Shown: positions 1 to 64,000 of the stretch, piece after piece
How the letters are laid out: every line of letters starts with the position of its first letter
Position numbering within the stretch: position 1 is the stretch's first letter
Source of the DNA: Bacilli bacterium
Lineage (GTDB): Bacteria > Bacillota_I > Bacilli_A > ML615J-28 > CAG-313
Direction of reading: 5' to 3'
NCBI GenBank assembly: GCA_017398545.1
Contig: JAFQFT010000011.1
Location: 31,429-95,428 of the forward strand
DNA: 64,000 nt
Made by a program: the position numbers and the translations under genes
Notes under the pieces: model-generated
Databases searched by the model: none
Seen by the model: only the letters and a program-made list of their open reading frames with translations
What the model was told of the DNA's origin: nothing

Positions 1-786
1 AAGGTTATCGTCCGTAATTTTATCTAATACATAAGGATCCTCAACATATATAGCGTTATGTAGGAATAGTTTACTGTCCATTACATTAGCAGATAATCCT
101 TTTTTTTCTATCAAAGTAAAGTGGGAGCCCATTTCACCATTTTTTGTTATTAAAACGGTTGATTTCTTTTCTTTTGATTTTAGATTTATAGGATAAACTT
201 GACCATTAAACTCCACATTAAAAAGTGATGCAACACTTCTTTCAGCAAACCCTTGTAGATCTTTATCAAAATAATACTTATTCATCTCCTCAAGAACAGA
301 CATAGCTCTATCTCTGTTCTCATTGTAATTATCTAAAAAGACAGAGAATTTCTTCGGCAACCCATTTTTTTGCTTTATTGAAAAATCTAACAATGTCTGA
401 GGCGTGATAAAATCAACAATCTCTTTTAAATTGATAAAAAGTTCAACAACGTCTACATATTCAAGAAGACGACGATATCCCAAACTTGTATGTAAAAGAG
501 GTGATAAATCTTTTTGTAATACTTCTTGCATTCTATCAAAGTCAACGTATTTTGCAACACTTTCTAAATCAAGAAGACGAGATATGCTTGATATTGTCCT
601 TCTATAATTCATTATTAGTTCATCGTGTATTTTTTCTTCAAGATTACTTAAAGATTCAATAGTTGCATATAATGCCTTTCCTACTGTAGATTTACCAGAG
701 TTGTTGTTTCCACAAATAACAGTTAATCCTTTTATCTTTATCGTAGCATTATTTATTATACCAATATTTTGTAATATTAATTCCAT
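1..786 (-). CDS. AAA family ATPase (AAA_15/AAA_21-like), 5' part only; runs off the left edge
   Basis: Not in the ORF track. Manual translation from ATG at 786 (RBS AAGGAG): MELILQNIGIINNATIKIKGLTVICGNNNSGKSTVGKALY. The GLTVI-G-N-SGKST Walker A start is typical of ABC-type/AAA_15 ATPases. Confidence 0.8.
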   Translation of the reverse strand, partial: MELILQNIGIINNATIKIKGLTVICGNNNSGKSTVGKALYATIESLSNLEEKIHDELIMNYRRTISSISRLLDLESVAKYVDFDRMQEVLQKDLSPLLHTSLGYRRLLEYVDVVELFINLKEIVDFITPQTLLDFSIKQKNGLPKKFSVFLDNYNENRDRAMSVLEEMNKYYFDKDLQGFAERSVASLFNVEFNGQVYPINLKSKEKKSTVLITKNGEMGSHFTLIEKKGLSANVMDSKLFLHNAIYVEDPYVLDKITDDNL

Positions 787-1049
787 AGTAAACTCCTTAC
801 AAAATTTATATTTAAGAATTAATCCACCGTAAAACTCTATAAACTCTTTGATGTTACATTAGAAAATTTTAAATTTTTTCAAATATACTCAAAGAAGTAG
901 AGTAGTTTATTCAAAATTAAATTACAGCATTTGCACTTATTTCTGCTGTTAACTTTGGGAGGATATTATACATTTGATTATCAGTGAGAATTTTCCCGAG
1001 TTATCATACTATATGGTTACAATAGTCACTCATTATATAGTATGTAAAT

Positions 1050-1078
1050 ATTATAGCATAAATTTTCATTAATTTCAA
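1050..1078 (-). promoter_or_regulatory. sigmaA-type promoter for the ATPase leader
   Basis: TTGAAA-17 bp-TATAAT with extended -10 TG. Confidence 0.65.
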
Positions 1079-1085
1079 GAACTTT

Positions 1086-1134
1086 TTGATAATTTTCAAA
1101 ATTATCTATGTTGATAATTTTCAAAATTATCTAT
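1086..1134. repeat. Tandem 25-bp duplication, each unit a palindrome
   Basis: TTGATAATTTTCAAAATTATCTAT twice; core GATAATTTT-C-AAAATTATC at 1088-1106 and 1113-1131. Confidence 0.9.
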
Positions 1135-1150
1135 TGGAATTATGCAAAAT

Positions 1151-1783
1151 TTATTTACCAATTTTCCATTTGTGTCCACAATTTTGGCAAACATTTATTG
1201 GTTTGCCACTACCAATAAATCCCCAAATAATAGAGTAACCTCTATTAATTGTAGCGATTGAAGGTGAAGCACATTTAGGGCAAGTTGGAATTCCTTTCTT
1301 ACTATATTCATTTCGTGTTCGGTCTAATTCATTCCTCCTACGTACCAATTCTGCTTGTTTTTTTTGCTTTTCTTCCTTTTGTAATTTATCTCTTTCTTGT
1401 TTCTCTTCGATTTCTTTTTGCTTTTTTTGTTGATATAGTTGAAAATCTTTTTTTGCTAACATATAATCGCTTATTTCAAAAATTGTACCGATAATAAATA
1501 TAATACAAAAAAACAAGCAAATCAATCCTAGAATAATAATTGACTGTATTCCAAAGATAAATCCAACAAATGATATTAAGGATATTAGTCCAAATTTTAA
1601 ACAATTGCTTAACTTGGGCATAGGAATTTCTTTTGAACAAGATTTAGTTATTTTATTTTCAGAACTTGAAGTAAGTTTAATATTATCAGTATCCATATCT
1701 ATGTGAGGTACGGAAATTCCACATTTATGACAAAATAAAGAATCTTCTGATAATTCTACTCCACACTTTTTACAAACTTTCAT
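1151..1783 (-). CDS. Zinc-ribbon membrane protein
   Basis: N-terminal CKKC/CHKC ribbon, two TM helices, coiled coil, C-terminal CPKC...CQNC ribbon; RBS AGGAGG. Confidence 0.75.
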   Translation of the reverse strand: MKVCKKCGVELSEDSLFCHKCGISVPHIDMDTDNIKLTSSSENKITKSCSKEIPMPKLSNCLKFGLISLISFVGFIFGIQSIIILGLICLFFCIIFIIGTIFEISDYMLAKKDFQLYQQKKQKEIEEKQERDKLQKEEKQKKQAELVRRRNELDRTRNEYSKKGIPTCPKCASPSIATINRGYSIIWGFIGSGKPINVCQNCGHKWKIGK

Positions 1784-2127
1784 ATATTGCTATCCTCCTA
1801 AAAATGAAATAACATGTTTAAACAAGATAAGTTATTTAAAAAATAAATTCATTATTACCATAATATAAATATTAACTCTATTTTAAATATAAGTAAAAAG
1901 AAAAAAATAACTTTTAATAATCCATTGTCTTTTAATATAAATAGCTAGATATTATCATTTTTTATAATAATATTTTAACATAACATTATAATTTTTTCAA
2001 TATTTTGACTATAAATAATATAATAAAAAATAATTAAATATTTAAATTATATTTTCTATAAAAATAAACTTAGTTCATTAAGTAGAAACTAATCGTTAAA
2101 AGTATTATAACTAATTTTTTGTTTTTG

Positions 2128-2301
2128 ATGTGCCAAAATTTTATTTTAGATTTACCCTAAAATAATGTACTAACTAGTATTTAAATCTAAATTAAGTATA
2201 TTGCATATGGGCTAATTAATATAGACCATACTGCAGCTATTTTCTTAACTTAAGTCACATTAAATACATTAGTTATTTATATTCATCATTTTGGATAACA
2301 A
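2128..2301 (-). repeat. Structured element copy A (putative ncRNA or cis element); strand tentative
   Basis: Core 2170-2301 aligns with 11387-11518; nested stems with compensatory changes. Confidence 0.7.
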
Positions 2302-2307
2302 ATTAAC

Positions 2308-2343
2308 AAAAATATTAGTCCTCTTTTAAGACTAATATTTTTT
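2308..2343 (-). terminator. Intrinsic terminator after the DUF3307 gene
   Basis: AAAAATATTAGTC...GACTAATATTTTT inverted repeat. Confidence 0.65.
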
Positions 2344-2347
2344 AAGA

Positions 2348-3088
2348 TTACTTAATAATTAATAAAGCTAATATCGCAATTATCAAACTAAATAATGTTC
2401 CAACTAAATACTTTTCAGCAAAATCTTTATCTTCTAATTGCTTAAACCTAGCAAGAGATTTTGCTGTTAAAACTAATGCAATCGAACCATACAAACCAAG
2501 TACACCCAAAAGTAATATTACTACTCTTTCTAACATTCCAATTAATGCACCTACATTATCTGACTCAACATTTTCACAAATATCTTTTTTATTAAAGATA
2601 TAATTAAAGAAATGTTTTATAAATACTGATGCTGGAGATAAAACAATTAAGAATGCTAAAATATAATTAATAATTATATTATGACCTATTTCTTTTAAAA
2701 ATGAAATATTATATACTGCATCACCTATAGAATTCAAATTTGATTTAATAACAAGTGAAATAGTTACCAGTAATAAAACATGTATAATTTGATCAACTAT
2801 AAAACTCCAAAATGAAAAAGCATTATTGTTAAATTTTTTTGTAATTTTAATTCTAAAATAATCAATTAAAAAATGTGAACCAAAAACTAAAAATGACCAA
2901 AAGATAATTTCCCAAATGTTTCCAAATAGTAACAATACTAAAGTAATCATTATAGTATAAATTAAACTATGTATAATAAGTCCTTTTATACTATTTTTCT
3001 TTTTTTCAACCAACTTAACAGGTTGCAAGAAAAAATCACCTATTAAATGAGCTATTAATAATAATTTTAGAATATCCATTTCTTTCAC
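2348..3088 (-). CDS. DUF3307-family membrane protein (SatE-like)
   Basis: AHLIGDFFLQ, HSLIY, HFLID, DQIIH motifs plus GALIGMLER...AKSLARF...AEKYLVGTL; GTGA overlap with satD. Confidence 0.85.
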   Translation of the reverse strand: MKEMDILKLLLIAHLIGDFFLQPVKLVEKKKNSIKGLIIHSLIYTIMITLVLLLFGNIWEIIFWSFLVFGSHFLIDYFRIKITKKFNNNAFSFWSFIVDQIIHVLLLVTISLVIKSNLNSIGDAVYNISFLKEIGHNIIINYILAFLIVLSPASVFIKHFFNYIFNKKDICENVESDNVGALIGMLERVVILLLGVLGLYGSIALVLTAKSLARFKQLEDKDFAEKYLVGTLFSLIIAILALLIIK

Positions 3089-3942
3089 CCCCTATATTCT
3101 TTTTTCATATATTCAAAAACCAAACATTCTAATTTTCTAATTTCATCAAATTTGCCTAAAGCCCTAATCTTTTCAATATTATGTCTACTTACTTTTAATA
3201 ACATTGAACAAACAGAATTTAATTTAGTTGCAAACCTTGGCCCAAATAATTTATGAAACTTTTCTTCTCTTCTAAAATAATTGTATCTGACTTCATCGAA
3301 TAACATATCTTTAATATCATTAGAAGTATTTTCATCAAAATCATAAGTCAATACATTTTGTTTTAATTTATCTATAATAAAGTTTGCAATTTTATTGATG
3401 TTTTGTCCTTCATATTTAATTTCTAATGGATATAACAAATTAAATAAATCAAAGACATCAGCTTGTCTATTTGTATGATCAAAATTAAGTAATTCAACAG
3501 TGCTCATTACTTGATTTACTAGGTTATCATTTACTTCATTACATGAATATAATAAAAAACCATATTTCTCAAATTTACAATCATTTAGTGCTGAAATAGC
3601 ATAATGATACGCTTCACCGTCAAACATATTTGTACTACGATAATCTTTTTCTAATATTCTTTGATTTAACATTCCGTATCCTATCCCACATCTAACTTGA
3701 TATGGATAAAATAAATTTCTTATAAAGCAATAACAACTAAAAGCATCAGAAACATCTTTAAATAATGCTTGAATAGAATCTCCAGATGAAAATTCAAATG
3801 ATTTCACTAATTCTTTTGAATAATATTCATTAATAAACTGAATGATAGAAAATAACTTATCTTGAATATAAAATCTTTGTTCATCATCATATGTTCTAGA
3901 ATGTTGTATATCTAAAATAATAGCAGCATAATTATTACTCAC
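3085..3942 (-). CDS. satD: SatD family protein (nucleotide-cyclase-like fold)
   Basis: YAAIILDIQHSR, GDSIQAL, VRCGIGYG, DGEAYHYA motifs; start moved to GTG 3942 behind RBS GAGGTGA. Confidence 0.8.
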   Translation of the reverse strand: MSNNYAAIILDIQHSRTYDDEQRFYIQDKLFSIIQFINEYYSKELVKSFEFSSGDSIQALFKDVSDAFSCYCFIRNLFYPYQVRCGIGYGMLNQRILEKDYRSTNMFDGEAYHYAISALNDCKFEKYGFLLYSCNEVNDNLVNQVMSTVELLNFDHTNRQADVFDLFNLLYPLEIKYEGQNINKIANFIIDKLKQNVLTYDFDENTSNDIKDMLFDEVRYNYFRREEKFHKLFGPRFATKLNSVCSMLLKVSRHNIEKIRALGKFDEIRKLECLVFEYMKKEYRG

Positions 3943-3960
3943 AGTATTCACCTCGCTATT

Positions 3961-4062
3961 ATTATATCATATTAAATATTAAAATGCAACCTAAATAAGT
4001 TGCATTTTTAATTTGCAACCTAAATAGGTTGCATTTCCGTTTTGCAACCGAAACAGGTTGCA
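3961..4062 (-). promoter_or_regulatory. satD promoter with three tandem 20-bp palindromic operators
   Basis: TGCAACC-N6-(A/G)GTTGCA at 3985-4004, 4014-4033, 4043-4062; TTGCAT-17-TATAAT with its -35 overlapping the first palindrome. Confidence 0.8.
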
Positions 4063-4090
4063 AACTGAAATTATAATCAAAACTAAATAC

Positions 4091-4187
4091 AAAAAAACCA
4101 CTACCTAGGATAGTGGTTTTATTATTCTAACTACTTAAAGCAGTAGAAACACCTGAAATGCAGGAGGTGCAAACACCTATAATTTAC
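4091..4187 (-). ncRNA. Candidate ~95-nt small RNA
   Basis: Lies between a consensus promoter and a terminator (AAAACCACTA...TAGTGGTTTT + T run); three hairpins; no ORF. Confidence 0.55.
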
Positions 4188-4193
4188 ATATAA

Positions 4194-4222
4194 ATTATAC
4201 CATTTTAGAAAGAAAATGTCAA
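4194..4222 (-). promoter_or_regulatory. Consensus sigmaA promoter
   Basis: TTGACA-17 bp-TATAAT with extended -10 TG. Confidence 0.8.
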
Positions 4223-4235
4223 TGTTTTCTCATTT

Positions 4236-4739
4236 TTATTCAAATGATTTAATTATATTTGAATTTTCATATATATAAATTTTTTTACTATTTGTTATCT
4301 TTCTATAATATTCTAAAGCCTTATCAGAATAAATTTTAACTGGAGGAATATAATATCCTTTTTTCTTTAGTCCATTATGTTCATAATTGATAACAGCAAC
4401 AGAAACAATATATATATTTTTTGAAGCATAATACTTTTTAAATTTCACGCTAATAGCATTTATATCAAGTTTAATTATTTTTTTATTCTTTATTTTCTTA
4501 AAACAAATACCTATACGAAAATAATATATTGATTTAATTATAAAAAATAAGAAAATCAAAAATAAAAAAGGAATTACAAAAAAATAAATTCTTTTAGCAT
4601 ATTTAAGGTCTTCGCTAGTCAATGCTAAAAATGCACATGCGATAATAAAAAATAAAGGAAGTAATGCTGTAAAAAAATAATTACTATAAATTTTCTTTAT
4701 TGTAATGTTATTTTTTATATTAATTGTTTTTTTTGACAT
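4236..4739 (-). CDS. Hypothetical basic membrane protein (2 TM)
   Basis: RBS AGGAGG, two hydrophobic segments. Confidence 0.6.
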   Translation of the reverse strand: MSKKTINIKNNITIKKIYSNYFFTALLPLFFIIACAFLALTSEDLKYAKRIYFFVIPFLFLIFLFFIIKSIYYFRIGICFKKIKNKKIIKLDINAISVKFKKYYASKNIYIVSVAVINYEHNGLKKKGYYIPPVKIYSDKALEYYRKITNSKKIYIYENSNIIKSFE

Positions 4740-4868
4740 ACACTTAACCTCCTAATATTTTATAGGTATTTTTTTAATATGATTAAACAAATATTTATTT
4801 AAAGTTTCGTTTTTTTTATTTTACCACATTATTAAATTATTTTCAATATTTCATAAAAAAATGAGCTT

Positions 4869-6479
4869 TTAATCTAAGCTCATTTCTATAAATTTATATA
4901 TAATTTTAATTTCTCTTGTTTTTTCTCCGTTAATTTCTTTTTTATATCCAATAACTATTCTTGAAACTAAATCATTTACCATATCTTGTGTTATTTTTAT
5001 TTCATCAATATATTAAAATGCAACATCTTTTAAATTTTTTAGTGAATCTTCAGTAACTGGAGATTTTTTTATTTCTTCTTCTAACTTTAAAATTTTATCT
5101 TTTAGTTCTTTTTGTTCACTTTTATACTCTCCTAATAATGTTTTATATGTGTCTATATCTATTAGTCTTGATGCATAGTCTTAATAAAGGTTTCTTATTA
5201 TTGTGATTAATGTAGTTTGTCTAGTTTTATATTTCTTTAATAATCCTTCATTTATGTTTAAATTAGTATTCTTTTTTAATTCTTCTTTTAATAATTCAAT
5301 TACTTCATCATTTCTTTTAACCGTTGATATAAAGCTTCTTAAGCTCTTATCTACAATTGTTTTAATTGTATTATATGTTATAGTATTTGATTTAGGACAT
5401 CTTGCTATATTATCACGATGTCTTTGGCATTTATAAAAACATCTTGAAGATCCAGTTCTTTCTTTTTGAGTTATTAAAACCATTCTTCCCCCACAGTTAG
5501 CGCAAAAGATTATTCCTTTAAAGAAATTTTCTGAATCATGAACTTTCTTTGTGCTTCTAGATTCAAGAATTTTTTGTACTTCATTAAACTCTTCTTGAGT
5601 TACTATTGGTTCATGTGTACCACATACAATTATTCTTTGATCTATTGGAACTTTTACTACTTTTTTTGTTTTATAGTTTTCTATTTCATACTTTCTATTT
5701 ACCATGTCACCAACATATACTCTATCTTTCAAGATTGCGTTAATTGTAGCTGGAATCCATACTCCACGTCTTTTAAATGTATTATCTTTTATATATCTAT
5801 CAAATCTTGTATCCCCATTTAATGATTTATAGGTTGCAGGATTAACAATATTTTCAGACATAAGAGTATTTGCAATAATCGTTGAACCTTTTTTGTCAAG
5901 TGCCATATCAAATATTTTTCTTACTACTTGTGCTGCTTCTGGATCAATAATAAGTTTATTTTTATTAGTAGGATCTTGTTTATAACCATATGGGGCTTGA
6001 GATGCGATAAAATATCCATTCATTGCTCTTTGACGCTTTGCTATTTTTATTTTTCTTGATAAATCTTTTGCATACATATCATTTAAGATATTTTTAAATG
6101 GAGCAATATCATTATTATTTGATAATGTATCTACATTATCAGTTATTGCAACATATCTTACATGTTTTGTTGGGAAGTATATTTCTGTATAATAACCAGT
6201 TTGAATATAATCCCTTCCAAGTCGTGATAAATCTTTTGTTATGACCATATTAATCTTCCCTATTTCAATATCAGATATCATTCTTTGAAATGAAGGTCTA
6301 TTATAATTTAAGCCTGAAAATCCATCATCAACATATATATCAATTATTTCTAAACTATGTTCTACACAATACTTCTCTAATATCATTTTTTGAGTAATGA
6401 TACTTTCAGAATCTCCTACATTTCCATCGTCACTTGAAAGTCTACAATAGAGTCCTACTTTGTAGATGTTATCAATCAT
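4869..6479 (-). pseudogene. Large serine recombinase (resolvase, recombinase, Zn-ribbon, C-terminal coiled coil) with two in-frame TAA stops
   Basis: YCRLSSDD, DDGFSG, KDLSRLGR, APYGY, HEPIV, CANCG motifs. The frame stays recombinase-like past TAA 5181-5183 and TAA 5013-5015 (LY*DYASRLID...LVSRIVIG...REIKIIYKFI) to a stop at 4869, overlapped by a hairpin. Confidence 0.85.
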
Positions 6480-6609
6480 TACTTTTTCCCCTTTTTATAA
6501 TTTTAGCTACAATTTTAGCAAGAAATGCTTCTAGCTTTTCAATATTATCAAATTCTTCTTTAATGATGTATTTAACACCATCTATATACATTACTTTATC
6601 TTTTTCCAT
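6472..6609 (-). CDS. Small TnpW-like protein upstream of the recombinase (45 aa)
   Basis: MEKDKVMYIDGVKYIIKEEFDNIEKLEAFLAKIVAKIIKRGKSND; RBS GAGGGAG; overlaps the recombinase start. Confidence 0.6.
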   Translation of the reverse strand: MEKDKVMYIDGVKYIIKEEFDNIEKLEAFLAKIVAKIIKRGKSND

Positions 6610-6677
6610 TGTGCTCCCTCATATAATCTCTATTCTACTTACATTATATGAAGGTGTAAGGTCAAATATTGTCCCTA

Positions 6678-7211
6678 TCAATTATAATATTTATCAATAT
6701 ATGCTTCTATTAAAATTTGATAAGCTTTATTTGGATGTTTTATTATACGGCCATATTCTTGATATAGTATTACTTGTGTAAATGCGTAAGCATCAATATC
6801 TACTTCCTTTGAGTTATATTCTACTAAAGACGCCTTATCATTTAGGTTAATTGGTGTAAAGTGATTAACTAGTACATTCTCCCATCTTTTGTGTCTATCT
6901 GTTTCATGATCTCTTGCTTTATAGATTTAGTATACGTGTCTTAACTCATGAGCAATAGATTTAAGACATTCTTTATGATTGTACAAGTATTTTCTATTGA
7001 TTTCAATATGTGCTGGATATTCTAAAACTAATCTACTGTCAACACTTAAGTTTTCAAAACATATTGGTAGTGCTTCTACTCCTAAGAATACTGAGATATT
7101 TATACAGTCTTTTACAAGTACTTCTTCTTCCTCCCAGTGATCTTCTCTAAAATTTTTAATGGACTTTTTTTTAGTTCTTCATCATTATATAGTTTTTTCT
7201 TTATTAATCAT
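6678..7211 (-). pseudogene. HExxH metallopeptidase (ImmA/IrrE-like) pseudogene
   Basis: SIAHELRHVY*IY...EVDIDAYAF; in-frame TAA at 6927-6929 and a frameshift in an A8 run near 7165-7172. Confidence 0.7.
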
Positions 7212-7316
7212 ATCCCTGACCTTCATTTCTATAAACATTTTTGTGACACTTACATTAACTAATCTTAAATTTCATATTATAATTAAAGTAATATTTTATA
7301 TATATAGGGATTTGTT

Positions 7317-7811
7317 ATGAATAGATTAAAAGAATTAAGAGAAGAAAAAAATTTATCAACTAGAGGTCTTGCAGCAATGGTTGATATTAATCATATGGCC
7401 ATTAATTATTATGAGAATGAAAAAAGAGATTTTAATACTACTGCATTAAAAACTCTTTCTATATTCTTTGATGTGACAATAGATTATCTTCTTTGTCATA
7501 GTAGTTATTATTTATTTGTTAATTATCATAATATTATGTTAAAAGTTAATGAAGAAGATTATAAGTTACTATATAAAGATGGATTTATATATTTTGATAA
7601 TAATAAAAGATATATTAATTTAAATAAACTTATAGGATTAGATAATGATAATGATTTATTTGATTTTATAATTGATTTATATAGACACAAGAGATTAGAT
7701 GGATTGTTTGATAAGAATGATACATCTATATTTGAAAAAAATAATGATGTTGTAGAGATTATATTAGATAAAGAATTTATAGAATATATGAAGAAATCAT
7801 TAGAGTTATAA
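7317..7811 (+). CDS. Xre/Cro HTH repressor (ImmR-like)
   Basis: MNRLKELREEKNLSTRGLA...YENEKR...FFDVTIDYLL; divergent from the peptidase. Confidence 0.85.
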   Translation: MNRLKELREEKNLSTRGLAAMVDINHMAINYYENEKRDFNTTALKTLSIFFDVTIDYLLCHSSYYLFVNYHNIMLKVNEEDYKLLYKDGFIYFDNNKRYINLNKLIGLDNDNDLFDFIIDLYRHKRLDGLFDKNDTSIFEKNNDVVEIILDKEFIEYMKKSLEL

Positions 7812-7870
7812 TGGAAAGAGAGATCTTTCCTTTATTTTGCCTTCTCCTATTAATTTCATTAATCCATAAA

Positions 7871-7913
7871 AACACTCCGCAAGCCCTTTTTTTTCAAGTG
7901 CTTGCGGAGTTTG
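7871..7913. terminator. Likely bidirectional terminator between convergent genes
   Basis: ACTCCGCAAGC...GCTTGCGGAGT stem. Confidence 0.65.
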
Positions 7914-7914
7914 T

Positions 7915-8148
7915 CTAATCATTTTTATTATTTTGTTTTTTCACTAATGCTCTACCTCTTAAATATATCAAAGTACCAATTGTTTCAACAATAACAAACA
8001 AAAACAATACTCCCAAATATTGTCGTAGACTAGCTTTTTCATATATACTTTCAATCAGCCAAAATAAGCTAATTATAGGACCACTTATCCATAATAATTT
8101 TCCTGAAAAAATATATATAACTCCAAATGAAGAATTTAAATCTTTCAT
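7915..8148 (-). CDS. Small 2-TM membrane protein
   Basis: RBS GGAGG, two hydrophobic helices, 25 bp downstream of the large gene. Confidence 0.65.
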   Translation of the reverse strand: MKDLNSSFGVIYIFSGKLLWISGPIISLFWLIESIYEKASLRQYLGVLFLFVIVETIGTLIYLRGRALVKKQNNKND

Positions 8149-8173
8149 ATAGCCTCCGCTTTCATGTTTTAAA

Positions 8174-11140
8174 TTAGATAACAGTTATTGCTATTGTACC
8201 GATATAACTATCGTCGTATTTATTTATGCATGTTATAGTTACAGTTCCTTTAGAAACACCATGTACTATACCATAAATATCCACAGTGGCAATAGAATTA
8301 TCACTGCTAGTCCAAACATAATCTTGCCTTATATTAGTAGGCCCACCTGATACAATGCATATACTACGTGTATATCCAACATGAACTGTTGTTTCTCCTG
8401 CATTACCACCTAATTTCGAATATTCTGTTCCGTTTAATGATTCATCAACATTGGAATCAGTTGTTAGCGAAACAATTGAAGTTGATCCAGCCTTTTCATA
8501 AACTATAATTTCAAGTGTAGCTACATGGTTAAGGTTATATTTATCTGTTACCCTTATAATAGTACTTCCAACCTTCTTCGCAAAAACAGTTCCGAATGCA
8601 CTTACTGTGGCAACAGACGGATCTGTACTCATCCATACGTAATCGTTATATCTTGAATCAAATTCAGCATCATTTCCTAGATATAATACTCTTGTAAAAC
8701 CTATCGCTATAGTATTATAATATCTATCTCCATTATTAACAGTAACTTCTGTTCCCAATCCTGTTGTTTCTGTAGCGTAATCAGTTTCAGTTGTTATTGT
8801 AAAAGAATACGCTGGACATTCCTCAATAAAGAATGTATAATCTATTAAATCGTTGCCATTAAAATATCCAAAATACAATATATCGCCTTTTAGCAGCTGT
8901 ATATCTAAACTAATTGTTAATTTTGAAACATTACATTTGATAAAATTTTCCAAGGTCAATGAATTATCATGTAATTTATACACAACAAAAATCATATTAT
9001 TTTGCGTTTGACCATTATTAGTAAAACTATAACTTACTTTATAGTTGCTATTATACGGAATATTAACAAATGATAGTTTATCTCCGATATTTGATGCTAA
9101 TTTGTATTCTTCACTTAATTGATACTCTTCCTGTACATTTAATAAATTATAATGTATTTCACCACTTGATGGAATATTAAACCTTACATAATAATAATTT
9201 CCTTTTTCTAGAAAAACATTAATACTACTGAAATTTTGAATAGAAATAGCATCATTTGTATAACTTTCAATACTAAATTTATCTATAATATTCATTCCTT
9301 CATCATATATTTCAAAACCAATTGGGATTTCAATAGAATTATTTATACTATACATTTCCATTGTATATAAATCATCTTGTGTACAATAAATTTTTATAAT
9401 ACTTTCATTACTACCTGATAGAATATAATCATTTAATATTATTTCCTTTGTACTTGTGATTTGAAACGGTTTTATTGACACATCATATGCTCGAGAATTT
9501 TGTGGAAAATGTCCTATTTCCACCTCAAAGTAATATTTTTTTTCTTTATCAAAAATAAAAGATACAGTTCCATAATTAGATGCTACTACTTTATCATTTT
9601 CATATAATTTTATTGTAGAATGTGTTGGGACACTTATGGTATAATATCCTGAATACTCAGGCGTAAAGGAAAAACTATCATATTTTCCATCTTGTATCAT
9701 ATAACCTCTTGTTTTCTCAAAAATAGTAACATTTTTATGTTGCTTTTTACCTAATAATAAATTAAAAGATGATGTTGCAATACCAATTTCTTCAAATGAA
9801 TCATTTGATTCATTAGCATATGAAATTTGAATTCTTGAACCATATGTTAAGTAAGCTTCACTTTTTGAAACACTATCCAAATCCCAATGATAACTGATAT
9901 AGTTGTACTCAGGAAATCCTAAATCATCATAAGTTATTGGTCTAAATACTAGTGCATTATTATTATTACTTGTTATACTTTTTGCATCAATTTTCCATAA
10001 ACTATTGTTTTTATCAATTTGCTCTGTTCTTCCACCTAAATTATAATCACTTGGGTTATTATTTAATTCCTTCAATTCATATCCAATATGAGTATCACCT
10101 ATTTTGTAATCAAGAACAACATAACAATCGTACACTATTTGACCAATATCCAAGGCCTTACCAATTTTTGGGTTTATCATTCCAATACCTTCCAATAAAA
10201 TATTAGCTTTTGATTGATTGGCAGTTTGTAAATCAACATTAACTGAGGATATTCCATATCCACTATATAATGCATATGAACGATTAATAATATAACCAGA
10301 ATCTAAATTGACATCATAAGTAGAATCAAATACATTATTCATATGTGCATTTGTTATATTAACAAAAGCAAATGAATCCTTAATAGCATATAAATCTTTA
10401 TTTGGTTGAGTTTCCTCATAATTTTGTTGATATACATAACCATATATACATGATTCCTTTTCATCAGTAGGTTTAGGAAGTGGAATTACGACATCAGAAT
10501 AAGATGAATACGCCTCACTATCTAAACTTAACTTAAAATTTTCAATAACAATTTCACTGTTATTATAAAATATATATTCACTCAAGTAAATAAATGTAAA
10601 AACATATAAAGGTGTAATCGTATATGTGAACTCTTCTTCACTTAGATTATATATAGCTTCTATATCATAAATAAATACATCAACTAAATTTGCAGTTTTT
10701 AAATCACCATTAGAAGAGTAAGCTTTAGTATTAACGAAAAATCCATATTCTTTCCCTGTATATGTATATATTCCTCTATGAATAAATAATTCCTTAGGTA
10801 CTAAATATATAATAGGATCATCTCCATGTATAGTAGCGTTACCATTTGAAAAAATAGTAGGCTTTTTAGTATAATCCATATAAAAGCCACAAAAAGAATG
10901 CCTTGGATCGTTATAATTATGAACATTTACATTATAAAAATCCGCCCACTCTGGAATATCTTTACTATTAGTATAATCATCATAATCACCTTCAGTAATT
11001 GTTAAACTTGTATTCATCTTATCTAAGACGCTTGATTCAGTTGGTGTAGAAACACTTGCATGAACATCAAAATTACTAACTGAAACAAACACAATTACTA
11101 TTAATGTAAAAATTATAATAACTTTTAAAATTTTTTTCAT
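8174..11140 (-). CDS. Large secreted protein with two C-terminal Big_2 Ig-like domains
   Basis: Signal peptide (MKKILK...VHA); repeats YVWMSTDPSVATVSAFGTV and YVWTSSDNSIATVDIYGIV; RBS AGGAGG. Confidence 0.8.
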   Translation of the reverse strand: MKKILKVIIIFTLIVIVFVSVSNFDVHASVSTPTESSVLDKMNTSLTITEGDYDDYTNSKDIPEWADFYNVNVHNYNDPRHSFCGFYMDYTKKPTIFSNGNATIHGDDPIIYLVPKELFIHRGIYTYTGKEYGFFVNTKAYSSNGDLKTANLVDVFIYDIEAIYNLSEEEFTYTITPLYVFTFIYLSEYIFYNNSEIVIENFKLSLDSEAYSSYSDVVIPLPKPTDEKESCIYGYVYQQNYEETQPNKDLYAIKDSFAFVNITNAHMNNVFDSTYDVNLDSGYIINRSYALYSGYGISSVNVDLQTANQSKANILLEGIGMINPKIGKALDIGQIVYDCYVVLDYKIGDTHIGYELKELNNNPSDYNLGGRTEQIDKNNSLWKIDAKSITSNNNNALVFRPITYDDLGFPEYNYISYHWDLDSVSKSEAYLTYGSRIQISYANESNDSFEEIGIATSSFNLLLGKKQHKNVTIFEKTRGYMIQDGKYDSFSFTPEYSGYYTISVPTHSTIKLYENDKVVASNYGTVSFIFDKEKKYYFEVEIGHFPQNSRAYDVSIKPFQITSTKEIILNDYILSGSNESIIKIYCTQDDLYTMEMYSINNSIEIPIGFEIYDEGMNIIDKFSIESYTNDAISIQNFSSINVFLEKGNYYYVRFNIPSSGEIHYNLLNVQEEYQLSEEYKLASNIGDKLSFVNIPYNSNYKVSYSFTNNGQTQNNMIFVVYKLHDNSLTLENFIKCNVSKLTISLDIQLLKGDILYFGYFNGNDLIDYTFFIEECPAYSFTITTETDYATETTGLGTEVTVNNGDRYYNTIAIGFTRVLYLGNDAEFDSRYNDYVWMSTDPSVATVSAFGTVFAKKVGSTIIRVTDKYNLNHVATLEIIVYEKAGSTSIVSLTTDSNVDESLNGTEYSKLGGNAGETTVHVGYTRSICIVSGGPTNIRQDYVWTSSDNSIATVDIYGIVHGVSKGTVTITCINKYDDSYIGTIAITVI

Positions 11141-11345
11141 TATACAACCTCCTTGTATATGCTATGTGCATAATTTAAAGCTCATCTTCACCAAAATAAT
11201 CAAATGTTTTTCCCCTATTTAATTCTAAATACTTTAAGGTAATTATTAGAAATATTTTTAAAGTATGAGTTATATGTTTATTATATCATATTTATTACAT
11301 AAAAAAAGAAAAAAATAAATTATTTTTTTAGGATTTTATTCTTAT

Positions 11346-11518
11346 TGTGCCTAACTATCACCTTAAATTAGTAATTAAATAATATCCTAACTAACCTTTA
11401 AACTTAAGTTAAGTACGCTGCATAGGGGCTAATTAGTATAGTCCCTATTGCATCATTTTCCTTAACTTGCGGCACATTAAATATATTAGTTATTTATAAT
11501 CATCATTATGGATAACAA
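11346..11518 (-). repeat. Structured element copy B (putative ncRNA or cis element); strand tentative
   Basis: Homologous to 2128-2301; TGTGCC...GGCACA closing stem spans the same 131 nt. Confidence 0.7.
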
Positions 11519-11541
11519 TATGTGAACTGGGAAGAGTCCCG

Positions 11542-11676
11542 TTTCAACCTAACTATGGATATGGATGTTGTCAACAACAAACTACTTCTTGTGGTAGCAA
11601 CTTTGGTGGTTATGGCTACGCTTTAATTCTAGTATTATTCATTTTATTAGTAATTATCGGTACTGCAAGATGGTAA
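11542..11676 (+). pseudogene. YjcZ/SscA-family sporulation peptide lacking its start codon
   Basis: FQPNYGYGCCQQQTTSCGSNFGGYGYALILVLFILLVIIGTARW*; family signature ALIxVLFILLxIxG; no in-frame ATG or RBS; terminator 11685-11711. Confidence 0.75.
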
Positions 11677-11731
11677 TAAAATTTAAAAGGGAGCTTTATG
11701 CTCCTTTTTTTAATAATTAATTTAAGTATTT

Positions 11732-11790
11732 AAAAAAGTGGCGGGGAAATTCCCCGCCTTTCAGTTGACCAAGACCTTCCGGTCAGCCCA
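11732..11790 (-). other. GC-rich double hairpin (possible sRNA plus terminator)
   Basis: GACC-GGAA-GGTC followed by GGCGGGGAA-T-TTCCCCGCC and a T run on the minus strand. Confidence 0.45.
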
Positions 11791-11953
11791 AAAAGTAATA
11801 TTACATTTATATATTTTATCATATCATAAATATTAAAATAAATCATCATATTTATGAACTTTTATTTTAACATTTATATTTAGTTTTACAATTAAAATAA
11901 TTAATATTTAACTGATATAAATCATACCTAAATATTGTTTAAAAGAACTTGTA

Positions 11954-12823
11954 TTAAATTACTATTGATTCACTTATCGAAAATATTTTTTTTCCTAAAT
12001 CTTTAATTGAATGTCCTAAATGATATAAACTATTTTGATCTATTATAATATATCTATCATGAACCTTAGTAGTATATCTAACGTTCAAACCCCCATACTG
12101 ACTGTTAAACGCATTAATATCAATACCTAACAATCTTGAATTTATACTAGTATAAATAATAACTTGAACATTGTTTTTCTTTACTACTAATCTATCAAGT
12201 ATTGTTCTATCTACATAATTATCAATTATTATAATTTCGTTATTGGCTTTTTCAATTAGCGATTGTACAAATGCATACGCATCATAAATCTCTCCATCAA
12301 AAAATAATTGTGAATTTTTAAATTCATGAGGCTTGTACTCTTTTTCAATACAACTAACTCTTTCATCTAAAGATTCGACTTTATTAATCAATTTAACATA
12401 ATTTTCATTAGTAACTAATGATCTTTCTTCATTTATAACATAACCTTTTAATAGATATTCCTTTAATACATTATTAGCCCATTTTCTAAATATTACTCCC
12501 ATTATTGAGTTAACTCTATATCCAACCGAAATAATTACATCTAAATTAAATAATTTTATGTCTACTTTTGTTTTTCTCATCTTTCCAGTACGTGGATCAT
12601 ATTTATTTAGCTCAGTTGCAAAAAATGCAACACAGCTATTTTCATCTAATTCATTTATTTGAAATATATTTTTTATATGTCTTGAAATAACAGATTTATC
12701 TCTCTCAAACAACAAAGCAATTTGATCTAATGAAAGCCATATCGTATTTTCAAAAGGAGATACCTTAACATCTATTTCCAAATTATTATTATTAAACTTT
12801 ATTATTTCATAAATTTCCTTCAT
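11954..12823 (-). CDS. RhuM-family protein with C-terminal PLD-like domain; probable terminal frameshift
   Basis: TIWLSLDQIALLFERDKSVISRHI, NLDVIISVGYRVNS, FRKWA, HDRYIIID...LGHSIKDLGKK; another frame continues SNLIQVLLNNI* to 11928. Confidence 0.85.
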   Translation of the reverse strand: MKEIYEIIKFNNNNLEIDVKVSPFENTIWLSLDQIALLFERDKSVISRHIKNIFQINELDENSCVAFFATELNKYDPRTGKMRKTKVDIKLFNLDVIISVGYRVNSIMGVIFRKWANNVLKEYLLKGYVINEERSLVTNENYVKLINKVESLDERVSCIEKEYKPHEFKNSQLFFDGEIYDAYAFVQSLIEKANNEIIIIDNYVDRTILDRLVVKKNNVQVIIYTSINSRLLGIDINAFNSQYGGLNVRYTTKVHDRYIIIDQNSLYHLGHSIKDLGKKIFSISESIVI

Positions 12824-13124
12824 GTGTTCCCTCCATTAATTCTACCCCTCTTAAAATAACATCTAATTCAGTATTTAACGCACTTGCATATTTAACTAAA
12901 AAGAATATAGTTGGTGAATTACTCATGTTTTCAAATCTAGTAATTTGTTGACGCATTACACCCATTTTTTCAGCAATCTCTTGTTGAGTGTAACCGGATT
13001 TTTCTCTTAAAAATATAAATTGCATTACTATTTTAGCTCTAAGCCATAGTTCTTGTTCTTCGATTGCCATTTCTTTTAATTCATTATGATTGTAAATTTC
13101 TAACACTTTATTTAAATTTTTCAT
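12807..13124 (-). CDS. Xre HTH protein (HigA antitoxin-like)
   Basis: LREKSGYTQQEIAEKMGVMRQQITRFENMSNSPT. Confidence 0.75.
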   Translation of the reverse strand: MKNLNKVLEIYNHNELKEMAIEEQELWLRAKIVMQFIFLREKSGYTQQEIAEKMGVMRQQITRFENMSNSPTIFFLVKYASALNTELDVILRGVELMEGTHEGNL

Positions 13125-13415
13125 ACTTACACCTCAATTGTATTGTATCATATCTTTACAATCTTCGCAACATTTTTGTTTCATTATATTAAAAAATCTA
13201 ACTTAGATATAGATATGTAATTTAACCTAATATACTACAAAAATTTCCTGATCATAAAAATATACTAACTTATATAAACTTGCAATTTGCGTTTTTAGCA
13301 AATTCCCTTATGTATTAATTTTTTATCATTTAATACATCTACTTTAAATTTTTCAATTGCTAACTTCTCTCTTATAAAAATAAAACTAGGTATTCTATTT
13401 TTATCAATAAAATGT

Positions 13416-13493
13416 TTTCAACCTAACTATGGCTACGCTTTAATTCTAGTATTATTCATTTTATTAGTAATTATCGGTACTGCAAGATGGTAA
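13416..13493 (+). pseudogene. Second, internally deleted YjcZ-like fragment
   Basis: Identical to 11542-11676 except a 57-bp deletion between TATGG repeats; ATG at 13412 is out of frame by one extra T; terminator 13504-13530. Confidence 0.75.
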
Positions 13494-13592
13494 TAATTTA
13501 ATTAAAAAGGAGCAGTTGCTCCTTTTTTTTGTTATTTTTTTTTACAAATTAATAATAATATGATATAATATATCCATAAAGAGGTGATTTAT

Positions 13593-14183
13593 ATGGCAAA
13601 AAATAAAAAAGTTAAAAAACCAGGAATTCTAGCAGAATTCAAACAATTCATTACACGTGGTAATGTTGTTGATATGGCAACTGGGGTTATTGTTGCAAGT
13701 GCATTTACTAAAATCGTAACATCACTTACTAATAACGTATTCTTACCTTTAGTTAACTATATCGTATTCTTACTTACTGGTGGTAAAGAAGTATTATTAA
13801 TCACAGTACTTAACGGTGAGGATTACTTAGTTGAAACAACTGATGCTGCAGGTGTTGTGACTTCTTCTGTTAACCCAGAATGTATATATATTAACTGGGG
13901 TATTGTTGTTGAAGCAATTATCAACTTTATCTTAATTGCTGCTATTATTTTTACAATTGTAAAAGTAATTAATTCTACACGTAAAAAACTTGATGCAATC
14001 AAAGCTAAAGCTAATGAAGATGAACTTGCTGCTAAGAAAGCTGAAGAGGAAGAAGCTGCAAGAATCGCTGCTATTGAAGCAGAAAAAGCTGCTATCGCAA
14101 AAGCTGCTGCTGACAAGGCTAAAGCTGAAGAAACTTCAACTAATGCATTACTTGTAGAAATTATTAATTTACTTAATAAATAA
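13593..14183 (+). CDS. mscL: Large-conductance mechanosensitive channel with Ala/Glu/Lys-rich extension
   Basis: EFKQFITRGNVVDMATGVIV, INFILIA, LLVEI; promoter TTTACA-17-TATAAT at 13541-13569; terminator ~14193-14224. Confidence 0.9.
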   Translation: MAKNKKVKKPGILAEFKQFITRGNVVDMATGVIVASAFTKIVTSLTNNVFLPLVNYIVFLLTGGKEVLLITVLNGEDYLVETTDAAGVVTSSVNPECIYINWGIVVEAIINFILIAAIIFTIVKVINSTRKKLDAIKAKANEDELAAKKAEEEEAARIAAIEAEKAAIAKAAADKAKAEETSTNALLVEIINLLNK

Positions 14184-14278
14184 TTAGAATTAAACTACGA
14201 ATCATTTTGGTTCGTAGTTTTTTTCTTGATAAATTCATATAATTATAGTATAATTAAAATATGTGAGGTATAATTATT

Positions 14279-14857
14279 ATGATTACAATGAAAGATGTTA
14301 TTAGAGAAGGAAATCCATTATTAAAAGAAAAATCAGTTGATGTTAAAATTCCTTTATCTAAAGAAGATGAACAGTTGATGATTGATATGATGGAATATGT
14401 ATATAATTCATGTGATCCAGAACTAAATGAAAAATATGACTTACGTCCTGCTGTTGGACTTGCTGCTCCACAACTTGGTATTTTAAAGAAAATGATTGCA
14501 ATTGTAGCACCAGATGAAAATGGTGAGGAACATGAATTTGCACTTATTAATCCTAAACTAATTAGTTATTCAGATGAACTTACATACTTAGAAGGTGGTG
14601 AAGGATGTTTATCTGTTGATAGAGCATGTAATTCATTAATTCACCGTCCTGCAAGAGTAACTTTTGAAGCATACTTTTATGATTTAGATACAGGCAAATT
14701 AGAGAAAAAACGAATGAGACTAAAAGGGTACTTAGCAGTAGTATTCCAACATGAGTATGATCATTTAAATGGTATTTTATTTGTGGACCGTGAAAATAAA
14801 GAAAATCCATATTATATTCCAGAAAATTCTAAACCAATTAAATTTAATGAAGAATAG
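14279..14857 (+). CDS. def: Peptide deformylase
   Basis: GLAAPQ, EGCLS, QHEYDHL. Confidence 0.95.
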   Translation: MITMKDVIREGNPLLKEKSVDVKIPLSKEDEQLMIDMMEYVYNSCDPELNEKYDLRPAVGLAAPQLGILKKMIAIVAPDENGEEHEFALINPKLISYSDELTYLEGGEGCLSVDRACNSLIHRPARVTFEAYFYDLDTGKLEKKRMRLKGYLAVVFQHEYDHLNGILFVDRENKENPYYIPENSKPIKFNEE

Positions 14858-14891
14858 AAAAAAGATAGAAAGTTTTTGAACTTTCTATCTT

Positions 14892-15677
14892 TTATTTTTC
14901 ATTTAAAACATATTTTCTAACTGCATCTGCAAGGCCACCTTCTTCAATTAGTCCAGTGATATATGTTGCAGCAGATTTAGCAGCAGGAGTACATTTACCC
15001 ATTACAATGCTCGTATTACATAATTTAAACATTGGAACATCATTATCAGAATCGCCAAATGCATATGTATTTTTAATATCATAATTCATAATTTCTGTAA
15101 TTTTTTTAATTCCTGTTGCTTTATCACGATTAGCAGGTATTACGTCAGCTCCAAATACACCCCATTTAAAGAATGTTAATTCTTTAAAGTTCTTGCTTGT
15201 TTTATCTATTTCATCATTATTTCCAAGTAACCAAAATTGAATTACTTCACTAAAATAAAAATCATCTTCTTCTTTTAATAATATATATGGTCCAGGTACA
15301 TTTCTATCAAATGATACTTTAATTTCATCATTAAAATACATTCTTAAGTTACCATGTAATGTAGATGCTGAAAAAGATATTTTATTTTTAATCATAAATG
15401 TAACAACATTTTTTACAAGATCTTTATCTATGAAATCATAATAAGTTTTATCACCAATAATAAGGTGACCACCATTCGCAAGATTAAGTCCTGTAAAATA
15501 AGGAACTATATGTTCAACATCATTTAATGTATCACGCCCTCTACCACTAGATAAATATAAATCAATATCTGGATTATTTGATAATTCTTTTAATACTTCT
15601 AATGTAGATGGTTCTACAATTCTTTTTTTAGGCGTAAGTAGTGTTCCATCAACATCAAAGAATAATACTTTTTTCAT
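14892..15677 (-). CDS. Cof-type HAD-IIB hydrolase
   Basis: FFDVDGTLL, SSGR, AFGDSDNDVPM. Confidence 0.9.
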   Translation of the reverse strand: MKKVLFFDVDGTLLTPKKRIVEPSTLEVLKELSNNPDIDLYLSSGRGRDTLNDVEHIVPYFTGLNLANGGHLIIGDKTYYDFIDKDLVKNVVTFMIKNKISFSASTLHGNLRMYFNDEIKVSFDRNVPGPYILLKEEDDFYFSEVIQFWLLGNNDEIDKTSKNFKELTFFKWGVFGADVIPANRDKATGIKKITEIMNYDIKNTYAFGDSDNDVPMFKLCNTSIVMGKCTPAAKSAATYITGLIEEGGLADAVRKYVLNEK

Positions 15678-15678
15678 A

Positions 15679-17553
15679 CTATCTTATCTTTTTAATGGAA
15701 ACAACAATTAATGGTTTACGGTCCATTTTATTATATATAAATTGATACATTTGATTTGCTATTTGACGTTCTAATGCACTAAATGAAAGATTAGAATTAT
15801 CTTTATTTAAATTATTATATATTTCAACACACTTGTTTGATAACATTGAAATTAACTCATCTGCCTTATCTGGAGTTGAAAAGCCATTAAGTGTTACTAT
15901 CGGTTTATTAATAATCTCTTTTTTCTTATTAATAAAGAAAGTTGCACTAACTAATCCTTCATCAGCCATCTTTCTTCTTTCTTTTAGAACATTACTGTCA
16001 ACATCAGATAATGATCCATCTAAATATACATCGGATGCTTTAACTGCATCTTTTATAACAGTAGCACCAGTATTATTAATATTTAGTACATCACCAGGTG
16101 CAAGAACAAAACAGTTTTCTTTTTTAAGTCCTAAACCTAGTGCAATTTCAACATGCTTTCTCAACATGAAATATTCACCATGTACAGGAACAAAGTATTT
16201 TGGTTTCATAAATGATAACATCATTCTAAGTTCGTTTTGCGATGCATGTCCTGTTGTATGTGTATCTGTAAGTGGGTTGTTTTTTATTACGTGTGCTCCT
16301 GCATGAACTAGGTTATTAATATTTCTATTAATAAATTGTTCATTACCAGGAATAGGTTTAGAAGAATAAATTATTGTATCATCAGGTAGCAACTGAATTT
16401 GTTTATGAGTGCCTGCTGCAATTCTAGATAATGCCGCAAGAGGTTCACCTTGTGAACCAGTACAAAGAATTGTAACATGCTCAGTTTCAATCTTCTTTAA
16501 TTCTCTAGCACGAAGAATCCAACCTTTTGGAGCATCAATATAATTAAGCTTAATAGCTGCTTCTATTGTTTTTTCCATACTATGACCAAATACAATAACT
16601 TTTCTACCACATTCAATTGATGATGCAATTATTTGTTGTACACGATATACATTAGATGCAAAAGTTGCTACAATAATTCTACCTTCAATTTGATGGAATA
16701 AACTATCTAGTGTTTCTGCAATCTTTCTTTCACTTGATGAAAATTCATCAATGTTAGCGTTAGTACTTTCTGATAACAAACATACAACGCCTTCTTCACC
16801 AAGTCTAGTCATCTTATGAAAATCAGACATATGACCAAGTGGACTAAAGTCAAACTTAAAGTCACCACTATTTACAACATAACCATACTTAGTTTTTATT
16901 GCCATCCCATATGAATCTGGAATTGAGTGATTTGTTCTAAAAAATGAAACACTTGTGTTTTTATATTCAATTACATCATCACTTGTAAATTCTTTTAAGT
17001 TATATTCAATATCAGGAAATTCTGCTAATTTATTTTGAATTAAAGGTACCGCAATACCAGCAGCATAAATAGTTGGAATTTTTACTTTTTGTAGTAAAAA
17101 TGGTAATCCACCAATATGATCTTCATGTCCATGTGTTATAAATAAACCTGCAATACGACTTTCATTTTCAACTAGATGCGTAAAATCAGGAATGATATAG
17201 TTTACACCATGAACATCATCATCAGCAAACAGTACTCCCGCATCAATAACGATGATTTCATCATCTACTTCTACAACATACATGTTCATTCCAACAACAC
17301 CTAAACCACCTAGTGAATAAACTTTTACATTTTGTTCTTTAACAACTGGTTTTCTCCCTAATTCTTTTCTTGGTTTATATTTAACAACTTTTTTAGGTTC
17401 AACAGAAACATCAGTTGCAACTTCATTATTAGGTTCTTTCACTGGACTATTATTTACAACTTGTTCAGTATTTTGTTGTTTATTATTAGTTGGTTTTTTC
17501 TTCTTATAATATTTCTTTGGTTTATTAGAACTATTAGGTTGTTTATTTTCCAT
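15679..17553 (-). CDS. rnj: Ribonuclease J with low-complexity N-terminal extension
   Basis: HGHEDHIGG, NHSIPD, GSQGEP, HTTGHA, PVHGE. Confidence 0.95.
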   Translation of the reverse strand: MENKQPNSSNKPKKYYKKKKPTNNKQQNTEQVVNNSPVKEPNNEVATDVSVEPKKVVKYKPRKELGRKPVVKEQNVKVYSLGGLGVVGMNMYVVEVDDEIIVIDAGVLFADDDVHGVNYIIPDFTHLVENESRIAGLFITHGHEDHIGGLPFLLQKVKIPTIYAAGIAVPLIQNKLAEFPDIEYNLKEFTSDDVIEYKNTSVSFFRTNHSIPDSYGMAIKTKYGYVVNSGDFKFDFSPLGHMSDFHKMTRLGEEGVVCLLSESTNANIDEFSSSERKIAETLDSLFHQIEGRIIVATFASNVYRVQQIIASSIECGRKVIVFGHSMEKTIEAAIKLNYIDAPKGWILRARELKKIETEHVTILCTGSQGEPLAALSRIAAGTHKQIQLLPDDTIIYSSKPIPGNEQFINRNINNLVHAGAHVIKNNPLTDTHTTGHASQNELRMMLSFMKPKYFVPVHGEYFMLRKHVEIALGLGLKKENCFVLAPGDVLNINNTGATVIKDAVKASDVYLDGSLSDVDSNVLKERRKMADEGLVSATFFINKKKEIINKPIVTLNGFSTPDKADELISMLSNKCVEIYNNLNKDNSNLSFSALERQIANQMYQFIYNKMDRKPLIVVSIKKIR

Positions 17554-17598
17554 TTGTTTCCTCCTTTCCTCATAATTTTTATATTTTAATAAATATTT

Positions 17599-18465
17599 TT
17601 ATTTATTTATTTCATTTTCAAATAAGTGAAATACTTCTAGTGTAGCTTCTGCGTCATGTAATGCATTATGATCTTGAATTTCCATTGGAGGTTTTGCACC
17701 TAAAAGTTCAAATGCAGCATATAGTCCAATATCATTTTTAATCCCATAATAGTTTTTAATAATTTGCATTAAGTTAACAAAATTCTTACGTTCTGTAACT
17801 GGTTTAACATTATGTAACTTATATGACTTATCAATCATTAAATAATCATTTTTACCCCATACATAAATTGTAGGTTGATAAAACATCATGTAGTCTTTTA
17901 ACTTATTATAAAACTTTGAATAATATGGAGCATGTTCTAACTTTTCTTTTGATACATGAATAAACTCCATCATTCTATCACTTATACCCAGTTTACATTT
18001 AGGTCTAATTAGTCCCACAGCAGAATCAATAATATTACCATTTGAATCTTCTATATACATTCCATATTGAACAATTTCCGAATAGAAAACCTCACCACTA
18101 GAATGATTATAGTTATATGGTGGCATTGTAAATTCTAAATCAATAAATAAACGATATCCATCTTTTTTAAGGAGTTTTCTTACTCCTTCTTTAATTGTTT
18201 GAATATCATAATATACAATAGTTTTTCTACCCACATGACGAACTAACTTAATAAAGTTAATAACATCATAAGCTATAAAACGACCATATTTTTTCTCTTC
18301 ATCAAAAGCTTTAAAAAAGACATACAAACCTTCTTGTAAATAAGGCTGAAACTTTTTCATTTGGCTTCTTGTTAGACGAAAATGATAGATACGTTTTTTA
18401 TATAAGATTTCAAAGATTCTGTCATCTTCGTAAACATTTCTTATTCTACCACAAAAGGTTTGCAT
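17599..18465 (-). CDS. kapD: KapD-like DEDDh 3'-5' exonuclease with an extra ~100-aa N-terminal domain
   Basis: FIDLEFTMPP, EIVQYG, VWGKND, HNALHDA resemble B. subtilis KapD motifs. Confidence 0.65.
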   Translation of the reverse strand: MQTFCGRIRNVYEDDRIFEILYKKRIYHFRLTRSQMKKFQPYLQEGLYVFFKAFDEEKKYGRFIAYDVINFIKLVRHVGRKTIVYYDIQTIKEGVRKLLKKDGYRLFIDLEFTMPPYNYNHSSGEVFYSEIVQYGMYIEDSNGNIIDSAVGLIRPKCKLGISDRMMEFIHVSKEKLEHAPYYSKFYNKLKDYMMFYQPTIYVWGKNDYLMIDKSYKLHNVKPVTERKNFVNLMQIIKNYYGIKNDIGLYAAFELLGAKPPMEIQDHNALHDAEATLEVFHLFENEINK

Positions 18466-18480
18466 AAACGTTTGTCCTTT

Positions 18481-18687
18481 CTAAAATTTAATTTCATCCA
18501 TTTTAATTAATTCTAAAATGGCTTGACTTCTTCCTTTTACACCAAGTTTTTGTATAACATTAGATATATGATTTCTTACAGTTTTAGATGTAATATCTAA
18601 TTTTTCTGCAATCATTTCTGTATCATATTGTTTTACTAAAAGTTCAAATATTTGACGCTCTCTTGGTGTTAGAAAATTATTATTCAT
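18481..18687 (-). CDS. gerE: Spore-coat transcription factor GerE (LuxR HTH)
   Basis: LTPRERQIFELLV...KTVRNHISNVIQKLGVKGRSQAILEL closely matches GerE; ATG 18687 behind AAAGGTGA. Confidence 0.85.
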   Translation of the reverse strand: MNNNFLTPRERQIFELLVKQYDTEMIAEKLDITSKTVRNHISNVIQKLGVKGRSQAILELIKMDEIKF

Positions 18688-18710
18688 TTTAATCACCTTT
18701 TCCTTCTATT

Positions 18711-18739
18711 TATTTTATGAAGAAAAAAGTATATTTGTT
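18711..18739 (-). promoter_or_regulatory. sigmaK-like promoter of gerE
   Basis: AACA-16 bp-CATAAAATA fits mACm-N16-CATAnnnTA. Confidence 0.7.
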
Positions 18740-18745
18740 ACCTCT

Positions 18746-20542
18746 TTATTTAGCATTTAGTTTATTTAATAATTCTTCAGCAATTTTTTTAGGAATTCCA
18801 AGTGAAACTAACTTTTCTACACTACTAGAAGCTATTTCTTCAATTGAATTAAATGCTTTTAAAAGTGTCATTTTTCTTCTTTTACCAATTCCTTCAACTT
18901 CATCTAGACTACTATTAAAAGTATTTTTAGTATGCGTTTCTTTAAAGAATGTTATCGCAAATCTATGAACTTCATCTTGCATTGCCTCTAATAACAAAAA
19001 TAAATTAGAATGTTTATCAATTTCTATTTCCACTAAATCTTTTGTAACAATAGCTTTTGTACGGTGACGATCATCTTTTTCAAGTCCCATTAGATATATA
19101 TCACTAATACCTAATTTTTCAAATACCACTTTAGCTGCTCTTACTTGAGGAATACCTCCATCAACAATTACAAGATTAGGCTTTCTTAAATTATCTTTTA
19201 AAACTCTTGTATATCTTCTTGTTAGGACTTCTTGCATTGTATGATAATCATCGGCACCAATAACTGTTTTTATATTATACTTCCTATAATCTTTAGGAGA
19301 TCTAATCCCATCAATATATGTAACCATCGCTGATATTGGACTAGCACCTTGAATATTAGAGTTATCAAATAATTCTATTACTTTTGGATAACTAATATTA
19401 AGAAGATTAGATAGTTCTATTAATGGTTCCTTAGTTTTAGATAATTTAATTAATCTTAATTTATCTAAATTATCTAAATTATTTTTCGCATTTTCACAAA
19501 CTAAATCAACTAACTTCTTCTTTATTCCTCTTACAGGAACATATGTTTTTACATTTAATAATTCACTTATTATATTAATACCTTCTATATATGGTGTAAG
19601 AATTTCAGATGGAACTAATACATCTTTTGAATCATAAAAAGTATATATATAAGATACAAGTAAATCATCTAAATTATCTACTACATCGAACACTTCTCCA
19701 CTACGTTCAATTATTCTACCACTTCTCATATGTAACACTTGAACACATACCGTTTCATTAGCTACATAGAAACCAAATATATCTCTAGTTTTACCATCAT
19801 TTAATGTCATTGTTTGTTTTTCCATTAAACTAGTAACACTAGTAATAATATTACGATACTCAATAGCTTTTTCAAATTCTAAATTTTCACTAGCTACTTC
19901 CATCTTTTCTTTTAAAATATTTAAAAGTTCAGTATCGTTTCCATTTAAGAATTTAGAAACACTCGTAATATATTCTTCATAATCATCTTTAGTAACAGTA
20001 TTTTCACATGGTGCAAGACATTGTCCCATATCATAATATAAACAATGTTTCTTAGGTATTTGATTACATTTTCTAAACGGATATACTTTATTTAATATTT
20101 CACATGTATCACGACATGCAGAAACATTAGGATATGGACCAAATAATTTACCACTATTTTTTTTATTACCTAATTTTACATCTCTTGTAACAATTAACCT
20201 TGGATGTGTTTCTTTAGTTAAACATATATAGGGGTATGTTTTATCATCCATAAGTAGGATATTATAATGAGGTCTGTATTCTTTAATAAAGTTATGTTCT
20301 AATAAAAATGCTTCTGTTTCACTTCGCGTAATAATATACTCAAAATCAACAACTTCAGATACCATTTGTGTAGTTTTTGCGTCATGACTTCCTGTAAAAT
20401 AACTTTTAAGTCTATTTGCAAGAAGTTTTGCTTTACCTACATAAATAATGACACCATCTTTATTATACATTTGGTAGCAACCTGGTTTAAGTGGAACAAG
20501 TGAAAGTTTTGCCTTTATGTGTTCTAAAATCTTATCTTCCAT
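18746..20542 (-). CDS. uvrC: Excinuclease ABC subunit C
   Basis: GIY-YIG (IIYVGKAK), FDNSNIQG, IVDGG, QDEVHRFAI, HhH. Confidence 0.95.
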   Translation of the reverse strand: MEDKILEHIKAKLSLVPLKPGCYQMYNKDGVIIYVGKAKLLANRLKSYFTGSHDAKTTQMVSEVVDFEYIITRSETEAFLLEHNFIKEYRPHYNILLMDDKTYPYICLTKETHPRLIVTRDVKLGNKKNSGKLFGPYPNVSACRDTCEILNKVYPFRKCNQIPKKHCLYYDMGQCLAPCENTVTKDDYEEYITSVSKFLNGNDTELLNILKEKMEVASENLEFEKAIEYRNIITSVTSLMEKQTMTLNDGKTRDIFGFYVANETVCVQVLHMRSGRIIERSGEVFDVVDNLDDLLVSYIYTFYDSKDVLVPSEILTPYIEGINIISELLNVKTYVPVRGIKKKLVDLVCENAKNNLDNLDKLRLIKLSKTKEPLIELSNLLNISYPKVIELFDNSNIQGASPISAMVTYIDGIRSPKDYRKYNIKTVIGADDYHTMQEVLTRRYTRVLKDNLRKPNLVIVDGGIPQVRAAKVVFEKLGISDIYLMGLEKDDRHRTKAIVTKDLVEIEIDKHSNLFLLLEAMQDEVHRFAITFFKETHTKNTFNSSLDEVEGIGKRRKMTLLKAFNSIEEIASSSVEKLVSLGIPKKIAEELLNKLNAK

Positions 20543-20561
20543 TTAAACACCTATTAATAAA

Positions 20562-22031
20562 TTATTTATTATTATCTCTACGATAGACTTTAGTTAATTT
20601 AGCAATATAATCACATAAATCACTATTCATATCATTTTTTTCAATTCTAAAAGTCCAATTTCCACCAAGGACTGAAGGTGTGTTAATTCTTGCCTCAAGA
20701 CCTTTTTGTAAATAATCCCAAAATGGTATAATAGCTAAATTACATACAGATGAAAGTGCTGCACGAATAAGTTCATTTCCTACTTCATAAGGATTATCAA
20801 AATGTAGATATTCATGTATAAAAGCTTTTTCTTCATCACTTAAAGTGTTATACCATCCTCTAACAGGAGGATTATCATGAGTACCAGTATATACTACATC
20901 ACTCTTAGTTAAATGGTGTGGCATATGTTCTGAATCACCTTTTGGATCAAAACCAAATTCTAATATTTTCATACCAGGATATCCTAATTTTTTAAGCATC
21001 TTATGAACACCTTCTGTTAAGAATCCTAGGTTTTCAGCAATAATATCAACTTCACCTAAAGCTTTCTTAATTGCGTTAAATAAACTAACATTAGGACCCT
21101 TTTTCCATTTACCACGCATTGCGTCAGTATCAGTAGCTGGTATTGCAAAATATGCTTCAAATCCTCTAAAATGATCGATTCTAATTGTATCAAATAACTT
21201 AGCTGCTACTTCAACACGTCTTACCCACCAAGCATAATTATCTTCTTTCATCACTTTATAATCATATAAAGGATTACCCCAAAGTTGACCAAGTGGTGCA
21301 AAGTCATCAGCAGGACATCCTGCAACCATTAAAGGAACTAAGTCACTTCCTAATTGGAAAAGTTTAGGATTTGCCCATACATCTGAAGAATCAAGTGCTG
21401 TATATATTGGCATATCACCAATTATTTTAATACCTTTAGAATTAGCATAATCTCTTAAAGCATTCCATTGTTTAAAGAAAACATATTGTGTAAATTTCCA
21501 AAAGTTTACATCATCTAAATATTCTTTTTTAAAACTATTTAACGCTTTTTTATCACGATATTTATAAGAGTCTTCCCACTCTAAAAAAGATACACCATTA
21601 TGATAGTCTTTAAGTGTCATAAATAAAGCGAAATCTTCCAACCAGTCTTTATGTTCTTTTTCAAACTTTTTCATAAGTTTTACATCAAACTTAGAAAAAG
21701 CTTTTTTTAATACAAGATACCTAGTGTTATACAGTTTACCATAATCTATTACTAGCGATTCATCTAATAAATAATCATAATCAGATTCTTCTAATAATCC
21801 ATCTTCTTTTAATAAATCAAAATCAATAAAATATGGATTTCCCGCAAATACTGAAAATGATTGATATGGGCTATCTCCATAAGACGTTGGTCCGATTGGT
21901 AGAACTTGCCAATATGATTGATGACATTTTTCCAAAAAATCAACAAACTCATAAGCCTCTTTTCCCAGTGTTCCAATACCATATGAATTAGGAAGACTGA
22001 ATATTGGTAAAAGTATTCCACTAGTTCTCAT
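20562..22031 (-). CDS. malQ: 4-alpha-glucanotransferase (GH77)
   Basis: WQVLP, GQLWGNPLY, RIDHFRGF, IIAENLG, YTGTHDN. Confidence 0.95.
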   Translation of the reverse strand: MRTSGILLPIFSLPNSYGIGTLGKEAYEFVDFLEKCHQSYWQVLPIGPTSYGDSPYQSFSVFAGNPYFIDFDLLKEDGLLEESDYDYLLDESLVIDYGKLYNTRYLVLKKAFSKFDVKLMKKFEKEHKDWLEDFALFMTLKDYHNGVSFLEWEDSYKYRDKKALNSFKKEYLDDVNFWKFTQYVFFKQWNALRDYANSKGIKIIGDMPIYTALDSSDVWANPKLFQLGSDLVPLMVAGCPADDFAPLGQLWGNPLYDYKVMKEDNYAWWVRRVEVAAKLFDTIRIDHFRGFEAYFAIPATDTDAMRGKWKKGPNVSLFNAIKKALGEVDIIAENLGFLTEGVHKMLKKLGYPGMKILEFGFDPKGDSEHMPHHLTKSDVVYTGTHDNPPVRGWYNTLSDEEKAFIHEYLHFDNPYEVGNELIRAALSSVCNLAIIPFWDYLQKGLEARINTPSVLGGNWTFRIEKNDMNSDLCDYIAKLTKVYRRDNNK

Positions 22032-22043
22032 ATATATATTCCT

Positions 22044-22382
22044 CTATTTCTTTAAATTTTCAATAACTTCATTAATATGATTCCCATAAGTTAGAGATTC
22101 ATCATATTTAAAACGAAGTTCTGGAGTTTTTCTTAAATCTAAACGGTGAGCAAGTTCACTTCTTAAGAATCCTTTAGCCTGTTCTAAAGCTTTCTTAGTA
22201 GCTTCGATTTCACCATCATTACCTAAAACTGTATACCATACCATAGCAACACTCATATCTTTATTAAGTGCTACTTTAGTAATAGATACAAATTTAATTA
22301 ATTCATTGTGAACTTCACTAAAAATAATACTAGCTAGTTCTCTTTCAATGATTTTTTCTACACGTTGAATACGATAAGCCAT
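22044..22382 (-). CDS. rbfA: Ribosome-binding factor A
   Basis: GFLRSELAHRLDLRKTPELRFKYD; follows infB. Confidence 0.95.
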   Translation of the reverse strand: MAYRIQRVEKIIERELASIIFSEVHNELIKFVSITKVALNKDMSVAMVWYTVLGNDGEIEATKKALEQAKGFLRSELAHRLDLRKTPELRFKYDESLTYGNHINEVIENLKK

Positions 22383-22384
22383 AA

Positions 22385-24868
22385 TTATTCACGCTCTGTT
22401 TCTTCCATAATGAAGCATTCTAAGCGGTCTCCAACTTTAACATCATTAAAGTGTTCAATAGTAATACCACAATCGTATCCTTCTTTTACTTCTTTAACGT
22501 CTTCTTTAAAACGTCTAAGACCTGCTATCTTACCTGTATAAATAACAATACTATCACGAATTACTCTAATAGTTCCACCTCTTACAATTGTTCCTCTAGT
22601 TACCATAGAACCAGCAATTGTCCCAATTCTAGAGATTTTGAATAATTCACGTACTTCTGCTTCACCTGTAACTTTTTCTTCAAATACTGGATCAAGCATA
22701 CCTTTAGCTGCTTTTTCAATATCTTCTTGTAATTTATAAATAATATTATATAAACGAATTTCAACATTCTTTTCTTTTGCAAGGTCACTAATTTGACTTG
22801 TAGGACGAATATTAAAGCCAACAATAATTGCATGAGATGCGATAGCAAGACTTATATCATTATCAGTAACACCACCAACACGAGCACTAATAATATTAAT
22901 CTTAGTTCCTTCAATTTGAATCTTATCAACTAAACCTTTAATTGCTTCAATAGAACCCTGAACATCACACTTAATGATTAAGTTTAGTACTTTTAACTCA
23001 CCATTTGCTTCAGACATAATTTCATTTAATGATGCAGCTCTTGCAGAACCCATTTCTTCATTAAATTTATTTTGAGCACGTACTTCAGCAATGGCTCTTG
23101 CTTTTCTTTCATCATCTAATGCCATGAATTTTTCACCAGCAAATGGAACTTCTGCAATACCAGTAATTTCAACTGGTTTAGCAGGACCAGCTACTTTAAC
23201 TTGACGACCAAGTTCATCTTGCATTGCACGTACACGACCATAAGTTGTACCTACAACAATCATGTCACCAACTTTTAAAGTACCATTTTGAACAAGAAGT
23301 GTTGCAACAGGACCACGACCTTTATCAAGTCTTGCTTCAATTACAGTACCAATTGCTAAACGTTTAGGATTAGCTTTATATTCATTCATATCACTTGTTA
23401 AAATGACCATTTCAAGTAAGTCATCAACACCTTTACCTGTAAGTGCTGAGATTGGAACAAAAATAGTATCCCCACCCCATTCTTCAGCAATAAGGTTATA
23501 AGACATTAATTCTTGTTTTACACGATCAGGATTGGCAGTTGGTTTATCCATTTTATTAATCGCAACAATAATTGGAACACCAGCAGCTTGAGCATGTTCA
23601 ATAGCTTCTTTTGTTTGAGGCATCATACCATCATCAGCAGCAACTACTAGAATAACAATATCAGTAACTTGTGCACCACGAGCACGCATTTCAGTAAATG
23701 CAGCATGCCCTGGAGTATCAATAAATGTAATTAAACGACCATCTTTTTGAACTTGATAAGCCCCGATATGTTGTGTAATACCACCAGCTTCACCACGAAC
23801 AACGTGACTACTTCTAATTGTATCTAAAAGTGTAGTTTTACCATGGTCAACGTGACCCATAATTGTAACAATAGCAGGACGTGGTTCTAAGTCTTCAGGA
23901 CTGTCTTCAATTTCAATTTCATCAAATCTGATTAAATCAGTAATTTGTTTATCTTTTACTTCAAAGTTATATTCCATTGCGATAAGTTCAATAGTATCTC
24001 TATCTAATGTTTGAGTTGCAGATGCAAAAATACCCATTGAAGTAAATAACTTTTTAACTAAATCAGTTACAGAAATTCCAAGTTCTTCAGCAACATCCAT
24101 AACAGTCATATTAAGTTCATAATAAAGAACATTTTCTTCTTTCTTTTGTTCAATAGTACCAGCTAATTTTTCAGCACGACTCTTATGTTGTTTAGGTTTC
24201 TTACTAACAACTTTATCTCTAGTACTAACTTTTGGTTTAATTCTATTATTTCCTCCACCTTCATAATGACCATCTTCTAAGAATTCATCATATTTATCTA
24301 AGAATTCTTCATCTACTAATGTTTCAACAATTTCATCTTTATAAGATGGAATATCACTAGGACGTGGTTTAGAATTAGATTTATTGTTATTGTTATTGTT
24401 GTTATTATTATTTCCTTGTTTACCTGGTTGTTTATTTTCTGGTTTATCTTGTTTTGATGGTTGTTTATTTTCTGGTTTACCAGGTTGTTTGTTTTCCGAT
24501 TTGCCTTGTTTTGATGGTTGTTTATTTTCTGGTTTACCTTGTTTTCCAGGTTGTTTATTTTCTTGTTTTCCAGGTTGTTTATTTTCTGGTTTTACATTAC
24601 TAGCACCAGATTGTTTATTTTCAGGTTTACCAGCTTTTCCAGCATTATCAGGTGCTGCTTGTTTACTAGGTGCTGGTTTTGGTGCTACTGGTTTAGCTTT
24701 AGTTTTAAATGGATAAGGTACTCCATAATGTTTAGCTAATTTCTTTTCTAAATTTTTATCAAGATCACTTTCTTCTGTATATGTTTGTCCAACAGCAACA
24801 TTTTTTAATAATTTTAATAAATCTGCAGTTGACACCTTTAAGAATTCCGCTACTTCTTTAACTTTCAT
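22385..24868 (-). CDS. infB: Translation initiation factor IF-2
   Basis: [32 protein letters not shown]. Confidence 0.97.
24381..24632 (-). repeat. Coding tandem repeat ([11 protein letters not shown]) plus poly-Asn inside infB
   Basis: About seven ENKQ units followed by an Asn run. Confidence 0.85.
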
Positions 24869-24872
24869 AGTT

Positions 24873-25187
24873 TTACTCTCCTTCTACTTCTACAGTATGA
24901 TGTTTAAGAATGGCTTTAGAAAAACCTAAGTCCGCAATACCTAACACTTTATTATTATTAGATCCTATTGCATCACTCAATTCATCACTTGTAAAAGATT
25001 TTATAATCTTTACGTTATAATAAAACGCTTTTTTCTCTATTTTATCTATTGTAGCTATTGAAGCATCTTTAGCTACTAAAATTAAATGTAAATCATTCCC
25101 TTGTAGTTTACTAATTACTGCATCAGTTCCTACAATCACCTTGCCAGCTCTTTTAGCTAGCCCTAATAAAGATAATATTTTATTCAC
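24873..25187 (-). CDS. ylxQ: L7Ae-family RNA-binding protein
   Basis: [26 protein letters not shown]; operon position. Confidence 0.9.
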
Positions 25188-25458
25188 CTTGTGACACCTT
25201 CTTTAAAAGTTCATCATATATTTCATCAGGTACTTGTATTTCTAAAAAACGATCTAATATATGTTTTTTCTTAGCCGCTTTAATAACATCTGAATCTTTA
25301 CATAAATAAACACCATGTCCACGAACTTTACCAGTATCATCAATAGTTACTTTACCATCTGGTTCTCTTACAACACGTAGTAAGTCTTTTTTAGGGAATT
25401 GATTTCCTGTAATAACACACTTACGCATTGGAACTTTTTTAACAATAGGTGTTTTCAT
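25180..25458 (-). CDS. ylxR: YlxR/RnpM RNA-binding protein
   Basis: PMRKCVIT...KKDLLRVVR...GHGVYL. Confidence 0.9.
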   Translation of the reverse strand: MKTPIVKKVPMRKCVITGNQFPKKDLLRVVREPDGKVTIDDTGKVRGHGVYLCKDSDVIKAAKKKHILDRFLEIQVPDEIYDELLKKVSQGE

Positions 25459-25471
25459 ATATATCACCTAT

Positions 25472-26557
25472 TTATGCAGTATATACATTAGGTTTGAAAC
25501 GGATTTCTTCACGATAAGCAGTTGTTTCATCCTTAATATCAATTCTCCAACCAGTAACTTGAGATGCAAGACGTACATTTTGACCACCTTTACCAATTGC
25601 TAAACTAAATTGTTCATCTGGTACAATAACAATAGCTTTATGCGTATCTTCATCAATTAATACAGAAATTACTTTAGCAGGAGTAAGTGCTTCTGCAATT
25701 AATAAAATTGGATTGTCATTCCATTCAAAGATATCAATTCTTTCACCGTTTAATGCTTGGTTAATTTGTTTAATACGAGCTCCACCAACACCTACACATG
25801 CACCTTTAGCATCAACATTAATATTGTTAGACTTAATACCAATCTTAGAACGATTACCAGGTTCTCTTACAATATTAATTACTTCAATAACACCTTGTGC
25901 AATTTCAGGAATATAAAGTTCAAATAAACGTTTAATAATTTCTTTATTAGAACGAGATACAAATACTTTAGGACTCTTAGTAGTTTCTTCAACTTTAGTT
26001 ATAGTTACTTTAATTTGTTTACCTGGAGCATAATTTTCACCAAATAATGCTTCTTCGATTGGCATAAAAGTTTGAGTATTCATACCTAGATTTAAAATAA
26101 CTACTTTATCAGTTGCTTTATCAACAGTTGCAGTAACAACTTCACCTTCTTTAGATTTGAAGTATTCATAAGCACGTTTATAACCTAACTCTTTTAAGTT
26201 TTGAATAAATGTAGTTTTAAAACGTGTAGCACCTTTTCTACCAATTTCATTAAATGGAACTTCACGTTTAATAACTGATCCTACTCTAACTCTTGCTCTA
26301 ATTTCTTTAGCTTGTTCTAAAGTAATTTGTCCTTCTAATTCAAGTTCTGGATTAATTTCTTCAACAACATTAAAAGTTTCAGTAATTCTTACCTTCTTTT
26401 GTTCATCATTAAATTCTACTTCAATAATACCAGTGTGTCCTTCAGCTTGTGCAGCTTTAATTAACGCAATTTCAACAGCTCTAAAAACATCTTCTTTTTC
26501 TAAACGACGTTCTTCTGCAATAACTTCTAAATATTCATAAAAACCTTTACTAATCAT
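25472..26557 (-). CDS. nusA: Transcription factor NusA
   Basis: S1 and KH domains, REPGNRSK, GACVG, SLAIGKGGQN. Confidence 0.95.
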   Translation of the reverse strand: MISKGFYEYLEVIAEERRLEKEDVFRAVEIALIKAAQAEGHTGIIEVEFNDEQKKVRITETFNVVEEINPELELEGQITLEQAKEIRARVRVGSVIKREVPFNEIGRKGATRFKTTFIQNLKELGYKRAYEYFKSKEGEVVTATVDKATDKVVILNLGMNTQTFMPIEEALFGENYAPGKQIKVTITKVEETTKSPKVFVSRSNKEIIKRLFELYIPEIAQGVIEVINIVREPGNRSKIGIKSNNINVDAKGACVGVGGARIKQINQALNGERIDIFEWNDNPILLIAEALTPAKVISVLIDEDTHKAIVIVPDEQFSLAIGKGGQNVRLASQVTGWRIDIKDETTAYREEIRFKPNVYTA

Positions 26558-26580
26558 TTTCTTTCTCCCTTAATTCCTTT

Positions 26581-27048
26581 CTAAAACTTTACCGCAAGGC
26601 GTAGCTTTGCAATTTTTGATTTTTCAATAGTTACTAGTTTTGTTCTTGTTTTATTTATTACATTTACATTTATAGAATCACTTGTATATGACTCTAAATA
26701 TCCATAAATCTCTTTTTGATTAAAAGCACTCTCAATCTTTTCATATGTCTTAAGATATATATACTTACCAAGTGCTTTTTCCAAATCATCATCAGACTTT
26801 AATTCTCTTTCAATACCTACAGTTGTCACTTCTAAATAATATCCATCAGGTAAATAATCATTTACTAAATCCAAGATTTCTTCATTTATTTTAGCAACAT
26901 CATCAATATCAATATCAAAAGTATTTGGATCATCGATGGTTATACGAATAATATCTATTCCATATTCATTAACATGTTCTACAGATACTAGAATTTTTTG
27001 ATATTTCTCGACTATAGGCAGACTTAATTCATTAATCTTTCCAATCAT
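26581..27048 (-). CDS. rimP: Ribosome maturation factor RimP
   Basis: YYLEVTTVGIEREL; first gene of the nusA operon. Confidence 0.9.
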   Translation of the reverse strand: MIGKINELSLPIVEKYQKILVSVEHVNEYGIDIIRITIDDPNTFDIDIDDVAKINEEILDLVNDYLPDGYYLEVTTVGIERELKSDDDLEKALGKYIYLKTYEKIESAFNQKEIYGYLESYTSDSINVNVINKTRTKLVTIEKSKIAKLRLAVKF

Positions 27049-27090
27049 AATATCTTAACCTTTCATTATTAAAATTTTATTTTTTCATAA

Positions 27091-27172
27091 CAAAGGGTGA
27101 GCCATTTCTAGCTCACCTCTTCTTGCCTTATTACTACATATATATGATACCATAAATTATCAAAATAGTCAA
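27091..27172 (-). promoter_or_regulatory. rimP promoter and rimP-leader-type hairpin
   Basis: TTGACT-17-TATCAT with extended -10 TG, then AAGAGGTGAGC...GCTCACCCTTT stem in the 5' UTR. Confidence 0.65.
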
Positions 27173-27278
27173 GTAATGTATCTTTAAACAACTAATATAA
27201 TAAACTTTTTTATAAAATTACTTTTCAAAGTCATAAATTTTTGATAAAATATCTATACTAAAAATTAAGGAGGTAAAA

Positions 27279-28940
27279 ATGTATAATTTAAAACTTAATA
27301 ACAAAATAATAAGCTTTAAACCAGGTAATAAAGTACTCGACTTAATTGATAAACAAGAAGTAAAACAATACATGGTTTGTAAAATTGATCAAACGATTAA
27401 AGAACTTACATATCCTCTATCAGAAAAACATAATAACTCTGAAATTACACTTTTAACACTTGAACATCAAGAAGCTGGTAGAGCATATGAAGCAACACTT
27501 AGATATATAATATCTATGGCTTTTGCAAACCTATATCCAGAAATTGATATTAAATTTAATTACAATGTAAGTAGATCAATATTCTGTGAAGTTCTAAATT
27601 CAGGAATTAAAATGAGTAAAATTACTGACGAAGTATTAAAAGAAGTTAAAAGATTAATCGATTTAGATTTACCTATTGAAAGAGTAACACTAACTGTTAA
27701 AGAAGCAATTGAAATCTACAAAGAACTTCGCCATGATGATAAACTTAATATCTTAGAATATCGTCCAGACAAAATAGTTCACTTATATAAATGTGAAAAC
27801 TATTATGATTATATGTATTGTTATATGTTACCATCAACTGGTTTTATTAAGAGCTATTGTATAAGACCATATAGTCCTGGATTAATAATTCAGTATCCAA
27901 GATATGAACTAGATGCCAAAATTCCGGAATTCCTTGAAGAGCCAACATATGGAAGAACACTAAGAGAAGCAGGTAAATGGGGAAAAATTAGCAAAACAAA
28001 TTCTATCGTTAAAATTAACAAAAAAATAGAATGCGAAAACATTACTGACTTTATTCAAACATGTGAAATGAAACACAATAACATGCTTGCAGAACTCGGA
28101 AGTAATATCAAAAAAGAAATAGAAAACATTAGACTTATCTGTATAGCAGGACCTTCATCAAGTGGTAAAACGACATTCTGTAATCGTCTAAGAATAGAAC
28201 TTATGTCAAGAGGTATAACTCCTATTATGATATCTATGGATGACTATTATTTAACAAAACCTGAAATCGCAAAAATCCAAGGAAAAACAGATATTAAAGA
28301 TTTAGACTTAGAACATATCAACTGTTTAGATATTGAACTATTTAATCAAAATTTATTTGATCTAATCAATGGTGAAGAAGTAACACTTCCAAAATATAAC
28401 TTTAAAACAGGTAAAAGAGAATCAGGCAAAACACTTAAAATTAGTGATTCTACACCTATTATGATAGAAGGAATTCATGCCCTTAATGAACTACTTACAG
28501 CATCAATTCCTAAACATCAAAAATATAAAGTATATATTGCACCACAAATACAAATCAATATTGATGATCATTCTCCACTTTCTACAACTGACTTAAGATT
28601 AATAAGAAGAATAGTAAGAGATATGGAGTTTAGAAACTGCCCGCCTGAGGAAACAATTTCAATGTGGCAAAGCGTAAGAAACGGTGAATTCAAATGGATT
28701 TATCCAAACCAAGAAGGAGCTAACTTTGTATTTAATAGTGAACTAACATATGAACTTGCAGTATTTAAAAAATATGCACTTCCTGCGCTATCTAACATAC
28801 CACAATCAGATCCTTCATATATTACCGCAAACAGACTAATCAAATACTTAAAATACTTTAAAGACATAACTGATGAATCAGCAATCCCATGTAATTCCTT
28901 AATTAGAGAATTTATTGGTGGATCATGTTTTAAAGTGTAA
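27279..28940 (+). CDS. Uridine/nucleoside kinase with ThrRS-like N-terminal domain
   Basis: IAGPSSSGKTT, SMDDYY, EGIHALN, RLIRRIVRD, EFIGGS. Confidence 0.9.
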   Translation: MYNLKLNNKIISFKPGNKVLDLIDKQEVKQYMVCKIDQTIKELTYPLSEKHNNSEITLLTLEHQEAGRAYEATLRYIISMAFANLYPEIDIKFNYNVSRSIFCEVLNSGIKMSKITDEVLKEVKRLIDLDLPIERVTLTVKEAIEIYKELRHDDKLNILEYRPDKIVHLYKCENYYDYMYCYMLPSTGFIKSYCIRPYSPGLIIQYPRYELDAKIPEFLEEPTYGRTLREAGKWGKISKTNSIVKINKKIECENITDFIQTCEMKHNNMLAELGSNIKKEIENIRLICIAGPSSSGKTTFCNRLRIELMSRGITPIMISMDDYYLTKPEIAKIQGKTDIKDLDLEHINCLDIELFNQNLFDLINGEEVTLPKYNFKTGKRESGKTLKISDSTPIMIEGIHALNELLTASIPKHQKYKVYIAPQIQINIDDHSPLSTTDLRLIRRIVRDMEFRNCPPEETISMWQSVRNGEFKWIYPNQEGANFVFNSELTYELAVFKKYALPALSNIPQSDPSYITANRLIKYLKYFKDITDESAIPCNSLIREFIGGSCFKV

Positions 28941-29096
28941 CTAATAATAGAATAAAATAGGGCAGTCGTTAACTGCCCAATTTTATTTGAAATAACAATA
29001 TTTACTAATAAGACTATATTTACAATTTGGACAGATAGCATCTAGCCGATTTTAATCTAAAAAATAAAACCTATAATAGACTTAAACTATTATAGG

Positions 29097-29852
29097 TTAT
29101 TTTAATTCCCACATTAGAAGTGCAGCTGCAATACTAACGTTTAAACTTTCTACATCATTATTCATTGGTAAAATAATATTTTTATCACAAAGTTCTAATA
29201 CTTTAGTGCTTACACCTTGTGCTTCATTACCAACAACGATAGCTAGTTTTTTTAATTTTTCTACTTCTTTGACACTTATTGATGATTCAAGATGAGTTCC
29301 ATAGATAGTTATATCATTTTGTTTCAATATTGATATTATTTTAACTAAATCACCTTTAAATAAAGGTATTTTAAAGATTGCTCCTTGTGTAGCGCGAAGG
29401 ACTTTTTCATTATAATAATCAACAGTTTCTAAACTTGATATTACAGCATCTATTCCAAGTGCTGCACTAGTTCTAATAATAGTACCTAAGTTACCTGGAT
29501 CATTTACGTCATCTAGAATTAGTATTCTTAAATTATCTTTAGAAATAATACTTTCTAAATCTTGATTTGTAATGGAATTTACAACCCCAATAATATTTTG
29601 TGGACTTTTTGTAGAAGATAATTTTTTAATAATTTGTTCGTTAACCAAATATTTTTCATCTACATTAATTTTATCTAATACTTCTTTTTCAGTACAAAGA
29701 ACAACTTTTAAGGTATTATGTTTTAAAGCTTCTTCTACTAAATGATATCCCTCAACAATGAATAAATTATATTCATTTCTTGCTTGTTTATCTTTTAATG
29801 ATAATAACCATTTAATATAAGAATTATTTACCGAAGTAATTTCTTTAATCAT
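29097..29852 (-). CDS. TrmH/SpoU RNA methyltransferase
   Basis: DPGNLGTIIRT, GNEAQG, ESLNVSIA. Confidence 0.92.
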   Translation of the reverse strand: MIKEITSVNNSYIKWLLSLKDKQARNEYNLFIVEGYHLVEEALKHNTLKVVLCTEKEVLDKINVDEKYLVNEQIIKKLSSTKSPQNIIGVVNSITNQDLESIISKDNLRILILDDVNDPGNLGTIIRTSAALGIDAVISSLETVDYYNEKVLRATQGAIFKIPLFKGDLVKIISILKQNDITIYGTHLESSISVKEVEKLKKLAIVVGNEAQGVSTKVLELCDKNIILPMNNDVESLNVSIAAALLMWELK

Positions 29853-29853
29853 T

Positions 29854-30588
29854 TTAGTTTGTACCTATTTCACCATAATAATATACAGCATATTCATACC
29901 ATAAGTATTCAAGACGTTCTTTCAATACAGTTAATTCACCTTGAAGAAGTACCACACCAACTGATAATACTAAAATAAAGATATTAGCAAAAATTAACCA
30001 TTTAGTAATTTTTGAATTAAGATCTTTTCTTTTTCTAAAGATAAAATAAACACCAACTGATATTAGAATTAATAAAAGTGGAAGCCATAGGTATGAAACA
30101 CATACTCTAAACCAATAACCAAAATCACTCCACATATATTCACTGCTTTGAAGAGCCATCATATCTACATATTTTTCCCATAGCATATCATAAAAAAACT
30201 TATCAATAAATGAATCTAAACAAGCACTTCCTACTGCTTTTGTTAAAAATGGCATTGAACATAAACATATAAATGTAAATACACAATATAACATTACACT
30301 CCAGTGTATTTTATCAAGGACAGAAACTTTCTCAACAATAACGCCATCTTCATTAACTTCTTTATCAGAATCATTTAACTTACTTAAACGTTCTTCTTCA
30401 GTAAGTGCTAAATGATCGTTTAATATTTGATATTCTTCTTGAAGTTTATCAATCTCTTCATCACTACAAGGAAGATCTTTCCCAAGAAGTAAAGCTTCAT
30501 TATACTCATTAATTAATTTTAATACATATGCTTTTCTCTCTACTGCTTCTTCATATGTATCTGGAATTTGATATTCAAAATCACTCAT
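29854..30588 (-). CDS. Hypothetical membrane protein
   Basis: Acidic N-terminus, three TM segments. Confidence 0.7.
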   Translation of the reverse strand: MSDFEYQIPDTYEEAVERKAYVLKLINEYNEALLLGKDLPCSDEEIDKLQEEYQILNDHLALTEEERLSKLNDSDKEVNEDGVIVEKVSVLDKIHWSVMLYCVFTFICLCSMPFLTKAVGSACLDSFIDKFFYDMLWEKYVDMMALQSSEYMWSDFGYWFRVCVSYLWLPLLLILISVGVYFIFRKRKDLNSKITKWLIFANIFILVLSVGVVLLQGELTVLKERLEYLWYEYAVYYYGEIGTN

Positions 30589-30717
30589 TTTATTTTCACC
30601 TCTTTATATAAGTATATCATATTTAATCAACAAATACAATTAAAAACTTTTTATCATTTTCTTTTAATTGAAGAATAACTAGATTTATGGTATAATTGAT
30701 AAAGAAAAGGTGATAAA

Positions 30718-31827
30718 ATGATTTATTTTGATTATACTGCAACAACTAAACCAAAAAAAGAATTGTTAGAATTACACACTCGTATAAACCAAGAATACTG
30801 GTGTAATACAGAAGGAATGTATAACCCAGGCGTAAAAGCACATATGTTACTTGATAAATCAAGTCAAGTAATAATTGATACATTAAAACTGAAAAATAAA
30901 AAAGTCCTATTTACATCAGGCGCAACTGAAGCAAATAATACAGCTATCTATGGTATATGTTCAGGTCATTATAATGAACCAAAACACATTATAACAACAT
31001 ATCTTGAACACGCATCAGTATTAAATGTATATAAAGACTTAGAAAAACGTGGTTTTAAAGTAACATATCTTATTCCAAATAAAGATGGTATTATAGATCC
31101 AATTGATTTAGAAAAAAATATTACAAACGATACAATATTAGTATCAGTAATGTGGGTAAATAATATAATTGGTACTATTCAACAATTAGATAAAGTAATT
31201 GAAATCATCAAAAAACATCCAAGAATAAAACTTCACGTTGATGCTGTTCAAGGATTTGGAAAAATACTTCCAAATTTTAATTTAAATGATGTTGACCTAT
31301 TAACTCTTAGTGGCCATAAACTAGAAGGATTAAAAGGAACAGGTACACTCATTTATAATGATAAACTTCATTTATCATTTATTAAAGGAGGACATCAACA
31401 AGATGGAATTAGACCAGGAACAGTTGATTTAGCTGGATGTGTTGTAATGGCTAAAACTATTCAATTAGCATCAATTAATATATATGAAAAATATCTTGAT
31501 GTAAAAAAGAAATATGAATATTTAGTTAACTCATTAATAAACGAACAACATATCATCTTAAACAAATCACAATATTCATCACCTTATATTTTAAGTATTA
31601 CATTCAAAAACGTAAAAGGTGAAACAGCACTTCATACATTAGAAAAAAATAATATAATGGTAGGAACTGGTTCTGCGTGTAACTCACATTCTAAAGATCA
31701 AGAAAAAACACTTATCTATACTTTAGAAGATGCCACTCTCGCAGTTAACACGATTAGAATTAGTTTATCTACATATACTACTTATGAAGAGTTAGATTTA
31801 TTGATTAAACATATTAAAGAAATTTAG
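30718..31827 (+). CDS. iscS: Cysteine desulfurase (NifZ/IscS2 type)
   Basis: FTSGATEANN, EHASV, HVDAVQ, SGHK, GSAC; precedes thiI. Confidence 0.9.
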   Translation: MIYFDYTATTKPKKELLELHTRINQEYWCNTEGMYNPGVKAHMLLDKSSQVIIDTLKLKNKKVLFTSGATEANNTAIYGICSGHYNEPKHIITTYLEHASVLNVYKDLEKRGFKVTYLIPNKDGIIDPIDLEKNITNDTILVSVMWVNNIIGTIQQLDKVIEIIKKHPRIKLHVDAVQGFGKILPNFNLNDVDLLTLSGHKLEGLKGTGTLIYNDKLHLSFIKGGHQQDGIRPGTVDLAGCVVMAKTIQLASINIYEKYLDVKKKYEYLVNSLINEQHIILNKSQYSSPYILSITFKNVKGETALHTLEKNNIMVGTGSACNSHSKDQEKTLIYTLEDATLAVNTIRISLSTYTTYEELDLLIKHIKEI

Positions 31828-31836
31828 GAGAAATTT

Positions 31837-33057
31837 ATGACAGATCATATATTAATAAGATACGGTGAACTTGCACTTAAAAAAAGTAATCGCAAACAAT
31901 TTATAAATCGTATTAATAAAAGTATTAAACGTGCATTAGAAGGATATGAAAATCTAGAATTTGATCCAAGAGGACTTAGATTTTATATTATTTTAAATAA
32001 CAATCCATACTTAGATGAAATAATTGAAATACTAAAAAAGCTCCCTGGAATCTATTCATTCTCTGTCGTGTCTAAATGTAACTCCAATATTGATGACATT
32101 GTAAACCTTGCAGAAAAACTTTTAAGAGATGAATTTAAACAAGGTATGAAAACCATTAAAGTTGATACTAATCGTGGTGATAAACACTTCCCAATGACAT
32201 CTTTAGATATTACTAAAGAAGTAAGTAGACAATTATTTAGACGTATTGAAGGATTAAAAGCAGATGTCCATAACCCTGAACTAACACTACATTTAGACGT
32301 TCGATTCGAAGGAACTTTTATCTTTACAAATATCATTATGGGAATGGGCGGAATGCCAAGTGGATCTATAGGTAAAGTAATGCTAATGGTATCTGGAGGA
32401 ATTGACAGTGTTGTTGCGGGTTATTTAGCAATTAAAAAAGGAATGGCAGTTGAAGCAGTACACTTTGCAGCACCACCATATACATCTGATTTGGCAGTTC
32501 AAAAAGTAATAGACCTTTTAGAAAAACTTACTCCATATACAGAATACCAATCAATTAATTTACATATTGTTCCATTTACAGAAATTCAAACTAAAATTTA
32601 TGAATGTTGTAGAGAAGATTATGGTATTACTATTATGCGTAGAATGATGTATCGTATAACAACAAAATTAGCAGAAAAACATAAATGTCTTGCAATTTTA
32701 AACGGTGAATCAATTGGACAAGTAGCAAGCCAAACATTAGAAAGTATGGCTACAATTGGTGAAGTAACATCTATGCCCGTTATTAGACCACTTGCAACAT
32801 TCGATAAAAGTGAAATCATCAAAATAGCAACATCTATCGATACCTATGATATCTCAATTCGACCATATGAAGATTGTTGTACTGTATTTGTTCCTAAACA
32901 TCCACAAATTAAACCACTTAATACAAAAGCTTTTGAAGAAGAAAATAAATTTGAATTTAATGAATTAATTAAAAAAGCAGTTAATGAAACAAACACACTA
33001 GTTATTAAAAGTTCAAAACACCTTGATTTATTCAATCAAAATGATGATATTTTTTAA
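31837..33057 (+). CDS. thiI: tRNA 4-thiouridine synthase
   Basis: [13 protein letters not shown] domain, SGGIDS, GQVASQT, PYEDCC. Confidence 0.95.
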
Positions 33058-33084
33058 TTGTAAAAAATTGGTATGTAATTATTA

Positions 33085-33113
33085 GATTAATTTACAAAAA
33101 TCTACACATACTA
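33085..33113 (+). promoter_or_regulatory. sigmaG-like promoter of the SASP gene
   Basis: GATTA-17 bp-CATACTA (consensus sigmaG -10; imperfect -35). Confidence 0.6.
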
Positions 33114-33134
33114 TTTTTACAGGAGGTGAAAACA

Positions 33135-33335
33135 ATGAACTCATCTTATTCAGGAAAACAAAAATTAGTTGTACCTGGTGCTGAAAATGCTTTAAATAAC
33201 ATGAAGTATGAAATCGCAAATGAACTTGGTGTAAACCTTGGTCCAGATGCTACAGCACGCCAAAACGGTAGCGTTGGTGGTGAAATCACTCGTCGTTTAG
33301 TTTCTATGGCTCAAAGTAATATGGCTGGTAAATAA
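33135..33335 (+). CDS. sspA: Alpha/beta-type small acid-soluble spore protein
   Basis: [14 protein letters not shown]...[16 protein letters not shown]; nifZ-thiI-sspA synteny; ATG 33135 behind AGGAGGTGA; terminator ~33350-33376. Confidence 0.93.
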
Positions 33336-33467
33336 ACTAAATTATAACGAAAAGCTCTTTTTTAAGAGCTTTTTTTGTTGCAAAAAGTTTTATTTTTGTT
33401 GCAATAATTTTGAAATAATTCCATTTATTTAGTATAATTTTTATGCTAAAAGATTAGGAGGATTAAC

Positions 33468-33740
33468 ATGCAAGAAAATTTAAGACATGTCGAATATACA
33501 ACAAGTGGAGTTTGCGCAAGAATGATTAGTTTTGATTTAGACGAAAACAACAACATTCATAATCTTGGTTTCTTAGGAGGATGTTCAGGAAACTTAAGAG
33601 CAATCTCAAAACTAGTTGAAGGAAAAAACGCACTTGAAATAGCTAATATTCTTAACGGTAACAAATGTGGCCCACGTCAAACAAGTTGTGCTGACCAATT
33701 ATCAAAAGCTATTTTAGAAGCATTAGACTCAATTAAATAA
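33468..33740 (+). CDS. TSCPD-domain protein (TIGR03905-like)
   Basis: GVCA, FLGGCSGN, CGPRQTSCADQL. Confidence 0.85.
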   Translation: MQENLRHVEYTTSGVCARMISFDLDENNNIHNLGFLGGCSGNLRAISKLVEGKNALEIANILNGNKCGPRQTSCADQLSKAILEALDSIK

Positions 33741-33781
33741 CACAAATATCCAGAAGAATTTTCTTCTGGATATTTTATTTT

Positions 33782-36640
33782 TTAATCATTATATGGTATT
33801 TTTATTTTATGAACCCATAATTCATTTTTTAATTTCATAAAACTATTATAAGATATAATTGTAGAATCATTATATATTATTTTCATTGAACTAAAACTAA
33901 ACATTGATACACCTTTTACATTTTCAAGTGTATTTAAGAATAGCAACTGATTAATTAATTCATCAGGTTCTGTTTTCCAAGAATATGTATAATCACTACT
34001 AATTGAATTATGAAGACCAAGTCCAATATATAAATCACATTTTTTACCTTCTAATACTTTATTCCACCAAGTAGTTATCTCATGAAAACTATAATTATTA
34101 TAATTAAATGACGTATAACATTGTGGCATAATGTAGTCGATCCATTCTTCATTTACCCACTTTACAGTATCTGCATACAAATGTCTATTATAGTGCCCTC
34201 CACCACCAGTATTAGATCCACTTTCTATACTACCATCACCACTTTTGTATGTACCAGTAGGTGAAATACCAAACCTAACATTTCGATTATTATTTAAATT
34301 AAATTCACTTAAGCCTAAATGTATTTTTCTAATTAACTCACTAACATTCATTCTACGCCAATCTTCTTTATCAGTAATACTATTTACATCAAATGAACCA
34401 GGATTATTATTAATATATTCTATATAATCCAATTGATCCGTTTCTTCTAATATACTAGAATTATTAGATAACTTTTGATAAAAATAATCATCAAAATGAA
34501 TTGCGTCAATATTATATTTACTTGCAAGTTCTAAACACACATTAACGATATAATCTTGCACTGCTTGTTTTGCTGGATTTAAAATTGCACCACCTGATGC
34601 GCTTGTATAATAAGTAAGTAAAATATTATCTGGATCACTTGCGGGATTAAGTGGAAAGTTTTCATATTCTTTTGATACAACATCAGCTGTATCAGTATAT
34701 TTTACACCATAAAGTTTTATACGATAAGGATTTAACCATGCATGAAACTCAATTCCTCTTTTATGACATTCATCTATTAGCCACTCTAAATAATCCCATT
34801 CTTTAAACGATTCTTTAGTTCCATATTCACTTGGTATTGGAGCAAGATCAGTATTATAAAAAGCATTATTATGAGTTCTTACATGAAAGATCATACAGTT
34901 CATATTATAACTTTCTAAAAAATCAAGCACATAGGTTAATTCTTTTATCATTTCTTCTTTATCATCACTAGGAGTAAAATTCTTAATAAACGAAGATACC
35001 CAGCATGCACGAAGTTCACTTTCTTTTTCAACATAAACCTCAGGTATTTCAACCGCAACATAACTGTTACGATAAGTAATAGTTTTACCATCATATACAA
35101 TATAATTATTATCTATTATATTAGGATCATCCCATTTAGCAGTTAAAGTAATATCACATTCATAATTAAATATAAATTCATTTTCCACTTTTTCATAATC
35201 AATATACCATCCTAAAAAATCACATTCATCTTTTATAGGAATTGGTAAACTAACCTCACTACCTTTACTTGCATAAAGAGGTTTAAGTTCATCACTAGAA
35301 AGTGTTTCAAAGTTTATTGTATATATATTATTAGTAATAATTTTTGCGTATAGTTTAACATCACCTATAGTATCTTTTTTAATAATAGTATATGGTCCAT
35401 CAGTAAATTTTTCATCTTTATACCAACCACCAAAACTTTTATCGGTCGGAATATATAAATTTATATCATTCTTATTATACTCATATTGATTTACTAAATT
35501 CACATCATTTTTTGGATATCCATAAAATAATTCTTCTCCACCATATGAACTAAGATATTTATCAGGGTTATCAGTCATATACCTATAAAAATCTAAAGCC
35601 CCATAATTATATTCAACTTCTTCATAACCAAATCTTTTATTTGATTTACATATATTATTTCTTACGTAACTTGATAGTTTATACCATTTATCTTTATACT
35701 TACTACTATTAAAGAAATATTCATCATTATTTTCTTCAATACTATTATTATAAATTAAATAGTTTATACCACCAAAACTACCACCAATAAAGTGTGTCCA
35801 AAGAGGATCACTTCCTTCAATTCCATATACAAAGCTACGATATGAAATATTTGGTTTCACAAACTCATAAAAATCATTTAAAAATTCATTTACCAAATCG
35901 CTTTTTGATGAATAATATAATAAAGAATCATCAACAACATAATCAATATTAAAAACAGTTTGTGTAAGATTATAAATTGCGGTAACAATGGTATCACTAG
36001 ATATATTATCAAGTGACTTATCCCAACCAATAAATTCATAATATTCTTTTTCAGGTACAACTATATCTATTGCACTATGACCTTCAATAACATTTTGTGT
36101 ATCTAAAACACTTCCATCACTATCAATAAAGGTAACAGTATATATATTAAAATACTTCGCGTTTAAAGAAAAAGACTCAGTTACAACATTATTAAAATCA
36201 TATTCTACATCATCAAGATACCAATTATCAAATGCTTCATCTTCAATATTTAAAAAATCATAATCATCAATACTAATTATATCTCCATAATAAACACTAA
36301 TAGTATAACTATATTTTCCATTATTAATATATATATTAATAAGTTCTTTTTCGCCACAAGCACATAATCCACTTATATATTCATGAATATGAGGTGTAAC
36401 ATAATTTAAATCTTTTTCACCGCATCTTTCACACACTCCTTCGTTATATATATGACCAAGAGCTGGAATAACGATTTGTTTGGTTTCACTACAACATGTT
36501 TCTATTACATGATAGCCAACTTCTGTACATGTAGGATCTATAAAATATTCACTTGTTGAATGGGTATGTGGCTCTATACATGATGTTAACGAAAATATAA
36601 ATAACAAAATTATACAAATTATATATATATGGTGTTTCAT
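33782..36640 (-). CDS. Lipoprotein with InlB B-repeats and C-terminal GHL10 (DUF187, YngK/YddW-like) glycoside hydrolase
   Basis: Lipobox LTSC, FIGWD/FLGWY repeats, RACWVSS, HAWLNPYR, IHFDDYFY, FGISP, IDYIMPQ. Confidence 0.85.
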   Translation of the reverse strand: MKHHIYIICIILLFIFSLTSCIEPHTHSTSEYFIDPTCTEVGYHVIETCCSETKQIVIPALGHIYNEGVCERCGEKDLNYVTPHIHEYISGLCACGEKELINIYINNGKYSYTISVYYGDIISIDDYDFLNIEDEAFDNWYLDDVEYDFNNVVTESFSLNAKYFNIYTVTFIDSDGSVLDTQNVIEGHSAIDIVVPEKEYYEFIGWDKSLDNISSDTIVTAIYNLTQTVFNIDYVVDDSLLYYSSKSDLVNEFLNDFYEFVKPNISYRSFVYGIEGSDPLWTHFIGGSFGGINYLIYNNSIEENNDEYFFNSSKYKDKWYKLSSYVRNNICKSNKRFGYEEVEYNYGALDFYRYMTDNPDKYLSSYGGEELFYGYPKNDVNLVNQYEYNKNDINLYIPTDKSFGGWYKDEKFTDGPYTIIKKDTIGDVKLYAKIITNNIYTINFETLSSDELKPLYASKGSEVSLPIPIKDECDFLGWYIDYEKVENEFIFNYECDITLTAKWDDPNIIDNNYIVYDGKTITYRNSYVAVEIPEVYVEKESELRACWVSSFIKNFTPSDDKEEMIKELTYVLDFLESYNMNCMIFHVRTHNNAFYNTDLAPIPSEYGTKESFKEWDYLEWLIDECHKRGIEFHAWLNPYRIKLYGVKYTDTADVVSKEYENFPLNPASDPDNILLTYYTSASGGAILNPAKQAVQDYIVNVCLELASKYNIDAIHFDDYFYQKLSNNSSILEETDQLDYIEYINNNPGSFDVNSITDKEDWRRMNVSELIRKIHLGLSEFNLNNNRNVRFGISPTGTYKSGDGSIESGSNTGGGGHYNRHLYADTVKWVNEEWIDYIMPQCYTSFNYNNYSFHEITTWWNKVLEGKKCDLYIGLGLHNSISSDYTYSWKTEPDELINQLLFLNTLENVKGVSMFSFSSMKIIYNDSTIISYNSFMKLKNELWVHKIKIPYND

Positions 36641-36720
36641 AAAATAGCACTCCCTTTTTTATAAATTATACCATAGATTTATATATATGTCTAATGTTTT
36701 TAAAAAAAGAAAATAGTTAT

Positions 36721-37455
36721 CTATACAACCCTGTATAAATAACTATTTTTCTCTTTCCCAATTCTTTCTACAACATTTAAATGTGTAAGTACATTTAAAG
36801 CAGTTGTAGCTTTTTTTATATTTAATTTAGTACTCTTTGAAAAATCTTTTGATGTAAAAACTTCTTTTAGATTATATTTTAATAATAAATCTTTAAAGTC
36901 ACTTGTAGTATTAATATCATATATATGATTAATCTTCTTTGGAACTTGATTTTCTCTTTCAAAACCTTTTCTTCTTTTCCAAGTTTTTTCTTTTTCTATT
37001 CTGTACTCATCAATATCAAGCATAAGTATTTTAAAATGAAGATTTTTATCTAATAAAAAGTTTTTAATTTTATATAACTCCCAAAATATTTCAAGTGGAT
37101 TTGCATGTTTAGGACTTTTTTTAACAGATACAAGTTCTCCATAGTCATTAGTTAAATAAATTACTTTATTTAAGGCCATTGGATAAACAATTGTGACTTC
37201 ATGTTCTTTTAAAAAGAATTCTAATTTCTTACGCATTAAATTAAAAGATTTAGTTTGAATTTCATATATATGATTATCTAATACAACATCAGCATACATT
37301 CTACCTATTTTAATTTCATGATTTGCGTCATCTAGTGATAAATAAAATTTAAGTACTCGATGTAGTGTATGTTCTTTTAATAATCCTATTTTATCTTTTT
37401 CAATATCTTTTAAACCTTTTTCAAGCGCAAGACTTAATTTAATATTTTCATCCAT
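36721..37455 (-). CDS. Putative PD-(D/E)XK nuclease-fold protein with C-terminal wHTH
   Basis: E-H...E...ADV...IYEIQT pattern; C-terminal FTSKDF...ALNVL...VERIGK...YLY. Confidence 0.55.
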   Translation of the reverse strand: MDENIKLSLALEKGLKDIEKDKIGLLKEHTLHRVLKFYLSLDDANHEIKIGRMYADVVLDNHIYEIQTKSFNLMRKKLEFFLKEHEVTIVYPMALNKVIYLTNDYGELVSVKKSPKHANPLEIFWELYKIKNFLLDKNLHFKILMLDIDEYRIEKEKTWKRRKGFERENQVPKKINHIYDINTTSDFKDLLLKYNLKEVFTSKDFSKSTKLNIKKATTALNVLTHLNVVERIGKEKNSYLYRVV

Positions 37456-37784
37456 TATTTAAGATGTCTTTCCATATATTCTACTCGTCCGCAATTTTTA
37501 CATTTAAGCTTTCTTGAGTTATTACCACGTTTAGAAAATAATACTTCTAAATAATTCATTTTATTTTTTTCTTTACAATGAGAGCACTCATAAACAAATG
37601 TATTCATTCTAATAAGTGCTACTACTAGATAACCAATAATTAATACTGCCATAAAAATAATGACAAGATATTCAACACTAGTAACTTTTAATGGAATACA
37701 AATAAATAACATTAATAAGCATAACACTAATAAAATTAAATAAGATAAGGTTGCTATAAATAAAGGTAATTCTTTTTTATTCAT
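37455..37784 (-). CDS. 2-TM protein with C-terminal zinc ribbon
   Basis: CSHC...CKNC after two TM helices. Confidence 0.7.
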   Translation of the reverse strand: MNKKELPLFIATLSYLILLVLCLLMLFICIPLKVTSVEYLVIIFMAVLIIGYLVVALIRMNTFVYECSHCKEKNKMNYLEVLFSKRGNNSRKLKCKNCGRVEYMERHLK

Positions 37785-38647
37785 TATTTATTATTCTCCT
37801 TTTGTTCGACTGCTTCATTATATTGCTTTTCGTGTTCTCTTGCAAGTTCATCTGCAATAACCATTTTATCAATAATTTTTTTAACAGTTAAATCAAGGTC
37901 AGTATTTTTTGAATAATTAGCAGGGCAAATAAATCCTACACGTTTTTCTAATAATAATTTTTGAACACGATCCTTATTTTTACCATGATAAAGTGCAATA
38001 GATTCTCCGCCTCTATCTCTTACTAGTTTCATACAAGGAACATCAGTAATACCATCACCAATATATATCATATTAGTATATGGAACACTTCTAGAAGTTT
38101 GAGGAACATATGAGTTAACAACCGAATCATCTTGTAAATCAAGAGCTCCTTTTGATATTCTAAAAATAAATTGTGTTTTAGTTGTATAGTTAACTACTTG
38201 AGCAGGCCAGTCTGCATTACCATTTGTATTATAATGGAATTCACAAGCATAAATTCGTTTAAAATATCCTGCAATTGGAGTACCTTCCATTATTTCTTTT
38301 AATCCAGAAGAAATAATATAATGCTCAATTTTAACACCTTTACTTTTACCATACTCATTAATACGTTTAAACCAAGTTTTTACACCTGGTAACAGTTCAA
38401 CATCTTTACCTAAAGCTTCAAATGCTTTTCTATTAATTTCAACATCTTTCTTTCTTGCTTGTTTGATCATTAAAAACATATAAGCTAAGATTCTATCCAT
38501 ATTGTTTTCTCTAGATATACGGTCTGCTTCACCCCAAAACTCAGGAGCAGTCATTCCAAGGCTTGGAATAAATGTATATTCTTGTTGATCTTTACCAGAT
38601 AATGTTTTATCAAAATCATATAATAATGCAATAGTTGGTTTTTTCAT
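37784..38647 (-). CDS. HAD-family hydrolase
   Basis: YDFDKTL, IISSG, YIGDGITDVP. Confidence 0.85.
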   Translation of the reverse strand: MKKPTIALLYDFDKTLSGKDQQEYTFIPSLGMTAPEFWGEADRISRENNMDRILAYMFLMIKQARKKDVEINRKAFEALGKDVELLPGVKTWFKRINEYGKSKGVKIEHYIISSGLKEIMEGTPIAGYFKRIYACEFHYNTNGNADWPAQVVNYTTKTQFIFRISKGALDLQDDSVVNSYVPQTSRSVPYTNMIYIGDGITDVPCMKLVRDRGGESIALYHGKNKDRVQKLLLEKRVGFICPANYSKNTDLDLTVKKIIDKMVIADELAREHEKQYNEAVEQKENNK

Positions 38648-38656
38648 ATAACACAC

Positions 38657-39328
38657 CTACTTTCTGTTTTTTCCTTTCAAAACAAATACTTGATATATAC
38701 AATATATATAATATGGAATTGTTGCAATACCTATAATTACAAATAATACACTTGATAATGATATCGCAATCATAATATACCACCATCTAAAATATTGTCT
38801 AAATCTTCGTATTACTTCTATTATAATAAATATACCACCACATGCACATGCTGCGATAACAGGATAAATTATATTATAATATTCATATAACATATTTGGA
38901 GCAGAATTACCTGCCTCTACCCATAAATCATTTAGTTCTTGATAATACTCTGCCATACTAAGTGATACTAAATATCCAAGTAATGCTGCAATAGGAATTA
39001 ATATAAGCGGTAATAAATAAAATATTACTTTAGCACGACTCCCATAATACCAATTAAAATTACTTCTGTTAGAGCCATGTTTCATTCTTTCGTACGCATC
39101 AAGTCTTTCTTGCTTAATATCACGAACTCTGATATCTTCTTCACTTATTCTTAAAATTGGACATATTACTATTAAATCTTTTGTATAAACTTTAATAGTT
39201 CCTTTTTCCCAACCAAGAACAGTTTCTACACTTACATTAGCTATTTTAGCAAACTCTTCTATAGATAATCTTGCTTCTTCACGTAAAACTTTTATATTAG
39301 ATGGAAGATAATTTTTATCTTGTTCCAT
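38657..39328 (-). CDS. Xre HTH fused to a membrane domain
   Basis: IKVLREEARLSIEEFA...WEKG followed by three TM helices. Confidence 0.8.
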   Translation of the reverse strand: MEQDKNYLPSNIKVLREEARLSIEEFAKIANVSVETVLGWEKGTIKVYTKDLIVICPILRISEEDIRVRDIKQERLDAYERMKHGSNRSNFNWYYGSRAKVIFYLLPLILIPIAALLGYLVSLSMAEYYQELNDLWVEAGNSAPNMLYEYYNIIYPVIAACACGGIFIIIEVIRRFRQYFRWWYIMIAISLSSVLFVIIGIATIPYYIYCIYQVFVLKGKNRK

Positions 39329-39367
39329 AATAATCACCTCTAATTTATTATATTATTTTATTATTAA

Positions 39368-39913
39368 CTAATGTTTAATTAACTTAATAAATAAAACATC
39401 TTTATTTAATACTTTCGTATTTTTACTTTTTAATACTTGTGGAGTAGTTTCCATTGATATTATTATCGCAAGTGCTCTTCCGTACTCCATCAAATTATCT
39501 CTTAATTTTTTATTATATTCATAATATGCATCCATTATAAACGATCCATCAAACTTAATCTTCAAAATATTCGCTTGCCTCAAATCAATTCTAGGCAAGG
39601 CCTTTGAAGGTGCATGTTTAGATAGTGAAAATAATGGTAAATACTGTGCTACTAACAATCTAAACCCTTCATCAAGTCTAAGCGACATTAAGTACTGAAT
39701 ATAAGTTACATCGTAAACAAGTAAATATGCAATATAAGCAATAGTTACACCTATAACGCTAATAACTATTCCCTTAAATGAATATTTTAATATTGTTATA
39801 GCAATAATAAGAATATATATGATAAAAATAATTAAGTCAGCTGTTAAATAACTATGAAAATATTTAATAAACATTTTCAACATATTTTTAGTTTCACTAA
39901 AATTATCACTCAT
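39368..39913 (-). CDS. Hypothetical membrane protein
   Basis: RBS AAAGGAG, two TM segments. Confidence 0.6.
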   Translation of the reverse strand: MSDNFSETKNMLKMFIKYFHSYLTADLIIFIIYILIIAITILKYSFKGIVISVIGVTIAYIAYLLVYDVTYIQYLMSLRLDEGFRLLVAQYLPLFSLSKHAPSKALPRIDLRQANILKIKFDGSFIMDAYYEYNKKLRDNLMEYGRALAIIISMETTPQVLKSKNTKVLNKDVLFIKLIKH

Positions 39914-39936
39914 ACATACTCCTTTCTAAGATACTG

Positions 39937-41022
39937 TTACTTTTGTTCTTCTAATGTTTCTTTTAATACTTTTGGAATATTAATTCCTTGTGGACACTTC
40001 TTAACACATGCACCACATTCAACACATTTTAATGCAGTAGCATCTTTAGGATACTCAGCCTTCATATACCATTCATTATTCAAAACTTTTCCCATTGCGT
40101 GACGATTATAAACTGAGAAATTTTCAGGAATATTTACACCAAATGGACATGGCATACAGTATTTACATCCAGTACAATCTACTTTTTTTGTTTTTAAAAT
40201 ATTTTGTCTAACACTTTCAACTGCATCAGCCATTTCTTTAGTAAATAAAGTTTCTTCTTTAAATGTATTTAAATTATCTTTAACTTGATCTAAACTAGAC
40301 ATACCAGATAATATTATCTTAATATTAGGGAATTGCATCAAAAATCTAAAACAATATGAAGCATTTGATAAATCTTTATTATAATTTATAAATGGTTCAT
40401 TTAGTGGATATGGTATATTTGCAAGCATACCACCTTTGACAGGTTCCATAATTACAACAGGAATATTCTTTTTAGTTAATATTTCGTATCCTTCAAAACC
40501 TGGTTCATGAACCATATCTAAATAGTTAAGTTGAATTTGAACAAAATCAAAATCATATAACTCTAACGCATCAACCAATACTTCTTTAGGAGCATGAATA
40601 GAAAAACCTAAATGCTTAATTCTACCTTCCGCAATTAACTTTTTCATTTCATCAATTACACCTAATTCTTTAATTTTTTTAACTGAATCAGCATTAAGAG
40701 CATGTAATAAATAAAAATCAATATAATCAGTTTGTAATCTTTCACATGATTCATTAAAGAACTTTAAAGCATCTTCTTTAGTTTCCATTCTAAAAACAGG
40801 AAGTTTAGAAGTTAGATAATAACTACTTCTTTCATAATCTTCTAAACACTTAGAAAGAGTCTCTTCAGAATTATTATATACATATGCAGTATCATAATAA
40901 TTAACTCCTTCTTTCATTGCAAGATCAATACATTCTTTAGTTTCCTCATAAGTTTTAGGAAATCTCATACATCCAAAACCAAGTCTACTAACCTTTTTTC
41001 CACAAAATTCATTATAAATCAT
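39937..41022 (-). CDS. Aldo/keto reductase with C-terminal 4Fe-4S domain
   Basis: LGFGCMRFP, DTAYVY, YLLH, CTGCKYCMPCP, CVECGACVKKCP. Confidence 0.92.
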   Translation of the reverse strand: MIYNEFCGKKVSRLGFGCMRFPKTYEETKECIDLAMKEGVNYYDTAYVYNNSEETLSKCLEDYERSSYYLTSKLPVFRMETKEDALKFFNESCERLQTDYIDFYLLHALNADSVKKIKELGVIDEMKKLIAEGRIKHLGFSIHAPKEVLVDALELYDFDFVQIQLNYLDMVHEPGFEGYEILTKKNIPVVIMEPVKGGMLANIPYPLNEPFINYNKDLSNASYCFRFLMQFPNIKIILSGMSSLDQVKDNLNTFKEETLFTKEMADAVESVRQNILKTKKVDCTGCKYCMPCPFGVNIPENFSVYNRHAMGKVLNNEWYMKAEYPKDATALKCVECGACVKKCPQGINIPKVLKETLEEQK

Positions 41023-41137
41023 ATTTTTACCTCACCTTTGTTATATTATATTATAACATATTTTTTTGAAAATGTATAATTTTTAATTAATTGTAAATAC
41101 TAATAATGCGATAAACATTTAGAAAAGGAAACTATTT

Positions 41138-41266
41138 ATGGAAAAAAATAAAAAAAATCCTCCTAAAAATGAAACTCTAGATGAAGATTATTACTATCGC
41201 CATCCAGAGATGATGCGCACAAAACTTGAAAGCGAACCAAAAGAAAAAGATGAAGATAAAGAGTAA
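41138..41266 (+). CDS. Unannotated 42-aa highly charged peptide, possible forespore protein
   Basis: MEKNKKNPPKNETLDEDYYYRHPEMMRTKLESEPKEKDEDKE; RBS AAAGGA; GTATA-17-AATACTA at 41074-41102; ends in a hairpin. Confidence 0.55.
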   Translation: MEKNKKNPPKNETLDEDYYYRHPEMMRTKLESEPKEKDEDKE

Positions 41267-41292
41267 TAACTCTATCTTCATCTTTTTTATTT

Positions 41293-42438
41293 TTATAGTA
41301 ATGATTTATATAACGCAGTAATATCTTCAATACTAGTATCTTTAGGATTACCAGGACGACATGCATCATTATATGCAGATTCTGCTAAGAATGGGATATC
41401 CTCTTCTTTAACAATACCATTTAGTGTAGCAGGAATGCCAACATCATTTGCTAGTTTTTTAACAGCGTTGATTGCAGCAGCACGATATTCTTCTTGAGTC
41501 ATTGCTTCAACCCCTTTAACACCCATTGCTATTGCAATATATTTATATTTATCACCAGTAACAGGAGCATTATATTCCATAACAGTTGGAAGAATAATAG
41601 CATTTGCAATACCATGCGGTGTATCATATAAAGCACCAAGAGGATGAGCCATTGAGTGAACAATACCAAGTCCTACATTAGAGAATCCCATACCAGCAAC
41701 ATATTGACCAAGCGCCATATCAAGACGACCTTCTTTTGTGTTTTCTACAGCACCACGAAGACTTCTTGCAATAATTTCAATTGCTTTTAAATGGAACATA
41801 TCAGAAAGCTCCCAAGCACCTTTAGTAATATACCCTTCAATAGCATGAGTTAATGCATCCATACCAGTAGCAGCAGTTAATCCTTTAGGCATAGTTTCCA
41901 TCATATCAGGATCTACTACAGCAACAACTGGAATATCATGTACATCTACACAAACCATTTTACGATTATTTTCTACATCTGTAATAACATAGTTAATAGT
42001 AACCTCTGCTGCAGTACCAGCAGTAGTAGGAACTGCAATAATTGGAACACATTTATTCTTAGTAGGAGCAACACCTTCTAAACTTCTTACATCAGCAAAT
42101 TCAGGATTCGTAATAATAATACCGATTGCTTTAGCAGTATCGATACTTGATCCACCACCAACAGCAACAATTACTTCTGCACCACTTTGTTTATAAGCTT
42201 CAACACCAGCTTGAACATTCTCAATTGTTGGATTAGGTTTAATATCAGAGAATAATACATACTCTAAATTAGCATTTTCTAAAACATCAAGTACTTTTTT
42301 AGTAACACCAAATTTAATTAAATCAGGATCACTTGCAACAAAAGCTTTTTTAAAGCCTCTTGCTTTCATTTCATCGGCAATAGCATTAATAGCACCACTT
42401 CCATGATATGAAGTTTCATTTAAGACAAATCTATTCAT
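41293..42438 (-). CDS. fucO: Lactaldehyde reductase (iron-containing alcohol dehydrogenase)
   Basis: NRFVLNETSYHG, GGGSSID, PTTAGT, DALTHAIE, HSMAH. Confidence 0.9.
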   Translation of the reverse strand: MNRFVLNETSYHGSGAINAIADEMKARGFKKAFVASDPDLIKFGVTKKVLDVLENANLEYVLFSDIKPNPTIENVQAGVEAYKQSGAEVIVAVGGGSSIDTAKAIGIIITNPEFADVRSLEGVAPTKNKCVPIIAVPTTAGTAAEVTINYVITDVENNRKMVCVDVHDIPVVAVVDPDMMETMPKGLTAATGMDALTHAIEGYITKGAWELSDMFHLKAIEIIARSLRGAVENTKEGRLDMALGQYVAGMGFSNVGLGIVHSMAHPLGALYDTPHGIANAIILPTVMEYNAPVTGDKYKYIAIAMGVKGVEAMTQEEYRAAAINAVKKLANDVGIPATLNGIVKEEDIPFLAESAYNDACRPGNPKDTSIEDITALYKSLL

Positions 42439-42547
42439 AATAAAATTCCTTTCGTATTTATGTTATTATTATACTATTAATATATATAATTTTCAAATAA
42501 ATAAATTATTTTTTAAAGAAAAAACCACCTAAAGGTGGCTTTATACT

Positions 42548-43410
42548 CTAATCAAAACTAACAAGAAATTTATCAAAATAATATATTGAATGTCCAACTT
42601 TAGTAAATGCTTCAGCGCTATACCAATTTGGCATTCTTCTTTTATATTTTTCTAAATTATTATATGCAGCTTCTAAACGTTGTCTTGCTTCGCAATACCA
42701 TCTTCTAATTGATCTCTATTCTTAATAGAATACTTAATATTCTTTACACGACGCAATTTAATCATTAATGATATGAATAATGCAACAGGACCTAAGAATA
42801 CAAATAATAAAGTAAATGGGAATACAGCATCATACATAACTGCAGGTAGGTCATACATAGCAAGTAATTCTTCATATGTCATTGTACTTCCTTCTTCTGA
42901 ATAGAAAAGGAAAGTTAAGAATGGATCTTTAAATTTAATAATTACTAAAACTGAAGCTACGATAGCAAATATACCAAATAATAATAAAATTATTGATGCG
43001 ATAGGTGTTTTTCTAATGTTTAAATATTCTTCATATTTACTAGCTTCTTTTAAATCGGCTTGAGCCATATGAACTTTATCTACAGCATCGTAATATTTTT
43101 CCTTCCAAGATTCAAATTCACGAAGTTCATCATAAGATAAGCTAGAAGTAACTTTTCCTTCAATTTTATAATATGTTGTGCGATCAGTTTCCTTTGAAGA
43201 TCCATCTGAATAAGTTGTAGTTTCAACTTTATCAAAAGTACTGCATCTAATGTCTGAAAAATCATTCCATCCTTTTTCATAAAGTAAATTTAAAACTTCA
43301 ACAACATCATCAAAATTCTTATAACTCATTGTAATATTTAAAGGATTATCAGTCAAAGGAGACATTGAGGATAGTTCTCTTCTTACATCAGCAATTCCAT
43401 CTAATTTCCT
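42548..43410 (-). pseudogene. Membrane protein gene with apparent start-codon loss and 3' frameshift
   Basis: AAGGAGG RBS followed by in-frame AGG at the start-codon position (43408-43410); after ~42690 another frame reads ARQRLEAAYNNLEKYKRRMP...FD*. Confidence 0.55.
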
Positions 43411-43550
43411 TTTTTTTCCTCCTTTAATAGAAAAATATTTTATTTTCTATTATTTATATTATCACACTTTTTTTACACATTGTCAACTAATTGTGTAATA
43501 TAGTCTAAAAACAAAAAAATATATGCAAGAATTTGCATATATTTTATTTG

Positions 43551-44657
43551 TTATCTAAATCGATTTTGTAACCAGCTAGGAACTTTAGTTTCACTACGAT
43601 CTGGTTCTTTTTCATTTGTAGCACCGCCTGAAACTTGAGGTTCAGGTTCTTTAGGAGCTTTTGGTGGTTGTACATAGTTAGGATTTTCGTCTCCTTCTTT
43701 TTTAGGTTTATCAAAACCTGTTGCAATAACAGTTACAATAACTTCACCATTTAAATCTAGATTAAATCCTGTACCATTAATGATTTCAATTTCTGATGAA
43801 GATGCATTTCTAATTTCTGCAACTATTTCTTCAATTTCACGCATTGTGATATCTTCATTACTTGTGATTTGAACAATTGCATCAGTAGCACCATTAATAT
43901 CAATTTCAAGTAATGGACTTTGAATAGCTTCACGTGCTGCTTCAATTGCACGATTTGGACCACTTGCAATACCAATACCCATTAATGCAGTACCTTTATT
44001 TTTAAGAACAGTACGTACATCAGCAAAGTCAACATTAACTAAACCAGGTAAATTGATAATATCAGAAATACCTTGAACACCACGTCTTAATACATTATCA
44101 GCTTCACTAAATGCTTCAAGATAAGTAGTATTAGTACCAATAATTTCTAATAATTTATCGTTAGGAATTATTACTAATGTATCTACATATGGTTTCATTT
44201 CTTCAATACCATTAATAGCTTGTTGCATTCTTCTACGACCTTCAAAACCAAATGGTTTTGTTACAATACCAACAACTAAAGCACCATTTTCTTTAGCACA
44301 TTTAGCAACAATTGGAGCAGCACCAGTACCAGTTCCACCACCCATACCAGCAGTAATAAATACTAAATCAGCACCTTCAATTGCAGCCTTAATTTCTTCA
44401 ATGTTTTCTAAAGCAGCTTCTTTACCAATTTCAGGATCCGCACCAGCACCTAAACCTTTAGTAAGTTTACGACCAATTTGAATTCTATTTTCAGCCTTTG
44501 ATAAACGAAGAACTTGGCAATCGGTATTAATAACGATATATTCAACATCTTTTAAGTCATTTTCGATCATTCTGTTTACGGCATTCCCACCGCCACCACC
44601 AACACCGACAACTTTAATTACGGGTTTGGCACTAAACATTTCTTCATGTTGATCCAT
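43551..44657 (-). CDS. ftsZ: Cell division protein FtsZ
   Basis: [29 protein letters not shown]-terminal VPSWLQ. Confidence 0.97.
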
Positions 44658-44702
44658 GTTATGACCTCCTTAATTTATTATTTATTAATTTATAATTAAT
44701 TC

Positions 44703-45920
44703 TTATTTTTCTTCTAATTCAATTTTCCCTACTCTAATACAATCACGAGCAATCATTAATTCTTCATTTGTAGGAACAACTAGAACTTTAACTTTTGAAT
44801 TAGGTGTACTAATTTCTAATTCTTCACCCTTAATTTCATTTACTTTTTCATCAATTTCAATTTGTAATGCTTCTTTAATTCTGTCAATTACATGTAAACG
44901 ACATTCAGGAGATTTTTCACCAATACCAGCAGTGAAGATAATAGCATCAACTCCACCCATATATACAAAGTATTGACCAATATAATCAGCAATACTCTTT
45001 TCTTGCATTCTTAAAATTAAATCTGCTTTATAATCACCTTCTGCTTGTAAAGCTCTTACTTCACGAGCATCACTATGACCACCTGTGAATCCATAGAAAC
45101 CAGATTTTTTATTTAAGATATCTACAATTCTATTAGAAGTAAAACCTTCATGATTTGAAATAAATTGGATAACTGCTGGATCTAAAGTACCACTTCTTGT
45201 ACCCATTACTAAACCATCAAGTGGTGTAAGACCCATTGAAGTATCAACAACTTTACCATATTTAATAGCAGCAAGAGATGCACCATTACCAATGTGACAA
45301 GTAATAATTCTTATATCTTCAAGTGGTTTACCTAAAATTTCAGCAGTTCTATATGCAACATATTTATGAGATGTTCCGTGGAAACCATATTTACGAACAC
45401 CATATTTTTCATACCATTCATAAGGGCAAGCATACATATATGCTTCATCAGGCATAGTTAAATGGAATGATGTATCAAATACAGCAACATTAACTACATC
45501 AGGTAATGCTTTCATAAAGGCACGAACACCTGTTAAGTTAGCAGGATTGTGTAGTGGACCCAAGTCATTAACTGATTCAACAACTGCAATTGATTCATCA
45601 TTCATAATAACTGAATCAGCATACTTTTCACCACAGTGTAAAACACGGTGTCCAACACCTTTAATTTCATTTAAATCTTTAACAATTCCTTTTTCAACTA
45701 AAACTTTTAATAACATAGCAACACTGTCACCATGATTTTTAACTTCAGGAACTAATTTAGTATCTTTTTTACCATCATATTTAATAGTAAAGATTGGTTC
45801 AGGTTGACCAATTTTTTCAAAAATCCCTTCTGTTAAAACAACTTCACTTGTTTTAGTCATTTCTAATAATTGAAACTTTAAAGATGAACTTCCAGCATTA
45901 ACTGCCATAATTTTACTCAT
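44703..45920 (-). CDS. ackA: Acetate kinase
   Basis: NAGSSSLK, GHRV, PLHNP, YGFHGTSH, MGTRSG, TNEE. Confidence 0.97.
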   Translation of the reverse strand: MSKIMAVNAGSSSLKFQLLEMTKTSEVVLTEGIFEKIGQPEPIFTIKYDGKKDTKLVPEVKNHGDSVAMLLKVLVEKGIVKDLNEIKGVGHRVLHCGEKYADSVIMNDESIAVVESVNDLGPLHNPANLTGVRAFMKALPDVVNVAVFDTSFHLTMPDEAYMYACPYEWYEKYGVRKYGFHGTSHKYVAYRTAEILGKPLEDIRIITCHIGNGASLAAIKYGKVVDTSMGLTPLDGLVMGTRSGTLDPAVIQFISNHEGFTSNRIVDILNKKSGFYGFTGGHSDAREVRALQAEGDYKADLILRMQEKSIADYIGQYFVYMGGVDAIIFTAGIGEKSPECRLHVIDRIKEALQIEIDEKVNEIKGEELEISTPNSKVKVLVVPTNEELMIARDCIRVGKIELEEK

Positions 45921-46097
45921 TTTTCAAATCCTCCAATGTATTTTATTTTGATAATTTAAAGTATATTTATTATATCATATTTTTAATTTATTTTCAAAAG
46001 ATATGTAAGTTTTTATTTTTTACTTATTTTTTAAGAGTTTTATTCTTGAATAAACCTAAAAAATTAAATATAATACATATTATATAAGGAGATAGCT

Positions 46098-47831
46098 ATG
46101 CTTAAAAAATTTTGTAAATACTATAAACCACATATGCCACTATTTATATTTGATATGTTTTGTGCATTACTTGTTGCATTATGTAATTTAGTTTACCCAT
46201 ATATAACCCAAGATATTATTAAAGATTATGCACCAAACAAAAATCTAAATGCACTAATTATTTCAGGAGCAATTTTACTTGGAATATATATCCTAAAAGC
46301 AATTTTAAACTATATTATTCAAAACTATGGACACTGGCTAGGTGTATATATCCAAGCAGATATGCGTGCTGAACTATTTAAAAAATTACAACAACTTCCA
46401 TTTTCTTATTTTGATGACAATAAAACAGGAACTATAATGTCAAGAATAGTTAATGACCTACAAGAAATAACTGAACTTGCACACCATGGACCTGAAGATA
46501 TCTTCTTATCTTTTGTTACATTAATAGGTGCAGGAATTCTAATGTGTTTAAGAGTAGATCCATTACTTACACTTGTTATATTTGCAGCAGTTCCATTTAT
46601 TGTATTATTTGCTGCTATAAGAAGAAAACATATGACAACAGCTTGGAAGCAAACACGTATTGAAACAGGAGAAATCAACGCAAGCGTAGAATCAAGTATT
46701 TCAGGAATTAGGGTATCAAAAGCATATACCGCAATGAATCATGAAATAGAAAAGTTTGAAAAAGCAAACGTTAAATATCAAGCTGCAAGAAAAAAAGCAT
46801 ACCATCAAATGGGTGTCTTTGGTAGTGGAATGGCATTCTTCAATGACTTCTTATATCTACTTGCACTTGTAGCAGGAAGCATCTTCTGGTATTATGGTAG
46901 AATTAATGCTGATGGATTTGCTGCAGCAATTCTATATATCACAATGATTATTAATCCAATAAGAACTCTAGTTGCTATATTTGAACAAATTCAAAATGGT
47001 ATGACAGGTTTTTCAAGATTCCAAGAAATCTTAAATTTAGAGAATGAATTAGAACCTACAAACCCTATTATTTTAGATGATTTTAAAGAAGAAATTAAAT
47101 ACAACGACGTATCTTTTAAATATAATGTTAAAGATGATACTGAAGAAAAACTAATTTTAAAAAATCTTTCACTTACAATAAAAAAAGGCGAGACTATTGC
47201 ACTAGTTGGTCCTACAGGTGGAGGTAAAACAACAATTTGTCACTTACTTCCAAGATTTTATGAAATCTTAGATGGATCAATTACAATTGATGGAACAGAT
47301 ATAAGAGAATTCTCTTTATCATCACTTAGAACAAAAATAGGAATCGTTGCACAAGACGTATTCTTATTTGGTGGAACAATTAAAGAAAATATTGCTTATG
47401 GTAATCTTGACGCAACAGATGAAGAAATTATCGAAGCAGCACGCCTTGCTAATATTCATGACTTCGTTATGACACTAGAAGATGGTTACAATACTTATGT
47501 TGGAGAACGTGGTGTAAAACTATCCGGTGGTCAAAAACAAAGAGTATCAATCGCAAGAGCATTCTTAAAAAATCCACCTATTCTAATTCTTGATGAAGCA
47601 ACATCAGCACTAGATAACGTTACAGAAATGCAAATTCAACAAGCACTAGAACGCTTAAGTAGTGGTAGAACAACAATAGTTGTAGCACACAGACTTTCAA
47701 CAGTTAAAAATGCAGATAAAATAGTTGTAATCACAAGTGAAGGTATAATTGAAGAAGGTACTCATGAAGAACTAATTGCTAAAAAAGGTATTTATGAAAA
47801 CCTATATCAATATCAATTTAAAAATCTATAA
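46098..47831 (+). CDS. ABC exporter, fused TMD-NBD
   Basis: GPTGGGKT, LSGGQKQR, ILDEATSALD; terminator ~47834-47875. Confidence 0.93.
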   Translation: MLKKFCKYYKPHMPLFIFDMFCALLVALCNLVYPYITQDIIKDYAPNKNLNALIISGAILLGIYILKAILNYIIQNYGHWLGVYIQADMRAELFKKLQQLPFSYFDDNKTGTIMSRIVNDLQEITELAHHGPEDIFLSFVTLIGAGILMCLRVDPLLTLVIFAAVPFIVLFAAIRRKHMTTAWKQTRIETGEINASVESSISGIRVSKAYTAMNHEIEKFEKANVKYQAARKKAYHQMGVFGSGMAFFNDFLYLLALVAGSIFWYYGRINADGFAAAILYITMIINPIRTLVAIFEQIQNGMTGFSRFQEILNLENELEPTNPIILDDFKEEIKYNDVSFKYNVKDDTEEKLILKNLSLTIKKGETIALVGPTGGGKTTICHLLPRFYEILDGSITIDGTDIREFSLSSLRTKIGIVAQDVFLFGGTIKENIAYGNLDATDEEIIEAARLANIHDFVMTLEDGYNTYVGERGVKLSGGQKQRVSIARAFLKNPPILILDEATSALDNVTEMQIQQALERLSSGRTTIVVAHRLSTVKNADKIVVITSEGIIEEGTHEELIAKKGIYENLYQYQFKNL

Positions 47832-47879
47832 GAAAAACAAGACTTCTACAGTTTTTTGTAGAAGTCTTGTTTTTATATT

Positions 47880-48599
47880 TTAATTAACATTAATTAATAT
47901 CAAAGAAACATTCAAAGTTATACTTTTTGGTATAACAATAAAATAAACATAAGTACTAAACTTATTTTCCAGAATTTCTGGACTTGTTGAAATATTTGAA
48001 TAATTACGCTTTAAATTAAATTCCAAAACACTTCCAACTTTATTATAATTAGAAATTAAAACTTCATCATAAAAATATGTTATATTATCATTTTTTTGGA
48101 TTGAAAAAACCCCTAAATCATACAGTTCAAAAAATTTTAAATCAAAAATATCTAACAAATTTTTTTCACAATCATTAATATTAGAAATTAAATGATATTG
48201 CTCATAATTTTTTAAGAATGCTACTAAATCTGAATGCTCTTTAAGATAGTTTTCATGATGGTTAAGTTTATTAATTTTCAAAATTTTTGATGATATACTA
48301 GGTTTTTCAAGAATATTAGAATTATCTTTTAATGTTTTAACATAAATTGTCATATCTGTATATATTTTATTATTATTATATATATTTTCATACATTTCAT
48401 CATAATACAATTCTATATCTTCTTTCATGTTTTTAAGAGGAATTATATCTTTATTTATTGAAGTGCCTTTTTCAATTTCAACTATATAAGATTCATCTTC
48501 AAAAATAAACTTAACTTTTATCTTATCTTGACTTTTGCTGCATCCAACAAAACACATCATAAACATCAAGCACATAAATATCGTTAATATTTTTTTCAT
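47880..48599 (-). CDS. Hypothetical lipoprotein
   Basis: ATG 48599 behind AGGAGG; lipobox FVGC; promoter TTGAAG-17-TATAAT upstream. Confidence 0.75.
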   Translation of the reverse strand: MKKILTIFMCLMFMMCFVGCSKSQDKIKVKFIFEDESYIVEIEKGTSINKDIIPLKNMKEDIELYYDEMYENIYNNNKIYTDMTIYVKTLKDNSNILEKPSISSKILKINKLNHHENYLKEHSDLVAFLKNYEQYHLISNINDCEKNLLDIFDLKFFELYDLGVFSIQKNDNITYFYDEVLISNYNKVGSVLEFNLKRNYSNISTSPEILENKFSTYVYFIVIPKSITLNVSLILINVN

Positions 48600-48724
48600 T
48601 TTATACCTCCTCACATAAACATCAAGTATACTATCTGTAAAATGTTACAGCAATATACTATTCACTATAAATTATACGTCATAGTATGTTTTTCTTCAAT
48701 TAAAAAGAGAATAATTTTATTATT

Positions 48725-49243
48725 TTAGTTTACTTTATGTTCAAATATTACATTTAATGACAAATCAAACACTATAATAGCATATTCACTTATTACCGCA
48801 AAACTACCACGTGTATAGTCCCTTGGTCTACCAATTGATCCTGGATTTAAATATATTACATCATCTACTATTTTTAATCTAGATACATGTGTATGACCGC
48901 TTGCATAAAGTTTAACACTACTGTTATTTCTTAACCTTAAATGCCCATGATGAAAATAACATCTCATTCCGTTAATTACTGTTTCATAATAATTAATTAA
49001 TCCTACTGGAAGAAGAGACTCATCAAAACTAGTATCATTATTTCCCCTAATAATTGTTACTTTATCTGCAATATTCCATATCATATTACTAATATCTTTT
49101 GAGGATGTATTTAATTCATAATAATTATTAAATATATCACCTAAAATAATCATTTTATCAATTTCTTCTGTTTTCATAAAATCGATTGCTATTTTAAATT
49201 TTTCACTATTTCCGTGAATATCAGATACAACCATTACTTTCAT
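48725..49243 (-). CDS. YfcE-family metallophosphoesterase
   Basis: SDIHG, LGD, RGNND, HGH, GHTH, NPGS. Confidence 0.9.
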   Translation of the reverse strand: MKVMVVSDIHGNSEKFKIAIDFMKTEEIDKMIILGDIFNNYYELNTSSKDISNMIWNIADKVTIIRGNNDTSFDESLLPVGLINYYETVINGMRCYFHHGHLRLRNNSSVKLYASGHTHVSRLKIVDDVIYLNPGSIGRPRDYTRGSFAVISEYAIIVFDLSLNVIFEHKVN

Positions 49244-49293
49244 TATATCACCCAAATTCATTATAACACAAAATAGGGCATATAGCCCTATTT

Positions 49294-49851
49294 TTAATAA
49301 CCCATTTTACGATAATGTTCTAATAATTCTTTAAATCTTTCATAATGAACTACTTCGCGTTGTCTTAAGAATAATAATGGTTGAATAACTTCTTGATTAT
49401 CAGTTAATAAAATTAAGTGTTCATATACTGCACGCGCTTTTTGTTCTGCTGCCATATCTTCTACAATATTTGCGATTGGATCTCCTACTGATGAAATATA
49501 ATCAGTAGTAAAACTAATTGCTTCATTGTTTGCTGGGAAGATATCTTTTCCGTGTTCAGTAAACCAACCATCTAATCCTTCTTTTTTAAGTTCATCAATT
49601 GTTGCATCTTTCATTAGTAAGTAAATCATTGTTTGAAGCATTTCTACATGAGCAAGTTCTTCAGTTCCAATATCATTTAAAACTGCACGCCCCATATCAT
49701 CAGGCATAGTAATTCTTTGATTAAGATATCTTAGTGCTGCACCAAGTTCTCCTTGAGGACCACCATATTGGCTAAGTAAATTTTTTGCCATTTTTAAGTC
49801 TTTCTTAGTAATATTAAGTGGGTACTGCATTAATTTATTATACTGCCACAT
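49294..49851 (-). CDS. cotJC: Spore coat manganese catalase CotJC
   Basis: MWQYNK..QYP, QYGGPQGELGAALRY, DIGTEELAH, DMAAEQKAR, REVVH; TAATG overlap with cotJB. Confidence 0.92.
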   Translation of the reverse strand: MWQYNKLMQYPLNITKKDLKMAKNLLSQYGGPQGELGAALRYLNQRITMPDDMGRAVLNDIGTEELAHVEMLQTMIYLLMKDATIDELKKEGLDGWFTEHGKDIFPANNEAISFTTDYISSVGDPIANIVEDMAAEQKARAVYEHLILLTDNQEVIQPLLFLRQREVVHYERFKELLEHYRKMGY

Positions 49852-50228
49852 TAGTTTTTCGCCTCCCAAGGAAAACAATTAGGCCATGTCCATACTTTAT
49901 CAGTATTAGGTGTAGTAATATTTAACATTTTATTACTATTTTCCATTTTCTTTACAATTTCATTGTATTTAGCTACATATTGATCATAAAGTATTTTCAC
50001 ATTAGCTTCGTTTGGATGTGTATCTAAATATAGTCCTAAATCAACAATTGCAAATGCATATGCTCTTAAAGCATTTTCATCAGTATAAGGTAATTCTCTT
50101 GGAACGTAATTACCAAAATTATCATATAAGCCTTGACTCATATTACCTTTTGATAATCCTTGTAACGCAACATAAAATCTTGTATCGCGACTACCATAAT
50201 TATCAAAATAATTATAATGATTAAACAT
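49851..50228 (-). CDS. cotJB: Spore coat protein CotJB with CotJA-like N-terminal part
   Basis: FAIVDLGLYLDTHP...WTW...PWE; upstream CATATACT -10 of mother-cell type. Confidence 0.85.
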   Translation of the reverse strand: MFNHYNYFDNYGSRDTRFYVALQGLSKGNMSQGLYDNFGNYVPRELPYTDENALRAYAFAIVDLGLYLDTHPNEANVKILYDQYVAKYNEIVKKMENSNKMLNITTPNTDKVWTWPNCFPWEAKN

Positions 50229-50287
50229 AGCATAACCTCCTTCATAAGTAGTATATGAAAATATACAACTTATGAATGTTTTTTTAC

Positions 50288-51190
50288 CTATTCAATAATC
50301 ACCCATTCAGGTTCTAATAAAATATGATGTTTTTTCAACACTTCATCTTGAATAGTAGTTATTAATGTTTTCATATCGTTAAATGTTGCATTCTTTTTAT
50401 TAATTAAGAAATTTGCATGAACAGTGCTTACCAAAGCATCTTCTACACTTATATTTCCAACTGTATCTTTAATTAACTTCCACGCACTATTATTTGGTGG
50501 ATTTTTAAATGTACTGCCTGCATTATAAGTATTAAGTGGTTGAGTAAGTTTTTTCTTTTCTAAATAATTATTATAAATATTAATAGATGTTATATCGTAC
50601 TTTAAATTAATAGTGCAGGATAAGATAATAACATGTCTTTTCATAAATGGTGACTTACGATAAGAGAACCCTTTGATTTTAATATTTTTCATTTCACATA
50701 CTTTACCAAACTCATCTAAATATGTAATACTCTCTAATACATCACTAACTTGTTTACCCCAAGCACCTGCATTCATATATATCATTCCACCAATAGTACC
50801 AGGAATTCCAGCTAAAAATTCTAATCCACTTAAAGATAAATCTGACATCTTTTTAGATATTATATTTCCCATAACACCAGTTTCCAAGACAAGAGTAGTT
50901 TCATTTAACATTATTTTATTTAAATTTTTCAAACATATAAATATCTTTGAATGATACTCATCGCTAATTAATAAATTAGATCCATTACCAATAACAATAT
51001 AATCTAGTTTATTTGTTAAAATAAATTTATACGCTTTAATTAAACTACCAATACTATTAGGCTTATATAAGATATAACACTTACCACCAATTTTTAATGT
51101 ACAATATTTTTTTAACGATTCATCTTTAAAAACACTACCTAACTTATTATGTTTTACATATTCATAGAAATCTAAATACTCTTTACTCAA
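50288..51190 (-). CDS. murB: UDP-N-acetylmuramate dehydrogenase
   Basis: IGNGSNLL, GIPGTIGG, MNAGA, FSYRKS, AGSTFKNP, HANF; TTG start. Confidence 0.93.
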   Translation of the reverse strand: MSKEYLDFYEYVKHNKLGSVFKDESLKKYCTLKIGGKCYILYKPNSIGSLIKAYKFILTNKLDYIVIGNGSNLLISDEYHSKIFICLKNLNKIMLNETTLVLETGVMGNIISKKMSDLSLSGLEFLAGIPGTIGGMIYMNAGAWGKQVSDVLESITYLDEFGKVCEMKNIKIKGFSYRKSPFMKRHVIILSCTINLKYDITSINIYNNYLEKKKLTQPLNTYNAGSTFKNPPNNSAWKLIKDTVGNISVEDALVSTVHANFLINKKNATFNDMKTLITTIQDEVLKKHHILLEPEWVIIE

Positions 51191-52206
51191 GCCAGTACCT
51201 CATCAATCATATGTTCATATATTTTATTTGAATGATAATTTTTCATATTATTTATATATATATCTTTATCTGAATTTAACATATTTAATTTATGAATGAA
51301 ATTACTCATTGTTAGATCTTTTTCTTCAATCATTTCTATACAACCTAATTCTTTAAAATACACAGCATTATGATACTGATGATTATTAGTTACATTAATG
51401 GATGGAATAATTATACTAAGAGTACTAGTTCCAATAATTTCAAATAAAGTTGATGCACCAGCACGTGACACTACTATATCACTAGATGCAATTTCATTTA
51501 TTAAATTATTACTAAATGGATATATATGAATTAAACGACTAGACACCTTATTTCTTATATTATCATAATATTTTTTACCAGTAACAATATATATATCATA
51601 TTCTTTTAAATAACCATTGTTAATTAAATTAACAGCTAAATCATTGATAACTTTTGCACCCAAAGTACCTGATGTAAATAAAATTTTCTTTTTAATTTTA
51701 TATATATCTTTTTTTACATTTAACGCATTTAAATAAACAGGATTACCAACTAATAAATAATTCTTTTTAATCTTCTTTACTGGATATGATAAAAATACTT
51801 TATTAACCATTTTAGATAATAATTTATTAGCTTTCCCCATTACACTATTTTGTTCATGTAAATATGTTTTTAACTTTAAAGACTTTGCTGCAAGTATTCC
51901 TATTCCACTAATATATCCACCAAATCCATACGCAATTTCTACTTTTTCTTCTTTTAAAATCTTTTTTATTTTATTATATGCTTTTAAATTTTCAACTTGT
52001 GACTTAATATTTTTACTCATTTTAGAACATTCAATATAATACACTTTATCTATTTTCTCACTCTTTAATACTTCATATGATGTATCTTTTGATGTTGCAC
52101 AAACAATAACTTGCACATCATTATATCTTTTCTTAATTTCTTTTATTAATATTACACATGGCATTATATGACCAAGCGTACCTCCAGTAAAACAAACTAT
52201 CTTCAA
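51187..52206 (-). CDS. murG: Lipid II GlcNAc transferase (divergent)
   Basis: TGGTLGH, GFGGY, HEQN, VGNP, VSRAGAST, HQYHNA; TTG start. Confidence 0.9.
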   Translation of the reverse strand: MKIVCFTGGTLGHIMPCVILIKEIKKRYNDVQVIVCATSKDTSYEVLKSEKIDKVYYIECSKMSKNIKSQVENLKAYNKIKKILKEEKVEIAYGFGGYISGIGILAAKSLKLKTYLHEQNSVMGKANKLLSKMVNKVFLSYPVKKIKKNYLLVGNPVYLNALNVKKDIYKIKKKILFTSGTLGAKVINDLAVNLINNGYLKEYDIYIVTGKKYYDNIRNKVSSRLIHIYPFSNNLINEIASSDIVVSRAGASTLFEIIGTSTLSIIIPSINVTNNHQYHNAVYFKELGCIEMIEEKDLTMSNFIHKLNMLNSDKDIYINNMKNYHSNKIYEHMIDEVLA

Positions 52207-52208
52207 TA

Positions 52209-53300
52209 TTATTCCCCCCTATATCTACTAACATTTAAAACTAAACCAATCATTATTAAACTCATCATTAAACTAGTTCCACCATAACTTATAATTGGAA
52301 GTGTAATTCCAGTAACTGGTAATAAACCAATTACTACACCAATATTAATAAATACTTGAACAAAAAATGTAAGTCCAATACCAAAAGATAAATACTTCAT
52401 AAATAAATTTGTAACACTTTGTCCAATTTTAATCATTCTATAAATTAAAACAAAAAATAAACTTAATAAAAATATTGCTCCAAGAAGTCCTAATTCTTCT
52501 GCTACTATCGCAAAAATAAAATCATTTTGAGGTTCAGGTAAAAAGAAATGCTTTTGAATACTTTTATTAAACCCAAGTCCAAATAACCCACTTGGAGCAA
52601 GAGCATATAAAGACTGAATAGCCTGAAAACCACTACCTAAAGGATCACTCCAAGGATCTAAAAATGAGAAAATTCTTTCCATTCGATATGGTGCACTAAT
52701 AACTAGTCCCACTACACCAACAATACCAATAACTATTAACATCATAAAATATTTAAATGGAGCACCTGTCATAAATAACAAAAGAAATGATCCAAGTACT
52801 AGCACAAGTCCTGTCCCAAAATCAGGTTGTAACATAATAAGTCCAAAAACACTCCCTATAATACAAAGAACAAAAAAGAAATTTTTAAACTTTAATAAAT
52901 CTTTATCATATTTACTAAAATATCTAGCAAGTAACAAGACTATACCTATTTTCATTGCTTCAGAAGGTTGAAACGATACACTTCCAACCCCTATCCAACT
53001 TCTAGCCCCACCTCTAACCATTCCAATGCCAGGTATTAAAACTAGTATTAAACATACAAGTGCAATCAAAAATATTAAAGCTGAATACTTATATATTTTA
53101 TTAATATCTATATTAATAATTAATATCATTAATACTATTCCAATCCCCGCAAATATAAGTTGTCTTTTAATAAAATAAAAACTATCATTATATTTGTATA
53201 GGGCTACAACATTACTTGCAGAATAAACCATTAAAAGTCCAAATATAACTAAAACAATTGTTACAATTAATAATACTTTATCTACTTTTAACTTCTTCAT
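52209..53300 (-). CDS. spoVE: SEDS protein SpoVE/FtsW
   Basis: MVYSAS, GARSW, QPSE, QPDFG, DPWSDPLGSGFQ, LPEPQNDFIF, PVTGITLP; spoVE-murG-murB order. Confidence 0.8.
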   Translation of the reverse strand: MKKLKVDKVLLIVTIVLVIFGLLMVYSASNVVALYKYNDSFYFIKRQLIFAGIGIVLMILIINIDINKIYKYSALIFLIALVCLILVLIPGIGMVRGGARSWIGVGSVSFQPSEAMKIGIVLLLARYFSKYDKDLLKFKNFFFVLCIIGSVFGLIMLQPDFGTGLVLVLGSFLLLFMTGAPFKYFMMLIVIGIVGVVGLVISAPYRMERIFSFLDPWSDPLGSGFQAIQSLYALAPSGLFGLGFNKSIQKHFFLPEPQNDFIFAIVAEELGLLGAIFLLSLFFVLIYRMIKIGQSVTNLFMKYLSFGIGLTFFVQVFINIGVVIGLLPVTGITLPIISYGGTSLMMSLIMIGLVLNVSRYRGE

Positions 53301-53314
53301 TTTTTCACCAATAA

Positions 53315-53343
53315 ATTATATGAAAAAAAGCTAGGTAAAATAC

Positions 53344-53347
<4 letters not shown>
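53315..53347 (-). promoter_or_regulatory. sigmaE-like promoter embedded in the upstream terminator
   Basis: GTATTTT-14 bp-CATATAAT overlapping the CTAGGTA-TTT-TACCTAG hairpin and T run. Confidence 0.5.
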
Positions 53348-55387
<2,040 letters not shown>

Positions 55388-55463
55388 TCATATATGTATT
55401 ATACCAAATTATTTAAAAAAAGTAAAAGTAAGTGATTAATTTAAATCACTTACTTAATTTTTC

Positions 55464-56789
55464 TTATAAACGTTTCTTTAGTTCTTCTGTCATTGCTTCA
55501 TAACCAGGTTTTTCTAAAAGTGCAAACATATTCTTTTTATAACTTTCAACACCTGGTTGATTAAATGGATTAACACCAGTTAAATAACAACATACACCAC
55601 AGCTAAACATAAAGAAGTATAAAAGATAACCAATATTATATGCATTAATTTCTACGATAGAAAGTACAAGGTTTGGAACTCCACCATCAACATGTGCTAG
55701 AATTGTTCCTTGCATTGCCATTTTATTAACACTATCTAAATCTTTACCTTCAAGATAGTTAAGTTGATCAAGGTCAACTTCTTCTTTCTTTAGAATAATA
55801 TTTTCTTCAGGACTTTCTACATTTAAAACAGTTTCAAACATAATACGTTTACCTTCTTGAACATATTGTCCCATTGAATGAAGGTCTGTTGAATAAACTA
55901 AGCTTGCAGGGAATACACCTTTATTATCTTTACCTTCAGATTCACCATAAAGTTGTTTCCACCATTCACTGATAAATGAAAGTTTTGGTTCATAACTTAC
56001 TAAAATTTCAACGTCTAATCCTTTATTATATAAAGCGTTTCTTGAAGCTGCATAAAGTAAGCATGAATTTTCTTCAAATTCATTATTGATAGCATCAACT
56101 CTAGCTTGTTCTGCACCTTTCATTAAATCATCAATATTAATACCACTAGCAGCAATAGGAAGAAGTCCTACTGCAGTAAACCAAGAATATCTACCACCAA
56201 TATCATCTGGTACGATAAATGTTTCGTAACCTTCGTTTGTTGCAAGAACTCTTAATGCACCTTTTGCTTTATCAGTTGTAGCATAAATTCTTTTAGCAGC
56301 ATCAGCTTTTCCATATTTCTTCTCAAGTAATTCTTTAAATAATCTAAATGCAACAGCAGGTTCTGTAGTAGTACCTGATTTTGAAATTACATTGATTGAG
56401 AATTCTTTATTTTCTAAATATTTAAGAAGCTGTGCTGCATATGTAGAAGATAATGTTTGACCAGCAAAAATTATTTCTACTTCTTTTTCTGTAGGGAAGT
56501 AATTCTTCATTGCTTCAATAACAGCTTTAGCACCAAGATATGATCCACCAATACCAATAACAACTAATACTTCTGAATCTTTTCTAATCTTTTCAGCAGC
56601 TTTTTTGATTCTTGCATATTCTTCTTTATCATAATCAACAGTCCAGTTAATCCAACCTAAAAAGTCATTACCAGCACCTGTTTTTTCCACTAATACTTTT
56701 CTTGCAGCATATGTTTTTTCTTTTAAACCAAGTAGTTCTTCTTTTGGTAAAAAGTTTGCTATATTTTTATAATTAATTTTTACGCTCAT
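55464..56789 (-). CDS. pgi: Glucose-6-phosphate isomerase
   Basis: [34 protein letters not shown]. Confidence 0.97.
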
Positions 56790-56801
56790 ATATATAACCT
56801 C

Positions 56802-58496
56802 TTAATCAATCTTATTGATAATTTCCATAACTTCAGCTTTTAAGTTTTCAATAAAAGCCTCAGCTGAAGCTTTATCTTTATCTTTAATAGCAATATAAAT
56901 CTTTAATTTTGGTTCTGTACCAGATGGTCTAAGAGCAAACCAACCACCATCTTCATATATATATTTAAGTACTAAAGACTTAGGAAGAGTAATTGGAGTT
57001 TCAACACCATTAGTTACACTTATACTCTTATCATAGTCTTCTACTGTAACAATAGGTTTTCCACCCATTGAAGCAATAGTTGCATTTTGGAAGTAAGACA
57101 TAATCTTCTTAATTTTTGCTTGACCTTCAAGGCCTGTTAAAGAAATGTTTTGAACACCTTCTAGGTAATAACCATATTCTTTATATATTTCATCAAGAAC
57201 ATTTACAAGTGTTTTACCTAATTCTTTATAATAAGATGCAACTTCTGCAAGTAAAAGTGTTGCTTGGAATGAATCTTTATCTCTTACAAATGGTTTAATA
57301 ACTGAACCATATGATTCTTCATATCCAAAGAAGAATGACTTTTCAGTATTTTCAATTAGTTTTGCTTGTTCACCGATAAACTTAAATCCTGTAAGTGTTT
57401 GTACAAGTGTTAAGTTATGTTTATCACAAATGTCTTTTGCAATATTAGATGTAACTATTGTATTGTAAACACAAGCATTCTTATCATGTGGTACATTAAG
57501 TGCTAAATAGTTAAGAAGAATTGCACCAGTTTGGTTACCAGTAAGAAGTACATATTCACCTTCATCATTAAGTGCAGCAATCCCCATTCTATCTGCATCT
57601 GGGTCAGTTGCAATTAAAATATCAGCACCAACTTCACGTCCTAATTTTAGTGAATATTCAAATGCACTTGATTCTTCTGGATTAGGAGATTTTAAAGTAG
57701 AGAATTCTCCATCTGGAACCATTTGTTCTTTAACTGGAATAACTGTATAACCTTGTTCTTCTAATAATTCCACCATAAAAGCACAACCTGTACCATGAAG
57801 AGGAGTATAAACAATTTTAATATTGTCTTTCTTAACTTTATTTACAGGGATAGTTTTAACTGCTTCTAAGTAAGGAACATCAACTAATTCATTAATTTCT
57901 AAAATTTTACCTTCTTTTACAAGTTCATCATAAGGTCTTACTTCAATATTAAACATGTCAGTAACATTATTAACTTCATTAGTTACACTATCAGCAAGAT
58001 GAGGAATTAATTGACATCCTTCATCATCATAAACTTTATATCCATTATATTGAGGTGGATTGTGGCTTGCAGTAATCATAATACCACCAGCACATTTTAA
58101 GTGTCTAACTGCAAAACTAAGTTCAGGAGTAGGACGAAGTGCTGTAAATAAATATACTTTCATACCATTAGTTGCAAGAACTTGTGCAGCTGCTTTAGAA
58201 AATTCAACTGATCCACGTCTACAGTCATATGCAATAACACATCCTTTTTCTTTTGCGTTATCATACTCTTTAACCATAAAATTCATGAATCCTACTGTTG
58301 TTTTTCTAACAATATATTCATTCATTCTATTTGTACCCATGCCTACAATTCCTCTTAGACCTGCTGTACCAAATGCAATATCAAGACCAAATGCATCTTC
58401 TAATTCTTTTTCATCCATTTGTTCGATTTGTTTTAATTCTTCTTCTTTTACATGAGCTTTCCATAATTCTACTTTTTTTAATATTTCTTGATTCAT
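56802..58496 (-). CDS. pgm: Phosphoglucomutase/phosphomannomutase
   Basis: FGTAG, TASHNP, DPDADR, GYEES, RPSGTEPK. Confidence 0.93.
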   Translation of the reverse strand: MNQEILKKVELWKAHVKEEELKQIEQMDEKELEDAFGLDIAFGTAGLRGIVGMGTNRMNEYIVRKTTVGFMNFMVKEYDNAKEKGCVIAYDCRRGSVEFSKAAAQVLATNGMKVYLFTALRPTPELSFAVRHLKCAGGIMITASHNPPQYNGYKVYDDEGCQLIPHLADSVTNEVNNVTDMFNIEVRPYDELVKEGKILEINELVDVPYLEAVKTIPVNKVKKDNIKIVYTPLHGTGCAFMVELLEEQGYTVIPVKEQMVPDGEFSTLKSPNPEESSAFEYSLKLGREVGADILIATDPDADRMGIAALNDEGEYVLLTGNQTGAILLNYLALNVPHDKNACVYNTIVTSNIAKDICDKHNLTLVQTLTGFKFIGEQAKLIENTEKSFFFGYEESYGSVIKPFVRDKDSFQATLLLAEVASYYKELGKTLVNVLDEIYKEYGYYLEGVQNISLTGLEGQAKIKKIMSYFQNATIASMGGKPIVTVEDYDKSISVTNGVETPITLPKSLVLKYIYEDGGWFALRPSGTEPKLKIYIAIKDKDKASAEAFIENLKAEVMEIINKID

Positions 58497-58499
58497 ATT

Positions 58500-59381
58500 C
58501 TAATTCTCTTCCTTTCCATAACGATCAACGAAATTGCAATAAGCACCTAATATTCCACCATCATTTTTAAAATGTGCAGGAATTATATCTAATGTACTTT
58601 GGAATCCATCTACTAAGTAGTAATCTGCGTATCTATTGATTTCAAAACCAAAGTCATCTCTTGCAGAAATACCACCACCAATAATAACTGCTTCAGGATT
58701 AAAGATATAAACTAAGTTAGCAATACCCTTACCAAGATTACGATAGAATTCTCCAACTACAAGTTGAGCAACTTTATCTCCTTGATCGTATAAGTCAAAT
58801 ACATCTTTTCCTTCTTCTACTTCTAAGCCGCGCAATTTTGCACTTTTTAGCAGTGCTGTCATTGACGCCATTTTTTCCCAATGAACACCATCTACAAGCA
58901 TTCTACCAATTTCACCAGCATTATAGTTATTACCACGCCAAATTTTATTATTAACAACAATAGCACCACCAATACCAGTACCAACTGTCATAACTAAATA
59001 AGTATTATATTTAGAACCAGCTCCCATTTTACATTCACATGCTGCAAAACTATTTACATCATTATCTGCAACAATACGAAGTCCTAGTTCTTCCATAAAT
59101 AGCTTTTCAAAATCCCATTCACCAAACTGAGGAATGGCATCAGGAGGAGTAATCATGCAACCTTTATCAAAGTTTATACTACCGGCACAAGAAATTCCTA
59201 CCCCTTCAATATCAGGATGTTTCTTTTGAACTTTCTTTGCAGTAGATATTAACCTTTCAGTGACATCTTTATGTCCTCTTTTATAATTTGTTGGGAACAT
59301 ACTTTTTTCTAGGATATTTCCATTTTCTATTACTCCATATTTAATATTTGTTCCACCAATATCAAAACATAATAATTTCAT
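58500..59381 (-). CDS. ROK family sugar kinase
   Basis: DIGGT, DNDVN, GTGIGG, AGEIG, IIGGG. Confidence 0.9.
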   Translation of the reverse strand: MKLLCFDIGGTNIKYGVIENGNILEKSMFPTNYKRGHKDVTERLISTAKKVQKKHPDIEGVGISCAGSINFDKGCMITPPDAIPQFGEWDFEKLFMEELGLRIVADNDVNSFAACECKMGAGSKYNTYLVMTVGTGIGGAIVVNNKIWRGNNYNAGEIGRMLVDGVHWEKMASMTALLKSAKLRGLEVEEGKDVFDLYDQGDKVAQLVVGEFYRNLGKGIANLVYIFNPEAVIIGGGISARDDFGFEINRYADYYLVDGFQSTLDIIPAHFKNDGGILGAYCNFVDRYGKEEN

Positions 59382-59394
59382 AACATACTCCTTC

Positions 59395-62300
59395 TTAAAT
59401 TATTTGAATATCATCAACTACAATTTGTAATTTATTACGCATTGTAACCATACCAGTAATTATCACAATTGAACCAATTGTTAGATTTTGTAATCGATTA
59501 TAAATTCTTGGAAATAGTGTTAATTCTATTTCGTTCATATTATCTTCAAGTGATGCAAAAGCCATTAATTCATTATTCTTGGTTTTAATTTCTCTAATTT
59601 TTGTTAAAATACCAAGTGTTCTAATTTGCATATTTTCTTTAGCATCTTTAATAAATATAAGCTTTTTAGATTCATATATACTTGCATATTGTTTAAAGAA
59701 ATTATACTTAATATTAAGTCCCAATACTTCTTTTTCCTTTTCAAGTAAGACACCATATGAATATTCTTCATCAGTATAAGTTACACCTTTCATACCTGGA
59801 ATACCTTCATAATCAAGTAAATTAATATGAAGTTCAGCTGATTCTATCATTGATTTTTTAGTTAAATTAAAACAATCAAGTGCACCACTATAAATTATAT
59901 TATTAACTAAACTAAATGGAATAATATCTTTTGTTCTGATTAAGAAATCTTTAAATGAAGTAAATTTACCCTTTAGACGCTCTTCCATAATTTCTTTTGC
60001 TTTAACTTCACCTAAACCTTTGATAATTGTAAGTGGAAATAAAATTTTAGTATTTACAGATACAAAATAATTAAGTGATTCATTAATATTAGGTCCAAGC
60101 ACATCAATATTTTTTCTTAATGCTTCTTTATAATAACTTACAATATCACTATTACTACCAATGAATGTTGTCATTAAAGTAGACATATAATATGTTGGAT
60201 AATGACATTTTAAATAAGCGGTTTGATATGCAAGTTTAGCATATGCAACACTATGTGCTTTATTAAATCCATAATCAGCAAACTTTACAATATAATCATA
60301 TATCTCTTCTGCAACACGCCTTTCATATCCTTTTTTCATACTTGATTCAATGAATGAGATACGTTCTTGTTCTAAAATATCTTTCTTTTTCTTAGATACT
60401 GCACGTCTTAAAATATCAGCACGACCAAGAGTGTATCCCGCAAATTTTACCGCTATTTGCATGATTTGCTCTTGATATACAATTGTTCCATATGTTTCTT
60501 TTAAAATAGAACGAAGATCTTCGTGTGGGTATGAAACTATTTCCTCACCAAACTTTCTTTTAATAAATGTTGGAATAATATCCATTGGACCAGGTCTATA
60601 AAGTGCAAGCGCACTAATAATATCATCAAGCGACGAAGTTTTTAACTCCTTAATAACTTTGCTCATTCCAGCAGATTCTAATTGGAACACACCCACTACA
60701 TCTCCTTGCGCAAGCATTTTAAATACTTCAGAGTCATTTTCTTCTTTAGGCATCATAAAGTCTTGATTATCTAACTTGATAAGTTCAATTGTCTTACTAA
60801 CATTAGTTAAGTTCTTTAAACCTAAAAAGTCCATTTTTAAAAGTCCTAATGATTCTAGATCACTTGCTTCAAATTGTGTTTGATAAATTCCGTCTAATCC
60901 ATTATCAAGAGCAGTATAATTAACTAACGGATATTTTGTAATAATTATCCCTGCTGCATGAGTAGATACATTTCTAGGTAGTCCTTGTATTTTACAAGCT
61001 ACACTTAATAACTTGTTTATATCTTCATATTCATCCATTAATTGTTTAAGAGTATCTGATTTTTCAATTAAACTAACAAGTGATGGTTGATGAATTTTAT
61101 AGTTTTCTAATTCTTGATTTATAATTTTTAATACTTGTTTTAAATGTGTATCTTTTGTTTTATAAACTCTTGCAGCATCATTAATTGCAAGTTTAACTTG
61201 GAATGTACCAAATGTACCAATATGTGCAACACGTGATGCTCCATATCTTTTACCAACATATTCAATAACTTTATCCCTTTCATCATCAGGAAAATCTATA
61301 TCAATATCAGGCATTGTAACACGTTCTTCATTTAAGAAACGCTCAAACAATAAATTATATTTTATCGGATCTACATCAGTAATACCAAGGCAATAAGCTA
61401 TTAAACTAGCCCCTGCTGATCCTCTTCCAGGGCCAACATAAATATTACTTTTTTTCGCAAATTTTACATAATCCCATACGATCAAGAAATAATCAGAAAA
61501 ACCCATTTTAACAATCGTATCATACTCTTTTTTAAGGCGTTCTATATATATAGACTGATTTACATTTGGAAGAGACTTTAATCTTTTCTTAAGTCCCATA
61601 ACACTTAATTCATATAGATATTTATCAGCATCAACATCATCACTGAATTTAGGTAATTGGAATTTACCAAATTCTATTTCTACATTACATTTATCACTAA
61701 TAATTTTAGAGTTTTCTAATAAGACAGGATATTTACCAAATAAGAATTCAATTTCCGATGATTCATATAAATAACTATTAGATTCAGATTCAGTAATATT
61801 AACTAAGTTTGCATTATTACCAATTGACTTAAGAAGTGTATACGCATCAACATCGCTTGGGCTTAAATAATATACTGGTTGTATCGCAACCATTTTAACA
61901 CCATTACTATTTAAAATTTGATAATAATTGTCGAAATTATTTCGGTCGGTTAACGTTGTTAAACTAATACCTACATATACATTAACAAACACTGATTCAA
62001 GTATTGATAAATGCTCTTTTAGTTTACTTATATTTTTACTTTTTAAATAGTTATAAATAACACTATCGAGTCCAGGTGTAACACAAAGTACACCTAATGA
62101 ACATTTCCTTAAATCTTCAATATCAATTGGTTGATGAAATGTTTTATAACGACTAGATATACGCATTAAATTACGATAACCCGCAATATCCATTGCGTAT
62201 AATAAAATATTACTTATAACTCCATTTAAATTATATGGAACTTTTAATCCAATAATTGGTTTTATACCTGCTTTTTTACAAGCATTATAGAACTTTATAG

Positions 62301-62439
62301 TGCCATGCATTACACCTTCATCAGTTACCGCAAGGCTTTTATATCCATATAATTTTGCTATTTCTACTAAAGAATCAATGCCACATGTACTTTGTAACAT
62401 TGAATATTCACTACGAACATATAAAGGAACAAATTCCAT
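59395..62439 (-). CDS. dnaE: DNA polymerase III alpha subunit
   Basis: PHP domain, GPGRGS, PDIDIDF, STHAAG, KMDFLGL, FNKAHS; start moved to ATG 62439 behind AAGGAG. Confidence 0.95.
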   Translation of the reverse strand: MEFVPLYVRSEYSMLQSTCGIDSLVEIAKLYGYKSLAVTDEGVMHGTIKFYNACKKAGIKPIIGLKVPYNLNGVISNILLYAMDIAGYRNLMRISSRYKTFHQPIDIEDLRKCSLGVLCVTPGLDSVIYNYLKSKNISKLKEHLSILESVFVNVYVGISLTTLTDRNNFDNYYQILNSNGVKMVAIQPVYYLSPSDVDAYTLLKSIGNNANLVNITESESNSYLYESSEIEFLFGKYPVLLENSKIISDKCNVEIEFGKFQLPKFSDDVDADKYLYELSVMGLKKRLKSLPNVNQSIYIERLKKEYDTIVKMGFSDYFLIVWDYVKFAKKSNIYVGPGRGSAGASLIAYCLGITDVDPIKYNLLFERFLNEERVTMPDIDIDFPDDERDKVIEYVGKRYGASRVAHIGTFGTFQVKLAINDAARVYKTKDTHLKQVLKIINQELENYKIHQPSLVSLIEKSDTLKQLMDEYEDINKLLSVACKIQGLPRNVSTHAAGIIITKYPLVNYTALDNGLDGIYQTQFEASDLESLGLLKMDFLGLKNLTNVSKTIELIKLDNQDFMMPKEENDSEVFKMLAQGDVVGVFQLESAGMSKVIKELKTSSLDDIISALALYRPGPMDIIPTFIKRKFGEEIVSYPHEDLRSILKETYGTIVYQEQIMQIAVKFAGYTLGRADILRRAVSKKKKDILEQERISFIESSMKKGYERRVAEEIYDYIVKFADYGFNKAHSVAYAKLAYQTAYLKCHYPTYYMSTLMTTFIGSNSDIVSYYKEALRKNIDVLGPNINESLNYFVSVNTKILFPLTIIKGLGEVKAKEIMEERLKGKFTSFKDFLIRTKDIIPFSLVNNIIYSGALDCFNLTKKSMIESAELHINLLDYEGIPGMKGVTYTDEEYSYGVLLEKEKEVLGLNIKYNFFKQYASIYESKKLIFIKDAKENMQIRTLGILTKIREIKTKNNELMAFASLEDNMNEIELTLFPRIYNRLQNLTIGSIVIITGMVTMRNKLQIVVDDIQII

Positions 62440-62531
62440 TGGCTCTCTCCTTACATAATAATCCATTCTTATTATACAATATTTGGAAATTTATTTCAAA
62501 CGATAATAGAATATTTTAATTAAATACTTTT

Positions 62532-63998
62532 TTAAAAAGACTTTCTTTTAGTTTTTTTAATTAATAAGTAGCCAACAAAACCTAACCCTGTTAAAGAAAA
62601 GATTGATATACAAATAATAATAATACTTTTTAAATAACTAGTTGGTTTAATTTTTTCATAATACTCAAGATAGGAATTAGAATTACTTAGTACATTTAAT
62701 ACTTTTAAATTATCCTTAGTTACATCATGTACAATATTTATAGAATTTAACCTTCCATCTTCATAGATAATCTCAATATTAGAATCAAATATTTTATCTT
62801 GTACAACTTCTGAAACTAATACCTCTTGTATATTTCCATCTCCTAAATCATAACATAAGTAAACTTTTAAACTATTTGATGAAACTAATTGATTAGATGA
62901 ACAAATTTGTTCTTGATCATTATCAACTATTTTCAAATACATAAAAGTTTTATCCAAGTCACTTACACTTAAATTAATACTAAATCTTTCTTCTTCAATT
63001 GTTTTATTTAAAATAATATTTGGTACTTCTTTTAAATAGTTAAATACAACTTGTTTTTCTAATTCATAATAATATTCTTCTTCTCTATCAATAAAAACTA
63101 CCCCATTTAACATATAAGAAGAAAGTCTTTTTTCACTATACGGAAAACTAATAACTAATACATCATCAATAATTTCATAATTAGAATAACTCTTATTATC
63201 TACTAAAACATCTTTTACAACTTGTTTATTTAATTCAATATTAATAAAAGCTATATCATTATTAATAGTTACTCCATCTATATATTTAATATTTTCTTCT
63301 TTATAATAGTTAGGAACTATATATATATGATAACTCTTCACTTTACCATTAATATTAGTTATTTCAATATCATATTCTCCAGGATCATTAAGTCTGTTTC
63401 CATAATAAATTGTTTCACCATTTAGTTTTGCAGCACCAAAAAATTCTAATACTTTTCATTCATTATATATTCCATTATTAATAAAATTTGTATATTCATC
63501 AATAATTAATTTTTTATATAGCGTTGTAATAAGATTATTATTATTTAAAACCTTATACTCTATTTCATACATTCCACACATTGTTTTATCAAAATACGGA
63601 CTAATACTTCCTATCTCTATAGATATATCTGTAAACCAAGATTCTACTAATACATTTGATGTATCTAAATAATTTAAATTAAAGTAATTTAAAATTTTAT
63701 CACTTTCTTTAATTATTTCATATTCAAAAACTTTAATTATATTTACTATATTATCTATAGAGTATAAATATAAGTTTCCATCTATGACTTTATAATCATA
63801 TACTTTACCTAAAACATCTAATTTTTTATCTTCTTTATATTCAGTTTGAGTACTTGTAAATAAAGCTTTTTTAGTTTTATTAAACAGCAATTCTTTATTA
63901 ACAGACTTATGATGATTTATTAATTCTACATCATCTGTAGTATTTATTTGATAATATCTTACCGTTTTAAAATCTTTTTCTAGTTTATAAATATAATA
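62532..63998 (-). pseudogene. Large C-terminally membrane-anchored protein, partial, with an in-frame TGA
   Basis: One frame is open from the right edge to 62532 except TGA at 63456-63458; C-terminal TM helix plus basic tail. Confidence 0.6.
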
Positions 63999-64000
63999 AC

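Follow-up and report, generated by a model that had tools for sequence, protein, structure and literature searches.

Stem-loops at the 5′ ends of Gram-positive mRNAs that stabilize or process the transcript are exemplified by the leaders of ermC, aprE and S-layer genes. In phage lambda, sib forms an RNase III hairpin across attP from int and effects retroregulation. Composite islands of the SCC type carry a large serine recombinase, insert serially at the rlmH/orfX end and leave repeated copies of the target, and the attP site of a large serine recombinase spans ~50 bp, its two inverted half-sites flanking the central dinucleotide where crossover occurs. In the current study, we characterized a 185-nt repeat borne by islands in a 64,000-nt stretch of a Bacilli genome (the window; the genome is termed G000). 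The locus resembles SCC in that islands with a serine recombinase have used a single target gene and accreted in tandem with copies of the target sequence. Unlike SCC, the target is a YjcZ-family gene entered at its 5′ end, the recombinase shares only ~50% identity with its closest relatives from the order, and we know of no SCC element with a 185-nt hairpin module at the end of each unit. Hairpin-forming repeats between blocks of unrelated cargo in an array also recall integron attC sites; here, however, the units are whole islands, each with a regulator gene and a copy of the target gene, and sequence is kept, not structure alone. An integron attC was rejected because no tyrosine integron integrase is present and the only recombinase is a serine enzyme. 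A retron msr-msd was dismissed as well, since a Pfam scan of 20 proteins from the islands or their flanks gave no reverse transcriptase domain, as was the oriT of a mobilizable element with its relaxase gene nearby, there being no relaxase among the scanned proteins and no plasmid match at E values up to 0.01.

The module and its islands

Copies A and B of the module, 185 nt each, are 77% identical without gaps and lie 9217 nt apart. The E-value of the repeat in a within-genome BLAST (1.2e-34) rules out chance as its source; the repeat is real and under selection. The original prediction described two copies of a 131-nt element. Both stretches are present, but the homology is wider, and the genome holds three copies rather than two: a decayed copy C, from which the 5′ arm of the hairpin is gone, lies outside the window, 2.4 kb upstream of it (G000:C6:28874-29036). 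A congeneric genome, G032, has one copy. The features of the locus are as follows.

1151-1783, minus strand: 210-aa zinc-ribbon membrane protein, first gene downstream of copy A
2117-2301, minus strand: copy A, right end of an inner island unit (178 bits with covariance model R1)
2299-2260, minus strand: flank of copy A
2259-2254 and 2134-2129, minus strand: closing stem of copy A, with one mismatch
2251-2189, minus strand: hairpin of copy A, with one G·U pair
2188-2135, minus strand: linker of copy A
2316-2345: two-way terminator-like hairpin, TTAGTC-N9-GACTAA with T runs (by eye)
5181-6479, minus strand: large serine recombinase, 432 aa, with Resolvase, Recombinase and Zn_ribbon_recom domains
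7317-7811, plus strand: XRE-family HTH regulator, an island gene
8174-11140, minus strand: 988-aa Big_2-domain protein, first cargo gene after copy B, its start codon 194 nt past the module
11334-11518, minus strand: copy B, right end of the large island (197.8 bits with model R1)
11516-11477, minus strand: flank of copy B, conserved
11476-11471 (5′ half) and 11351-11346 (3′ half), minus strand: closing stem of copy B
11468-11406, minus strand: hairpin of copy B
11405-11352, minus strand: linker of copy B, poorly conserved
11519-11544: island-side junction spacer of ~26 nt, separating the module from displaced yjcZ
11545-11679, plus strand: yjcZ′, without its first two codons and ribosome-binding site; the displaced chromosomal part at the right junction

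The module is a discrete block, the homology between copies ending within ~12 nt past the closing stem, where cargo begins. The predicted inverted repeat GTTAT-N18-ATAAC occurs in copies A and B; its counterpart in G032, GATAT...ATAAC, is imperfect. All copies are island-borne, the islands being inserted at about codon 3 of the YjcZ-family gene, between UPF0223 and mscL. This site is empty in genomes G034 and G039, and the module is absent from both empty sites and from G031. Each tandem unit has one copy, always at the same end, and every intact copy occupies the right end of its unit next to the att junction. This agrees, as far as position goes, with the earlier suggestion of a terminal cis element. 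Copy B had been placed ~23 bp from the junction, and the distance from 11518 to the start of truncated yjcZ (11541-11545) is indeed 22-26 nt, as it is in G032, where the spacer is ~80% alike by our own count from the two sequences. A GTT-TC-AAC quasi-palindrome, noted by eye, spans the junction at 11541-11548, outside the module, which is far longer than the ~50-bp attP of a large serine recombinase.

Three target copies are found at the locus: an intact yjcZ, which matches TIGR01732, the copy lacking two codons, which is 94.8% identical to the intact gene over 193 nt, and a 69-nt 3′ copy. This is a clear example of islands accreting serially within a single tiny gene, which a copy carried by an island has restored. 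Among the yjcZ literature matches listed, titles and the openings of abstracts were unrelated to integration sites. Relatives of the recombinase in the order have open frames of mostly 520-560 aa, so the 432-aa enzyme looks short at its C-terminus; their identity to it does not exceed 53% over the full query (58-69% over partial matches only), and none was shown to be located at yjcZ. The G032 island has no recombinase match. Apart from the module, what these islands conserve is the XRE gene. A truncated second copy adjoins decayed copy C, and in G032 the gene is without its start codon and interrupted by an in-frame stop. A broken frame beside the XRE gene (6678-7178) contains HELRH, but an ImmA-like protease was rejected because neither half matches Pfam.

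Relatives of the module are few. Rfam 15, run over the whole window at gathering thresholds, returned only DUF3800-XI at 11743-11790, outside the module, and with E-values up to 10 on 1800-2400 and 11100-11900 nothing overlapped the core; the best overlap with the flank, from a snoRNA model, reached 21.8 bits where the threshold is 80. The original statement that no known riboswitch is recognizable agrees with this lack of an Rfam match. BLAST of 49 family genomes gave, besides G000 and G032, five genomes with matches of 23-32 nt only. Collection of homologs with a covariance model had been proposed; the model (R1) was built and searched over the 49 family genomes and then 106 genomes of the order, but yielded nothing beyond G000 and G032. 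With its filters off, it found nothing better than E = 0.42 at four loci of XRE-protein relatives. Two sequence patterns recovered only the G032 contig from a genome contig collection, and two patterns had no match among viral contigs. A 21-mer seed hit 11 metagenome loci, all by chance (ten match 21-24 nt, one 34 nt at 88%), and phages gave three records with 34-nt matches only. The family is tiny, with members in 2 of the order's 106 genomes and at a single chromosomal locus.

Fold and conservation

The predicted closing stem TGTGCC/GGCACA is present, with the mismatch in copy A on either strand, and so is the long interrupted hairpin (63 nt; 8 + 4 + 5 + 3 pairs and a 7-nt loop). The hairpin is much more stable than shuffles in the three intact copies (z = -4.4, -5.0 and -8.1), and this stability is lost in copy C, whose cargo is deleted (z = +0.7). 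An asymmetric internal loop (8 vs. 5 nt) offsets two nested inverted repeats. A second hairpin in the linker was rejected as no better than shuffles (z = -1.3 to +0.4). A G-C to G·U change had been taken to favor a minus-strand RNA. The change in copy A is real, but it amounts to one G·U pair in an intact copy, and folding energy favors neither strand, the plus-strand fold being about equally good (hairpin on the two strands, in kcal/mol: -13.5 vs. -17.5 in copy A, -22.9 vs. -20.8 in copy B, and -28.4 vs. -29.3 in G032). Likewise, the double change from UAUGG/CCAUA in copy A to UAGGG/CCCUA in copy B is present, but compensatory change as an argument for RNA was not upheld statistically: among four sequences, double changes affect 2 of 26 pairs, one of them in the decayed copy, and 57 of 500 shuffles reach the observed count of such pairs (40 of 500 for the covariation score).

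The stems and the flank are under selective constraint. Between G000 and G032, 51 of 52 paired bases (98%) and 37 of 40 flank bases are identical, as against 58 of 79 unpaired core bases, 136 of 200 third codon positions of mscL (68%, the reference for synonymous sites) and 80% and 84% of two flanking intergenic stretches. Paired and unpaired positions differ in conservation in this comparison (Fisher p = 9e-5) and between copies A and B (p = 2e-5). By part, identity is 92-98% in the stems, 90-92% in the flank and 63-74% in the linker, and the 40-nt flank, rather than the structured core, is the best conserved part. This pattern bears on the view that the module is now functionless, a shared ancestry of island ends kept by recent descent or as homology for exchange of cargo between strains. 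The tiny, single-locus family would fit such a history, as would the decay of copy C, which shows that copies do decay, the short recombinase and the lack of one in the G032 island. However, neutral decay would be even, whereas conservation here is strongly uneven, stems and flank far exceeding linker and synonymous sites, and we regard loss of function as unlikely.

The same conservation could reflect a DNA-level cis site, a palindromic or hairpin-forming sequence beside attP. Its binder might be a recombination accessory protein, a repressor such as the island XRE protein, or a transfer or packaging function acting in trans (oriT-, pac- or operator-like). The constant placement of the module beside the att junction, at the same end of each tandem unit, agrees with this, as do the comparable fold on either strand, the XRE gene as the islands' other conserved part, and the stem, apical loop and flank, which are kept as sequence rather than through covariation. 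The conserved stem sequence fits a DNA site as well as it fits a transcribed leader, and to that extent counts against the latter. On the other hand, to our knowledge short att sites suffice for large serine recombinases, with no need of long arms. The scanned island proteins include no relaxase, Rep or terminase, and similarity to plasmids is absent and to phages limited to the 34-nt matches. The offset of the inverted repeats suits a folded single strand better than a duplex dimer site. Moreover, the G032 stems are nearly unchanged despite the missing recombinase match and the broken XRE gene; an XRE operator in particular is weakened because G032 retains the module while that gene is broken. 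Overall, a DNA site appears unlikely.

Transcription and downstream cargo

All three intact copies are followed on the minus strand by an unrelated co-directional operon, mostly of defense genes. The description of the genes downstream as envelope-protein genes is only loosely right: copy B precedes the Big_2 protein, whose N-terminus by eye resembles a signal peptide, and copy A precedes the zinc-ribbon membrane protein, then an AAA_15 ATPase and a 206-aa protein beyond the window start. The G032 cargo comprises DUF4209/PDC-S39, a Dam methylase, a type II restriction enzyme, an N4/N6 methylase and a PD-T4-6-like kinase.

A contig from metatranscriptome run X17 (3295 nt, 37 other letters, depth 46) runs unbroken over 8154-11441 of the window (11582-14869 of locus sequence L072), taking in the complete 988-aa gene and the region upstream of it as well as the 3′-most 108 nt of the module, and ending within the hairpin; such contigs carry neither strand nor transcript ends, and RNA libraries can hold DNA. 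Neighboring bins in X17 have depths of 0.2-4. A contig of DNA run X5 crosses the same place unbroken (14548-14983 in L072). X17 is the only run reaching the module, the second RNA run of that study, X18, stopping at window position 11253; parts of L072 without RNA cover, copy A included, are uninformative, and joints with sides of <50 letters were ignored. Contigs of run X14 diverge from the window at ~11255, indicating that some strains have the 988-aa gene behind other upstream sequence. The common left end of the RNA contigs at 8154 was rejected as a transcript end, since the X18 contig continues there with unlike letters.

A promoter scan gave no convincing sigma-70 site for the flank (TTCCCA-17-CATAAT at 11533-11505; the scan found six sites in all vs. 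5.9 expected by chance). By eye, TGATATAAT at 11288-11280, downstream of the module, is a perfect extended -10 that could be what actually drives the 988-aa gene. An intrinsic terminator was rejected for the module, as a scan of 10900-11800 lists none within 11334-11518. A plus-strand terminator was likewise discarded: by eye, its UUUUC is short and 2-4 nt off the stem, there is no plus-strand gene to end, and the scan lists none. On the minus strand, no terminator follows the closing stem in any copy by eye, which argues against a separate small RNA. Such a free-standing, trans-acting RNA gene of ~130-170 nt on the minus strand would find its closed domain in the closing stem and hairpin with their conserved loop, and, having no Rfam match, it would be new. 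However, the X17 contig runs on into the downstream gene, and the linker, a third of the length, is neither conserved nor significantly folded, making a small RNA quite improbable.

On the minus strand, copy A follows the recombinase, a 167-aa gene, SatD and DUF3307, the terminator-like hairpin at 2316-2345 ending this operon just before the module. This arrangement recalls lambda sib, with a long interrupted hairpin just across the att site from the recombinase operon. If the hairpin were a retroregulator reading the island's physical state, minus-strand transcripts of the recombinase operon would cross att into the flank and hairpin, as their 3′ end, only in a circle or next to a second unit, and an RNase III-type cut in the hairpin could alter the fate of the recombinase message; in an island integrated alone, the same sequence would head the cargo transcript. 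Copy A today sits downstream of the recombinase operon, as such a switch requires. In contrast to sib, a terminator-like hairpin stands between operon and module, the recombinase is a serine enzyme and is not the operon's last gene, and any role of RNase III is putative here. We consider a sib-like switch very improbable.

The module as a proposed leader of island cargo

Tentatively, and with a little less than even confidence, we favor a leader role for the module: on the minus strand, it would supply the outermost cargo operon with its promoter-proximal region and a structured 5′ leader. The original alternative of a new noncoding RNA or leader gains some support for its leader half from the lack of an Rfam family, of a terminator of its own, and from the one contig continuous into the module. 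By the refuting conditions first set out, there is no Rfam hit, covariation among the four sequences is not significant, and evidence of transcription is weak. We infer the start site, the strand and the role of the hairpin, the observed facts being the position, the island-borne origin, the constraint on stems and flank, and the continuity of the contig. The repeat is a conserved module on the inner side of the right end in a small family of integrative islands, which enter a YjcZ-family sporulation gene near codon 3 and accumulate there in tandem. A promoter, and perhaps an operator, may lie within the 40-nt flank, with transcription predicted to start shortly upstream of the closing stem, placing the 63-nt hairpin near the mRNA 5′ end. 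There, it would most likely serve as a portable stem-loop for protecting or processing the transcript, or for binding a regulator, irrespective of the cargo. As in the Gram-positive leaders, a stable hairpin would lie early in a long untranslated leader, close to its presumed 5′ end, and would precede other operons as well as a gene for a secreted protein, independent of what is encoded downstream. Unlike ermC- and aprE-type leaders, the module is fixed on a mobile island and reused before unrelated cargo, and its start site is predicted; we know of no sequence relation between it and the ermC, aprE or S-layer leaders.

With the module confined to two related genomes and its function putative, the wider interest is limited. 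If the leader reading is true, uncultured low-G+C gut Bacilli would gain a compact 5′ element already tested by selection. As a portable promoter and leader, the module would show how an integrative island ensures expression of any cargo that it acquires, here mostly candidate anti-phage systems.

Copies, structure and constraint of the module

The window, strongly A+T-rich, fits the standard code well. The original prediction placed two copies of a 131-nt structured element in it; both stretches exist where it saw them, and the match extends further, to 185 nt at 77% identity without gaps, the copies lying 9217 nt apart (repeat finder and alignment). A search of the whole genome gave E = 1.2e-34 for the pair, which excludes a chance origin. 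The copies, and the displaced pieces of the 45-aa YjcZ-family gene beside them, are as follows.

Module copies and displaced yjcZ pieces in the window
2117-2301, minus strand: module copy A
11334-11518, minus strand: module copy B
11545-11679: yjcZ', a partial copy complete except for its first two codons and ribosome-binding site
13428-13496: 69-nt piece of the yjcZ 3' end

A third copy (C) is found outside the window, 2.4 kb upstream; BLAST places it at G000:C6:28864-28968, and R1, a covariance model of the module with 173 positions and 26 pairs, at 28874-29036. Lost from it are the greater part of the flank and 12 nt on the 5' side of the hairpin, which folds no better than shuffles (z +0.7). 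A copy in a congener (G032) is 86% identical to copy B across 177 nt and scores 196.3 bits with R1. These four copies were the only R1 matches among 49 family genomes and 106 order genomes, 2 of the 106 being positive with the present genome counted. The G032 contig was likewise the sole match in pattern scans of genome_contigs. One metagenome scan returned 11 loci, all chance matches confined to the seed; the module had no match in viral contigs or plasmids, and three of 34 nt in phages. Sixteen sequencing runs, none recorded as RNA, contained at least half of the words sampled from 10900-11700; the 20 runs with such words, RNA runs among them, belong to 10 studies. No Rfam family matched the module, either at gathering thresholds or with E up to 10, and it belongs to none.

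The predicted closing stem and interrupted hairpin were recovered, the hairpin having 8 + 4 + 5 + 3 pairs and a 7-nt loop; the closing stem of copy A has one mismatch, whichever strand is read. Of the base-pair changes, the U-A/G-C double change is present in the module copies, as is G-C/G.U. The argument for compensatory change lacks statistical support: double changes occur in 2 of the 26 pairs, a level reached by 57 of 500 shuffles, and one of these two pairs occurs only in the decayed copy C. As to the minus-strand assignment, the intact copies contain one G.U pair on that strand (A.C on the plus strand) and none in reverse; folding energy favors neither strand. Copy C contributes three further G.U pairs favoring the minus strand vs. 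one for the plus strand. The hairpin alone far exceeds its mononucleotide shuffles in stability, with minus-strand z of -4.4, -5.0, and -8.1 and plus-strand z of -3.0, -5.4, and -7.1; the whole 131-nt core stands out less (minus-strand z about -2.1; plus-strand z -1.5 and -3.6).

Between copy B and G032, identity extends to 51 of 52 paired bases, 37/40 flank positions and the entire apical loop (7/7), vs. 40/54 in the linker and 58 of the 79 unpaired core positions in total. The background between the two genomes is 136/200 at third codon positions of mscL and 80% and 84% in two nearby intergenic stretches. Paired and unpaired positions differ in conservation (Fisher p = 9e-5 for copy B vs. 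G032; 2e-5 for A vs. B), a contrast somewhat inflated since the structure was derived from the same sequences. Even so, the stems and flank are clearly conserved beyond the neutral level, and the linker is not. Such uneven conservation along the module speaks against a relic without present function, which we consider improbable.

The insertion site and its islands

An intact 45-aa gene of the YjcZ family of sporulation proteins, preceded by a UPF0223 gene, lies upstream of the window at G000:C6:28666-28803 (TIGR01732, E = 9e-10). In two relatives (G034 and G039), UPF0223, yjcZ, and mscL are adjacent, representing the empty site, and in another (G031) a small 1.75-kb island with 98.6% identity to window 11680-13430 occupies the site alone. 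On the strength of the yjcZ copies, the empty sites and the G031 comparison, all DNA from intact yjcZ through 11544 is inserted, and the 185-nt module is island-borne.

Gene order at the yjcZ site
This genome, first stretch: yjcZ and its terminator; copy C (decayed); C-terminal XRE remnant
Second stretch: 72-aa gene; 206-aa gene; AAA_15 ATPase; zinc-ribbon membrane protein; copy A
Third stretch: terminator-like hairpin; DUF3307; SatD; 167-aa gene; serine recombinase; XRE
Fourth stretch: 77-aa gene; Big_2 988-aa gene; copy B; 26-nt spacer; yjcZ'
G032, first part: yjcZ; broken XRE gene; 93-aa gene
Second part: kinase; methylase; restriction enzyme; Dam; DUF4209
Third part: module; spacer; yjcZ'; mscL

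The YjcZ-family gene is a repeated integration target. The left gene being complete and its displaced copies truncated at the 5' end, a replacement yjcZ gene body appears to arrive with the islands. No description of the gene as an integration target was found among the listed yjcZ titles. In a DNA-run contig (X14), codon 3 of yjcZ is joined to the DUF3307 end via 114 other letters; therefore, the recombinase island also occurs alone at the yjcZ site in another strain. The picture is of related islands accreted serially at one target, with one module at the right end of each unit. The whole locus would most closely match SCC-type composite serine-recombinase islands. Much of the cargo matches known or candidate defence models (PD-T4-4/HEC-02-like ATPase, PDC-S39, type II R-M, PD-T4-6 kinase, and PDC-S05).

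The large serine recombinase (5181-6479, minus strand) has 432 aa vs. open frames of 520-560 aa in most order relatives; the enzyme may be C-terminally truncated and without activity. Divergent from the XRE gene (7317-7811) is a frame at 6678-7178 (minus strand) with one in-frame stop (6927-6929) and an HELRH motif, a layout as in ImmR/ImmA-type pairs; neither half of the broken frame matches Pfam. In G032, the XRE gene (L039 7766-8249) looks like a pseudogene, its start codon being replaced by ATA and its frame interrupted by TAA; the module at the opposite end of that island is intact. Another G032 contig (L073 11087-18319) has a second XRE-like C-terminal domain, 79% identical to residues 47-164 of the window XRE and adjoining a 2410-aa open frame, and no module copy there.

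The mini-island at 11680-13427 (1.75 kb) carries a RhuM/PDC-S05-like gene and an XRE gene, with no integrase, and is flanked by identical 69-nt copies of the yjcZ 3' end in direct orientation (11611-11679 and 13428-13496). Its 98.6% identity in the congener G031, vs. about 91-93% in the flanking DNA, suggests recent transfer. Within it, just downstream of the RhuM-like gene, 11743-11790 (minus strand) matches the Rfam DUF3800-XI RNA (RF02975; 45.9 bits, threshold 37.8), overlapping a GGCGGGG...CCCCGCC hairpin of terminator-like form; a DUF3800 gene was not seen in the vicinity. Elsewhere, 24- and 33-nt units (TTTTCTGGTTTACC... type) are arrayed in tandem at 24411-24614, in what is probably repeat-rich minus-strand coding sequence.

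A DNA site adjoining attP, whether an operator, an accessory site, or a site used in trans for transfer or packaging, seems unlikely as the role of the module. An asymmetric internal loop sets its two nested inverted repeats out of register; relaxase, Rep, and terminase were not found among the scanned island proteins; and the stems are kept in G032 despite a broken XRE gene and an island with no match to the recombinase. Among the proteins scanned around the module, the RT that defines a retron and the integron integrase that defines attC sites are absent, and the module lacks the defining features of an intrinsic terminator.

Transcription and the leader reading

We tentatively favor the module as a promoter-proximal 5' leader of the cargo operon. 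The strongest independent evidence is a metatranscriptome contig (X17; 3295 nt, depth 46, 37 other letters), which spans window 8154-11441: it covers the entire Big_2 gene and the region upstream of this gene, takes in 108 nt of the module and ends inside the hairpin. Since a DNA-run contig (X5) passes the same place unbroken, this stop is not a palindrome assembly effect. Depth in X17 bins beyond the module is 0.2-4. Together, these observations suggest a transcript that begins upstream of 11441, within the flank or a little ahead of it, as seen in one run; contigs show neither strand nor true ends, and an RNA library may include DNA. X17 was the only RNA run to reach the module; X18, the other RNA run of the study, ends at 11253. 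Downstream of the module, the minus strand shows no intrinsic terminator by eye, which makes a separate small RNA very unlikely.

The promoter is the weakest link in the leader reading. A good sigma-70 promoter is not readable in the flank, although this is the best-conserved part of the module. The scan site there is TTCCCA-17-CATAAT (11533-11505), with TTCTCA-17-CATAAT as its G032 equivalent by eye; in copy A, the -35 part falls outside the homology, and the scan of the region gave 6 sites vs. 5.9 expected by chance. Between the module and the gene, reading by eye shows a perfect extended -10 (TGATATAAT, 11288-11280), which may be the main promoter.

Most doubtful of all is a switch resembling lambda sib, in which a circle or tandem array would bring the module to the far side of the att site, immediately 3' of the recombinase operon; copy A at present lies just 3' of that operon. 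In mode of action, the leader would be closest to Gram-positive mRNA 5' stem-loop leaders. The element itself is real, constrained and unannotated, and is confined to two related genomes, its function being inferred; as part of a leader, the hairpin could act as a 5' stabilizer, processing site or binding site in the cargo transcript.

What the first reader, a model, noticed from the sequence alone, without database searches (positions are those of the whole stretch)
11500..13530. Island apparently integrated at the start codon of a YjcZ/SscA-like sporulation gene (candidate skin-like element)
Seen: two copies of a small spore-peptide gene start at the same sequence, TTTCAACCTAACTATGG (11542 and 13416), each followed by its own terminator. 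Copy 1 reads ccG-TTT-CAA, which would be the last G of a lost ATG. Copy 2 reads ATG-T-TTT-CAA (out of frame) and has a 57-bp microhomology deletion. Neither has an RBS, and the DNA left of each is island cargo. A large serine recombinase lies ~5 kb left. Known: serine recombinases excise elements that interrupt sporulation genes (skin in sigK, SPbeta in spsM). Inference: this tiny gene is an integration hotspot. Either excision rejoins promoter/RBS/ATG to the coding body, or tandem islands left displaced gene copies. I do not know of yjcZ as such a target.
Basis: partly seen in the sequence, partly recalled or inferred. Interest (0 to 1): 0.8.

Follow-up and report, generated by a model that had tools for sequence, protein, structure and literature searches.

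The report
Defence islands stacked at spore-peptide gene
A tiny sporulation-peptide gene in an uncultured gut bacterium is a repeatedly used landing site for gene islands that bring their own replacement copy of the gene, so the gene stays whole and the two start-less copies are just displaced leftovers, not a gene waiting to be rejoined.

Summary
The same 17-mer starts two start-less, RBS-less YjcZ-family gene bodies at 11542 and 13416. Each has a terminator, and the second has a 57-bp deletion.

The skin-like reading does not hold. An intact copy with a strong RBS, reading ATG-TAT-CAA-CCT, lies 2.76 kb left of the window (C6:28666-28803), directly beside core genes. Its body is identical to copy 1.

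Among the 9 relatives examined:
- 5 have one gene at this site and no island.
- One has only the 1.9-kb segment plus the same deleted tail.
- One has a different 8.4-kb island with the same right end and a start-less copy.
- One, from another genus, has a peptide-biosynthesis cluster flanked by the gene and a 3' remnant of it.
- One could not be assessed.

So islands insert between codon 2 and about codon 17. Each brings a promoter-less body plus terminator that fuses to the resident promoter and ATG, and the old body is pushed rightwards. This resembles the tandem accretion known for SCC and ssrA islands.

The recombinase is not established. The island's large serine recombinase carries two premature TAA codons here, although a 95%-identical intact 536-aa form exists elsewhere. 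The related 8.4-kb island has no recombinase. Cargo is mostly anti-phage defence candidates.

This is a new target gene for a known kind of element, of moderate interest.

The parts
1..11541 (.). In-window part of the newer, 14.3-kb composite island. It begins outside the window at C6:28672, just after ATG-TAT of the intact gene (intact gene = C6:28666-28803 = window -2762..-2625 = L001:17238-17375).
   Evidence: Absent from G006, which is otherwise 96% identical on both sides. Flanked by core genes on the left (UPF0223, YlbD, rpsP). The intact copy is shown.
1..2294 (.). In-window part of the 4,869-bp 'A' module (C6:28854-33722). It holds a 465-aa AAA_15/AAA_21 ATPase, a 206-aa ORF and a zinc-ribbon membrane protein.
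   Evidence: Contigs of runs X3, X5 and X9 join L163 x1354 to x6224, skipping this module. Its depth is low in X4, X5 and X9. The ATPase matches PADLOC HEC-02A, PD-T4-4_A and AriA-like models.
2117..2301 (+). Second copy of the 'R' block, 77% identical to 11334-11518.
2348..3951 (-). DUF3307 (2348-3088) and SatD-family (3085-3951) gene pair, cargo.
   Evidence: Pfam.
4869..6479 (-). Large serine recombinase pseudogene. The ORF runs 5181-6479 (432 aa). Premature TAA codons lie at codon 433 (5181-5183) and codon 489 (5013-5015). The natural stop is at 4869-4871.
   Evidence: Resolvase, Recombinase and Zn_ribbon_recom domains. Reading through recovers the C-terminus. Homologues are 522-560 aa. 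P0001 is 95% identical, 536 aa and intact, with E and K at the two stop positions.
6681..7178 (-). ImmA/IrrE-like metallopeptidase remnant (HELRH motif) with an in-frame TAA at 6927-6929.
   Evidence: Translation. The family name is recalled from the HExxH context and was not run against Pfam.
7317..7811 (+). 164-aa XRE-type HTH gene. A homologue lies at the left end of the G004 island, and a 5'-truncated copy lies at the left end of this island (C6:28997-29354).
8174..11140 (-). 988-aa protein with a hydrophobic N-terminus (read by eye) and two Big_2 domains, cargo.
11334..11518 (+). 'R' block, a conserved ~185-bp sequence with a hairpin of about 15 pairs at the right end of the island. The G004 island has it at 86% identity.
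11519..11544 (+). Element-side arm of the right junction (aatatgtgaactgggaagagtcccgTTT), shared with the G004 island. Homology to the gene starts at CAACC.
11542..11676 (+). Copy 1: displaced start-less gene body (codons 2'-45 plus stop), identical to the body of the intact copy.
   Evidence: PF09680 match.
11689..11711 (+). Terminator of copy 1. This sequence follows the intact gene in G006.
11677..13415 (.). Older 1.87-kb island remnant between copy 1 and copy 2. G006 has it at 96% identity.
11743..11790 (-). DUF3800-XI RNA motif (RF02975), just 3' of the RhuM-like gene.
   Evidence: 45.9 bits against a gathering score of 37.8, E = 1.1e-7.
11954..12823 (-). 289-aa RhuM-family protein, PADLOC candidate defence family PDC-S05.
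   Evidence: Pfam. PADLOC 281.6 bits. Multicopy in relatives, 35 of 61 genomes.
12807..13124 (-). 105-aa HTH_3 protein.
   Evidence: 100% identical in G006.
13416..13493 (+). Copy 2: the oldest displaced body, with a 57-bp internal deletion. It is preceded by an out-of-frame ATG-T.
   Evidence: The same deletion is present in G006.
13509..13530 (+). Terminator of copy 2, the original chromosomal terminator next to mscL.
13584..17553 (.). Right core flank: mscL, def, a Cof-type HAD hydrolase and RNase J.
   Evidence: Pfam. Syntenic in relatives.

Best explanation
The single-copy YjcZ-family gene between the UPF0223 gene and mscL is an attachment site for integrative islands.

How it works. Each island carries, at its left end, a promoter-less and start-less copy of the gene running from CAACC (codon 3) through the terminator. 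Insertion happens between codon 2 and about codon 17. The island's body is fused to the resident promoter, RBS and ATG-TAT, so the gene stays intact. The previous body is left start-less at the island's right end.

Consequence of the design. The rebuilt left junction is nearly the same as an empty site, so the site can be used again. New arrivals always land next to the promoter and push older ones to the right.

The array in this genome, left to right:
1. Intact gene, outside the window.
2. A 14.3-kb composite island.
3. Copy 1.
4. A 1.87-kb older remnant.
5. Copy 2, which is decaying and carries the 57-bp deletion.
6. mscL.

What is shown and what is inferred. The architecture, the order of events and the empty sites are shown. 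The enzyme is inferred. It is most likely a large serine recombinase of the type encoded in the island, which is dead here but intact in other samples. That enzyme may also act in trans on recombinase-less islands, as Ccr recombinases do on tandem SCC-like cassettes. The cargo is mainly candidate anti-phage defence genes.
For: - Intact copy. It has aaggaggtg-N5-ATG TAT CAA CCT and lies at C6:28666, beside core genes UPF0223, YlbD, rpsP, khpA, rimM, trmD and rplS. Its body is identical to copy 1.
- Family. TIGR01732 scores 38.1 bits against a cut-off of 21.35. PF09680 scores 37.3 against 21.
- Relatives. Nine loci were fetched. Five have one gene and no island: G005, G010, G007, G014 and G012. 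G006 has intact gene, RhuM, HTH and the 57-bp-deleted tail. G004 has intact gene, an 8.4-kb island and a start-less copy. G016 has intact gene, an 8.7-kb cluster and a 3' remnant plus terminator. The G009 contig ends inside the gene and cannot be assessed.
- Right end. The left flank of the G004 start-less copy is homologous to that of copy 1 (R block at 86% plus the arm) and has the same boundary, cgTTT|CAACC.
- Order of events. Copy 1's terminator and downstream DNA equal what follows the intact gene in G006, as expected if the 14.3-kb island displaced that body. Copy 2's terminator is the one next to mscL, as at the empty sites.
- Independent samples. The flank-to-copy-2 junction is bridged by contigs in X4, X5 and X9 (table 8).
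- Recombinase. The island LSR is 95% identical to an intact 536-aa protein seen on 8 contigs.
- Cargo. PADLOC matches are PDC-S05, HEC-02A/PD-T4-4_A-like, PDC-S39 and PD-T4-6, plus methyltransferases in G004.
- Published analogues (abstracts read). Ccr recombinases mobilise tandem recombinase-less defence cassettes beside SCCmec (PMC11470126). 31 ssrA-specific islands are described in Dehalococcoides (PMC3146451).
Against: - No excised circle, empty-site read or attP junction was seen. The one read-laying run used assembled contigs and listed only 15 of 62 joints.
- The LSR here has two premature TAA codons and sits mid-island, about 5 kb from the nearest end.
- The G004 island and the 1.87-kb remnant encode no recombinase.
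- 0 of 92 loci (725 kb) with LSR homologues hold a yjcZ-like sequence. Those homologues are at most 67% identical, so this is a weak test.
- Identical right arms in the element and the chromosome are not what canonical LSR attP/attB pairs look like (recalled knowledge).
- No dyad symmetry above shuffled controls was found at the junction. The best was 10-11 of 18, and the shuffle mean for the best was 10.4.
- The flank of copy 2 is unrelated to that of copy 1 apart from TTT.
- The remnant in G016 starts at a different point, about codon 34. Its cargo has no mobile-element genes in Pfam.
Confidence: 0.72

Rival explanations
1. Skin-like gene-intervening element. The sporulation gene is split by the island, and developmentally timed excision by the island's serine recombinase rejoins the promoter, RBS and ATG to the coding body.
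For: The target is a sporulation-family gene, and a large serine recombinase gene lies in the island. Such elements are known in sigK, spsM, spoVFB, spoVR and gerE (PMC5595907 and PMC4191935, passages read).
Against: A complete gene with RBS, ATG and terminator already stands at the left junction. The recombinase has two nonsense codons here. Excision would only swap one identical body for another. No recombination directionality factor was identified: the 45-aa ORF upstream of the LSR has no Pfam match.
Confidence: 0.03
2. No dedicated recombinase. Circular or incoming DNA carrying a start-less gene fragment inserts by a single homologous crossover (Campbell-type) in the ~190-bp body-plus-terminator homology. 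Islands are then exchanged between strains by flanking homology.
For: Homology between element and chromosome covers the whole body and terminator. Two of the three islands have no recombinase and the third has a dead one. The G016 remnant has a different boundary and ordinary biosynthetic cargo. No att-like symmetry was found.
Against: The same boundary, TTT|CAACC, occurs with two unrelated left flanks (copy 1 and copy 2). The element-side arm is conserved between own and G004. This model does not explain how a fragment cut exactly after codon 2 arose in the first place.
Confidence: 0.18
3. Decayed tandem paralogues. Local duplications of the gene lost their starts, and the intervening DNA is unrelated.
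For: YjcZ-family genes are often multicopy. A fourth family member lies on contig C68.
Against: 5 of 9 relatives examined have a single gene at this site with nothing inserted. The DNA between copies differs between genomes and carries defence, recombinase and regulator genes. Copy 1 is identical to the intact body, so it is not an old paralogue.
Confidence: 0.02
4. Assembly artefact. A metagenome-assembled genome joined strain variants at the repeated gene body, so the three copies are not in one chromosome.
For: The genome is a 76-contig bin with 4% contamination. The island is polymorphic between samples: a 4.87-kb module is skipped and a backward joint is present.
Against: The same architectures occur in G006 on a 410-kb contig and in G004 on a 63-kb contig. 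Contigs from three other runs bridge the copy-2 junction.
Confidence: 0.05

Closest known systems
SCC / SCCmec composite islands at rlmH in staphylococci, including tandem recombinase-less SCC-like defence cassettes mobilised by CcrAB/CcrC (PMC11470126, abstract read; other details recalled)
   Same: Islands stack in tandem at one site in a conserved gene without inactivating it. A repeat of the target sequence marks every junction. Some units lack a recombinase. The recombinase, where present, is a large serine recombinase lying inside the element. Cargo is enriched in anti-phage defence.
   Different: The target is the 5' end of a 45-codon sporulation-peptide gene, not the 3' end of rlmH. 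The repeat is about 190 bp (nearly the whole ORF plus terminator) rather than about 15-20 bp. The LSR is not a Ccr: CcrB scores 111 bits against a cut-off of 900. Mobilisation is not shown here.
ssrA-specific genomic islands of Dehalococcoides (PMC3146451, abstract read)
   Same: Many different islands use one small conserved gene as the site. An integration module is present in only some of them (16 of 31 in that paper). The islands are a major source of strain diversity.
   Different: The target there is the tmRNA gene. Here it is a protein-coding gene, and the element replaces almost all of its coding sequence.
Elements that restore the gene they enter: phage 21 and e14 in icd, ICESt1/CIME accretion at fda, SXT at the 5' end of prfC
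   Same: The element carries a substitute for the displaced part of the target gene, so function is kept and a pseudo-copy is left at the other junction.
   Different: Those elements replace a short 3' end, or for SXT supply a new 5' end and promoter. Here the host keeps only the promoter, RBS and two codons, and the element supplies 43 codons plus the terminator.
skin, SPbeta, vfbin, vrin and gin gene-intervening elements (PMC5595907 and PMC4191935, passages read)
   Same: The target is a sporulation gene, and a serine recombinase is in the element. gin shows that small genes (gerE, 225 bp) and non-phage elements can be involved.
   Different: Those elements split the reading frame, so the gene works only after excision. 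Here the frame is never split.

Membership tests
YjcZ family sporulation protein (TIGR01732 / PF09680) | Profile match above the curated cut-off | tested here: met
   TIGR01732 38.1 bits (cut-off 21.35). PF09680 37.3 bits (cut-off 21).. All three copies and a fourth on C68 match.
YjcZ family sporulation protein (TIGR01732 / PF09680) | Expression during sporulation | not testable with these tools
   No RNA run holds the stretch (0 on record as RNA). No sigma-70-type promoter was found on the + strand upstream. The neighbour is a YlbD coat-protein homologue.
Skin-like gene-intervening element | The element splits the coding frame, so no intact gene exists before excision | tested here: not met
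   An intact 45-codon gene with RBS and terminator stands at the left junction.
Skin-like gene-intervening element | Functional element-encoded serine recombinase | tested here: not met
   Two premature TAA codons at codons 433 and 489. An intact relative, P0001, exists elsewhere.
Skin-like gene-intervening element | Sporulation-controlled directionality factor and mother-cell excision | not testable with these tools
   No candidate was identified. The 45-aa and 77-aa ORFs near the LSR have no Pfam match.
Large serine recombinase | Resolvase + Recombinase + zinc-ribbon domains | tested here: met
   PF00239, PF07508 and PF13408 all score above their cut-offs.
Large serine recombinase | Complete C-terminal region (coiled coil / DUF4368) | tested here: not met
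   The ORF stops at 432 aa, while relatives are 522-560 aa. PF14287 is present in P0001 at residues 471-531, which lie beyond the first stop here.
SCC-type or CIME-type tandem accretion | Target-derived direct repeat at both ends and at internal junctions, with the target gene left intact | tested here: met
   Three copies in direct orientation, the leftmost intact.
SCC-type or CIME-type tandem accretion | Recombinase-less members bounded by the same repeats | tested here: met
   The G004 8.4-kb island and the 1.87-kb remnant.
SCC-type or CIME-type tandem accretion | Recombinase-dependent excision and circularisation | not testable with these tools
   Only contigs were laid, and no circle junction is among the joints shown.
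SCC proper (Ccr recombinases) | CcrA, CcrB or CcrC equivalog score | tested here: not met
   CcrB 111.1 bits against 900. CcrC 94.8 against 900. CcrA 66.9 against 700..

The most novel reading that the evidence does not exclude
The islands form an unrecognised class of 'body-swap' cassettes. Each arrival replaces the expressed allele of a spore peptide with its own and archives the old one as a silent copy. Island traffic would then drive allele turnover of a spore-envelope peptide, and the silent copies could serve as donors for gene conversion. The recombinase-less units, which end in the conserved hairpin-bearing R block, would be mobilised through that block by a mechanism not yet described.
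Probability: 0.08. Interest if true: 0.6.

Novelty: new member of a known kind. Interest (0 to 1): 0.35.

Why it matters
It identifies a previously unreported integration hotspot, a YjcZ-family sporulation-peptide gene, in uncultured gut Bacilli. Defence-gene islands accumulate there in tandem. This extends the SCC-like accretion pattern to a new lineage and a new target.

It also serves as a caution. Start-less gene fragments next to a serine recombinase in a sporulation gene do not by themselves indicate a skin-like developmental switch. The far junction has to be checked first.

The 536-aa recombinase family (P0001) together with the deduced sites gives a directly testable candidate integrase and site pair.

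Tried and rejected
1. Junction pattern in genome contigs. It gave 45 stretches. I read 6, and only L041 and L043 carry the junction; they match the G004 and G006 sequences. The other 4 read were chance matches. The remaining 39 were not read, because their titles name unrelated phyla.
2. The same junction pattern in metagenome contigs and viral contigs, and an R-block pattern in viral contigs, gave 0 matches each.
3. LSR-based locus search in metagenome contigs. 80 loci were kept of 479 relatives, the best at 67% identity over a partial match, and none was close. Together with 12 loci, that makes 92 loci with no yjcZ-like sequence: best tblastn E = 0.88, motif regex 0 hits.
4. P0001 in viral contigs gave 18 loci, the best 52% identical. 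The LSR against phage records was below 60% identity in all 682 records.
5. Dyad-symmetry scan of both junctions was no better than shuffles.
6. An apparent similarity between the sequence after R'' (window 2295-2345) and the junction arm was rejected. That stretch is a terminator hairpin for the DUF3307 gene.
7. R is not homologous to the 5' part of the HTH gene.
8. Read laying showed no joint between gene copies among the 15 listed; 47 were not shown. Parts without cover are not interpreted. The backward joint x15219 to x1620 is unexplained.
9. The search of earlier findings was not open.
10. Literature. 'yjcZ' + 'integration' gave 18 papers; the titles of the 10 listed are not about mobile elements, and the other 8 were not seen. 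PMC5595907 and PMC4191935 have 0 mentions of yjcZ or sscA in their main text. Their supplementary tables of intervening elements could not be seen and might list more targets.
Full report
**Observation.** The 17-mer TTTCAACCTAACTATGG occurs twice in the window, at 11542 and 13416. None of 100 shuffles gave a match. Copy 1 (11542-11676) encodes 44 residues of a Gly/Cys-rich peptide with a hydrophobic tail and is preceded by ccG. Copy 2 (13416-13493) is preceded by ATG-T, which is out of frame. It lacks exactly 57 bp that are flanked by TATGG in copy 1. Both copies are followed by hairpin and T-run terminators, and neither has an RBS.

**The missing piece.** The window is G000:C6:31429-95428. 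A search of the whole genome for the shared 3' part found a third copy at C6:28666-28803, which is 2.76 kb left of the window. It reads aaggaggtggaact-ATG-TAT-CAA-CCT and encodes MYQPNYGYGCCQQQTTSCGSNFGGYGYALILVLFILLVIIGTARW. It has its own terminator, and from CAACC to the stop it is identical to copy 1. It matches TIGR01732 (38.1 bits, cut-off 21.35) and PF09680 (37.3 bits, cut-off 21). Immediately to its left are core genes: UPF0223, YlbD coat protein, rpsP, khpA, rimM, trmD and rplS. Immediately right of copy 2 are mscL, def, a Cof-type hydrolase and RNase J. The gene is therefore not interrupted. About 16 kb of foreign DNA lies between an intact gene and two displaced bodies.

**Relatives.** A DNA query across the site matched 27 of 31 genomes. 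I fetched the site from 9 relatives and mapped the flanking proteins.
- Five have UPF0223, one yjcZ gene, then (mscL and) def with nothing inserted: G005, G010 and G007 in the same genus, and G014 and G012 in other genera.
- G006 is 96% identical in its flanks. It has the intact gene, then the RhuM-like and HTH genes (99-100% identical proteins), then the same 57-bp-deleted tail, then mscL. It lacks the 14.3-kb island.
- G004 has the intact gene, an 8.4-kb island and a start-less copy whose left flank is homologous to that of copy 1. This covers the R block at 86% and the final arm, with the boundary cgTTT|CAACC.
- G016, from another genus, has the intact gene, an 8.7-kb cluster (asparagine-synthase-like, PqqD, transglutaminase-like, radical SAM and ABC transporter genes) and a 3' remnant of the gene plus terminator.
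- The G009 contig ends inside the gene.

**Order of events (inferred).**
1. The DNA after copy 1, meaning its terminator and everything to the right, is what follows the intact gene in G006. Copy 2's terminator is the one beside mscL at empty sites.
2. The 1.87-kb element therefore came first and displaced the original body. That body then lost 57 bp before own and G006 diverged.
3. The 14.3-kb island came later and displaced the body that the first element had supplied.
4. Each newcomer lands next to the promoter, because the rebuilt left junction is essentially an empty site again.

**The agent.** The island's serine recombinase ORF (5181-6479, - strand) has Resolvase, Recombinase and Zn-ribbon domains but stops at 432 aa. 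Reading on gives the missing C-terminus, with TAA at codons 433 and 489 and the natural stop at codon 537. Relatives are 522-560 aa. P0001 is 536 aa and 95% identical, was seen on 8 contigs, is intact, and has E and K at the two stop positions. The gene is therefore dead here but alive elsewhere.

Four points weigh against a proven role for this recombinase:
- It sits mid-island.
- The G004 island and the 1.87-kb remnant have no recombinase.
- 0 of 92 loci with homologues hold a yjcZ-like sequence, although none of those homologues exceeds 67% identity.
- The junction shows no symmetry above shuffled controls.

The genome holds two further large serine recombinases on contig C4 and one tyrosine recombinase. 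Homologous, Campbell-type insertion through the ~190-bp homology remains a live alternative.

**Island content and polymorphism.** Cargo includes:
- An AAA_15/AAA_21 ATPase with PADLOC matches (HEC-02A, PD-T4-4_A, AriA-like).
- A DUF3307/SatD gene pair.
- A 988-aa Big_2 protein.
- A RhuM-family protein that matches PDC-S05 over its full length.

The G004 island carries PDC-S39, a PD-T4-6-type kinase, two DNA methyltransferases and a DUF6996/6997 protein.

An ImmA-like remnant with an in-frame stop and a truncated second copy of the HTH gene show decay. In contigs from three other gut-metagenome runs a 4,869-bp module (C6:28854-33722) is skipped, and its depth is low in three runs. The copy-2 junction is bridged in three runs.

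**Comparison with known systems.** The pattern works like SCC-type accretion at rlmH, where Ccr recombinases also mobilise tandem recombinase-less defence cassettes (PMC11470126, abstract). It also resembles the ssrA-specific islands of Dehalococcoides (PMC3146451, abstract). It is not an SCC: the Ccr models score far below their cut-offs. It fails the defining feature of skin-like elements, a split gene. Papers on gene-intervening elements name sigK, spsM, spoVFB, spoVR and gerE and do not mention yjcZ or sscA in their main text. A search for yjcZ with 'integration' listed nothing relevant among the 10 titles shown. Supplements could not be read.

**Verdict.** This is a new target gene for a known kind of tandem island accretion, with an unusual whole-ORF swap. 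The recombinase is unproven.

Noticed in passing
window 11743-11790 (- strand): A match to the Rfam DUF3800-XI RNA motif above the gathering score (45.9 bits against 37.8). It lies just 3' of the RhuM/PDC-S05 gene, inside the older island remnant.
   Followed up: no
window 11334-11518, 2117-2301; C6:28864-28968; L014 ~9009-9203: An ~185-bp 'R' block with a conserved hairpin of about 15 pairs (one compensatory pair among 3 sequences). It was found only in this island (3 copies) and at the right end of the G004 island, among 61 genomes. It always lies 200-330 bp upstream of a leftward cargo gene. The polymorphic 4.87-kb module starts and ends exactly at R copies. Its function is unknown.
   Followed up: partly
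L163 x15219 -> x1620 (window 11290 -> C6:29119): Contigs of runs X3, X5 and X9 show a backward joint with 8 extra letters. It links the region upstream of the Big_2 gene to the truncated HTH copy. This points to a different module order or a circular form in other samples.
   Followed up: no
L018:4244-12702 (G016): A lasso-peptide-like biosynthetic cluster (asparagine-synthase-like, PqqD, transglutaminase-like, radical SAM and ABC exporter genes) occupies the same yjcZ site in another genus. It is flanked by the gene and a 3' remnant of it.
   Followed up: partly
window 11954-12823 and 35 of 61 related genomes: The RhuM/PDC-S05 gene is highly multicopy and is often fragmented or at contig ends in this family of genomes. 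It behaves like a repeated or shuffled module.
   Followed up: no
G000:C4:4299-9640: A 17-kb contig carries two further large serine recombinase genes (open frames of 531 and 491 aa) and a small resolvase. This may be another mobile element and a possible trans-acting source of recombinase.
   Followed up: no
G000:C68:27479-27544 (- strand): A fourth YjcZ-family gene lies elsewhere in the genome. Whether it is also an insertion site was not checked.
   Followed up: no
L013 ~14089-14154 (G006 tail): In G006 the deleted tail copy has additionally lost its TGG and stop codon (TGC TAT). This shows continuing decay of the oldest displaced body.
   Followed up: no
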